NCBI GenBank assembly: GCA_049290615.1 | Contig: JBATNZ010000172.1 | Coordinates: forward strand, 18,548 to 50,547 | Length of the DNA stretch: 32,000 nt | Source: Candidatus Contendobacter sp. | Lineage (GTDB): Bacteria > Pseudomonadota > Gammaproteobacteria > Competibacterales > Competibacteraceae | Direction of reading: 5' to 3' | Part shown: positions 1 to 32,000 of the stretch, piece after piece | How positions within the stretch are numbered: position 1 is the stretch's first letter | Layout: each line of letters opens with the position of its first letter | Position numbers and translations under genes: made by a program | Notes under the pieces: generated by a model | Told to the model about the DNA's origin: nothing | What the model saw: only the letters and a program-made list of their open reading frames with translations | Database searches by the model: none

Positions 1-2
1 TG

Positions 3-935
3 TTCTGGGCCGCCGGGATGCGGCCGGAAGATCGCTATGTTCACGCCCTCAATTTCACCCTGTTCGTCGGCGGACCGGACGTGATCGGCGCGCAGAATCT
101 GGGCGCGCTGTGCCTCTGGGCGGGGGCCATTCCTTCCGACCGCTTGCTGTTTATCCTCAAGGAATTCCAGCCGACCGTGATTTGGACCACGCCGTCCTAC
201 GCCTGGGCTCTTGGCGAAACCGCTAAACAGCAGGGTATTGATCCAGCCAGGGATCTGGCCATCAACCGGATCATCGTCGCCGGCGAACCGGGCGGCTCCA
301 TCGACGCGACCCGGCAGGCAATTGAAAGCCTGTGGCAAGCTCAGGTTTTCGACTTTTACGGCATCTCCGACATTTTCGGGGCCTGCGCCGGCATGTGCCG
401 CGAGCGAAACGGTTTGCACCTTGCGGAAGACCACATTCTGGTGGAAATGATCGATCCGAAGACTCTGGAACCGGTGGCGGACGGGGAACGCGGCGAACTG
501 GTGCTGACCACTTTGCGCAAAACCGCCCGCCCCATGATTCGTTTCCGCACCGGCGACATCGGGACGGTGAATCGGGAACCCTGCGCCTGCGGCCGAACCC
601 ACGCGCGGATTGCCATCACCGGCCGACTGGACGACATGTTCATCGTTTCCGGGGTCAACGTGTTTCCCAGCGATGTCGAATATGTGATCAGGAAGGTGGA
701 ACACCTGACGGGCGAATATCGGATCACGGTGTTCACCGAGAATTATACGACCCGCTATCAAGTCGAGGTGGAGAGAAATCAAAACAGTAACGCCAGTCAT
801 TCTGAGTTAGCGGAAGAAGTCTCCCACCAACTCAAAACCCGCTTGGGAGTAAAGCCGAAAGAGGTCTTGGTGCTGGAACCGGGCGAGTTGCCAAGAGCGA
901 CCCATAAAGCCAAGCGGCTGATTGAGTTACGGTAA
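3..935 (+). CDS. PaaK / coenzyme F390 synthetase-family adenylate-forming ligase; 5' end lies outside the window
   Basis: Reading frame is open from the window edge. Translated motifs are typical of the phenylacetate-CoA ligase family: TTPSYAWAL, VAGEPGG, DFYGISD, GLHLAEDH, GELVLTTL, RFRTGDIG, CACGRTH, GRLDDMFIVSGVNVFP. Confidence 0.8.
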   Translation, partial: FWAAGMRPEDRYVHALNFTLFVGGPDVIGAQNLGALCLWAGAIPSDRLLFILKEFQPTVIWTTPSYAWALGETAKQQGIDPARDLAINRIIVAGEPGGSIDATRQAIESLWQAQVFDFYGISDIFGACAGMCRERNGLHLAEDHILVEMIDPKTLEPVADGERGELVLTTLRKTARPMIRFRTGDIGTVNREPCACGRTHARIAITGRLDDMFIVSGVNVFPSDVEYVIRKVEHLTGEYRITVFTENYTTRYQVEVERNQNSNASHSELAEEVSHQLKTRLGVKPKEVLVLEPGELPRATHKAKRLIELR

Positions 936-1004
936 AGCCGACGGAAATACTCTGACTCAAATATGGCTACGAATCCATGGCTTGAAAAGACCGGGAGAAA
1001 GTGA

Positions 1005-2252
1005 ATGTCGACCATCGAAAGTGGCAGGGAATTGACGCTGGACGATGTTGTGGAAAAGTACCCCGAGGTTCCAAGGCTGATCGCCGTTAAGATTGATGTG
1101 CAAAGACGCGGGGTCCATTATACCGACCACGCCTTGTCCAGGCTGGATAAGGAATTACATCAGCTTAGGGGCGCTGCCTTGTTCGGTTCCAGGGACGCAA
1201 AACTCACGCCTTTGCCGGAGTCTTTAATATTGCGGGATGGCACGACGGTTCTGACCGATCCGACTCCTATCGAACAAAATCCTTATCTGGTTGATTTTAT
1301 GGACGGCAAACTGGTTATTACCGATCAGGGAGCCGTTATCGAAGAGGTGGAGTATTGGCCAAAGCCTGATTTCTATGGCAAGAAAACTGCTTCGGGTAAG
1401 CCGATGGAGTTCATCGTTACCGCAAGGCCGCAGCGGTTGCAGGTCATGCCATCCAGCTATTGCCACTTCTGGACCAACGATCATGGTTGCAAGTACTGTG
1501 ACATCGTGAATCATCTGAAACACCAGAAATCAGGGCTTGGCGTGCCGGCAAAACTGCATCCTCAAGAGGTCGGTGAGGTTATACAGGAGGCGCTGAAACA
1601 GCCCGGAAGGTTCTCAAGTATTTGCCTGACCGCGGGTTCGGATACCAGAGGCGCCGAACCCTTTGATGAAGAAGTTGAATACTATGTCGAGCTTCTACAG
1701 GTCATCGGTGAGAACTTTAAAACCAGAAAATTCCCCAGCCAGCTCATTGCAACGGCATTTAATGAGAAGCAGCTTGAAAAGCTCTATCGTGAAACTGGAC
1801 TGATGGGTTATACTGCGGATATTGAAGTATTGAATGAAGATCTATTTAACTGGATATGTCCCGGCAAGGCGGAATGGGTCGGCTATCAGGAGTGGAAAAA
1901 TAGCTTGATAAAAGCCGTGGATATCTTTGGGCGCGGCAATGTGAATACTGGCATTGTCGCCGGGGTCGAATTGGCAAAACCCCACGGCTTTTCCAACGAA
2001 AATGAGGCGTTGCAAGCAACGCTGGAAGAGGCCGAAGACCTTGCGGCCAACGGTGTTTCAACCATCTTCATGGTCTGGATTCCAAGACCACAGGCTTATT
2101 TTCATGACCAGAAAAATGCTTCGCTTGAGTATTATGTCAGCTTGGCGAAAAATCTACATGAATTGAGAAAAAAATATTCCCTGAATATTGATTTCGATGA
2201 TTACCGAAGATGCGGAAACCATCCTGATGGCGATTTGACACGAATTCTGTAA
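1005..2252 (+). CDS. Putative Fe-S / radical-SAM-like enzyme with non-canonical CX8CX2C triad; family not recognised
   Basis: 415-aa ORF with GGGAGA about 6 nt upstream of the ATG. There is a single clustered Cys triad, C153-x8-C162-x2-C165 (YCHFWTNDHGCKYCD, nt 1461-1499), after an N-terminal domain of about 150 aa. The gene is 69 nt downstream of the ligase gene. The functional call is tentative. Confidence 0.55.
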   Translation: MSTIESGRELTLDDVVEKYPEVPRLIAVKIDVQRRGVHYTDHALSRLDKELHQLRGAALFGSRDAKLTPLPESLILRDGTTVLTDPTPIEQNPYLVDFMDGKLVITDQGAVIEEVEYWPKPDFYGKKTASGKPMEFIVTARPQRLQVMPSSYCHFWTNDHGCKYCDIVNHLKHQKSGLGVPAKLHPQEVGEVIQEALKQPGRFSSICLTAGSDTRGAEPFDEEVEYYVELLQVIGENFKTRKFPSQLIATAFNEKQLEKLYRETGLMGYTADIEVLNEDLFNWICPGKAEWVGYQEWKNSLIKAVDIFGRGNVNTGIVAGVELAKPHGFSNENEALQATLEEAEDLAANGVSTIFMVWIPRPQAYFHDQKNASLEYYVSLAKNLHELRKKYSLNIDFDDYRRCGNHPDGDLTRIL

Positions 2253-2275
2253 AAAAACAACAGGATGAATCACAA

Positions 2276-2743
2276 ATGACTTTTGAACTGCATCAGGAAC
2301 TCATAGACCTGATTAATGACTATGGTACTATAAAGGTATTAGCTACGGTGGATGAAAAAGGGCAGCCTCACTCGGTTGTGAAACAGTTCATGCATGTTCT
2401 GGAAAATGGCAATTTCGTTTATCTTGAACTCTTGGAGTCTTCAAGGAGTTACAAGAACTTTACTAGAAGTCTTTGGTACAACCAGAGGGTCTCCATAACG
2501 GTTGTGGGAGGCAAAGGTGAACACTGGCAAATTAAGGGAAAACCTGAAAAAATCATTATCAGCGGACCCGTTTTCGAACGATACTATAAATACGCAAGAA
2601 AGAGGCTTGGAGATGTTGATTTGGCCGCTGTTTGTATTGTTGAACCGGAAGAGCTTGTTAATGAATCATTTTATTACTGCTTTGAACAGCAGGAGAATCA
2701 GCAACCGATATTCAAGCATCTGGATCGTCTTGTAAAAAATTAA
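2276..2743 (+). CDS. Pyridoxamine-5'-phosphate-oxidase-like (FMN/deazaflavin split-barrel) protein
   Basis: 155-aa ORF with an N-terminal pattern typical of the PNPOx-like family (IKVLATVDEKGQPHSV ... FVYLELLESSRSYKNF ... RVSITVVG). It starts 23 nt after the upstream stop codon. Confidence 0.55.
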   Translation: MTFELHQELIDLINDYGTIKVLATVDEKGQPHSVVKQFMHVLENGNFVYLELLESSRSYKNFTRSLWYNQRVSITVVGGKGEHWQIKGKPEKIIISGPVFERYYKYARKRLGDVDLAAVCIVEPEELVNESFYYCFEQQENQQPIFKHLDRLVKN

Positions 2744-2784
2744 ATCCATCACTATCTGCTTAATTTGTCGGATAAATTCGTTTT

Positions 2785-3312
2785 ATGAACGAAAGTGGCA
2801 AGGGTTTTTTATTCGTACCAGCCGGGAAAATGGACATTCCATTGGCATTGAATTTCAGAAGAATCTTGTTCGATGAAATGGGAGTGCCTGACAATTCATT
2901 AATCGATAACTGTTACGATATTCTTTTCAAGTTGTACCAGGAAGAATTTGAGGAGGGAAGGATACAGCACTTCATTGCTTACAACGGAGAACATGAGCCT
3001 GTCGCCATCGCTGGCGCATTACTAAAAACTGATTTTCCCTACTATCTTTTCAAGCCTGGCTACTATGGCTGGATTATCGATGTATACACCGTTCCAAAAT
3101 ACAGAGGCAGGAAGCTTGCCAGCCAGCTTCTGGAATTAACCCAGCAATGGCTGGTCGCCAAGGGAGTGCAGGAAGCAAAACTGATTGCGGCGGGAAGCGC
3201 CGCAAGGCGGCTTTATGAGCGGTTGGGATACCGGGCGACCTGGGAGATGAGTGTTAATTTGTCTGGCAACAAAACATATAACGAGTTTATCGATTTGAAA
3301 AAAGAACCATGA
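2785..3312 (+). CDS. GNAT-family N-acetyltransferase
   Basis: 175-aa ORF with an acetyl-CoA-binding region (DVYTVPKYRGRKLASQLLELTQQWL) and the C-terminal RLYERLGY motif characteristic of GNAT proteins. Confidence 0.7.
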   Translation: MNESGKGFLFVPAGKMDIPLALNFRRILFDEMGVPDNSLIDNCYDILFKLYQEEFEEGRIQHFIAYNGEHEPVAIAGALLKTDFPYYLFKPGYYGWIIDVYTVPKYRGRKLASQLLELTQQWLVAKGVQEAKLIAAGSAARRLYERLGYRATWEMSVNLSGNKTYNEFIDLKKEP

Positions 3313-3461
3313 TCCACCTTTTTCAGGGTTTCATCGAATCCATAAACGGAGAGAGTAACGATGGAAGTCATGGTGTGGTAGTGATGCACTGTGGTCAGGA
3401 CTATATCAGATGGAAGATTTATCACGGCTACATCTGACTTTGCTGATTTGAAAGGTTTGGA

Positions 3462-4985
3462 ATGCGCTACGGATTCGTCATTGATCAAAACCGCTGCATC
3501 GGCTGTCATGCCTGCACTGTTGCTTGTAAAGCAGAACATAATATCGCCGTCGGTGTGAATCGAACATGGGTCAAGTATATTGAAAAAGGCCGTTATCCAA
3601 ACACGCGCCGTCACTTTGCCGTCCTGCGCTGCAATCACTGCGACAACGCTCCTTGCATCGAAATCTGTCCAACAGTAGCTCTATTTCGGAGACCGGACGG
3701 TATCGTCGACTTCGACCATGAGCGCTGCATCGGCTGCAAATCGTGCATGCAGGCTTGCCCCTACGACGCGCTTTACATTGATCCGGATAGAAACACCGCG
3801 GCAAAGTGCAATTTCGACGCTTCGCGCGTGGAGATGGGCTACAAGCCCGCCTGCGAGGTCGTCTGCCCGACGCAAGCGATACTGTCCGGCGACCTCGACG
3901 CTCCGGCGAGCGAGATCAGCAAGCGGATTGCAATGGAGAAAGTCAGCGTTCGAAAGCCGGAAAAGGGCACCAGGCCAAAGCTTTTTTACGTCGGTGTGGA
4001 CGGAGATCTGCTCCAGCCCGCGATGATGGAGCCTCAATCAGCGCACTTTTGGGCGGAAAAGCAGCCGGGTGAAGATCGTTATGCCCTGAATCAAGGGAAC
4101 GCGGACCGGCCAATTCCAGGAAGTGGACGAGAGGTCTACGATGTACCGCACGCGACGCCATGGAAAAAAAAGATCGCGATCTATCTTTGGGCCAAGTCCA
4201 TCTCCGCAGGAGTGTTGTTGATTTCTGCCTTACTGCTCCACATCGGCTTCGAGCAGGACATGCGATTACTGTGCGTCGTGAACCCTGTCGTAGCGCTCGT
4301 ATTTTTAGGGATCACCTTATTTTTGCTCGTCTTCGATCTCAAGAAACCGGGGCGGTTTTATTTTCTTCTCACTCGCCCTAACTGGAGATCTTGGCTAGTT
4401 CGAGGAGGCTATCTTCTTTTGATTTATGGAATGTTGGCTGCGGCGTGGCTCGGACAAGGGCTGACCGAAGGATCGGTCAAACCCTTTTTGTTTTTGCCGA
4501 CCGCAATCTTCGCGATTGCATCGACTTGCTACTCGGCTTTTCTCTTCGCTCAGGCGAAAGGCCATGATTTCTGGCGAAGCCCATTGTTGTTCTGGCAGCT
4601 CCTGATCCAGGCCGTCACTGCGGGGGCAGCGATGTTGATCCTGCTGAGTACGCTGTTTGACCTCAGCGTGCCGTTGTTTTTCTGGCTTCGTGATCTGCTC
4701 TTGACCTCTCTGTGTCTGAGCCGCGCGTTGCTATTGAGCGAACTTTTCGTGGACCACGGTGGGGAGGAAATCAAACGTGCGACGGCACTGCTCACCAAAG
4801 GGGCTTTGCGAGGTCAATTTTGGACTGTCGTCATTGGGCTTGGCTGCATTGCGCCATTGATCCTGATTCTTTGGCCCGAGAGCCCTTGGTTGCTCTATAG
4901 CGTCGCCAGCGTTTTGGTTCTACTCGGCCTATGGATGTATGAAGATCTCTGGATCAAGGCAGGCCAATCCGTGCCGCTAAGCTAA
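3462..4985 (+). CDS. Fusion protein: four-cluster ferredoxin (PsrB/NrfC/SoeB-like) domain + NrfD/PsrC-type integral membrane quinone-interacting domain
   Basis: Residues 1-140 carry CIGCHACTVAC, CNHCDNAPCIEICP, CIGCKSCMQACP and CNFD..(11)..CEVVCP. There is no signal or Tat sequence, since the first Cys is residue 12. Residues ~230-507 are strongly hydrophobic (about 8 helices) and include the NrfD-like signature DLKKPGRFYFLLTRPNWRSWLVRGG. Confidence 0.85.
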   Translation: MRYGFVIDQNRCIGCHACTVACKAEHNIAVGVNRTWVKYIEKGRYPNTRRHFAVLRCNHCDNAPCIEICPTVALFRRPDGIVDFDHERCIGCKSCMQACPYDALYIDPDRNTAAKCNFDASRVEMGYKPACEVVCPTQAILSGDLDAPASEISKRIAMEKVSVRKPEKGTRPKLFYVGVDGDLLQPAMMEPQSAHFWAEKQPGEDRYALNQGNADRPIPGSGREVYDVPHATPWKKKIAIYLWAKSISAGVLLISALLLHIGFEQDMRLLCVVNPVVALVFLGITLFLLVFDLKKPGRFYFLLTRPNWRSWLVRGGYLLLIYGMLAAAWLGQGLTEGSVKPFLFLPTAIFAIASTCYSAFLFAQAKGHDFWRSPLLFWQLLIQAVTAGAAMLILLSTLFDLSVPLFFWLRDLLLTSLCLSRALLLSELFVDHGGEEIKRATALLTKGALRGQFWTVVIGLGCIAPLILILWPESPWLLYSVASVLVLLGLWMYEDLWIKAGQSVPLS

Positions 4986-4997
4986 GAAAGGAAAGAT

Positions 4998-7823
4998 ATG
5001 AGTGAAAGCCGGTTGCCTCATCATCCAGTTGCCGCAGAGCTTGATCCCCTCAGCAGCCTGGTCAGTTATCCACCTACGGAAAAGTGGGACGACTGGGTGG
5101 AGTACGATACGGCCCATTGGCCCAAGAAGGTTGAAAAGCGTTATCAGATCATTCCCACGATTTGTTTTAATTGCGAAGCGGCGTGTGGACTGATCAGTTT
5201 TGTGGATAAGGAAACATTGCGCATCCGTCGCTTCGAAGGCAATCCGGAACATCCGGGCAGTCGCGGTCGCAATTGCGCCAAGGGACCCGCGACACTGAAT
5301 CAAGTCACCGACCCCGAACGGATCCGTTACCCGCTGAAGCGTACTGGAAAAAGGGGAGAAGGCCACTGGGAGCGGGTCAGTTGGGACGAAGTTCTCGACG
5401 ACATTGCGGCATGCGTGCGACGGGCCCTTCAAGATGATCGGCGCAACGAGATCATGTATCACGTCGGGCGTCCGGGTCACGAGCTTCTCTATCATCAGAG
5501 AATTCTCCATGCCTGGGGGATTGACGGCCACAATAGCCACACCAATGTCTGCTCAGCCAGCGCCCGTGCAGGTTATGCGTTCTGGTCGGGCAGCGATCGA
5601 CCGTCGCCGGATCATGCCAACGCCCGCTTCATCTTGTTGCTGAGTTCGCATCTGGAAAGCGGCCACTATTTCAACCCGCATGCTCAACGCATCGTCGAGG
5701 CTAAAAACCAGGGGACGAAAATTTGCGTCATCGATACGCGCCTTTCCAATACCGCGTCCAAGGCCGATTACTGGCTGTCGTCATGGCCGGGAAGCGAAGC
5801 AGCGATCTTACTGGCCATGAGTAATATTCTCTTGCAAGAGGATCTCTTCGACCGTCAATTTGTCCGGAGGTGGGTCAACTGGGAAGAATATCTGCGCGAA
5901 GAGCACTCCGATGAGCCGCAAATCTTCCAATCGTTCATTTCGTTATTGAAACGAAACTACGCGCAGTACACGCCGGAATTTGCCGCCAAGGAAGCCGGCG
6001 TCGATCCGCGCGTCTTGGTCGAGGTCGCGCATGAAATAGCCAAGGCGGGGACGGCGTTTTCCAGCCATGTTTGGCGCAACGCCGCCGCGGGAAATCTCGG
6101 CGGCTGGCAAGTCGCGCGGGCGCTACAGTTTTTAGCCGTGCTTGTCGGTGCGGTCGGAACTCCCGGCGGCACCGCGCCCAACGCGGCAAATAAATTCATC
6201 CCTGCTCCACCGCTGATGCCGCCACCGTCCAAGGTGTGGAACGAGATGCTGTTGCCGAAGGAATATCCCCTGGCATTCTTCGAGATGAGTTTTCTGTTGC
6301 CGCACTTTATCAAAGAAGGACGAGGCAAGCTCGCCATGTATTTCACCCGGACTTACAACCCGGTCTGGACTAATCCAGACGGCATGAGCTGGATCGAAAT
6401 GCTCACGGACGAGAGCAAGGTCGAGCGTCACGCTTGCCTCACGCCCACGTGGAGCGAGACCGCCTGGTTTGCCGATTATGTTTTGCCGATGGGACACGCC
6501 TCCGAGCGGCATGACTTGATGAGCCAGGAGACTCATGCGGCGCGCTGGATCGGTTTTCGCCAGCCCGTACTCAGAGTTGCGTTGGAGAAACAGGGGAGGG
6601 AATTTAACTTCACCTACGAGGCGCATCGTGAAGCTGGCATCGGCGAAGTATGGGAAGAAGATGAATTCTGGATTGAATTGTCGTGGCGCGTCGATCCTGA
6701 CGGCTCGCTGGGCATCCGAAAATACTTCGAATCGCCCTATGAACCTGGCAAAAAGATGACGGTGGAGGATTATTATCGCTGGATTTTCGAAAATAGCGTA
6801 CCGGGTCTTCCCGCAACGGCGATGAAAAAAGGATTAGCGCCATTAGAGTATATGCGCAAATACGGCGCCTTTCTGATCGAGGACAATGTTTATCATGTCC
6901 ACGAAACTGGGCTCAAAGCGGATGATTTGAACGACGCAACCACAGATCCAGTGACCCATCTCATTGCGAAAAACGGCGCTACTCTAGGGGTCGAGGTCGA
7001 TGGCCAAGCTTGCACCGGCTTTCCCACGCCATCGCGGAAGCTCGAGTTTTACTCGAAGACGCTGAAGGACTGGAAATGGCCGGAATACGCGATTCCCGGT
7101 TACATTAAAAGTCACGTTCACCCGGAGCAAATCGATTTCGATGCCGGCGAGATGCTGCTGCTTCCGACATTCCGTCTACCGACGTTAATCCACACCCGTT
7201 CCGGCAACGCAAAATGGTTGTACGAAATCTCCCATAGAAATCCGCTTTGGATTAATACCAAGGATGCGCAACATCTTGGCGTGAAAACAGGAGACCTTCT
7301 AAAAGTCCAGACGGAGATCGGTTACTTCGTCGATAAAGTGTGGGTTACGGAAGGGATCAAGCCCGGCGTCGTAGCCTGCTCGCACCATCTCGGCCGGTGG
7401 CGGCTTCAAGAAGATTTTGGCGGCGAACGGTGGTCCACCGCTCTCGTTGATATAAAACAAGTCGGCGAGGGGAGATGGATGATGCGTCAGGTCCACGGCA
7501 TTAAACCTTTCAAGAGCGATGATTCCGATTCCGAGAGGATTTTCTGGGAAGATCCCGGCGTGCATCAGAACCTCACTTTCCCAGTGCAACCCGATTACAT
7601 CAGCGGCCAGCACTGCTGGCATCAGAAGGTGCGAGCGACCAAGCCGGGCCCCGACGATAAGTACGGCGATATCTTTGTGGACACCAACAAATCCCACGAA
7701 GTCTACAAGCGCTGGCTCACTATGACGCGTCCGGCGCCGGGACCGGATAATCTTCGCCGGCCACTGTGGCTGCCGCGATCATATAAGCCTGCTCCCGAGG
7801 CGTATCATTTGCAGGAGAAATAG
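4998..7823 (+). CDS. Molybdopterin (Mo/W-bisPGD, DMSO-reductase superfamily) oxidoreductase catalytic subunit, no export signal
   Basis: 941-aa ORF with AAGGAAAG upstream as a ribosome-binding site. It has an N-terminal FeS0 motif CFNCEAACGL...GRNCAKG, a probable Mo-ligand region HNSHTNVCSASARAG, and C-terminal molybdopterin-binding-domain motifs (VKTGDLLKV, GVVACSHHLGRW, HQNLTFPVQPDYISGQ). No RR twin-arginine motif occurs in the first ~55 residues. It starts 12 nt after the FeS-NrfD gene. Confidence 0.9.
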   Translation: MSESRLPHHPVAAELDPLSSLVSYPPTEKWDDWVEYDTAHWPKKVEKRYQIIPTICFNCEAACGLISFVDKETLRIRRFEGNPEHPGSRGRNCAKGPATLNQVTDPERIRYPLKRTGKRGEGHWERVSWDEVLDDIAACVRRALQDDRRNEIMYHVGRPGHELLYHQRILHAWGIDGHNSHTNVCSASARAGYAFWSGSDRPSPDHANARFILLLSSHLESGHYFNPHAQRIVEAKNQGTKICVIDTRLSNTASKADYWLSSWPGSEAAILLAMSNILLQEDLFDRQFVRRWVNWEEYLREEHSDEPQIFQSFISLLKRNYAQYTPEFAAKEAGVDPRVLVEVAHEIAKAGTAFSSHVWRNAAAGNLGGWQVARALQFLAVLVGAVGTPGGTAPNAANKFIPAPPLMPPPSKVWNEMLLPKEYPLAFFEMSFLLPHFIKEGRGKLAMYFTRTYNPVWTNPDGMSWIEMLTDESKVERHACLTPTWSETAWFADYVLPMGHASERHDLMSQETHAARWIGFRQPVLRVALEKQGREFNFTYEAHREAGIGEVWEEDEFWIELSWRVDPDGSLGIRKYFESPYEPGKKMTVEDYYRWIFENSVPGLPATAMKKGLAPLEYMRKYGAFLIEDNVYHVHETGLKADDLNDATTDPVTHLIAKNGATLGVEVDGQACTGFPTPSRKLEFYSKTLKDWKWPEYAIPGYIKSHVHPEQIDFDAGEMLLLPTFRLPTLIHTRSGNAKWLYEISHRNPLWINTKDAQHLGVKTGDLLKVQTEIGYFVDKVWVTEGIKPGVVACSHHLGRWRLQEDFGGERWSTALVDIKQVGEGRWMMRQVHGIKPFKSDDSDSERIFWEDPGVHQNLTFPVQPDYISGQHCWHQKVRATKPGPDDKYGDIFVDTNKSHEVYKRWLTMTRPAPGPDNLRRPLWLPRSYKPAPEAYHLQEK

Positions 7824-7964
7824 ACCTTTGTCAGATATTAACCAGATTTAGGGGTAATTTATAATTTTTTTTCACAAACAAAACGTTTTTTATTCTTTTT
7901 AATTTTGAAAAAGCCCGTTTAGGCTATCAACAATCTTTATATTCCACCTAGACGGGAGTCTCCC
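7824..7964 (+). promoter_or_regulatory. AT-rich promoter/operator region upstream of tauA
   Basis: 141-bp spacer of very low GC between GC-richer genes. It contains T/A runs and the motif TTTATTCTTTTTAAT (7889-7903), which recurs upstream of metQ. No -10/-35 assignment was attempted. Confidence 0.35.
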
Positions 7965-8981
7965 ATGAAGCAAGCCCTGAAAATCGGGTTGCGGACCCTG
8001 ATCGCCGCGCCGTTGCTGGCTGGGTTAGCCCTGAGCGCCCAGGCCGCCGAGAAAGTCACCATCGCCTACCAGACGACGGTTGAACCGTCCAAGGTGGCCC
8101 AAGCCGATGGCGCTTATGAGAAGGCCACCGGCTGGAGCATCGACTGGCGCAAGTTCGACACCGGCGCGGAGGTGATCGCCGCCGTGGCGTCCGGCGACGT
8201 ACAAATCGGTTATGTCGGCTCCAGCCCGCTGGCCGCCGCCGCCTCGCACCAGTTGCCGATTGAAACCTTCTTCATCGCGGTCCAGATCGGGGCATCGGAA
8301 GCGCTGGTGGTGCGCGACAAAGCCGGCATCGTCAAACCGCAAGATCTGGTGGGCAAAAAAATCGCCGTGCCTTTCGTCTCCACCACCCACTACAGCCTGC
8401 TGGCGGCGCTCAAGCACTGGGGGATCAATCCCAAGGACGTGCAAATCCTGAATCTGCGCCCGCCGGAAATCTCGGCGGCCTGGGAACGTGGCGACATCGA
8501 CGCCGCCTACGTGTGGGACCCGGCGCTCGGCAAACTCAAGGCGTCGGGCAAGGTACTGACCGATTCGGCGCAAGTGGCGCAATGGGGCGCGCCGACCTTC
8601 GACGCCTGGATCGTGCGCCGCGATTTCGCCGAAAAACATCCGAAATTTGTCCAGGAGTTCGCGCGGGTGACGGCGGAAGCTTATGCCGCGTACCGCGCCA
8701 ACCCCAACGCCTGGGGGGTCAAGTCGCCGCAGGCCGCCAAGATCGCCAAGCTGACCGGAGCCAATCTGGACGAAATTCCGGAGCTACTGGCCGGCAGCAC
8801 CTTCCCGCTGGCCAAGGAACAAGTCGGCGCGGCATTGTTGGGCGGCGGCACCGTCAAGGCGATTGCCGATACCGCCGCTTTCCTCAAGGAGCAAGGCAAG
8901 GTGGAAAGCGTGCTCGGCGATTACAGCGGCTACGTCAATCCCCGGTTCGTCAAGGCCGCCCAGACCCAGGCCAAACTGTAA
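7965..8981 (+). CDS. tauA: Taurine ABC transporter periplasmic binding protein
   Basis: Signal peptide (ALSAQA/AEK) and long colinear similarity to E. coli TauA as I remember it (VAQAD, DWRKFD.GA, SGDVQIG..GSSPLA.AAS, AVPF.STTHYSLLAALKHWGI, GDID.AYVW.PA, GKVLTDS.QV.QWGAPT.D.W.VR.DFAEKHP). Confidence 0.95.
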   Translation: MKQALKIGLRTLIAAPLLAGLALSAQAAEKVTIAYQTTVEPSKVAQADGAYEKATGWSIDWRKFDTGAEVIAAVASGDVQIGYVGSSPLAAAASHQLPIETFFIAVQIGASEALVVRDKAGIVKPQDLVGKKIAVPFVSTTHYSLLAALKHWGINPKDVQILNLRPPEISAAWERGDIDAAYVWDPALGKLKASGKVLTDSAQVAQWGAPTFDAWIVRRDFAEKHPKFVQEFARVTAEAYAAYRANPNAWGVKSPQAAKIAKLTGANLDEIPELLAGSTFPLAKEQVGAALLGGGTVKAIADTAAFLKEQGKVESVLGDYSGYVNPRFVKAAQTQAKL

Positions 8982-9005
8982 CCGAACGGCGGTGGGGAAA
9001 TCGTC

Positions 9006-9803
9006 ATGGCGGAATTGCGCGTCGAGAGAGCCGCCGCCGTCTATTCGGGGCGAAATGGGCCGGTCACGGTGTTCGAGAATCTGTCGCTGACCGTGGGCGC
9101 CGGGCGATTCATCGTGGCTCTGGGCGCGTCCGGTTGCGGCAAGACCACGCTGTTGAACCTGATGGCCGGGTTTCTGCGCCCCAACGCCGGGCGGATCGCC
9201 CTGAACGAGCGCGAGGTGCAGGGGCCGGGGGCGGAGCGCGGCGTGGTGTTCCAGCATGACGCCCTGTTCCCTTGGCTCAACGTGCTGGATAACGTGGCGT
9301 TCAGCCTGCGGTTGCGCGGAACTCCGGCGCGAGAACGCCAGGAACGCGCCCGCGCCGCGCTGGCGCTGGTCGGCCTGGCCGGCTTCGACCGCCATCACGT
9401 CTGGGAATTGTCGGGCGGGATGCGGCAACGAGTTGGGTTGGCGCGGGCGTTGACCGCCGATCCGCAAGTGCTGTTGCTGGACGAACCCCTCGGCGCGCTC
9501 GACGCCCTGACCCGCGAACAGATGCAGGAACTGTTGTTGACCGTGTGGGGGCAGACCGGCAAGACGCTGTTCATGATCACTCACGGCATTGAAGAGGCGC
9601 TGTTGCTGGCGACCGATTTAATCATTTTGTCGCCGCGCCCGGCCCGCATCGCCGAAACGCTGACGCTGGATTTTGGCCGCCGCTATCTGGCCGGAGAAGC
9701 AGCGCGGCAGCTCAAGGCCGACCCCGCCTTCGTGGCCCTGCGGGAGCGGGTCACCCGCACCTTGTTCGCCTACAACACCCAGGAAGAATTCGCCGATGTC
9801 TGA
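9006..9803 (+). CDS. tauB: Taurine ABC transporter ATP-binding protein
   Basis: Walker [29 protein letters not shown], signature [15 protein letters not shown] and Walker [14 protein letters not shown]. The sequence is colinear with E. coli TauB, including the C-terminal [13 protein letters not shown]. Confidence 0.93.
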
Positions 9804-10686
9804 GTTCGACGCCGAAGTGTTAGTTTTCCCGGCGGTGGAACTGCCTGGAGAAGTCGATGCGCTGACCCTCCCGGCGGCAGCGATTCCGCAGCACCCTCGA
9901 CCCCTGCCGTGGCGGCGCTGGCTGGCGCAGCCGCGCCTGCTGTCGCTGGCGACCGTGGTGGCGTTGTTGGCCCTCTGGTGGCTGGTCACCGCCCTGCAAC
10001 TCGTGCCGCCGCTGTTTCTGCCTTCCCCCCAGGCCGTGCTCGGCAAGCTGTATCGAGTCGCGACCGACGGCTACATGGATGCCACGCTTTGGCAACATCT
10101 GAGCGCGAGCCTGGCGCGCGTCGCCGTCGCCTTGCTGGCCGCCAGCCTGACCGCAATCCCCCTGGGCATCCTGCTGGGCCGCAGTCGCCGCGCCCGCGCC
10201 ATTGGCGATCCGATCATCGAGTTCTACCGCCCGTTACCGCCGTTGGCCTACCTGCCGCTGATCGTCATCTGGTTCGGCATCGGCGAGCTATCGAAAATCT
10301 TGCTGATTTATCTGGCGATTTTTGCCCCAGTCGTCATTTCCACCATGGCGGGCGTCAACGCCGTCGCCCCCGACCGCCTGCGGGCGGCGCAAGCCCTGGG
10401 CGCCAACCCGCGCCAATTGCTCTGGTATGTGGTGCTGCCCAGCGCGCTGCCCGACATCCTGACCGGTATTCGCATTGGCTTGGGCACCGGTTGGTCCACC
10501 CTGGTGGCCGCCGAACTCATCGCCGCCACTCAGGGACTGGGGTTCATGGTGCAGTCGGCGGCCAACTTCCTGGTCACCGACGTGGTGGTGCTGGGCATTC
10601 TGGTGATCGGCGCGGTGGCGGTGGGACTGGAATTGCTGATTCGCGCCCTGCAACGGCGGCTGACCCCTTGGCAGGGCCAGGTTTGA
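9796..10686 (+). CDS. tauC: Taurine ABC transporter permease
   Basis: ATG at 9796 overlaps the tauB stop (9801-9803). The polypeptide is hydrophobic with a binding-protein-dependent permease core ([33 protein letters not shown]). The longer ORF-track start at 9673 lies inside tauB and is rejected. Confidence 0.9.
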
Positions 10687-10748
10687 TGCATCGCGGACAA
10701 ACACAAACAACCACCGATAAAACTCTCTTGCCTCCAGAGGAAACCACC

Positions 10749-11336
10749 ATGTTCGTTCTCGCGATAGCCGGCAGCCCACGAGAAGATTCGCGGTCGCGCC
10801 GCCTGCTCGATTTCGCCGCGCGCGAACTCGACGTTCGGGGAATCGCCGTGCGCCTGATCAGCGTTCGCGATCTGCCGGCCGCCGACCTCCTACATGCCCG
10901 CTTCGACAGCCCTGCCCTGCGCGAGGCGGCGGCGCTGGTGGAGCGCGCCGCCGGCGTCCTCGTCGCCACCCCGGTTTACCAAGCGGCTTATAGCGGCATC
11001 CTCAAGGCATTTCTCGACTTGCTGCCCCAACGCGCGCTGAGCGGCAAAGTCGTTTTACCGATCGTCACCGGTGGCAGCGCCGCTCACATGCTGGCTCTGG
11101 ATTACAGCTTGAAGCCGGTGCTCGCCGCTCTCGGCGCTCACCCTGTGCTGGCCGGGTTGTACGCTCTCGATTCCCAAATCGCCTGGTCACCCGAGCAGGG
11201 CTTGTGGCTTGCTCCGGAGATCGTCGACCGTCTCCAGGATGGATTGAAGCACTTGCGACACAGTCTCGGCTGGTTGGCGCCAGCATCAACCTCTATCCAC
11301 AGCCCCGCCGAAATCGAATGTCTGGTGGCGGGTTGA
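10749..11336 (+). CDS. ssuE: NAD(P)H-dependent FMN reductase
   Basis: The last 195 codons of the 9909-11336 ORF, beginning MFVLAIAGSPREDSRSRRLL. They include VATPVYQAAYSGILKAFLDLLP and LPIVTGGSAAHMLALDYSLKPVL, typical of SsuE. The gene sits immediately 5' of ssuADCB. Confidence 0.85.
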   Translation: MFVLAIAGSPREDSRSRRLLDFAARELDVRGIAVRLISVRDLPAADLLHARFDSPALREAAALVERAAGVLVATPVYQAAYSGILKAFLDLLPQRALSGKVVLPIVTGGSAAHMLALDYSLKPVLAALGAHPVLAGLYALDSQIAWSPEQGLWLAPEIVDRLQDGLKHLRHSLGWLAPASTSIHSPAEIECLVAG

Positions 11337-11388
11337 TCTATTTATCTCATTTTTCAATAAGATATGATACAACCAAGGAGTACTTTGC

Positions 11389-12360
11389 ATGATTAAGAAC
11401 CCCGAACGTCGTTTCCTCGCCCTGTTTGTTGGTTGGGCATTCCTCGCCCTGGCGTTGGCACTGCCGGCCGGCGCGCAACCGGCCGACAGCGCTCAGCAGT
11501 TGCGCATCGGCTTTCAGAAATCCGCCAGCCTGCTGACGTTGTTGAAATCGCAGGGCACCTTGGAAAAGCGCCTCGCCCCGCTGAAGGTGGAGGTCAAATG
11601 GATCGAGTTTCCCGCCGGTCCGCAACTGCTGGAAGGTCTGAACGTCGGTTCGATCGACTTCGGTTACGTGGGCGAAGCGCCGCCGATCTTCGCGCAGGCG
11701 GCCGGCGCGAACTTCGTCTACGTCGGCTACGAGTCTCCGGCGCCCGCCGCCGAGGCAATCCTGGTACCGAAAGATTCGCCGATCCGATCAGTAGCCGACC
11801 TGAAGGGCAAAAAGGTCGCGCTGAACAAAGGCTCCAACGTCCATTACCTGCTGGTCAAACTGCTGGAAAAGCACGGCCTCAAGTACGGCGACATCGAACC
11901 GGTCTTCCTGCCTCCGGCCGACGCCCGCGCCGCCTTCGAACGCGGTGCGGTGAACGCTTGGGTGATCTGGGACCCGTTCCAGGCCGCCGCCGAAAAGCAG
12001 ATCGGCGCCCGGTTGCTGGCCGACGGCAAAGGGGTGGTCAACAACCACGCCTTTTTCCTGGCGGCGCGCGACTACGCCGAACGCCACCCGGACGTGGTCA
12101 AGCTGCTGTTCGAGGTGCTGCCGGCGCAGGGGCAGTGGATTATCAAGAACCACAAGGACGCCGCCGTAGCGCTGGCCCCGCTGCAGGGACTGGACCCGGC
12201 GGTCATCGAACTCAGCCTGCAACGCTACAGCCACGACGTCCATCCGATCTCGGACGCGGTGCTGACCGAGCAGCAGAAGATTGCCGACGTCTTCTTCGAT
12301 CTCAAGCTGATTCCAAAGCCGATCAACGTCAAGGACGCGGTCCTGAAATCCAAGCCTTGA
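11389..12360 (+). CDS. ssuA: Aliphatic sulfonate ABC transporter periplasmic binding protein
   Basis: AAGGAG ribosome-binding site and a signal peptide (ALPAGA/QPA). SsuA-like motifs: LRIGFQKS, VKWIEFPAGPQLLEGLNVGSIDFGYVGEAPP, GKKVALNKGSNVHYLL. Confidence 0.9.
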   Translation: MIKNPERRFLALFVGWAFLALALALPAGAQPADSAQQLRIGFQKSASLLTLLKSQGTLEKRLAPLKVEVKWIEFPAGPQLLEGLNVGSIDFGYVGEAPPIFAQAAGANFVYVGYESPAPAAEAILVPKDSPIRSVADLKGKKVALNKGSNVHYLLVKLLEKHGLKYGDIEPVFLPPADARAAFERGAVNAWVIWDPFQAAAEKQIGARLLADGKGVVNNHAFFLAARDYAERHPDVVKLLFEVLPAQGQWIIKNHKDAAVALAPLQGLDPAVIELSLQRYSHDVHPISDAVLTEQQKIADVFFDLKLIPKPINVKDAVLKSKP

Positions 12361-12372
12361 GAAGGATCACCC

Positions 12373-13515
12373 ATGCAAGTCTTCTGGTTTATCCCGACTC
12401 ACGGCGACAGCCGCTATCTCGGCACGACTCAGGGCGCGCGGGTCGCGAATCACGCCTATTTCAAACAGATCGCCCAAGCCGCCGATGCCCTGGGCTACGA
12501 CGGCGTGCTGATTCCCACCGGGCGGTCCTGCGAGGACCCCTGGGTAGTGGCCGCCAGCCTGATTCCGGTCACGGAACGGTTGCGCTTTCTGGTGGCCGTC
12601 CGACCGGGGCTGAGTTCGCCCAGTCTGGCGGCGCGGATGACCGCCACTTTCGACCGGCTTTCCAACGGACGGCTGTTGATCAACATCGTGACCGGCGGCG
12701 ACCCGGTGGAACTGGCCGGCGATGGCTTGTTCCTCAGCCACGACGAGCGCTACGAAGTCACGGACGAATTCCTGCGCGTCTGGCGCGGCGTGCTCGCCGG
12801 CGAAACCGTGGATTTCGAGGGCAAACATCTGCGCGCCCAAGGCGCTCAAGTGTTCTTTCCGCCCGTGCAGCAACCCTACCCGCCCTTGTATTTCGGCGGC
12901 TCCTCGCCCGCCGCCCACGAACTCGCCGCCGAACAACTGGATGTCTACCTCACCTGGGGTGAGCCGCCGGCGGCGGTGGCGGAAAAGATCGCGGACGTTC
13001 GGGCGCGCGCCGCCCGATACGGACGCCGTTTGCGCTTCGGTATCCGCCTGCACGTGATCGTGCGGGAAACCAACGCCGAAGCCTGGGCCGCGGCGGATCG
13101 ACTGATCCGGCATCTCGACAACGACACCATCGCCCGCGCGCAGCAGGCGTTCGGGCGGATGGATTCGGAGGGGCAACGGCGCATGGCCGCCCTGCACAAC
13201 GGCCGGCGCGACCAGTTGGAAATCAGTCCGAATCTGTGGGCCGGCGTCGGTCTGGTGCGCGGCGGGGCGGGTACCGCCCTGGTCGGCGATCCCGAAACGG
13301 TGGTGGCACGGATACAGGAATACGCGGACCTCGGGATCGAGACCTTCATCTTCTCCGGTTACCCGCATCTGGAAGAGACCTACCGCGTGGCCGAACTGCT
13401 GTTCCCGTTGCTGCCCGACAGACAGCACGCCCAACCACTACCGGGACAGCATCTGACCGGGCCGTTCGGCGAAGTGGTCGCCAATCATTACCTGCCCAAG
13501 GTGGCGCAGGGCTAA
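12373..13515 (+). CDS. ssuD: FMNH2-dependent alkanesulfonate monooxygenase
   Basis: The N-terminus [18 protein letters not shown]...[47 protein letters not shown] is near-colinear with E. coli SsuD. Confidence 0.95.
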
Positions 13516-13539
13516 ATGACGCGAGCAGAAGGAGCGCGC

Positions 13540-14325
13540 ATGACGCTATCAATCCGCCATCTCCCATGGCGCGGGTTGCTGCCCTGGGCCTTGCCGATCT
13601 TCATTCTGGTGGCGTGGCAGTTGTCGGCGCAATGGGGCTGGCTATCGACCCGCATCCTGCCGGAGCCGTTGGCGGTGGCCAAGGCAGCGGTCGCCCTGAC
13701 CTTATCCGGCGAACTATTCACTCACGTGCGCATCAGCGCCGGGCGCGCGCTGGCTGGGTTCGCCCTCGGCGGCGGACTGGGTTTGTTGTTCGGGTTGCTG
13801 AATGGTTCGTTCAGAAACGCGGAAACGCTGTTCGATTCGACCATTCAGATGATCCGCAACATCCCGCCGCTGGCGCTGATTCCCCTGGTGATCCTGTGGT
13901 TCGGGATCGAAGAGAGCGCCAAGCTGTTCCTGGTTTCGCTCGGCGTCTTTTTCCCCATCTACATCAACACCTTTCACGGCATCCGCACGGTCGATCCGGG
14001 CTTGATCGAAATGGGCCGGGCCTATGGGCTGTCGGGCTGGCGCCTGTACCGCGAGGTGATTCTGCCGGGCGCGTTGCCGTCGATTCTGGTGGGGGTGCGG
14101 TTTTCGCTCGGCTTCATGTGGGTGATTTTAATCGTCGCGGAAACGATCTCGGCCCAGGCGGGCATCGGCTACATGACGATGAACGCCCGGGAATTTTTGC
14201 AAACCGACGTGGTGTTGCTCGGCATTTTGCTTTACGCCCTGCTCGGCAAGCTGGCGGACGGGGTCGCTAAGGGATCGGAGCGCTACTGGCTGCGCTGGCA
14301 CCCCAGCTATCAGCCGATCCGATGA
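13540..14325 (+). CDS. ssuC: Aliphatic sulfonate ABC transporter permease
   Basis: GAAGGAG lies 5 nt upstream of the ATG at 13540; the alternative ATG at 13516 abuts the ssuD stop. Permease core: [33 protein letters not shown]. Confidence 0.9.
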
Positions 14326-14377
14326 CCGGGAACGCCCGTTGCTCGAATCGGCATCCACTTCGAGGAAGAACGCCGCC

Positions 14378-15226
14378 ATGTACTTGAATCCGAACGAATG
14401 GGCCGCAACGCCGCCGGGCGCCGCCACGGAAAGGCCGCCGGGTGTCCGGTTGCAGGTGGAGGGGCTGACGAAAGGCTACGCCGGGCGTGGCGTGCTCGCC
14501 GGATTCGACCTTGCGGTGGATCGCGGAGAATTTACGGCCATCGTCGGCCGCAGTGGCTGCGGCAAGAGCACCCTGTTGCGGCTGGTCGCGGGTTTGGAGC
14601 GGCCGGAACACGGCACCGTTTGCTACGACGGTGTCCCGCAAAACGGTATCCCCCCGACCATGCGGCTCATGTTTCAGGACGCACGCCTGCTGCCGTGGCG
14701 GCGCGTGCTCGCCAACGTCGCGCTCGGCTTGCCCAAGACGGAGCATCCGCACGCACGGGCCGTCCTGGAGCAGGTGGGATTGGGCGAACGCGCCGCCGAT
14801 TGGCCCGCCGTCCTGTCCGGCGGGCAACGCCAGCGGGTGGCGCTGGCGCGCGCCCTGGTGCATGACCCCGGTTTGTTGCTGCTGGACGAACCGCTCGGCG
14901 CACTCGATGCGCTGACCCGCATCGAAATGCAGCAATTGCTCGAAAACCTGTGGCGGCAGCGCGGGTTTACCGCGCTGCTGGTCACTCACGACGTCGCCGA
15001 GGCGATTGCACTGGCCGACCGGGTAATTTTGATCGAACACGGACAAATTTCGCTGGATTTGCGCATCGATTTACCCCGACCCCGCGCTCGCGGCAGCGCC
15101 GTGTTTGCCGCCCTGGAAGAGCGGGTGTTGAACCGCGTGCTGCAACAACCCGACGTCGAGCCGGTCGGTCCCGTTACCGAACCGTCCGTATTGCAGGGTT
15201 TCAATGGGTTTCGCTGGGCCGTTTGA
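14378..15226 (+). CDS. ssuB: Aliphatic sulfonate ABC transporter ATP-binding protein
   Basis: Walker [18 protein letters not shown], signature [15 protein letters not shown] and Walker [15 protein letters not shown] chose the ATG at 14378 because GAGGAAG lies upstream; 14339 is also possible. Confidence 0.9.
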
Positions 15227-15274
15227 ACGGCGCTGTCCGCCACTTTCTTCTCGTCCTCGATCAAGGAGAACACC

Positions 15275-15490
15275 ATGAGCATTCAAGCCATCAACGCCCG
15301 CAATCAATTTCGCGGCACCATCAAGGCCATCATCACCGGCCCCGTGGTTTCGGAGGTCGATGTCGAAACCCCGGCCGGCATCGTGACCTCGGTCATCACC
15401 ACCCGTTCAGTGGAAGATCTGGGGCTTGTCGTCGGTACCGAGGTGATCGCCTTCGTGAAGGCGACCGAAGTCGCCATCGCCAAACCATAA
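15275..15490 (+). CDS. ssuF: Small molybdopterin-binding (Mop/TOBE, molbindin-like) protein in the ssuF position
   Basis: 71-aa ORF with an AAGGAGA ribosome-binding site. The sequence (SARNQFRGTIKAI..GPV.SEV.VE...G..VTSVIT..S...L.L..G..V.A.VKA) fits the TOBE/Mop fold. Pseudomonas ssuEADCBF operons end with such a gene. Confidence 0.8.
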   Translation: MSIQAINARNQFRGTIKAIITGPVVSEVDVETPAGIVTSVITTRSVEDLGLVVGTEVIAFVKATEVAIAKP

Positions 15491-15592
15491 GCCACGACAA
15501 CACTACGTGATGGCGCGAGCGTTCTCGTCTGCTGTTTCCCGATACTTTCCAAATTGCGTCGCCCGCGGTCATTGGGGCGGCGTTATCCAGCA

Positions 15593-15627
15593 CACACGCT
15601 AAACCGCGTGTGCTTAACGGATTTTTT
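15593..15627 (+). terminator. Possible terminator hairpin after ssuF
   Basis: 7-bp stem CACACGC / GCGTGTG (15593-15599 / 15606-15612) with a 6-nt loop. A T6 run at 15622-15627 is separated from the stem by about 9 nt, so this is not a canonical intrinsic terminator. Confidence 0.3.
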
Positions 15628-15777
15628 CATAAAAAAATTAAAATTTATTCTTTAATAACCATCAATCGTGTCAATTATAGTAGATGTCAGGGAGCGGCCA
15701 TCGGCCCCACACTTCACCGTGGCGTACTGATGGCAGGCTGCTGATTTTATTCATGACTTTTGAGAAGGTGAGTGATC

Positions 15778-16662
15778 ATGAGTTTGGGAAGAAAAACAGG
15801 TTTGCTTGCAGTCATCCTGGCGGCGCTCGTTCTGGTCAACGGCGGCGCATTTGCGGAAAACCAAAAACTGGTTTTCGGGGTTGCGCCGGGGCCTTACGGC
15901 GACTTGATTCGTTTCGCCATCAAGCCGTTTCTGGAGAAAAAAGGCTACACCATTGAAATCAAGGAATTCAGCGATTATGTTCAGCCCAATCTGGCGCTGA
16001 ATAACGGCGATCTGGACGCCAATCTGTTTCAGCATGTCCGTTATTTAAGAAAGTTCTCCGCCGACAAGGGTCTTAGTTTGACCGAGGTCATCACGATTCC
16101 GACTGCGGGGCTAGGCATCTATTCCCGAAAGATCGAGGCTAAAAATGCCGATGAGTTGAAAACCAAGCTGAAAAAGGGCGACACCATCACGCTGGCGAAT
16201 GATCCGACTAACCTGGCCAGAGCGTTGGCGTTGTTGCAAAAAAATGGACTGATCACGATCAAGGGGACGATTGATCAAACCAAATCTTCGGAAAAGGATA
16301 TCGACCAAAACCTCTATGGTCTGGTGATTCAGCCCATTGAAGCGGCGCAATTGCCACGCTCGCTAGACAGCGTAACGCTCTCGGTGGTGAATGGCAATTA
16401 CGCCATTGCCGCCGGCATTCCGCTGGCGTCGGCGATCATCAAGGAAGAACTGGTGGAGGATTTGAAGAATCTGGTTGCGGTCAGGACGGCGGATATTGAT
16501 AAGCCCTTCGTCAAGGACATCAAGGATGTCATTCAGTCGGAGGACTTCAAGAATGTTGTTGAAGACCCGAAGCATGTATTTAAGGATTTTCAGCGGCCCG
16601 CCTGGTATATCGAGAAGTGGACAAAACCTAACCAAAAGGTGTCGTCGGCAGGAAAGAACTGA
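15778..16662 (+). CDS. metQ: Methionine (NlpA/MetQ-family) ABC transporter substrate-binding protein
   Basis: GAGAAGG lies 9 nt upstream of the ATG at 15778. MetQ-family motifs: FGVAPGPYGDL, EIKEFSDYVQPNLALNNGDLDANLFQH, ANDPTNLARALALL, VVNGNYA. The signal peptide ends AFA/ENQ and has no lipobox Cys. Confidence 0.9.
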   Translation: MSLGRKTGLLAVILAALVLVNGGAFAENQKLVFGVAPGPYGDLIRFAIKPFLEKKGYTIEIKEFSDYVQPNLALNNGDLDANLFQHVRYLRKFSADKGLSLTEVITIPTAGLGIYSRKIEAKNADELKTKLKKGDTITLANDPTNLARALALLQKNGLITIKGTIDQTKSSEKDIDQNLYGLVIQPIEAAQLPRSLDSVTLSVVNGNYAIAAGIPLASAIIKEELVEDLKNLVAVRTADIDKPFVKDIKDVIQSEDFKNVVEDPKHVFKDFQRPAWYIEKWTKPNQKVSSAGKN

Positions 16663-16734
16663 CTGCGGCTGCCCTACCACCGTTGCCGCTGCCCTGATTC
16701 AGCCTCGGCAACGGTAGCTTCATCTTCATGCTGA

Positions 16735-16842
16735 ATATTCGCCGGATTACTGACCGTCATCCTCATCGGTCTAGCGGTGGAGAATCTGATTTTCCGGGTC
16801 GTGGAAGCGCGCACTGTCTGCCGCTGGGAAATGCACGGCTGA
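16735..16842 (+). pseudogene. Relic of the C-terminus of a TauC/SsuC-type (NitT/TauT family) ABC permease
   Basis: Translation in the frame ending at TGA 16840-16842 gives IFAGLLTVILIGLAVENLIFRVVEARTVCRWEMHG. This matches the last TM helix plus the ..E.R...RW tail of the TauC/SsuC proteins in this window. An in-frame TGA at 16732-16734 precedes it and no start codon is present. Confidence 0.5.
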
Positions 16843-16873
16843 TCTACGCAAGATCATTCGCTGAAATCGCTCT

Positions 16874-18034
16874 ATGGAAACAACTGCAATGTCTTTTGAA
16901 ACGCCCTGCCGCCCAGCCATTCCCGGGTCGCGCCAGACCATCCATGCTGAAAGCGAATTCCTGAAACCGTCCCCGAAAGAACATCTGCATTTGAGCGGTC
17001 CCATCGCAAAACTTTTTAAGAATAACACGATCAGCTTGCAAAATATTTCGGTCAATTTTTCCCACCAAGGCAAGACGCTAGCGGCAGTAAAAAATGTCTC
17101 GCTGGACATTCCAAAAGGCGAGGTTTACGGCATCGTTGGCACCAGCGGCGCAGGGAAAAGCACGGTGTTGAGAACGATCAACTTGTTGCAGAAACCCACA
17201 GCGGGGCTGGTCTTGATCGAGGCTACCGACATCACCAACTTACAGGGAGAAGATTTACGGAATATCCGCTTGAAAATCGGCATGGTTTTTCAGCACTTCA
17301 ATCTGATCAACAACAAGACCGTTGCGGAAAACGTGGCGTTTGTCATGAAGGTCGCCGGCAAATCCCATCAGGAAATCGCCAGGCGAGTGCCAGAACTATT
17401 AGAGTTGGTTGGACTGAGCGATAAAGAAACCGTCTATCCATCCCGGCTGTCGGGCGGGCAAAAACAGCGAGTAGGGATTGCGCGAGCGATTGCCAACGAG
17501 CCGCAAATACTGCTATGCGACGAACCGACTTCGGCGCTGGATTTGGAAACGACCGGCGCCATTCTGGATTTGTTGAAAACCATCAATCAGCGATTACACA
17601 TTACCACGGTGCTGATTTCCCACGAAATGGCGGTGATTAAAAAAATCTGCGACCAGGTGGCGGTCATGAATAATGGCGAAGTGGTGGAAACTGGCGATGT
17701 TTATGAGATTTTTGCTGCGCCCAAACATGCCGTGACTGCACAACTGGTGGCGCACACCCAGGATTTGGAACTACCGGAGCGGCTGTTGCAAAATGCCCGT
17801 GGCGTTTTGATTAAGGTCCTGTATCGCGGTGGAAAAGCCGAAGAGCCAGTGTTGTCGGATACCATCAAGCGATTTGACATTGATTTGAACGTCCTGCATG
17901 GAAAGATCGAATACATTAATGAGCGGCCGCTGGGCGTTCTGATTTTGGAAGCGGTCGGCAGTGAAACAGAAATAGCGCGGGCCTTGAGCTATATCCGGGG
18001 CAGAGTGGTACAGGCGGAGATCGTGCATGGATAA
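16874..18034 (+). CDS. metN: Methionine ABC transporter ATP-binding protein
   Basis: Walker A GTSGAGKSTVLRTINLL, signature LSGGQKQRVGIARAIA, Walker B ILLCDEPTSALD and a C-terminal NIL/ACT-like domain (LIKVLYRG...LHGKIEYI). The start is uncertain. The conserved core begins near ISLQNISVNF (about nt 17030), so the first ~45 codons may not be translated. Confidence 0.88.
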   Translation: METTAMSFETPCRPAIPGSRQTIHAESEFLKPSPKEHLHLSGPIAKLFKNNTISLQNISVNFSHQGKTLAAVKNVSLDIPKGEVYGIVGTSGAGKSTVLRTINLLQKPTAGLVLIEATDITNLQGEDLRNIRLKIGMVFQHFNLINNKTVAENVAFVMKVAGKSHQEIARRVPELLELVGLSDKETVYPSRLSGGQKQRVGIARAIANEPQILLCDEPTSALDLETTGAILDLLKTINQRLHITTVLISHEMAVIKKICDQVAVMNNGEVVETGDVYEIFAAPKHAVTAQLVAHTQDLELPERLLQNARGVLIKVLYRGGKAEEPVLSDTIKRFDIDLNVLHGKIEYINERPLGVLILEAVGSETEIARALSYIRGRVVQAEIVHG

Positions 18035-18692
18035 CGAGTATTTAAGCAGCTTGCTGACCGATCTCAGCAAGGCGTTTATTGAAACTTTTCAGATGGTGGG
18101 AATTTCCCTCACGCTGTCCATCGTGGTGGGAATTCCGCTCGGTCTGGTGCTGTTCATTACCGACCGGGGGCTGTTCTGGGAGAATCGGCTGGTGCATCTT
18201 TTGGGTGGATTGCTGATTAACGTCGTCCGCTCGACGCCGTATGTGATCCTGCTGGTGTTGCTGTTGCCGATTACGCAGAAACTGATCGGGACCACGATTG
18301 GGCCGCTGGCGGCGGCGGTGTCGCTGTCAGTGGCGGCAGTCGCTTTTTACGCCCGCCTGGTGCAGGGTTCGCTGTGCGAAGTCGATCCCGGCGTCATCGA
18401 AGCGGCGACGGCTTTTGGCGCTTCGCCCCTGCAAATCATCCGGGAAGTACTGCTCATCGAATCGTTGCCGGGTTTGCTGCGCGGCCTGACCATCACCGCG
18501 ATTAGCCTCATCGGCTATTCCGCCATGGCTGGAATCGTCGGGGGCGGCGGTGTGGGCGATCTGGCGATCCGCTTCGGCTATTACCGCTATCAGACCGATG
18601 TGATGCTGATCACCGTCGCCGTGCTGATTGTTCTGGTGCAACTGGTGCAGATGGGCGGTGATAAAATAGCGAAAAATGCTGATAAAAAGTGA
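18027..18692 (+). CDS. metI: Methionine ABC transporter permease
   Basis: 221-aa hydrophobic ORF overlapping the metN stop by 8 nt. MetI-like core: EAATAFGASPLQIIREVLLIESLPGLLRGLTITAISLIGYSAMAG. Confidence 0.9.
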   Translation: MDNEYLSSLLTDLSKAFIETFQMVGISLTLSIVVGIPLGLVLFITDRGLFWENRLVHLLGGLLINVVRSTPYVILLVLLLPITQKLIGTTIGPLAAAVSLSVAAVAFYARLVQGSLCEVDPGVIEAATAFGASPLQIIREVLLIESLPGLLRGLTITAISLIGYSAMAGIVGGGGVGDLAIRFGYYRYQTDVMLITVAVLIVLVQLVQMGGDKIAKNADKK

Positions 18693-18900
18693 ATCCAGAC
18701 TATCAGGCGGAAGTCGGGAACGGATGTGATAACCTGAGGAGCTTTGTGTCTGTTGATTCCGGAATATCTCGATAAGCCGTCATAAGATGGCTTCAAATAA
18801 TTCCCGCATTATCCAAGGCGATACCGATATGGTTTTATGACATATCCGGTAATATAGCGCTCCTAATCTGATTTGTGGAATCGCCGTTTCAAACCACCCC

Positions 18901-18936
18901 GGCGCTACGCGCCACCCCTCCTTATCCAAGGAGGGG
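18901..18936. repeat. Two adjacent perfect hairpins (REP-like element) in an AT-rich spacer
   Basis: GGCGC-TAC-GCGCC (18901-18913) is followed by CCCCTCCTT-ATCC-AAGGAGGGG (18915-18936), and both are preceded by ACCCC. The 10-mer TTATCCAAGG also occurs at 18809-18818. Confidence 0.6.
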
Positions 18937-19147
18937 AAAATATATAACTCAAATAGGATTGCTATAGCACGCATCAGTTATTCATTTGTATATCAAAAAT
19001 TCTTCTTTTGAGATCGGTTTCGTTCCGAATACTCTATCACTAACCCTATTTATATCAGCGGAAATCGAGAACGTGCAACCCTCTCTCGGAACTCATCGAG
19101 AAAGCCGGACGGGGCGTGCATGCCGAAGAGTATGAGGAGATGGAAAG

Positions 19148-20686
19148 ATGAGCGAACACACTGCGGCGCCACCCGCCGCCCAATCGGCGCCGTCCACCCG
19201 AAACGAGTCCTATGGTCTGAAAAATGGAATCCTTTCTCCGCTGGAGGTATTGGGCCAGTCGGTCGCCAACATCGCACCCACGGCAACGCCCACGGTCGTC
19301 ATTCCCCTCGTCTTCGCCGTTGCCGGGGCGGGCACCTGGTTCGCCTATCTGTTCGCCCTCGTCGCCGTTCTGCTGGTGTCTTTCAGCATCAACCAGTTCG
19401 CCCGCCGCTCGGCCTCGCCCGGCTCGATCTATACCTACATCGCCACCGGTCTCGGGCCGACCTGGGGGATCGCGGTGGGCTGGGCGCTCTTCATCGCCTA
19501 CATCGCTTGCGCCTCCTCGGTGACGACCGGCTTTACCAACTACGTCAACGTTCTCGCCAAGGATGTCTTTCACCTTCAAACGGATTTGTCGCCCGGCGCG
19601 CTCGTCGCCATCCTGGCGGTCAGCGTGCTGGGGTCCTGGTTCGTCGCCTACAAGGACGTGCGGCTTTCGACGCGGCTCATGCTCGGGCTGGAACTGGTGT
19701 CGATCACCTTTATCCTGTTGGTGATCGGGGCGACGCTGTTCCACCACGGCTGGCAACTCGACTGGACGCAGCTTTCGCTACAGGGAGTGACCGCTGACAC
19801 CCTCCGCCTCGGCCTTATTCTGGCCATCTTCAGCTTTACCGGCTTCGAAAGCGCGACCTCGCTCGGCAGCGAGGCGCGATCTCCCCTGCGGACCATTCCT
19901 CGGGCGGTGTCGCTCAGCGCGGTGTTCGTCGGTTTCCTGTTCGCGATCTCGGCTTATGCGCAGGTGCTTGGATTCGCCGGCAACGAGGTGCCGCTCGACA
20001 AGAGCGATGCGCCGCTCCAGGTTCTGTCGGCGCGGGCCGGCGTCCCGTTCCTCGGCGTGCTCATCACCGTGGGGGCCATCATCAGTTTCTTCGCGTGCGT
20101 CCTTGCCAGCATCACGGCGGGGGCCAGGGTGTTGTTCCTGCTGGGCCGGCACGGCGTCTTTCACTCCGCTCTCGGCGGCGCCCACGAAACCAACGAGACC
20201 CCCCACGTCGCCGTGACCGTCTCGGCCGTGCTGGCGTTCGTCCCGGCGGCGGTCCTCACCGGACTCGGTGAAAACCTGTTCTCGATCTACGGCTGGATCG
20301 GCACCACGGCCACGCTCGGTTTCATCGTGGCCTACATCGCGGTTTCGGTGGCCGCTCCGGTCTATCTGTACCAGCGCCAGGAACTGCGCTCCTGGCACAT
20401 CCTGGCCTCGCTTGCCGCCATCGCGTTCATGGTCGTGGCCCTCGTTGGCGCAACCTACCCGCTGCCCGACGCGCCCAACTCCTATCCCATTCTCGCGTTC
20501 GTCGGTCTGTTGGGGCTCGGCTTCGCCTGGGGCGCCATTCAATACCTGACCTCGTCCCATGTTCGCGGTGGGATCAAGGACGACCTCGCCGCCATTAAGG
20601 AGCGTTTCGAGGTGGCGCCGGCTTCCGGGAAGAAGCCAGTTAGTCAAGCGACCCTCAACGATGACGCCGTGCTGGAGACTCCATGA
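19148..20686 (+). CDS. APC-superfamily amino acid / amine permease
   Basis: 512-aa ORF with a GAGGAG ribosome-binding site. It has about 12 hydrophobic segments and APC-type motifs (LGQSVANIAPTATP, FSFTGFESATSLGSEA). Confidence 0.85.
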   Translation: MSEHTAAPPAAQSAPSTRNESYGLKNGILSPLEVLGQSVANIAPTATPTVVIPLVFAVAGAGTWFAYLFALVAVLLVSFSINQFARRSASPGSIYTYIATGLGPTWGIAVGWALFIAYIACASSVTTGFTNYVNVLAKDVFHLQTDLSPGALVAILAVSVLGSWFVAYKDVRLSTRLMLGLELVSITFILLVIGATLFHHGWQLDWTQLSLQGVTADTLRLGLILAIFSFTGFESATSLGSEARSPLRTIPRAVSLSAVFVGFLFAISAYAQVLGFAGNEVPLDKSDAPLQVLSARAGVPFLGVLITVGAIISFFACVLASITAGARVLFLLGRHGVFHSALGGAHETNETPHVAVTVSAVLAFVPAAVLTGLGENLFSIYGWIGTTATLGFIVAYIAVSVAAPVYLYQRQELRSWHILASLAAIAFMVVALVGATYPLPDAPNSYPILAFVGLLGLGFAWGAIQYLTSSHVRGGIKDDLAAIKERFEVAPASGKKPVSQATLNDDAVLETP

Positions 20687-22038
20687 CCGGCATCGACAAG
20701 GCCGCGCGACTGGCTTCGGATCGCGCCCATCTCCTCCACTCCCAGCATCACCCGAGCGATCATCTCGACCCCCAGATATGGGTCGCCGGCGAGGGTGCGC
20801 TGCTTACGAACAGCGAGGGCAACACCTACCTCGACGGCTTGAGCGGGATGTGGAATGTCTACGTCGGCCACGGCCGCCGCGAGCTGGTCGAAGCCGCATC
20901 AAGGCAACTGTCGACCTTGGCCTTCGCGTCGTCCTACATCGGCGCGACCAATCTGCCCGCCATCGACTTGGCCGAGCGGCTCAGCGGGTTGGTTTATCCG
21001 GCGATCAACGCCTTCTTTTTCACCAGCGGCGGGGCGGAAGCCACCGAGTCGTCGATCCGAACTGCGCGCTATTTCTGGAAAGCCCAAGATCGGCCGGGCA
21101 AGACCAAGATCATCGCGCGCCGGCTCTCGTATCACGGCTCGACGCTGGCGGCGGCCAGCGCCACCGGCGTGCCCGACTTTTCGGAACCGTTCGGTCCCCG
21201 CCTGCCCGGCTTTCTGCATATCGAGTCGCCCTACCCCTATCGCTTTACCGGTGGTGGCGGTGGGGTCACGCCGGGCGTCGCGGCGGCCAACCTGCTGGAG
21301 GACGCGATTCTGCGCGAGGGGCCGGACACGGTCGCGGCCTTCATCGCCGAACCGGTTCAGGGTGGTGGCGGTGGCGTGATCGTCCCCCAGGATGATTATT
21401 TTCCGCGCATTCGCGCCATCTGCGACCGGTATGACGTGCTGTTCATCAGCGACGAAGTCATCACCGGTTTCGGCCGCACCGGGCGCTGGTTCGGGCTGGA
21501 GCACTGGGGCGTCGAACCCGACATCGTGCAATTCGCCAAGGGCATCACCAGCGGTTATCTGCCGCTCGGCGGGATCGGTGTTTCAGATCGCATCAAGGCT
21601 GTCATCGACGCGGCGCCGCCCGCCCGCCGCTGGATGCATGGACTCACCAACTCGGGCCACCCGGTCTGCTGCGCGGTCGCGCTCGCCAACCTCAAGATCA
21701 TCGAAGAGGAAGATCTGGTGACGCGGGCCGCGCAACTCGGCGCCCGGCTGTTGCAGCGGCTGCGCGCGCTGGAGGAACACGACCACGTCGGCGAGGTGCG
21801 CGGTTTGGGACTGTTGGCCGGCATCGAACTGGTCGCCGACTGGGAAACCAAGGAACGTTTCCCCGCCGAGGCCGAGATCGGGAAACGGGTGCGCGCCGAA
21901 CTGCTCGAGCGCGGTCTCTACACCCGCGTGCTGGGCGACGTGATCTGCCTCGCCCCGCCCTTCGTCACCAGCGAGGCTCAGATCGACCGCATCGCTGAGA
22001 TTGTGTACGAGGCGATTCCGGCGGCGCTACCGGGCTGA
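20683..22038 (+). CDS. Class-III (omega-amino acid:pyruvate type) PLP aminotransferase
   Basis: The start overlaps the permease stop (ATGA). Motifs: FFTSGGAEATESSIR, YHGST, AAFIAEPVQGGGG, LFISDEVITGFGRTG, FAKGITSGYLPLGG (catalytic Lys), HGLTNSGHPV. Confidence 0.9.
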   Translation: MTGIDKAARLASDRAHLLHSQHHPSDHLDPQIWVAGEGALLTNSEGNTYLDGLSGMWNVYVGHGRRELVEAASRQLSTLAFASSYIGATNLPAIDLAERLSGLVYPAINAFFFTSGGAEATESSIRTARYFWKAQDRPGKTKIIARRLSYHGSTLAAASATGVPDFSEPFGPRLPGFLHIESPYPYRFTGGGGGVTPGVAAANLLEDAILREGPDTVAAFIAEPVQGGGGGVIVPQDDYFPRIRAICDRYDVLFISDEVITGFGRTGRWFGLEHWGVEPDIVQFAKGITSGYLPLGGIGVSDRIKAVIDAAPPARRWMHGLTNSGHPVCCAVALANLKIIEEEDLVTRAAQLGARLLQRLRALEEHDHVGEVRGLGLLAGIELVADWETKERFPAEAEIGKRVRAELLERGLYTRVLGDVICLAPPFVTSEAQIDRIAEIVYEAIPAALPG

Positions 22039-22095
22039 GGCCGGTTCGGTCGCGACTCGCTGTAACCCTCCACTTCGTTCAATGAGGAGCTGTTC

Positions 22096-22683
22096 ATGGC
22101 CCGTATTCCACCCATTCGCTTCGAGGACGCCACGCCCGAGATCCAGGCCGAATACCAGAAAGTCGTCGCGGAACACGGCGTCGTCACCAACATGAAAGCC
22201 ACGTTGCTGCACTCGCCGCCGGCCCTGCGCGCCGTGCTGGAGTGGTACACCCTGTTCGACCGGGTCAAGCCGGTGCTCGGCGAGCGACTTGCCCTCCTCT
22301 TTTGCTATGCCATTTCACTCCAGAACGCCTGCGAACTCTGCACCACGTTCATGCGCCGCGCGATTGCCGAGGGCGGCGAGGATCCCGACCATCTGGAACT
22401 GGACGAACGCGATCAGGCGGTGGTCGAGTTCGGCCGCCAGCTTGCGGCGCACCCCAATCGAGTAGCCAACGCGCTGTACGCCCGCCTCGCGACCTACTTC
22501 ACGCCGGCACAGTTGGTGGAACTCACCGTCTTCGGCGCGCTGATGATCGTCAACAACGTGGTCAACAGCGCGCTGCAAATCGATCTGGACGAATCGCTGG
22601 AGACGTATCGCATCCAGCCCGAACTCATCTTCGCAGGTCTGTCGCCCTTCACGCCCAAGGCTGCGGAGGCCGGCGTGGCATGA
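22096..22683 (+). CDS. Carboxymuconolactone decarboxylase / AhpD-like family protein with CxxC
   Basis: 195-aa ORF with a GAGGAG ribosome-binding site. It has the helical AhpD-like pattern, a CELC motif (ISLQNACELCTTFM) and ERDQAVVEFGRQL, typical of CMD-family proteins. Confidence 0.65.
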   Translation: MARIPPIRFEDATPEIQAEYQKVVAEHGVVTNMKATLLHSPPALRAVLEWYTLFDRVKPVLGERLALLFCYAISLQNACELCTTFMRRAIAEGGEDPDHLELDERDQAVVEFGRQLAAHPNRVANALYARLATYFTPAQLVELTVFGALMIVNNVVNSALQIDLDESLETYRIQPELIFAGLSPFTPKAAEAGVA

Positions 22684-23984
22684 GCGAAAGGACGCTGAAA
22701 TTCGATACGCTGCAACTCCACGCGGGCCAGGCGCCCGATCCCGCCACCGGGGCGCGCGCCGTGCCCATCTACCAGACGACCTCGTTTGTCTTCAAGGATT
22801 TCGCCCACGCCAAGGCGATCAGCTCGGTCGAGGAATTCGGTTTCGATTACACCCGGATCACCAACCCGACCAACGAAGTGCTGGAAAATCGGCTGGCGGT
22901 GCTGGAGGGCGGCAGCGGCGCGCTGGCCCTCGCGTCCGGTTCCGCCGCGACCGCCTACTCCATCCTCAACATCACCCACGCCGGTGAAGAGGTCGTCGCG
23001 GCCAAAACCCTCTACGGCGGTTCCTTCAACCTCTTCGTCAACACGCTGCCCAAGCACGGCATCAAGACCACGCTGGTCGATCCGGTCGATCCCGAAAACT
23101 TCCGCCGGGCCATCAACGACCGGACCCGCGCCGTGTTCGTCGAAACCATCGGCAACCCCGATATCAACATCATCGATTTCGAAGCGGTGGCCAAGATCGC
23201 CCACGCCAACGGCATTCCGCTGATCGTCGATAACACCTTCGGTACTCCCTACCTGTTCCGGCCTTTCGACTACGGCGCCAACATCAGCGTCCACTCCGCG
23301 ACCAAATACATCGGCGGTCATGGCACCAGCATCGGCGGCCTGATCGTGGACGGCGGCAATTTCGACTGGTCGAGCGGCAAATTCCCGGATTTCACCACCC
23401 CCGATCCCGCCTACAGCGGCTTCGTTCATTGGGATAAATGGGGCCACTATCCGGGGCTGGGGAACATCGCCTACATCATCAAGGTTCGGCTCCACTACCT
23501 GCGCGACTTTGGCGCCTGCATGAGTCCGTTCAACGCCTTCCTGTTCTTGCAGGGCCTGGAAACCCTGTCCTTCCGCCTGGAGCGGCAGGTCGCCAGCGCG
23601 CAGCGGATCGCGGAATACCTTGAAGGACATGCCCAAGTGGACTGGGTGAACTATCCGGGCCTCAAGAGCAGCCCCTATTACGAACTGGCGCGGAAGTACC
23701 TGCCCAAGGGGCCGGGCGCCATCCTGACGTTCGGGATCAAGGGCGGGCTGGAGCAGGCGAAAAAGTTCATCGAGAGCATGAAGATCTTCTCGTTCCTCGC
23801 CAACGTGGGCGACTCCAAATCGCTGGTCGTCCATCCGGCGACGGTCACGCACGGCCAGTTGACGGAAGCGGAGCAACGTCTCGCGGGGGTCAAACCCGAG
23901 CAGATCCGCTTCTCGGTGGGCACGGAGGATGTCGAGGACTTGCTTTGGGATATCGAGCAGGCTTTTCAGCAGACCGGGGTCTGA
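22680..23984 (+). CDS. metY: O-acetylhomoserine sulfhydrylase (aminocarboxypropyltransferase), Cys/Met-metabolism PLP family
   Basis: ATG at 22680 overlaps the upstream stop (ATGA). Motifs: TLQLHAGQAPDPATGARAVPIYQTTSFVF, YTRITNPT, LASGSAA, ETIGNPDINIIDFEAVAKIAH, VDNTFGTPYL, HSATKYIGGHGTSIGG (PLP Lys), GNFDWSSGKFP. Confidence 0.9.
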   Translation: MSERTLKFDTLQLHAGQAPDPATGARAVPIYQTTSFVFKDFAHAKAISSVEEFGFDYTRITNPTNEVLENRLAVLEGGSGALALASGSAATAYSILNITHAGEEVVAAKTLYGGSFNLFVNTLPKHGIKTTLVDPVDPENFRRAINDRTRAVFVETIGNPDINIIDFEAVAKIAHANGIPLIVDNTFGTPYLFRPFDYGANISVHSATKYIGGHGTSIGGLIVDGGNFDWSSGKFPDFTTPDPAYSGFVHWDKWGHYPGLGNIAYIIKVRLHYLRDFGACMSPFNAFLFLQGLETLSFRLERQVASAQRIAEYLEGHAQVDWVNYPGLKSSPYYELARKYLPKGPGAILTFGIKGGLEQAKKFIESMKIFSFLANVGDSKSLVVHPATVTHGQLTEAEQRLAGVKPEQIRFSVGTEDVEDLLWDIEQAFQQTGV

Positions 23985-24022
23985 GTTCGTTGCTATGAAC
24001 GCCTCACCCAACTTCCCAGACC

Positions 24023-24154
24023 ATCATCGCGATCCGCATCGAACACGTTCATAAGACGTTCCAAGCCGACAGGCGAAGCATCGCCGCGTTGCGCGACATC
24101 GATATCGAGATTGGCAACGGTAAAATCTTCGGAATTATCGGCCGCTCCGGCGCG
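24023..24154 (+). pseudogene. Relic of the N-terminus of a MetN-like ABC ATPase, truncated inside Walker A
   Basis: Translation gives IIAIRIEHVHKTFQADRRSIAALRDIDIEIGNGKIFGIIGRSGA, which then diverges (VVAAF instead of GKST). There is no in-frame start: the ATG at 23995 is in another frame. The relic ends 13 nt from the 3' end of the convergent cytochrome b gene. Confidence 0.6.
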
Positions 24155-24167
24155 GTGGTGGCGGCTT

Positions 24168-24749
24168 TCACGGCGCGGGGAACGGCGGCCAGCCTGCTTT
24201 GGCCGCTGGGCCGCTACGGCTCTTGGCCACCGCGCCAAACCCCGGAATCATGTTGACGGCAATACGGCGGCGAAACGCCAAAAGAAATCCGATGTGGAGG
24301 GCCGCAATGACCAATGTGGTATTGGCGGCGATCTCATGCAAATCTTCAATCTCGCTGGAAAATCGTCCGACTTCATCACCAAACCCAGCGACTCCGTCAT
24401 CATCCGCATAGGCGGGCGTGATCGCTTGGGCGGCGGCAAGGCCCAGCACGCGGCTGTGATCCACCATGATCAGGCCGGTGGTCAGGGTAGCGCTGGCGGA
24501 CAGAAACAGCGCGATCACCAACAACCGGCTGACCGTGATGGATGCCGCACCGGAGCGAAATGCCGGCCACAGCACGGGGAATCCCTTGACCCGAATCAAC
24601 GCCAGCAGTAGCCGGACAGCGACGAGGACAACCAGACCATAGCCCAGCCAGATATGCAGCAACTCGCCGTCATCGCCGCTGAGATAGACGGCTGCCAATA
24701 CCAGAACGAAAAGCCAGTGAAAGAGGCGAAACCAGCTAAAGGGCTTCAT
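24168..24749 (-). CDS. Cytochrome b561 / Ni-hydrogenase-type b cytochrome family membrane protein
   Basis: 193-aa ORF with four hydrophobic helices carrying conserved-looking His residues (FRLFHWL, LLHIWLGY, LHEIAANTTLVIAALHIGF). It overlaps the upstream diheme cytochrome gene by 4 nt. Confidence 0.75.
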   Translation of the reverse strand: MKPFSWFRLFHWLFVLVLAAVYLSGDDGELLHIWLGYGLVVLVAVRLLLALIRVKGFPVLWPAFRSGAASITVSRLLVIALFLSASATLTTGLIMVDHSRVLGLAAAQAITPAYADDDGVAGFGDEVGRFSSEIEDLHEIAANTTLVIAALHIGFLLAFRRRIAVNMIPGFGAVAKSRSGPAAKAGWPPFPAP

Positions 24750-25264
24750 GGCAACTGAGTCCTTGGCGTGGAAAAGCCCTTCGGCAGGCGCAGGGTGCGT
24801 TCGCTGTAGTCACCACGGTCGGCGGCGAAATGGCAGGCGACGCAGTTGGCGGGCGACTTGACGTCGGGTCGCTTCCAAACGCTGGCCGGCAGTTCCTCGG
24901 TATGTTCGTGAATGAACCAGCGGGTTTCAGTAATGCGCAACGGGGGTTTCCCACCAAGCGGAGTTTCACTCCGACCGGCGTTCAGTTCCAGGAAGCGCAG
25001 AATATCGGCTCGCGCCTGGGAATCGAGACGGGCATCGGCGCCAAAATGCCGGTCGAGACCGTTCATGATCGCCCGCCAGGACGGGGCGGACAACAACTGG
25101 GGTGGATAGGCGACATGGCAAGCGCTACATTCCTGCCGCCAGACGGGATGATCCAGTGGCCGGATGGGCGGGTCGGCGTAGACCCCGTTGGTGACCAGAA
25201 CGAGGATCGCGCCCAACCATGCAGCGGCGGCAACCCGGCGACGAATTGAACAGGATCGGTTCAT
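24746..25264 (-). CDS. Diheme c-type cytochrome (DHC-like)
   Basis: Signal peptide plus two CxxCH motifs (CSACH and CVACH) in 172 aa. Confidence 0.8.
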   Translation of the reverse strand: MNRSCSIRRRVAAAAWLGAILVLVTNGVYADPPIRPLDHPVWRQECSACHVAYPPQLLSAPSWRAIMNGLDRHFGADARLDSQARADILRFLELNAGRSETPLGGKPPLRITETRWFIHEHTEELPASVWKRPDVKSPANCVACHFAADRGDYSERTLRLPKGFSTPRTQLP

Positions 25265-25274
25265 GGCGGTTTCC

Positions 25275-25697
25275 TCAGCGGACGATCAGCAGGTAGGCGA
25301 GCACATCGCCCTTTTCCTGAGCGGTGCAGGGGCGGCCCAGCACATCGTTGCAGTTGCGCTTGAACCACTTCTCAACCTTGTCGGGGCGGGTGAAACGTTC
25401 GGGGTTGGCGGCGGGCGCCAGCGGAGCAAGGGATTTGCCGGTGGCGGCATGCTGGCCGGTGGCTGTCGGATTGCGGGCATGGCAGGAGGCACAACTCCAT
25501 TCCTTGCCATGAGCGCTGGCATACCAGCGCTGGCCTTGGTCGGCGGAGAAGCCGGTAAACGCCGGATTCTCCTGTTTAGCCTGGGCGGCGAACAGGGTTT
25601 GAAAATCAGCCGGGGTTTCGGCTCGAACGCCAGCGGCGACGACGAGCAGGGTAGCGGCCATGCCGAACAAACTAGAGACGGTTGGTTTGGGTGTCAT
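25275..25697 (-). CDS. Monoheme c-type cytochrome, SHP (sphaeroides heme protein)/DUF1924-like
   Basis: Signal peptide (AAGVRA/ETP) and a single CASCH motif in 140 aa. It is the first gene of a three-gene unit with the diheme cytochrome c and cytochrome b, the arrangement described for the Rhodobacter sphaeroides SHP locus. Confidence 0.65.
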   Translation of the reverse strand: MTPKPTVSSLFGMAATLLVVAAGVRAETPADFQTLFAAQAKQENPAFTGFSADQGQRWYASAHGKEWSCASCHARNPTATGQHAATGKSLAPLAPAANPERFTRPDKVEKWFKRNCNDVLGRPCTAQEKGDVLAYLLIVR

Positions 25698-25821
25698 TGA
25701 ATGTCTCCCTTTTTTTGGGAGCTTCAGTTTGACATCCGAACCTTAATTCAACTTGAAAACGCTCGTCATGAGGGTCGGCAATAATTCGTGCGATAAGCAA
25801 CCCAATAGGTGATGGAGTTTT

Positions 25822-25933
25822 AGGACTTTCACTTTTTTTCATACCCGCGCAAGCGGAAATCCAGTAAACAACTGAAAAGAGTGGATACCCATTTGCTCGG
25901 GTATGCCGAATTCGGGGATTTGGCGAAAGTCCT
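25822..25933. repeat. Nested inverted repeats in the spacer between the gamma-lyase gene and the SHP operon
   Basis: Outer arms are AGGACTTTC (25822-25830) and GAAAGTCCT (25925-25933). Inner arms are CATACCCG (25840-25847) and CGGGTATG (25898-25905). The palindrome CCGAATTCGG lies at 25906-25915. Confidence 0.5.
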
Positions 25934-26014
25934 GAGTTTGAGAGGCGAAAGGCATCACGTTGCGTATATGCGCCCATGATGGTCAGGACTGCATGGTTAG
26001 GCGCTGTTTGGGAT

Positions 26015-27169
26015 TCAATCAAGCGCCGCCGCCAAATCGGCGATGAGATCGTCCACATTCTCGATGCCCACCGACAACCGCACCAGGTTATCGCCGATGC
26101 CCAATTCCCGGCGCACCTCCGGCCCGAGCGAGGCATGGGTCATGATCGCCGGGTGTTCGATCAGGCTTTCCACCCCGCCCAGACTTTCCGCCAGCGCGAA
26201 GATCCGGCACCGTTCCAGGAAACGGCGGGCCTCGTCCAAACCGCCTTTGAGCACCATGCTGATCATCCCGCCGAAGCCGCGCATTTGCCGCCGCGCCAAG
26301 GCATGGTACGGATGGCTGGGCAAACCCGGATAGATCACCCGCTCGATGCGCGGATGCCGCTCCAGCCATTCGGCGACCGCCTGGGCATTTTCGCAATGCT
26401 GGCGCATCCGCACCGCCAGGGTCTTGATCCCACGATGGATCAGGAAGCAGTCGAACGGACTGGGCACCGAACCGACGGCGTTTTGCAGGAAGGTCAAGCG
26501 TTCGCACAACGCCGGGTCTTGCGCGACCACCACGCCGCCGACCGCGTCGGAATGACCGTTGAGATACTTGGTGGCGGAGTGCAAGGCGATGTCGAAACCG
26601 AACGCCAGCGGGCGTTGAATCCAGGGCGTGGCGAAGGTGTTGTCAGCCACGGCGAGCAGGCCGTGCGACCGGGCGAACGCCGCCACTTGTTGCAAATCCA
26701 CCAGCTTCAGCAAGGGGTTGCTGGGGGTTTCCACCCAGATCATACGAGTGTTGGGACGCAGCAGGCGTTCCAGTTCGGCGCGATCCTGGAGCGAGCTGTA
26801 GCTGAATTCCAACCCGGCGCTGCGGCGGCGGACCTGTTCGAACAACCGCCGGGTGCCGCCGTAAAGGTCATCCAGCGCGATGACGTGCGATCCACCGTCC
26901 AGCAACTCCAGCACGGTGCCGATCGCCGCCAGTCCGGAGGCGAAGGCAAAACCGGCCCGCCCGCCTTCCAAATCAGCCACGCAGCGCTCGTAGGCGAAGC
27001 GGGTCGGGTTGTGGCTGCGGGCGTAGTCGAAGCCCTGATGCACGCCGGGGCTGGATTGAACATAGGTGGAGGTCGCATAGATCGGGGTGATAATCGCCCC
27101 GGTGCTGGGGTCGGGAGTCTGGCCGGCGTGGATGGCGCGGGTGGCGAAACGAAGGTCGGTATCGGACAT
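26015..27169 (-). CDS. Cystathionine gamma-lyase / gamma-synthase family PLP enzyme (probable reverse-transsulfuration gamma-lyase)
   Basis: 384-aa ORF with motifs TRAIHAGQTPDPSTGAIITPIY, YARSHNPT, FASGLAA, VETPSNPLLKLVD, VADNTFATP, HSATKYLNGHSD (PLP Lys), ESLGGVESL. It starts 10 nt downstream of the CBS gene. Confidence 0.9.
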   Translation of the reverse strand: MSDTDLRFATRAIHAGQTPDPSTGAIITPIYATSTYVQSSPGVHQGFDYARSHNPTRFAYERCVADLEGGRAGFAFASGLAAIGTVLELLDGGSHVIALDDLYGGTRRLFEQVRRRSAGLEFSYSSLQDRAELERLLRPNTRMIWVETPSNPLLKLVDLQQVAAFARSHGLLAVADNTFATPWIQRPLAFGFDIALHSATKYLNGHSDAVGGVVVAQDPALCERLTFLQNAVGSVPSPFDCFLIHRGIKTLAVRMRQHCENAQAVAEWLERHPRIERVIYPGLPSHPYHALARRQMRGFGGMISMVLKGGLDEARRFLERCRIFALAESLGGVESLIEHPAIMTHASLGPEVRRELGIGDNLVRLSVGIENVDDLIADLAAALD

Positions 27170-27179
27170 GGGGAAGTGG

Positions 27180-28565
27180 TCAACGCATGCGGCGGCGGAG
27201 GTAGTTCAACAGGTCAATGCGGGTAATCAGACCCAGGAATCGTTCCCCTTCGCAGACGATGGGTACCCGTCCCCGGTCGAAAATGTTCAGCAGGGCCGCC
27301 AACCCGGCGTCGGGGGCGATGGTTTCCAGATGGGTGCTCATGAAATTCCCGATGGGCTCGCGGAAGCGGGTCGGATCGGCCGACACCGCCAGCAGCAAGT
27401 CGGATTCGTCGATGAGGCCGACGATGCGCTCGCCGGCCACGACCGGCAGTTGCGACACGTCGTACAGCTTGCAGCGGCCGTGCGCGGTGAGCAGCGTATC
27501 GTCGGGTCCGACCGTCACCACCGCGCCTTCGGCATGGCGGCGGCCGATCAAGTCGCGCAAATCGCCGTGCGAACCGCGGGACAGGAAACCTTGGTCCTGC
27601 ATCCAGAAATCGTTGTACATCTTCGACAGGTACTTGTTACCGCTGTCGCAGATGAAGGTCACCACCCGTTCCGGCGCGGTGCGGCTGCGACAGTAGCGCA
27701 GGGCGGCGGCAACCAGCGTGCCGGACGAAGAACCGGCCATGATCCCTTCCCGCCGTAGCAGCTCGCGAGCGGTGGCGAAGCTCTCGGCGTCGCCGATGGT
27801 GTAAGCCTCCGCGACGCCGGACAGGTCGCTGATCGGCGGAACGAAATCTTCGCCGATGCCTTCCACCAGCCAGGAACCGGCTTCGCCGATGCTTCCGGTT
27901 TTCAGGTAGTCCGCCAGCACCGACCCTTTGGGGTCGGCCAGCACCATCTTGAGGTTGGGTGCCACTCGGCGGAAAAAGCGGGTCAGGCCGGTGATCGTGC
28001 CGCCGCTGCCCACACCGCACACCACGGCGTCGATCTGGTGATCCACTTGTTCCCAAATCTCGGGACCAGTGCTGTCCTCATGCGCGCGGGGATTGGCAGG
28101 ATTATTGAACTGGTTGATATACAAGGAATTCGGTGTTTCCCGCGCCAGCCGTTCCGCCAAATCCTGGTAATACGCCGGATGGCCCTTGCCGACATCGGAA
28201 CGGGTCATCACCACCTCGGCGCCCAGCGCCTTGAGATGGAAGATTTTCTCCTGACTCATTTTGTCGGGAATGACCAGTTTCAGGCGATAGCCCTTGTGCG
28301 CGGCGACCAGCGCCAGCCCCAGGCCGGTATTGCCGGCGGTCGCTTCGATAAGGGTGCCGCCCGGCGCGATTTTCCCGTCGCGTTCGGCGGCTTCGATCAT
28401 CGCCAAGCCGATGCGATCCTTGATCGAACCGCCGGGATTCTGGTTCTCCAGTTTGACGAACAACCGGCAGAGACCGGTATCCAGGCGGGTAATTTCCACC
28501 AGCGGAGTGTTGCCGATCAGGGCCAACACACCATCGCGCTGGCCGGAAACGAGATTAGCAGTCAT
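27180..28565 (-). CDS. Cystathionine beta-synthase (PLP fold-type II domain + C-terminal CBS-domain pair)
   Basis: 461-aa ORF with LENQNPGGSIKDR (PLP Lys), TAGNTGLGLA, GVGSGGTITG and a C-terminal tandem CBS pair (VVTVGPDDTL...VSQLPVV; IAPDAGL...VPIV...GLITRIDLL). Confidence 0.9.
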   Translation of the reverse strand: MTANLVSGQRDGVLALIGNTPLVEITRLDTGLCRLFVKLENQNPGGSIKDRIGLAMIEAAERDGKIAPGGTLIEATAGNTGLGLALVAAHKGYRLKLVIPDKMSQEKIFHLKALGAEVVMTRSDVGKGHPAYYQDLAERLARETPNSLYINQFNNPANPRAHEDSTGPEIWEQVDHQIDAVVCGVGSGGTITGLTRFFRRVAPNLKMVLADPKGSVLADYLKTGSIGEAGSWLVEGIGEDFVPPISDLSGVAEAYTIGDAESFATARELLRREGIMAGSSSGTLVAAALRYCRSRTAPERVVTFICDSGNKYLSKMYNDFWMQDQGFLSRGSHGDLRDLIGRRHAEGAVVTVGPDDTLLTAHGRCKLYDVSQLPVVAGERIVGLIDESDLLLAVSADPTRFREPIGNFMSTHLETIAPDAGLAALLNIFDRGRVPIVCEGERFLGLITRIDLLNYLRRRMR

Positions 28566-28611
28566 CAGAGGTTCTCATTCGGCGGCGCGTCGCAACATGC
28601 CGGTTTGGTCC

Positions 28612-28684
28612 ACCCGTCGCAGCGTGGCCAGTTCCTGTTCGGTGGGTTCGGGTGCGATCTCGACGGGATCTACCCGTCGCAGCG
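28612..28684. repeat. 13-nt exact direct repeat, two copies exactly 60 nt apart, upstream of the CBS gene
   Basis: ACCCGTCGCAGCG occurs at 28612-28624 and again at 28672-28684, each followed by (T)GGCCAG. The second copy overlaps the hairpin GACGGG-ATCTA-CCCGTC (28662-28678). Confidence 0.6.
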
Positions 28685-28721
28685 GCCAGCCGGTGTTGGC
28701 GACGAGTTTGTTAGGCACGGG

Positions 28722-29273
28722 CTATGGGACGCTCTGCCGCAACTGATACGCCCGAAACGGCGCGTTCTCGTAAGCCGCCTCGGCGACGTAGCGGCCCAGT
28801 TGCAGGAACTCCCCGGCATCCCTGACCAGGCCGGCAAAGCGGGTCACCGGTTCGCCGTCGGCGCCGTAGAAAATGAAGGTGGGCGCGGCCTGCACCCGGT
28901 TGGCGAGGGCGAATTCAATGTGCTTCACGGTGTTGCCCTTGAAGTCGATCAGGGGCGTGGAACCGGTCAGATCCAGGCTGACGCTCAGGAAATGCCGTCG
29001 GTAAAAGTCCTGTACCGCTGGATCGCGCAACACCGTGTCCTTTACCTTGCGACACTCGCCACATCCCTGCAGCTCGAACAGCACCAACACGCCTTGTTTG
29101 CCCGCCCGCGTGGCTTGTGCGAGAACGCTTTTCAGGTTGTCGGGGACGGCGCTGAAGAAAGTGTCGCTCCTGGCTCCCACCGGAGCAACGAGGGCCAGAA
29201 AGCTCAACCCCAACACCATGACGATCAAACCGAACAACACGAGGGAACCGAACAACTCCAGCGAGCGGACCAT
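28722..29273 (-). CDS. Membrane-anchored or exported thioredoxin-fold protein with CxxC
   Basis: 183-aa ORF with a GAGGG ribosome-binding site. It has an N-terminal hydrophobic segment, then VLVLFELQGCGECRKV (CGEC) and a downstream PTFIFYGADGEP motif, typical of thioredoxin-like folds. Confidence 0.7.
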   Translation of the reverse strand: MVRSLELFGSLVLFGLIVMVLGLSFLALVAPVGARSDTFFSAVPDNLKSVLAQATRAGKQGVLVLFELQGCGECRKVKDTVLRDPAVQDFYRRHFLSVSLDLTGSTPLIDFKGNTVKHIEFALANRVQAAPTFIFYGADGEPVTRFAGLVRDAGEFLQLGRYVAEAAYENAPFRAYQLRQSVP

Positions 29274-29283
29274 GGTTTTGCCC

Positions 29284-29556
29284 TCACTTCAGCCAGAACA
29301 GCGCCGTTGCTTCCTTGCCCGACCAGCGCCAGAGCAAGGCCAGCGCCGAGTTGACGAACTCGATCAGTTCGACGTCGAGTCCCTCCTGAGCGAACAATCC
29401 CTGCTCCTTGGCGACGAAGAACTTGGCATGGCCGGTGACAGGCAGATAACCCACCTTCAGGGGATGAGTGGGGTTGTCCGCATGGACGCCCGCGCACAGG
29501 GTCAATCCCAGTGCGGCGGCGGTCATAAATTTGAATGATAACGATAATTTGGCCAT
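29284..29556 (-). pseudogene. Truncated NMT1/SsuA/NrtA-type periplasmic binding protein (only ~90 codons)
   Basis: Signal peptide MAKLSLSFKFMTAAALGLTLCAGVHA, then LKVGYLPVTGHAKFFVAKEQGLFAQEGLDVELIEFVNS, the N-terminal lobe of this family. A stop codon follows after 90 aa, whereas SsuA and TauA in this window are 323 and 338 aa. Confidence 0.6.
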
Positions 29557-29827
29557 GTCCCCTTCCAGAAACCACATGAAGATCGGTTGCGGAACGTCGG
29601 TATTGGAACACCCTTGGGTTGTGCCGCAACGTTGAGAGGAGTCTGGTATAGCGCGGGTTTCTTCAAACTCAAAAGAATAAAAAATGCTTATTAAATTCAT
29701 CGAAATGCATTAGAGCCAACCCATGCTATTGCAGAAAAACGCATAAGGATTTCGCAATATATTATTTTCCATTATTCCCATTCGTTTTTAGACTTCGATT
29801 TAATTATAACTTTTTCGGAGTTTGTCC
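29557..29827. promoter_or_regulatory. Divergent AT-rich promoter region (cysP-cysTW rightward; binding-protein relic/thioredoxin/CBS/lyase leftward)
   Basis: AT-rich spacer between divergently oriented units. Tandem ATTATT(T/C)(T/C)CC repeats lie at 29761-29780, and GGAG lies 7 nt before the cysP ATG. Confidence 0.35.
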
Positions 29828-30835
29828 ATGAAATTTTCGCCCGGCGTCGTTGGCGCCTTCCTGGTGGGCGCCACAGCTTTAATGCTCGGCGCCGCGCACG
29901 CTGACGTCACCCTGCTGAACGTCTCCTACGACGTGACACGGGAACTGTACAAGGACATCAATCCGGCTTTTATCGCGCAGTGGGCGCAAACCACGGGCGA
30001 AAAGGTCGCCGTCGAGCAGTCCCACGGCGGGTCGAGCAAACAGGCGCTCTCGGTCGCCAACGGTCTGGAAGCCGATGTGGTCACCATGAATCAGGCCACG
30101 GACATCGATCTGCTGGCGCGCGGGGGGCTGGTGCCCGCCGACTGGCGCAAGCGTTTGCCCTACGACAGCGCGCCCTACACCTCGACCACCATTTTTCTGG
30201 TGCGCAAGGGCAACCCCAAGCACATTCGCGACTGGGACGATCTGGCCAAACCGGGCATCGTGGTCGTCGTTCCCAATCCCAAAACCTCAGGCAACGGCCG
30301 CTACACCTATCTGGCGGCCTGGGGCTACGCGGTGAAGAAGGGCGGCGACGAAGCCAAAGCCCGCGATTTCGTGACCCGGCTGTTTCGCAACGTGCCGGTG
30401 CTGGACGGCGGCGGGCGCGGCGCCACCACCACCTTCACCCAACGCGACCTGGGCGACGTGCTGGTGACCTTCGAAAACGAGGCGGTGCTGATCCAACGGG
30501 AACTGGGGAGTGCCGGTTTTGAAGTGGTTTATCCCTCGATCAGCCTTCAGGCCGAAGCGCCGGTCGCGGTGGTGGATCAAGTGGTGGATCGCAAAGGCAC
30601 GAAAAAGCAGGCGCAGGGCTATCTGGAGTTTCTCTACTCGCCGGCCGGACAGGAGATCATCGCCCGGCACTTCTTTCGTCCGCGCCTTGACACGGTGTTG
30701 CAAAAACACGCGCAACAGTTCAAGCCGATCCCGCTGTTCACGGTGGACGAGGTCTTCGGCAGTCTCGACCAGGCGCAAAAGACCCACTTCGCCGATGGCG
30801 GCGTGTTCGATCAGATCGTGGTGAATCGCCCATGA
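29828..30835 (+). CDS. cysP: Sulfate/thiosulfate-binding periplasmic protein (Sbp/CysP family)
   Basis: Signal peptide (GAAHA/DVT) and long colinearity with E. coli Sbp as I remember it (LLNVSYD.TRELY, QSHGGS.KQA.SV.NG.EADVVT, LP.(D)SAPYTST.VFLVRKGNPK.I.DW.DL.KPG, NPK.SG, YLAAWGYA, FENEA, LYSP.GQEI.A...YRPR). ATG 29828 is preferred over TTG 29822. Confidence 0.92.
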   Translation: MKFSPGVVGAFLVGATALMLGAAHADVTLLNVSYDVTRELYKDINPAFIAQWAQTTGEKVAVEQSHGGSSKQALSVANGLEADVVTMNQATDIDLLARGGLVPADWRKRLPYDSAPYTSTTIFLVRKGNPKHIRDWDDLAKPGIVVVVPNPKTSGNGRYTYLAAWGYAVKKGGDEAKARDFVTRLFRNVPVLDGGGRGATTTFTQRDLGDVLVTFENEAVLIQRELGSAGFEVVYPSISLQAEAPVAVVDQVVDRKGTKKQAQGYLEFLYSPAGQEIIARHFFRPRLDTVLQKHAQQFKPIPLFTVDEVFGSLDQAQKTHFADGGVFDQIVVNRP

Positions 30836-31665
30836 GCACGGGCGCGGCGCGGCGGGTTCTGCCGGGGTTTCCGCTGGCGCTGGGCTACACCCTGGTCTAC
30901 CTGTCCCTCATCGTCTTGGTTCCGCTCAGCGCCGTCTTTCTGAAATCCGCAACCCAGGGTTGGGAGTCCTTCTGGGCGGCCATCAGCACCCCCCGGGTGG
31001 TGGCCTCGTACCAGTTGACCTATGGCGTTTCCCTGCTGGCCGCCGCGATCAACGCCGTCTTCGGGCTGATTTTTGCCTGGGTGCTGGTGCGTTACAGCTT
31101 TCCGGGCAAGCGGATCGTGGATGCGCTGGTGGATCTGCCGTTCGCCTTGCCCACGGCGGTCGCCGGCATCGCCCTCACCGCCATTTACGCGGGCAACGGC
31201 TGGCTGGGGCAATGGCTGCAACCGTTGGGTATCAAGGTCGCCTTCACGCCGCTGGGGATTCTGGTGGCGCTGATCTTCATCGGCCTCCCCTTCGTGGTGC
31301 GCACGGTGCAACCGGTGCTCGAAGATCTGAGTACCGAGTTGGAGGAAGCCGCCGCCAGTCTCGGCGCGGATCGCTGGCAGACGTTCCATCGCGTGGTGTT
31401 GCCGCCGGTGCTGCCCGCGCTGCTCACCGGCTTCGCCCTGGCCTTTGCCCGCGCGGTGGGAGAATACGGTTCGGTGATCTTCATCGCCGGTAATGTGCCG
31501 ATGGTGTCGGAAATCACGCCGCTGCTGATCATCACCAAACTGGAGCAGTTCGACTACCCCGGCGCCACGGCGATTGCCGCCGTCATGCTAGTGACTTCGT
31601 TTATCTTGCTGTTCCTGATCAATGGCTTGCAGGCATGGGCCAACCGTAGTCACGGAGGAGGATAA
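30832..31665 (+). CDS. cysT: Sulfate/thiosulfate ABC transporter permease
   Basis: The start overlaps the cysP stop (ATGA). 277-aa hydrophobic ORF with the CysT-like core EEAAASLGADRWQTFHRVVLPPVLPALLTGFALAFARAVGEYGSVIFIAGN. Confidence 0.92.
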   Translation: MSTGAARRVLPGFPLALGYTLVYLSLIVLVPLSAVFLKSATQGWESFWAAISTPRVVASYQLTYGVSLLAAAINAVFGLIFAWVLVRYSFPGKRIVDALVDLPFALPTAVAGIALTAIYAGNGWLGQWLQPLGIKVAFTPLGILVALIFIGLPFVVRTVQPVLEDLSTELEEAAASLGADRWQTFHRVVLPPVLPALLTGFALAFARAVGEYGSVIFIAGNVPMVSEITPLLIITKLEQFDYPGATAIAAVMLVTSFILLFLINGLQAWANRSHGGG

Positions 31666-31667
31666 GC

Positions 31668-32000
31668 ATGGGCGCCGCCGTTGCCACCCATTGGACCGTC
31701 CACTCGCGGCGATTCGAGGCCAGCGCCGCCACCCGCGAACCTGCCTGGGTGCGAGGGATTCTGATCGCCATCGCGCTGGCGTTTTTTGCGCTGTTCCTGT
31801 TGTTGCCCTTGGTGACGGTCTTCACCGAAGCCCTTCGCAAGGGCTGGGGAGTCTATTTCGCGGCGCTGGTCGATCCAGACGCCCGATCCGCGATTTTCCT
31901 GACCTTGCTCGTTACTGCGATTGCCGTGCCGCTCAATCTGGTGTTTGGCGTGTCGGCGGCCTGGGCGATTGCCAAGTTCAATTTTCGCGGCAAGCAGTTG
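31668..32000 (+). CDS. cysW: Sulfate/thiosulfate ABC transporter permease, 3' end outside the window
   Basis: ATG lies 2 nt after the cysT stop, and the frame is open to the window end. The N-terminal TM region (WVRGILIAIALAFFALFLLLPLV ... AIFLTLLVTAIAVPLNLVFG) and its position after cysT support the call. Confidence 0.88.
   Translation, partial: MGAAVATHWTVHSRRFEASAATREPAWVRGILIAIALAFFALFLLLPLVTVFTEALRKGWGVYFAALVDPDARSAIFLTLLVTAIAVPLNLVFGVSAAWAIAKFNFRGKQL

Follow-up and report, generated by a model that had tools for sequence, protein, structure and literature searches.

A three-gene module of horizontal origin lies before a taurine importer in the 32-kb stretch of Contendobacter DNA analyzed here (the window), and encodes a variant radical SAM enzyme (ORF2), a split-barrel protein (ORF3), and a GNAT N-acetyltransferase (ORF4). 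On the basis of gene context, we propose, with a probability of about 50%, that ORF2 and ORF3 form a two-component, O2-independent enzyme that frees assimilable sulfur, most likely as sulfite, from imported organosulfonates. A preliminary description of this DNA had instead grouped ORF2-4 with an upstream PaaK-like ligase gene (ORF1) as a four-gene cassette.

Results

Gene content and composition of the window

Our ORF listing reproduced exactly the arrangement given in the preliminary description, with four ORFs on one strand separated by gaps of 69, 23, and 41 nt (Table 1). Domain searches agreed with its assignment of each gene (a PaaK-family ligase, a CX8CX2C radical SAM-like protein, a split-barrel protein, and a GNAT), and its statement that the set matches no characterized cluster was upheld. 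The operon-like appearance held as far as strand and spacing are concerned; we found no intrinsic terminator-like site in the + strand intergenic gaps from ORF1 to the Mo enzyme gene, which is compatible with co-transcription and weak evidence for it. The low GC content of the cassette was also borne out: GC3 is 0.54, 0.41, and 0.52 for ORF2, ORF3, and ORF4, versus 0.81 for the neighboring host tauA, with ORF1 (0.72) less deviant. The composition of ORF2-4 points to a foreign origin by horizontal acquisition from low-GC anaerobes, and the closest relatives of the three genes outside Competibacteraceae are found in Clostridia (83% identity).

Table 1 Features of the window discussed in the text.
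Feature	Position (nt)	Strand	Remarks
ORF1, PaaK-like ligase	18-935	+	C-terminal 310 aa; frame open from 3, cut by window edge
ORF2, variant radical SAM enzyme	1005-2252	+	415 aa
ORF3, split-barrel (PNPOx/FMN-binding-like) protein	2276-2743	+	155 aa
ORF4, GNAT N-acetyltransferase	2785-3312	+	175 aa
Mo-module membrane subunit, fused 4Fe-4S/NrfD	3462-4985	+	domain matches
Mo-bisPGD catalytic subunit	4998-7823	+	domain matches; without Tat signal
tauA	7965-8981	+	host-type, taurine ABC importer
tauB	9006-9803	+	host-type, taurine ABC importer
tauC	about 9796-10686	+	host-type; tauABC span 7965-10686

ORF2 is a variant radical SAM protein

ORF2 scores 194.3 bits against the NCBIfam variant_rSAM model NF045502 (cutoff 125) and 19.5 against Pfam PF04055, under the cutoff of 29.5. 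Its AF2 model (pLDDT 83.7, pTM 0.88) shows a beta-rich N-terminal domain of ~145 aa followed by a radical SAM barrel, and the top Foldseek matches are exclusively radical SAM proteins: MgmA, BioB, LipA/LIAS, RlmN, Cfr, HemN, and viperin. The protein has six cysteines (C153, C162, C165, C207, C285, and C403), all of them invariant in an alignment of 20 diverse sequences (A1). Score, predicted fold, and invariant cysteines together confirm ORF2, earlier called radical SAM-like, as a true variant member of the radical SAM superfamily. BioB and LipA, two of its structural neighbors, insert sulfur rather than remove it, which counts against desulfonation.

The previously noted C153-x8-C162-x2-C165 triad (nt 1461-1499, + strand) is real, and it is not a chance arrangement because CX8CX2C is found in 118 of 120 ORF2 orthologues and in most distant relatives (~82 of 91 full-length representatives). 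In the model, the triad sits in a loop between strand 144-147 and helix 168-178, after barrel strand beta-1, and we presume that it forms the site of the SAM-binding [4Fe-4S] cluster. Megaclusters with the CX8CX2C motif are listed at RadicalSAM.org (PMC9477430). Orthologues of ORF2 with 65-88% identity occur in Firmicutes, Deltaproteobacteria, Chlorobi, and other groups, and the nearest named radical SAM family is MSMEG_0568 (TIGR04043; E 2e-16, 24% identity). A literature search of open-access papers and bioRxiv, which could miss publication elsewhere, found no description of the ORF2 family.

ORF3 and an Ssu/Tau-type transporter accompany ORF2

We compared 85 non-redundant loci, drawn from matches in 254 species, whose co-occurrence counts are not phylogenetically independent. 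An ORF3-like gene lies less than 200 nt from the radical SAM gene in 71 of the 85. Natural fusions, identified by hmmsearch, carry an ORF3-like domain at the C-terminus of radical SAM paralogues (hhalign probabilities 95.7% and 90.7%). ORF3 is the obligate partner of ORF2. ORF3 matches Pfam PNPOx_N (32.6 bits, cutoff 28.1) and has an invariant C-terminal tail, F-x-H-L-D-x-L. Foldseek searches with its AF2 model (pLDDT 80.9) returned HupZ (28% identity, E 6e-9), a Desulfovibrio FMN-binding protein, and F420/FMN split-barrel proteins. ORF3 probably binds flavin, though not certainly, because HupZ, its closest solved relative, binds haem.

Of the 59 loci that have sufficient flanking sequence, 56 carry an Ssu/Tau-type ABC component at most 6 kb from the ORF2 gene. 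The linked binding proteins either exceed the SsuA_fam cutoff or have the taurine type as their best NCBIfam match; the taurine-type proteins of Firmicutes score 262-267 bits against TIGR01729, under its cutoff of 304. SsuA_fam is a broad subfamily, and anionic or organosulfur compounds of another kind could therefore be the real substrates. The conserved unit is thus ORF2, ORF3, and an Ssu/Tau-type ABC transporter.

The GNAT gene is limited to a single subclade (14 of 85 loci), in which the radical SAM protein is at least 74% identical to ORF2. By NCBIfam typing, the binding protein is taurine-type in 10 of the 11 GNAT loci where one was detectable, versus 1 of 40 GNAT-free loci. ORF4, which scores 47.3 bits against Pfam Acetyltransf_1, is an accessory gene of this taurine-type subclade.

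The ligase and Mo enzyme are lineage-specific neighbors

The expectation that the four genes travel together was contradicted across the 85 loci, only three of which carry a PaaK-like gene beside ORF2. ORF1 has AMP-binding and AMP-binding_C_2 domains and matches phenylacetate-CoA ligases in the PDB (E 3e-74); as a partial query cut by the window edge, it scores 218-243 bits against PaaK equivalog models, under their cutoffs of 646-700. Its 466-aa counterpart in locus L010 is placed after metY-metX, and the ligase of locus L022 lies on the opposite strand in an unrelated operon (RACo, DUF1847, ligase, aminotransferase, and the 2-oxoacid:ferredoxin oxidoreductase OFOR). The PaaK-like ligase is a lineage-specific neighbor outside the conserved module.

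The Mo module lies between ORF2-4 and tauA in the window, and its closest solved relatives are ArrA and PsrA. We found a Mo enzyme beside ORF2 in two of the 85 loci, in two different positions. The two genes constitute a clean 4.4-kb presence/absence difference: they are missing from the close relatives L009 and L010, and in L088-L091 they lie upstream of the radical SAM gene, so that the window and L088 carry them on opposite sides of the module. Homologues with 83-95% identity occur in unrelated contexts, for example in L092. This distribution contradicts the suggestion that the cassette supplies the Mo enzyme, which is a lineage-specific neighbor in a sulfur island and not a module component.

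A biosynthetic or tailoring cassette that combines carboxylate activation, radical chemistry, flavin redox, and N-acetylation, possibly for the Mo enzyme, would agree with the close same-strand spacing of six window genes without a terminator-like site between them, and with a CoA-forming enzyme directly upstream of the radical SAM gene in both L010 (ligase) and L009 (CoA-transferase). However, the L009 CoA-transferase comes from a separate module that also encodes a binding protein, ABC components, and thioredoxin and of which the window retains remnants at a distance of 25 kb. Biosynthetic scaffold genes are absent. What had been described as a four-gene cassette is in fact the three-gene module ORF2-4, set before a taurine importer.

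The module lies in a sulfur-scavenging island

The window encodes tauABC, ssuADCB, metQNI, and methionine and cysteine biosynthesis, and as a whole is a sulfur-scavenging island. This context, both catabolic and assimilatory, speaks against the earlier reading of small-molecule biosynthesis or tailoring. The window TauA scores 495 bits against TIGR01729 (cutoff 304), and TauABC is probably the supplier of substrate to the module. In L009, L010, and L088, the loci most closely related to the window, tauA directly follows the GNAT gene, ~110-150 nt downstream. We found no TauD homologue in the 32-kb window; in L009 and L088 the gene order is ORF2-4, tauA, tauC, tauD, and the module and an O2-dependent desulfonating enzyme therefore flank one importer.

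Sulfur-related neighbors in other loci include sulfite reductase, ThiS/ThiF/JAB, Cys_Met_Meta_PP, MetK, Rrf2 regulators, and cysteine synthase, as well as nitrogenase-like Mar/Isr-type genes and S-box riboswitches. The latter lie near the radical SAM gene, yet not directly upstream of it. Scanning the window and 12 related loci revealed no TPP riboswitch; SAM riboswitches were the only kind. The hosts are anaerobes, or sludge organisms that alternate between anaerobic and aerobic conditions (among them Contendobacter, Accumulibacter, and Propionivibrio).

Discussion

From this context we infer a substrate, a product, an order of steps, and a role for ORF3. In the subclade to which the window belongs, TauABC would bring in a taurine-type amino-sulfonate, and we propose that ORF4 acetylates its amino group. 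ORF2, the proposed catalytic subunit, would make a 5'-deoxyadenosyl radical and cleave the C-S bond, either by hydrogen abstraction followed by beta-scission or by way of a PhnJ-like thiyl on an extra invariant cysteine, and ORF3 would serve as a bound redox or substrate-handling partner. The resulting sulfite would enter cysteine and methionine synthesis, the genes for which fill the remainder of the window.

TauD is an O2-dependent taurine dioxygenase, and SsuD/SsuE are an alkanesulfonate monooxygenase and its flavin reductase. Their genes likewise adjoin tauABC or ssuABC in sulfate-starvation islands, and SsuD/SsuE share with ORF2/ORF3 the two-component layout of a catalytic subunit and a small flavin protein. 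Folds and chemistry are unrelated, however, and TauD and SsuD require O2, to which radical SAM enzymes are sensitive. Set before the host's tauABC, the module could be an anaerobic counterpart of TauD and SsuD.

The C-P lyase operon offers a second comparison, by analogy only and not as membership. It encodes PhnCDE for import, the GNAT PhnO, which acts on aminoalkylphosphonates, and the radical SAM enzyme PhnJ, which has an atypical cysteine motif. Both systems would serve scavenging under nutrient starvation with an ABC importer, have binding proteins from related superfamilies, use a GNAT for amino-substituted substrates only, and cleave a carbon-heteroatom bond with a radical SAM enzyme whose cysteine motif is non-canonical. 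In contrast, our proteins are unrelated in sequence to PhnJ and PhnO, PhnGHIKLM-type accessory proteins are missing, the partner has a split barrel, and the bond to be cleaved would be C-S instead of C-P.

The glycyl radical enzymes IslAB/HpsGH, the ThDP enzyme Xsc, and the nitrogenase-like IsrBHDK release sulfite from C2/C3 sulfonates without O2, as we propose here, and all adjoin Ssu/Tau transporters (PMC11423573). Isr-like genes co-occur with the module in some loci. The module itself has no glycyl radical enzyme, ThDP enzyme, or NifHDK homologue; the radical SAM enzyme would itself be the catalyst. IsrB is a BciD-like radical SAM protein (PMC11423573), of a different family from ORF2.

Another reading, which we regard as possible yet unlikely, keeps ORF2 and ORF3 in sulfur metabolism with a different role: they could act on thioethers, sulfoxides, sulfones, sulfamates, sulfate esters, or S-alkyl-cysteine derivatives, or, when sulfur is limiting, perform a sulfur transfer like that of BioB/LipA. 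BioB and lipoyl synthase rank with the best structural matches to ORF2, and the extra invariant C207, C285, and C403 could hold a second cluster, like the auxiliary clusters of those enzymes. In many loci there are, in addition, nitrogenase homologues of the Mar/Isr-like kind and B12-radical SAM genes for other organosulfur compounds, and in the sulfur-salvage operons of B. subtilis GNATs (SnaA/YtmI) act on S-alkylcysteines. But identity of biotin and lipoyl synthases to ORF2 is 13-16%, and ORF2 differs from them in its CX8CX2C motif, an extra 145-aa N-terminal domain, its split-barrel partner, and its genomic context. The linked transporters are of Ssu/Tau (NitT/TauT) and not amino-acid type, as the typing of their binding proteins also indicates, and in Competibacteraceae the module directly precedes a bona fide tauABC(D).

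We give little credence to a role outside sulfur metabolism, in salvage of nitrogen compounds or vitamins (such as thiamin pyrimidine, with a ThiY/NMT1-type binding protein) or in cofactor maturation, with the sulfur context coincidental. The binding proteins do belong to an NMT1/THI5-like superfamily that includes ThiY and NrtA, and MSMEG_0568 comes from the nitrogen-starvation cluster Nit1C, in which a variant radical SAM protein, a GNAT, and a flavoenzyme likewise stand beside a NitT/TauT-family (NrtA-type) ABC transporter. However, ORF2 scores only 59.8 bits against TIGR04043 (cutoff 303.7), and all remaining Nit1C genes are absent, including the nitrilase, the AIR-synthase-like protein, and the MSMEG_0570/0572 protein. 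The flavoprotein of the module is an unrelated 155-aa split-barrel protein, and the context is one of sulfur, not nitrogen. Cysteine/methionine and sulfite-reduction genes are recurrent neighbors of the module, and the riboswitch scan likewise argues against a role outside sulfur metabolism. Slimmer still are the chances of a four-gene biosynthetic cassette, given the distribution of the ligase and Mo enzyme.

Work by Denger, Cook, Chien, and colleagues in the 1990s reportedly showed that Clostridium spp. assimilate sulfonate sulfur anaerobically, with the enzyme not identified. The O2-independent desulfonation routes listed in 2024 were Xsc, IslAB, and IsrBHDK only (PMC11423573). If our proposal for ORF2 and ORF3 is true, the module would represent an uncharacterized oxygen-independent bacterial route to sulfur from sulfonates.

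ORF2 is a predicted variant radical SAM enzyme

The four ORFs at the start of the window lie on the same strand, separated by gaps of 69, 23 and 41 nt, exactly where the preliminary description had placed them, and its gene-by-gene identities were borne out by profile searches (PaaK-family ligase, PNPOx_N protein, GNAT) and by the radical SAM evidence for ORF2. Proteins identical to ORF2 and ORF3 have already been recorded in a Candidatus Contendobacter MAG.

Positions of the genes and gene groups discussed, in the window and in compared loci from other genomes (L-numbers)
Feature	Sequence	Position	Strand	Basis or remark
ORF1, PaaK-family ligase, C-terminal 310 aa	Window	18 (frame open from 3) to 935	+	AMP-binding, AMP-binding_C_2
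ORF2, variant radical SAM protein, 415 aa	Window	1005..2252	+	NF045502
CX8CX2C of ORF2 (C153, C162, C165)	Window	1461-1499	+	
ORF3, split-barrel protein	Window	2276..2743	+	PNPOx_N
ORF4, GNAT	Window	2785..3312	+	PF00583
Mo pair: fused FeS/NrfD gene and Tat-less Mo-bisPGD gene	Window	3462-7823		
Mo pair	L088	5543-9905		
Corresponding site without Mo pair	L009	9703-9747		
tauABC	Window			TauA 495 bits on TIGR01729
ssuA, ssuD, ssuC, ssuB	Window			SsuD 692 bits
ORF preceding the ssu genes, ssuE-type FMN reductase in appearance	Window			Translation only, our own reading
metQ-metN-metI	Window	15772-18692		
O-acetylhomoserine sulfhydrylase-like ORF	Window			Translation and resemblance to L010 MetY
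Cystathionine gamma-synthase/lyase-family enzyme	Window			Best match, just under cutoff
Cystathionine beta-synthase-like enzyme	Window			Best match, just under cutoff
Sulfate-binding protein	Window			
cysT-like permease ORF	Window			Translation only
Thioredoxin-like gene with flanking fragments	Window	28584-29535	-	
Two variant radical SAM copies	L004	6570-7832, 10001-11254		
Six-gene unit between serine recombinase genes	L007	7356-17097		Clostridial
Encapsulin gene and neighbour	L010	2564-5600	-	Competibacteraceae MAG
Ligase operon	L022	13588-21212	-	Myxococcales
Reference Nit1C	L094	5329-10994		Loktanella plasmid

ORF2 contains exactly six cysteines, and because there are only six, no CX3CX2C motif is possible as an alternative to its CX8CX2C. 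All six are invariant in an alignment of 20 diverse homologues from several phyla, as are the CX8CX2C spacing and a C-terminal DDYRRCGNHPD motif. The three cysteines outside this motif (C207, C285 and C403) may ligate an auxiliary cluster. Of 120 orthologues, 118 keep the CX8CX2C spacing, as do about 82 of 91 full-length distant representatives; a few relatives have CX9CX2C in its place. RadicalSAM.org lists both motifs under Megacluster 4-6 (PMC9477430); the motif mix of the ORF2 family matches this listing, making Megacluster 4-6 its putative placement.

The preliminary description called ORF2 radical-SAM-like on the strength of this motif, and that reading held up, with the general Pfam model PF04055 falling short (19.5, gathering score 29.5) and the NCBIfam model NF045502 ‘variant_rSAM’ scoring well above its cutoff (194.3 bits versus 125). 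An AlphaFold (AF2) model built from 20 homologues (pLDDT 83.7, pTM 0.88) predicts a TIM-barrel-type radical SAM fold, in which the cysteine triad falls on the loop leading from the first barrel strand (144-147) to helix 168-178. In a Foldseek search with this model, the top 12 PDB matches were all radical SAM enzymes at probability 1.00, the best being MgmA, biotin synthase, lipoyl synthase, RlmN, Cfr, HemN and viperin; TMq reached only about 0.4 because of an extra N-terminal domain. A PDB sequence search with the ORF2 profile found no solved relative. By our own reading, two segments, ‘CLTAGS’ (residues 207-212, on strand 205-209) and ‘TGIVAGVE’ (residues 315-322, on strand 313-319), appear to sit where the GGE and GxIxGxxE SAM-binding motifs belong; within them G211, S212, G320 and E322 are invariant. 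The same alignment shows many invariant arginine and lysine residues, compatible with an anionic substrate. The NF045502 match and the modelled fold mark ORF2 as a real, variant member of the radical SAM superfamily, for which SAM cleavage is a prediction.

ORF2 is coupled to a split-barrel partner and a transporter

ORF3 scored 32.6 bits on PF01243 (PNPOx_N), above the cutoff of 28.1, and its 53 PDB matches at E<=1e-3 in Foldseek were split-barrel proteins without exception, which places it in the PNPOx-like split-barrel fold. An FxHLDxL tail at its C-terminus is invariant. The top structural match, HupZ, binds haem; other matches bind FMN or F420. In a profile search of 1.84 billion representatives for ORF2 relatives, we identified longer paralogues carrying an ORF3-like C-terminal extension (hmmsearch E 1e-7 to 3e-5, among the 150 proteins listed), whose identity hhalign supported with probabilities of 95.7% and 90.7%. 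These fused representatives (P0371, P0373, P0379 and P0382; 567-621 aa) keep both CX8CX2C and the terminal HLD motif. The existence of a natural fusion argues for ORF2 and ORF3 working as a single enzyme. An ORF2 paralogue on a Streptomyces plasmid (28% identity) lies beside a GNAT, and the small proteins flanking it are not detectably ORF3-like.

A genome scan using one genome per species found ORF2 relatives in 254 species. Among the cultivable bacteria carrying the ORF2-ORF3 pair are Clostridium aminobutyricum, Syntrophobotulus glycolicus, Magnetospirillum fulvum, Phaeospirillum tilakii, Anaeromyxobacter oryzisoli and Paenibacillus anaericanus. Together with contigs from exact-protein look-ups, it yielded 85 non-redundant loci, 59 of them well-flanked (at least 3 kb on both sides). 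An ORF3-like gene lies within 200 nt of the ORF2 relative in 71 of the 85 loci and within 3 kb in 76 (55 of the 59 well-flanked loci). At least one ABC-transporter component is encoded within 6 kb in 56 of the 59 well-flanked loci; an ATPase was found in 53, a permease in 51 and a binding protein in 42. The other members of the local gene set are far rarer companions: a GNAT occurs near ORF2 in 14 of 85 loci, a PaaK-like ligase in three and the Mo enzyme in two. The cassette boundaries proposed earlier were therefore wrong, as was the idea of a self-contained four- or six-gene operon.

Several genomes carry two variant radical SAM copies (L004, L019/L027, L042/L059, L048/L061, L051/L053 and L076/L085), and in some of these a separate Ssu-type binding protein accompanies each copy, suggesting that the paralogues have specialised on different substrates. 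The same 20 kb of L004 also encodes nitrogenase-like (Mar/Isr-type), NifB-like and B12-radical SAM proteins.

The ligase and the Mo enzyme lie outside the conserved module

ORF1 clearly belongs with the PaaK-type adenylate-forming ligases at family level, as judged by its match to PDB phenylacetate-CoA ligases (E 3e-74). The narrower PaaK assignment did not stand: the truncated 310-aa query stayed below the equivalog cutoffs (217.8 versus 646 for TIGR02155; 242.9 versus 700 for NF041878), and no paa genes are present around ORF1 or its homologues in L010 and L022. The genes preceding ORF1 in this organism were deduced from the relative L010, in which the PaaK-like gene (466 aa) follows metY-metX. 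In L022, a 69%-identical copy is encoded on the strand opposite to the radical SAM gene, in an unrelated operon of RACo, DUF1847, ligase, class I/II aminotransferase and 2-oxoacid:ferredoxin oxidoreductase genes. Such a gene set would suit a pathway in which an acyl-CoA is reductively carboxylated to a 2-oxo acid and then transaminated, possibly to recover an amino acid from the corresponding acid. Given its presence in three of 85 loci and its settings in L010 and L022, we rejected the ligase as part of the module. We also considered the CoA-transferase pair of the Competibacteraceae loci L009 and L088 as a non-orthologous replacement providing the CoA-activation step, and did not adopt it because the pair belongs to a binding protein/ABC/thioredoxin module of its own.

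In the window the Mo pair lies downstream of the triad (ORF2, ORF3 and ORF4). In L088-L091 it is on the upstream side, with the CoA-transferase genes before it and the radical SAM gene after it; L009 and L010 are without it. The stretch that starts at the thioredoxin-like gene and ends with tauD is arranged alike in L009 and L088, with three upstream flanking proteins 96%, 92% and 94% identical, and the difference between the two there is the 4.4-kb Mo block. These comparisons show that the Mo pair is a movable two-gene unit of 4.4 kb. Very many unrelated contigs from soil and sediment (Udaeobacter, Binatia, Deltaproteobacteria) encode homologues of its catalytic subunit at 83-95% identity. 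One such homologue, in L092, shows no sulfonate context, and the TPP enzyme beside it is not Xsc. Presence or absence as a two-gene difference, at two different positions, led us to reject the Mo enzyme as a conserved functional partner. Its FeS and NrfD subunits are fused, neither protein of the pair has a twin-arginine motif in its N-terminus, and the nearest solved relatives of the enzyme are ArrA and PsrA; one guess is a SoeABC-like cytoplasmic sulfite dehydrogenase. Because we found no terminator-like site between the ligase, triad and Mo genes in the window, the ligase and Mo pair could well share a transcript with the triad in this organism. Both may serve sulfur metabolism, and both are outside the conserved module.

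A GNAT marks a taurine-type subclade, and the triad was probably acquired from anaerobes

ORF4 passed the PF00583 cutoff (47.3 versus 20.7 bits; PF13508, 39), which identifies it as a GNAT with an acetyl-CoA binding motif. No specific GNAT subfamily model scored over its cutoff on ORF4, and its PDB relatives are uncharacterised GNATs only. Across the compared loci, the GNAT is confined to those whose radical SAM protein shares at least 74% identity with ORF2. A taurine-type binding protein is present in 10 of the 11 GNAT loci with a detectable binding protein, versus an Ssu-type protein in 39 of 40 GNAT-less loci, counts drawn from loci that are not phylogenetically independent. The GNAT thus marks a taurine-type subclade.

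In the Competibacteraceae loci L009, L010 and L088, a high-GC host tauA directly follows the GNAT. The order in L009 and L088 is triad-tauA-tauC-tauD, so that the O2-dependent taurine dioxygenase and the radical SAM triad flank one importer. No TauD homologue was found anywhere in the window.

Third-position GC content sets the triad apart from its surroundings (0.54, 0.41 and 0.52 for ORF2, ORF3 and ORF4, versus 0.81 in the adjacent tauA); the departure is smaller for ORF1 (0.72) and for the Mo genes (0.62-0.64). Outside the Competibacteraceae lineage, the closest relatives of ORF2 are from Clostridia (Acetivibrio, Pseudobacteroides; 83% identity). The clostridial locus L007, like L008 and L011, encodes the radical SAM protein, ORF3, GNAT, a permease, a taurine-type binding protein and an ATPase, and in L007 two large serine recombinase genes bracket this six-gene unit, which suggests that the module is mobile as a cassette. 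Composition, clostridial relatives and flanking recombinases together indicate that the triad was horizontally acquired from low-GC anaerobes and inserted in front of a resident tauABC.

ORF2 loci are embedded in sulfur acquisition genes

The preliminary description read the four genes as biosynthetic or tailoring functions. That logic proved wrong: the neighbours of ORF2, across loci and in the window, are sulfur acquisition genes. Binding proteins encoded near ORF2 either passed the SsuA_fam cutoff or had a taurine model as their best match. Recurrent neighbours encode sulfite reductase, ThiS/ThiF/JAB, TusA, Cys_Met_Meta_PP enzymes, homoserine O-acyltransferase, cysteine synthase, MetK, Rrf2 regulators, MetNIQ, nitrogenase-like (Mar/Isr-type) proteins and B12-radical SAM proteins. 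In three clostridial or Bacillota loci, SAM riboswitches lie nearby and control adjacent genes; no S-box or T-box was found directly upstream of a radical SAM gene.

The window is itself a sulfur island, with tau, ssu, met and cysteine-related genes (see table). Its metQ-metN-metI genes have a GC content of 0.50-0.57, lower, like that of the triad, than in the surrounding host genes (about 0.65), and may represent a second horizontally acquired sulfur-uptake unit. Farther along, a thioredoxin-like gene is 62% identical to its L088 counterpart, and it is flanked by short fragments that match a CoA-transferase beta-subunit at its C-terminus and an SsuA-like binding protein at its N-terminus. They look like what is left of the binding protein/ABC/thioredoxin/CoA-transferase module that precedes the triad in L009 and L088, and therefore point to rearrangement and decay within the island. 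In L010 the same island has another sulfur-starvation-associated system a few kilobases before the triad, an SrpI-like type 2A encapsulin shell gene beside a class-V aminotransferase/cysteine desulfurase-type gene.

A candidate role in O2-independent desulfonation

We propose O2-independent sulfonate desulfonation for sulfur assimilation as the candidate role of ORF2 and ORF3, at a probability of about 0.5. In a broader sense, the module probably has some role in sulfur scavenging, desulfonation included. A sulfonate would be imported by the linked Tau- or Ssu-type transporter and, in the taurine-type subclade, the GNAT would acetylate its amino group. Reductive SAM cleavage by ORF2 would generate a 5'-deoxyadenosyl radical that starts C-S cleavage by one of two conceivable routes. 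The radical could abstract a hydrogen adjacent to the sulfonated carbon, followed by beta-scission as in isethionate sulfite-lyase, or a protein thiyl radical on one of the extra invariant cysteines could attack in a PhnJ-like manner. ORF3 might act as a tightly bound electron-transfer or substrate-handling subunit, and the released sulfite would be reduced and enter cysteine and methionine.

C-P lyase systems comprise a PhnCDE transporter, the GNAT PhnO for aminoalkylphosphonates, and PhnJ, and the operon logic of the ORF2 module mirrors this arrangement. Nit1C offers a second parallel, a radical SAM protein, GNAT and flavoenzyme beside an NrtA-type transporter. The reference Nit1C in L094 has this layout (MSMEG_0568 radical SAM, MSMEG_0567 GNAT, MSMEG_0569 flavoenzyme, NrtA-type ABC transporter), and its radical SAM protein is a distant homologue of ORF2 (24% identity). 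Nitrogen or thiamin salvage as the role of the module was not supported: ORF2 scored 59.8 on the MSMEG_0568 model TIGR04043, far under its cutoff of 303.7; the window contains none of the Nit1C partner genes (Nit6803 nitrilase, AIR-synthase-like protein, MSMEG_0569 flavoenzyme); and a scan of 12 related loci and the window found no TPP riboswitch, only SAM riboswitches.

On the desulfonation reading, ORF2 and ORF3 could tentatively be viewed as an unrecognised class of desulfonating enzyme, in which a CX8CX2C radical SAM protein, with a split-barrel protein as its obligate partner, would break the C-S bond of taurine-type and aliphatic sulfonates without oxygen. Its range takes in at least 254 species, anaerobic or facultatively anaerobic. 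Such an enzyme would correspond to C-P lyase on the sulfur side and to TauD and SsuDE under anaerobic conditions.

Discussion

Sulfonates, including taurine, isethionate and the breakdown products of sulfoquinovose, form a large pool of organic sulfur, and the classical scavenging enzymes TauD and SsuD need O2. Clostridium species reportedly assimilate the sulfur of alkyl- and aryl-sulfonates anaerobically, according to reports from the 1990s, and anaerobic desulfonation by Clostridium is said to be described in a 1996 AEM paper; we know of no enzyme named for it in those reports. A 2024 list of O2-independent systems for taurine and isethionate names only three: Xsc, IslAB (a glycyl radical lyase) and IsrBHDK, which is nitrogenase-like (PMC11423573). 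Cleavage of the C3 sulfonate DHPS falls to a further glycyl radical enzyme, HpsGH (PMC13436972). The ORF2 family does not appear in a 2026 review of nitrogenase-like systems, and we found no paper on it in the open-access literature or bioRxiv, so we call it undescribed provisionally. The family is already catalogued, as NF045502, with its function there still to be assigned. Radical SAM enzymes and radical desulfonation are both known; what would be new is a radical SAM route to radical desulfonation, with a new architecture and partner.

If the proposed role is correct, it would identify the enzyme with which clostridia, as reported in the 1990s, assimilate sulfonate sulfur anaerobically, and a radical SAM cluster that is catalogued but uncharacterised, and unusual in its Fe-S motif, would gain a function. 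The module would represent a fourth O2-independent system, radical SAM-based, widespread, compact and horizontally mobile, and its three genes and transporter would make it directly testable. It would also fill a gap in the anaerobic sulfur cycle of guts, sediments and wastewater sludge. In Contendobacter, a facultative sludge bacterium, a module derived from anaerobes has been set before the host's own taurine importer.

Follow-up and report, generated by a model that had tools for sequence, protein, structure and literature searches.

The SoeABC sulfite:quinone oxidoreductase of Allochromatium vinosum (Alvin_2491-2489) and Aquifex aeolicus (Dahl et al. 2013 and Boughanemi et al. 2020, in the account given by PMC8076601) is built from a Mo-bisPGD subunit (A), a four-cluster ferredoxin (B) and an NrfD-like anchor (C), encoded as three separate proteins in the order A-B-C; A and B are cytoplasmic, the anchor is hypothesised to be inverted, and the enzyme is proposed to act downstream of cytoplasmic sulfite producers. 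PsrABC (Thermus thermophilus, PDB 2VPZ) and PhsABC share the A-B-C order, the three separate subunits, a Cys Mo ligand and an eight-helix anchor, but are Tat-exported and periplasmic, with both termini of PsrC on the P-side (PMC8076601). The order B, C, A is found in TtrBCA and in the unfused operons of Azoarcus sp. KH32C and Sulfurovum mangrovi, where B and C are again separate proteins; both the Ttr enzymes and that of Azoarcus carry Tat signals and come with TorD chaperones. Green sulfur bacteria have PSRLC3 (Chlorobaculum tepidum CT0494-CT0496), a Psr-like complex that only genomics has revealed and that has been called 'an alternative sulfite-oxidizing system' (PMC6338057); Calisto & Pereira 2021 name it 'FqoABC' (PMC8076601), and Prosthecochloris is said to carry '2 genes encoding PSRLC3' (PMC5473276).

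The window, which is the whole stretch of 32,000 nt that was analysed, carries a two-gene operon (BC-A) in which the B and C modules form one protein and A follows. Our analysis supports a model whereby BC-A is a membrane-bound, cytoplasm-facing molybdoenzyme, and we give slightly better than even credence to its being a sulfite:quinone oxidoreductase that works like SoeABC. The features of the locus are as follows.

3462..4985, + strand: BC gene, predicted to encode one 507-aa protein in which a linker joins an FeS electron-transfer domain to an NrfD-type quinone-binding membrane domain
3462..4001, + strand: ferredoxin domain (PsrB/NrfC/TtrB-like), residues 1-180, matching PsrB (2vpw_B, E 5e-49)
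3816..3818, + strand: Asp119 codon, where the fourth Cys group would canonically have its second Cys
4002..4157, + strand: linker from the FeS domain to TM1, residues 181-232, from the alignment
4158..4982, + strand: NrfD/PsrC-type domain, residues 233-507, eight TM helices
4986..4997, + strand: BC-A spacer of 12 nt, GAAAGGAAAGAT, with a Shine-Dalgarno-like AAGGAA inside
4998..7823, + strand: A gene, 941-aa Mo-bisPGD catalytic subunit without a Tat signal, from domain matches
4998..5147, + strand: N-terminal extension of A, ~50 residues, with a family-wide motif (58 family members)
5163..5285, + strand: FS0 [4Fe-4S] motif of A, C56-x2-C59-x3-C63...C93, within the Molybdop_Fe4S4 match
5544..5573, + strand: Mo-ligand segment NVCSASARAG of A, with the Cys185 codon at 5550-5552
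1005..7900, no strand: low-GC island carrying the BC-A operon (genes at 40-55% GC); the left coordinate is not a mapped boundary

The fusion of B and C in the original prediction is borne out by Pfam matches to Fer4_11 (residues 53-144) and NrfD PF03916 (residues 232-501, 80 bits against a cutoff of 25.8), and the first Cys is indeed residue 12, so that only 11 residues precede it and there is no room for a signal peptide. Eight TM helices (~235-261, 264-292, 311-336, 341-365, 375-395, 403-429, 450-470 and 476-503) emerge from both hydropathy and the AlphaFold model, and the NrfD/PsrC-like signature DLKKPGRFYFLLTRPNWRSWLVRGG lies at residues 292-316, as had been claimed. Invariant motifs of this domain are DL..P.RF (292-299), SWL..G (310-315), Y..FLF.Q (357-364) and a C-terminal AGQ.VPLS. 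The linker differs between phyla in length and sequence, ends in a conserved YDV.H..PW motif and has pLDDT <50 in the model. The predicted four-cluster ferredoxin domain is present, but the full set of cysteines is not: the alignment gives 15 of the 16 canonical positions (C12/15/18/22, C57/60/65/69, C89/92/95/99 and C116/D119/C131/C135), with Asp119 standing at the second Cys of the fourth group. Of the 120 closest cluster representatives, 119 have Asp at position 119 and one has Tyr, whereas all clades other than that of the window have Cys there; by NarH/DmsB numbering, we take this site to be an FS2 ligand.

The A gene, in the same reading frame as BC, lies 12 nt downstream and has the FS0 motif and Cys ligand originally proposed: Pfam recognises Molybdop_Fe4S4 (51-103), Molybdopterin (108-511) and Molydop_binding (720-800), and Cys185 shares its alignment column with the Mo-ligand Cys of PsrA (2vpw_A) and ArrA (6cz7_A). 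For each of the three modules, the best match in structure and sequence comes from Psr and Phs (PsrB, E 5e-49; PsrA, E 1e-35; PsrC, Foldseek target TM-score 0.78 for 2vpw_C, PsrC being a top Foldseek match of the BC model together with ActC), yet identity to their A subunits is only ~25%. The A subunits of Azoarcus (34%) and Sulfurovum (42%) are the nearest outgroups in the tree. In this superfamily, sequence reveals neither the direction of the reaction nor the substrate.

The fusion is no sequencing artefact, being full-length in 598 of 600 candidate stretches taken from species genomes and in all 360 listed cluster representatives, and it is no peculiarity of the window locus but the usual condition in a very large family. 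The proposed genome survey recovered the same BC-A pair in at least 598 species genomes from more than ten phyla, and the predicted gene order holds in 58 of 65 loci, in which A directly follows BC; in the rest, the DNA ends there or ORF calling failed. Hosts include Binatia, Acidobacteriota, Rokubacteria, Chloroflexota, Actinomycetota, Bacteroidota, Calditrichota and haloarchaea, whereas SoeC is found only in Proteobacteria, a few Clostridia and Aquificae (PMC8076601). Databases hold only generic names for the family. Its A subunits share 57-88% identity over more than ten phyla, Natrinema included, which suggests a single function. The two PSRLC3 genes of Prosthecochloris would fit a BC fusion plus A, and the FqoC group, compared by description, overlaps the fused family in phyla (Actinobacteria, Chloroflexi and Deltaproteobacteria; PMC8076601), but the C. 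tepidum anchor CT0494 is listed as a separate eight-helix protein. No Chlorobi sequence was found among the 360 listed cluster representatives or in 80 genome loci.

According to the lysine and arginine counts, the ferredoxin domain lies in the cytoplasm, as the original prediction had it: K+R number 12-18 on N-terminal-side loops and 0-3 on the opposite ones in seven fused proteins, which represent six phyla. The counts are reversed in E. coli NrfD (6 versus 13) and in the NrfD-type anchor of Azoarcus (3 versus 10), whose A subunit bears a TRRTFLK Tat signal; the BC anchor is inverted relative to E. coli NrfD, and its topology is opposite to that of the Psr/Phs anchors. A hidden Tat signal from an upstream start is precluded by in-frame stops 5 (BC) and 4 (A) codons upstream with no alternative start between, and a Tat motif is missing from all 58 A subunits of the family; the motif L.S[YF]PP.E.WDDW.EYD...WP.K stands where the leader would be. 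Homology to periplasmic enzymes is all that we found in favour of a periplasmic ferredoxin domain and A subunit, exported by an unrecognised route onto a classically oriented anchor. The absent signal peptide, the strong and consistent positive-inside bias and the lack of a detectable TorD-type chaperone in the 83 fused-family loci screened, where the Tat-type cousin has one, already contradict this arrangement, which we regard as extremely improbable.

With the architecture and orientation of BC-A established, we infer the substrate, the direction of electron flow and the coupling to quinone as follows. A, with its Mo-bisPGD, Cys185 ligand and FS0 cluster, would oxidise a small substrate in the cytoplasm, and electrons would then pass along the Fe-S chain of the N-terminal domain of BC to a quinone site within its own eight-helix NrfD domain. 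This domain sits upside-down compared with classical NrfD/PsrC anchors, so that its B-binding face points inward. Because BC lacks a signal peptide and its ferredoxin domain is covalently joined to TM1, the fusion would set both orientation and a 1:1 stoichiometry and make Tat export unneeded. Cultured hosts of BC-A are aerobes, and a dehydrogenase is therefore favoured over an anaerobic reductase. Oxidation of sulfite to sulfate with quinone as acceptor, the SoeABC reaction, would suit this scheme.

Sulfite, already put forward in the original prediction, is still the best candidate because of sulfur genes next to other family members rather than the tau/ssu genes of the window. Such genes lie within 10 kb in 30 of 88 loci, 19 of the 30 having PDO-like MBL or MBL-rhodanese genes, and recur in Actinobacteria, Chloroflexi, Rokubacteria, Bacteroidota and part of Binatia. 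The order in Rhodococcus jostii RHA1 and Nocardioides is DsrE2-TusA-BC-A-Mrp, followed in Nocardioides by SulP, with a PDO-rhodanese gene, DUF202 genes and a BigR-like ArsR regulator divergent upstream. In Streptomyces caeni and a Chloroflexia MAG, an sHdr-DsrE-TusA cluster adjoins BC-A; Flavobacteriales and Bacteroidota show BC-A-SulP and one other genome BC-A-rhodanese-YeeE; T. roseum has a CsoR/CstR-family regulator directly upstream, and Rokubacteria have TauE, YeeE and FCSD as neighbours. PDO, sHdr and SulP genes are absent from the window.

The same architecture might instead serve another inorganic sulfur species (thiosulfate, polysulfide or protein persulfide delivered by TusA/DsrE, tetrathionate or a thiosulfonate), perhaps as a quinol-dependent reductase or detoxifier, a reading that we consider rather unlikely. 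TusA and DsrE2 immediately upstream in Actinobacteria and the rhodanese and YeeE downstream in one genome would suit it, as would the nearest relatives: the closest solved structures and NCBIfam models for A are the reductases ArrA, PsrA, PhsA and DmsA, the top NCBIfam match of the ferredoxin domain is TtrB (176 bits), and the next relative with a Tat signal, that of Azoarcus, matches PhsA best (342 bits). The score against the PhsA equivalog is 191 bits (cutoff 694), and every cutoff of the Ttr equivalog models is missed by a wide margin. Evidence for sulfite comes from two unrelated phyla in which a SulP sulfate permease follows BC-A directly, and from the neighbouring PDO and sHdr, which release it according to the literature. 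The hosts are mostly aerobes, and we know of no precedent for a cytoplasmic quinol-fed reductase of sulfane sulfur.

Sulfur neighbours could also reflect some clades only, the substrate being formate ('FqoABC'), arsenite, selenite or an organic compound. About two thirds of loci lack a sulfur gene within 10 kb, the usual neighbours in the clade nearest to the window are genes for a TPP enzyme, a CADD/haem-oxygenase-like protein and amidohydrolases with no evident sulfur link, and ArsR-family regulators occur in five loci. Calisto & Pereira 2021 label a possibly overlapping NrfD group 'formate:quinone oxidoreductase', a tentative Fqo group in Actinobacteria, Chloroflexi and Deltaproteobacteria (PMC8076601). 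Against this doubtful reading, the identity among A subunits suggests one function, the sulfur context recurs across the phyla named above, and the top specific match of the ArsR regulator is the sulfite/persulfide sensor BigR, although below the cutoff. A has a ligand Cys, and Fdh models score below those of DmsA and PhsA; formate dehydrogenases of the FdnG/FdhF type have Sec or Cys in a different motif. The flanking TPP enzyme was also considered as Xsc and rejected (142 bits, cutoff 676).

The earlier argument for sulfite from the neighbouring tau/ssu genes did not survive. Functional coupling to tauABC and ssuEADCB, with oxidation of sulfite derived from taurine or alkanesulfonates, would accord with an operon 141 nt upstream of tauA on the same strand, with the release of sulfite by SsuD, and with a TauA/NMT1-like binding protein near BC-A in several Binatia-type loci. 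But BC-A sits on the island of 40-55% GC, whereas the host genes on its right flank, including tau/ssu, are at 62-67%; clusters have 3-6 members for island genes and 21-25 for tauA and ssuD; and no terminator or promoter signal above chance marks a transcript shared by BC-A and tau/ssu. Competibacteraceae contigs with TauA at least 90% identical have cysPTWA and tauCDB at the site and lack the Mo operon; as close relatives of the host are without the island, the adjacency is incidental. Oxidation would, moreover, be wasteful because tau and ssu are sulfur-scavenging systems that serve assimilation, with sulfite as a wanted intermediate, and we consider such coupling quite unlikely. The copy in the window is foreign to its Candidatus Competibacteraceae host, a wastewater bacterium, and, A being 84-88% identical to Binatia-type sequences, was probably acquired through horizontal transfer from a Binatia-type donor.

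'Soe-like' is thus a justified description of how BC-A may work, the likeness lying in architecture and proposed role. In other hosts, the enzyme would act last, once persulfide dioxygenase and sHdr have produced sulfite in the cytoplasm, and this large, widespread and unstudied family most likely converts toxic sulfite to sulfate.

The fused BC-A observation is real and robust, in that both domains of the predicted B-C fusion are found by Pfam within a single 507-aa ORF and the gene for the catalytic subunit follows after an intergenic gap of 12 nt:

3462-4985, + strand: BC, 507 aa, ferredoxin (FeS) domain fused to an NrfD/PsrC-type membrane anchor
4998-7823, + strand: A, 941 aa, Mo-bisPGD catalytic subunit

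In BC, Fer4_11 matches residues 53-144, i.e. the N-terminal multi-cluster ferredoxin domain, and NrfD (PF03916) matches residues 232-501 with 80.1 bits against a gathering score of 25.8. The N-terminal 180-200 residues match the NCBIfam models of TtrB, NrfC, DsrO, and ArrB from profile position ~40 onward, which is the mature part of these proteins with the export leaders excluded. Hydropathy identifies eight helices in the membrane domain, and the same eight are present in the AlphaFold model (pLDDT 85-95), which is confident for the NrfD domain only; the FeS domain, with pLDDT <40, was set aside. Top Foldseek matches of the membrane domain were ActC of alternative complex III and PsrC (2vpw_C, target TM-score 0.78); a single-sequence PDB search with this domain returned nothing relevant and a profile PDB search was swamped by ferredoxins, and the fold assignment rests on the fold search. 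By profile, helix number, and fold, the membrane domain belongs to the PF03916 anchor family. Promoter and terminator scans around the operon gave no signal above chance. At 4983-5000, BC and A share a reading frame, with only the TAA stop and four codons between them, and read-through of this stop would yield one BC-A polypeptide; because the BC-A spacing varies in other loci, the shared frame is probably a coincidence.

The A subunit contains Molybdop_Fe4S4 (PF04879), Molybdopterin (PF00384), and Molydop_binding (PF01568) domains above the Pfam cutoffs and an N-terminal FS0 motif (C56, C59, C63, and C93), which identify it as a catalytic subunit of the CISM/Mo-bisPGD (DMSO reductase) superfamily. 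Cys185 falls in the Mo-ligand Cys column of an alignment with Thermus PsrA and Shewanella ArrA, and A thus shares the conserved ligand position of the Psr/Phs/Arr/Ttr reductases. Neither A nor BC reached a curated NCBIfam equivalog cutoff: A scored highest with dmsA_ynfE (197 bits, cutoff 778) and PhsA (191, cutoff 694), followed by ArrA (119, cutoff 1600) and TtrA (91, cutoff 1750), and scores for TtrB (176, cutoff 416) and NrfD (37, cutoff 348) were likewise below their cutoffs. Unlike the catalytic subunits of the Psr/Phs/Arr/Ttr reductases, A does not have a Tat signal. An RR motif followed by a hydrophobic stretch is found neither in A of the window nor in 58 family A subunits, bearing out what had been expected of A; in place of a Tat leader, these 58 subunits have the N-terminal motif L.S[YF]PP.E.WDDW.EYD in common. 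The original prediction had named an alternative upstream start revealing a Tat signal as the finding that would speak against it. We looked for such a start and none exists: in-frame stops lie 5 codons before the BC start and 4 codons before the A start with no start codon between, and a hidden signal peptide is therefore impossible.

To assess orientation, Lys and Arg residues were counted in loops on the N-terminal side of the membrane domain and in loops on the other side. The other fused proteins counted were from Rhodococcus, Thermomicrobium, Natrinema, Lutibacter, a Rokubacterium, and an Acidobacterium; the anchor of Sulfurovum was excluded from the comparison because a false first helix shifted the register.

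Lys+Arg in loops of NrfD-type anchors (N-terminal side; other side)
Window BC: 18; 3
Six other fused proteins: 12-17; 0-3
E. coli NrfD: 6; 13
Azoarcus anchor (partner A with a TRRTFLK Tat signal): 3; 10

The topology check thus gave the reverse of E. coli NrfD, in agreement with the cytoplasm-facing FeS domain originally predicted. The charge bias together with the Tat-less A subunits strongly supports a predicted cytoplasmic orientation of the ferredoxin domain and A, with the NrfD domain inverted. In PsrC, both termini are on the P-side (PMC8076601). BC, whose N-terminus is a ferredoxin domain without a signal peptide, would not have the classical NrfD/PsrC topology, in which the N-terminus and the B-binding face are on the P side. 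For SoeC, an inverted orientation has so far been a hypothesis (PMC8076601). SoeABC resembles BC-A in that the A and B subunits are cytoplasmic and without export signals, and differs from it in having three separate subunits in the order soeA-soeB-soeC, whereas BC-A has two genes, with B and C fused and BC first. BC-A may work like SoeABC, a likeness of architecture and orientation. A Soe model was absent from the matches of the NCBIfam scan, and a SoeABC structure from those of the PDB search.

The ferredoxin domain deviates from expectation in one respect. A four-cluster domain had been predicted; the fold is preserved, as are three Cys groups, but 15 rather than 16 canonical Cys are present, because Asp119 (codon 3816-3818) replaces the second Cys of the fourth group. 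Among the 120 closest cluster representatives, this residue is Asp in 119 and Tyr in one. The local sequence is KCNFDASRVE in the window and in its closest clade, and KCN[FY]CAHR in all other clades. To judge from the residue, the position, which we take to be FS2 by NarH numbering, would hold an Asp-ligated [4Fe-4S] or a [3Fe-4S] cluster, and this clade-specific Cys-to-Asp change offers a handle on the tuning of the electron-transfer chain.

A survey of one genome per species for the same fusion, as suggested along with the original prediction, yielded at least 598 stretches with a relative of BC. The 80 loci kept from these are from Binatia, 'Deltaproteobacteria', Acidobacteriota, Rokubacteria/Methylomirabilota, Chloroflexota, Bacteroidota, Planctomycetota, Actinomycetota, and Calditrichota; plasmid or chromid records with the fusion are from Thermomicrobium roseum, Rhodococcus jostii RHA1, several Natrinema, and other haloarchaea, and further protein searches added Nocardioides, Micromonospora, Dietzia, Streptomyces, KSB1, SAR324, Cyclobacteriaceae, and Saprospiraceae. 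All listed BC proteins have 486-580 aa and both domains. In our own ORF clustering, wherever the DNA extends beyond BC, an A gene of ~945 aa comes directly after it in the same orientation, and no third gene is conserved across the whole BC-A family. A subunits are 57-88% identical across the family. Three large protein searches matched only members of the fused family, all generically named, e.g. '4Fe-4S dicluster domain-containing protein' or 'polysulfide reductase NrfD' for BC relatives. With the membrane domain alone, 141 clusters were matched at E <= 1e-30 among 1.84 billion representatives; stand-alone C subunits were considered among the 50%-identity representatives, and most of those checked proved to be fragments or fused genes that had been split in gene calling. 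The fusion is therefore no local oddity but typical of a family that is very large and uncharacterised.

The nearest relative outside this family is a B/C/A set of Sulfurovum mangrovi, apparently unfused and Tat-less, with an A subunit 42% identical, followed by the Tat-dependent B-C-A-TorD operon of Azoarcus sp. KH32C (A 34% identical); PhsA and DmsA are ~25% identical to family A subunits. A TorD-type chaperone was detected in none of 83 fused-family loci and is present with the unfused Azoarcus and Sulfurovum cousins. A tblastn search of plasmids with A found family members, the two unfused cousins, DmsA, PhsA, and stand-alone enzymes; a Tat-less A-B-C locus was not among the plasmid matches. 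On the S. mangrovi plasmid (L086, 4075-9166), B and C overlap by ~46 nt in different frames, and a frameshift in the record divides the unannotated A gene; decay of this copy, an error in sequencing, or a programmed event could be the cause. Within the fused family, BC of a Natrinema halophilum plasmid (L087, 6047-7870) has 607 aa, with ~100 extra, very acidic residues in the linker that include the Cys-rich stretch GGCACGGNCGCQ, and shorter linker insertions occur in flavobacterial and Calditrichota versions. An Mrp/NBP35 (ApbC-like) FeS carrier ATPase is encoded directly after A in Rhodococcus, Natrinema, Nocardioides, and Streptomyces (loci L083, L087, L100, and L101).

Gene neighborhoods provide the main clue to function. 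Sulfur-related genes lie within 10 kb of BC-A in 30 of 88 loci, and persulfide dioxygenase (PDO)-type MBL-fold proteins, many of them fused to rhodanese, in 19 of these 30. R. jostii RHA1 and Nocardioides share the gene order DsrE2-TusA-BC-A-Mrp/NBP35, and in Nocardioides a gene for a SulP sulfate permease comes next; upstream, in divergent orientation, are genes for MBL-rhodanese and DUF202 proteins and an ArsR regulator. Among specific models, this regulator matches the sulfite/persulfide sensor BigR best, though below cutoff. In Streptomyces caeni and a Chloroflexia MAG, BC-A adjoins an sHdr-like cluster that includes DsrE and TusA, the order BC-A-SulP is found in Flavobacteriales and Bacteroidota, and BC-A-rhodanese-YeeE in one further genome. 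The Rokubacteria loci have TauE, YeeE, and an FCSD-type flavoprotein as neighbors, T. roseum has a CsoR/CstR-family regulator directly upstream of the operon, and in Flavobacteriaceae molybdenum-cofactor biosynthesis genes lie beside it, as read from cluster sequences rather than by profile search. PDO and sHdr both give cytoplasmic sulfite, for the removal of which SoeABC is usually invoked (PMC9774590, PMC8551704). A cytoplasm-facing dehydrogenase with a downstream sulfate permease fits oxidation of sulfite to sulfate with quinone as acceptor, and sulfite oxidation is, with moderate confidence, the best-supported putative function of the family. The sulfur signal comes from other family members and not from the window, and two thirds of the loci have no sulfur neighbor within 10 kb. 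In the clade to which the window belongs, the main neighbors are genes for a TPP enzyme (not Xsc), a CADD-like di-iron protein, and amidohydrolases; downstream in four loci of this clade there are also genes for an MBL protein and for a 200-aa protein without an assignment. These neighborhoods and the two thirds of loci without a sulfur neighbor weaken the sulfite reading, and in the Mo-bisPGD superfamily the substrate is not readable from sequence.

The original prediction had also taken the adjacent tau/ssu genes as an argument for sulfite as the substrate. This argument fails. The tauAB and ssuEADCB genes have a GC content of 62-67%, and the island to their left, which carries the operon, is poorer in GC (BC 54%, A 55%, and three upstream genes, encoding a 'variant radical SAM' protein (NF045502), a PNPOx-like protein, and a GNAT acetyltransferase, 48%, 40%, and 45%). 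Host tauA and ssuD belong to 90%-identity clusters of 21-25 members labelled Candidatus Competibacteraceae (NCBI); those of the island genes have 3-6 members. On five contigs with a TauA of the same >=90%-identity cluster, cysPTWA-cbl lies upstream and tauC-tauD-tauB downstream, and the Mo operon is absent from all five. A of the window nests among Binatia-type sequences at 84-88% identity. The GC contrast, the absence from relatives, and the Binatia-type A argue that the operon was recently acquired horizontally, and its adjacency to tau/ssu therefore says little about function. Moreover, tau and ssu serve to scavenge sulfur, for which the released sulfite is required. In this strain, 7965-15226 reads tauA-tauB-tauC and then directly ssuE-ssuA-ssuD-ssuC-ssuB, and tauD is absent from the window; the corresponding place in close relatives is occupied by tauA-tauC-tauD-tauB, and the sulfonate locus is therefore rearranged.

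Upstream of the operon, the three low-GC genes are preceded by one for a PaaK/F390-synthetase-like ligase, cut by the window start and with 59% GC:

1-3312, + strand: four genes, foreign-looking cassette

The 90%-identity clusters of these four genes have only 3-6 members. The radical SAM, PNPOx-like, and GNAT genes are found in none of 87 other loci, and the PaaK-like ligase has one match, in locus L030. We considered these genes as part of the BC-A system and rejected them, since apart from that match they do not accompany BC-A in other loci; to all appearances they form a small biosynthetic cassette of their own, likewise foreign. A second low-GC block (15772-18692, 50-57%) lies between ssuB (66%) and an amino-acid permease gene (65%) and comprises genes for a MetQ/NlpA lipoprotein, an ATPase of the MetN type, and a permease of the MetI type; a similar ABC ATPase (cluster 28) is encoded a few genes downstream of BC-A in the Binatia-type loci L005 and L006. 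Two adjacent genes at 24168-25264 (- strand) code for cytochromes, one a dihaem cytochrome c (PF09626) and the other a cytochrome b561 (PF01292); nothing evident links this small membrane redox pair to the Mo operon.

We found no description of the B-C fusion in the accessible literature; Duarte et al. 2021 may treat it. A locus that we take to be CT0494-0496 is called PSRLC3 (Psr-like complex 3) in papers on green sulfur bacteria. The group typified by C. tepidum CT0494 occurs in Actinobacteria, Chlorobi, Crenarchaeota, Chloroflexi, and Deltaproteobacteria and has tentatively been called formate:quinone oxidoreductase ('FqoABC'), and SoeC is found only in Proteobacteria, a few Clostridia, and Aquificae, according to a review of NrfD-like subunits (PMC8076601). 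PSRLC3 has been described as 'an alternative sulfite-oxidizing system' (PMC6338057), and a genome note lists '2 genes encoding PSRLC3' (PMC5473276). Because of the overlap in taxa, the sulfite label, and the '2 genes' note, the fused family may overlap PSRLC3, the two being compared by description and taxa only. If so, this architecture was already on record, although it has never been characterised.

It is possible, rather than probable, that BC-A is a putative sulfite:quinone oxidoreductase apart from proteobacterial SoeABC that supplies the sulfite-oxidising step of the SQR-PDO and sHdr routes, with the fusion as evidence for an inverted NrfD. When PDO and sHdr oxidise sulfur in the cytoplasm, they form sulfite, which is toxic, and to our knowledge the enzyme that removes it outside Proteobacteria is largely unassigned. 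If the proposal is true, BC-A would account for the sulfite step of these routes in aerobic heterotrophs of Actinomycetota, Chloroflexota, Bacteroidota, Binatia, Acidobacteriota, and haloarchaea, and the covalent ferredoxin-NrfD fusion would be direct sequence-level evidence for an inverted NrfD-type anchor. The fusion is a natural experiment in which the ferredoxin domain is pinned to the cytoplasmic end of TM1, making the inverted orientation proposed for SoeC directly testable, and the hypothesis can be tested now because R. jostii RHA1, Nocardioides, T. roseum, and Natrinema are cultured hosts. The genes are at present labelled 'polysulfide reductase'; if the family removes sulfite, a single rule for annotation would close a gap in models of the sulfur cycle for MAGs from soil, sediment, and wastewater that belong to Binatia, Acidobacteriota, Rokubacteria, Chloroflexota, Actinomycetota, and Bacteroidota.
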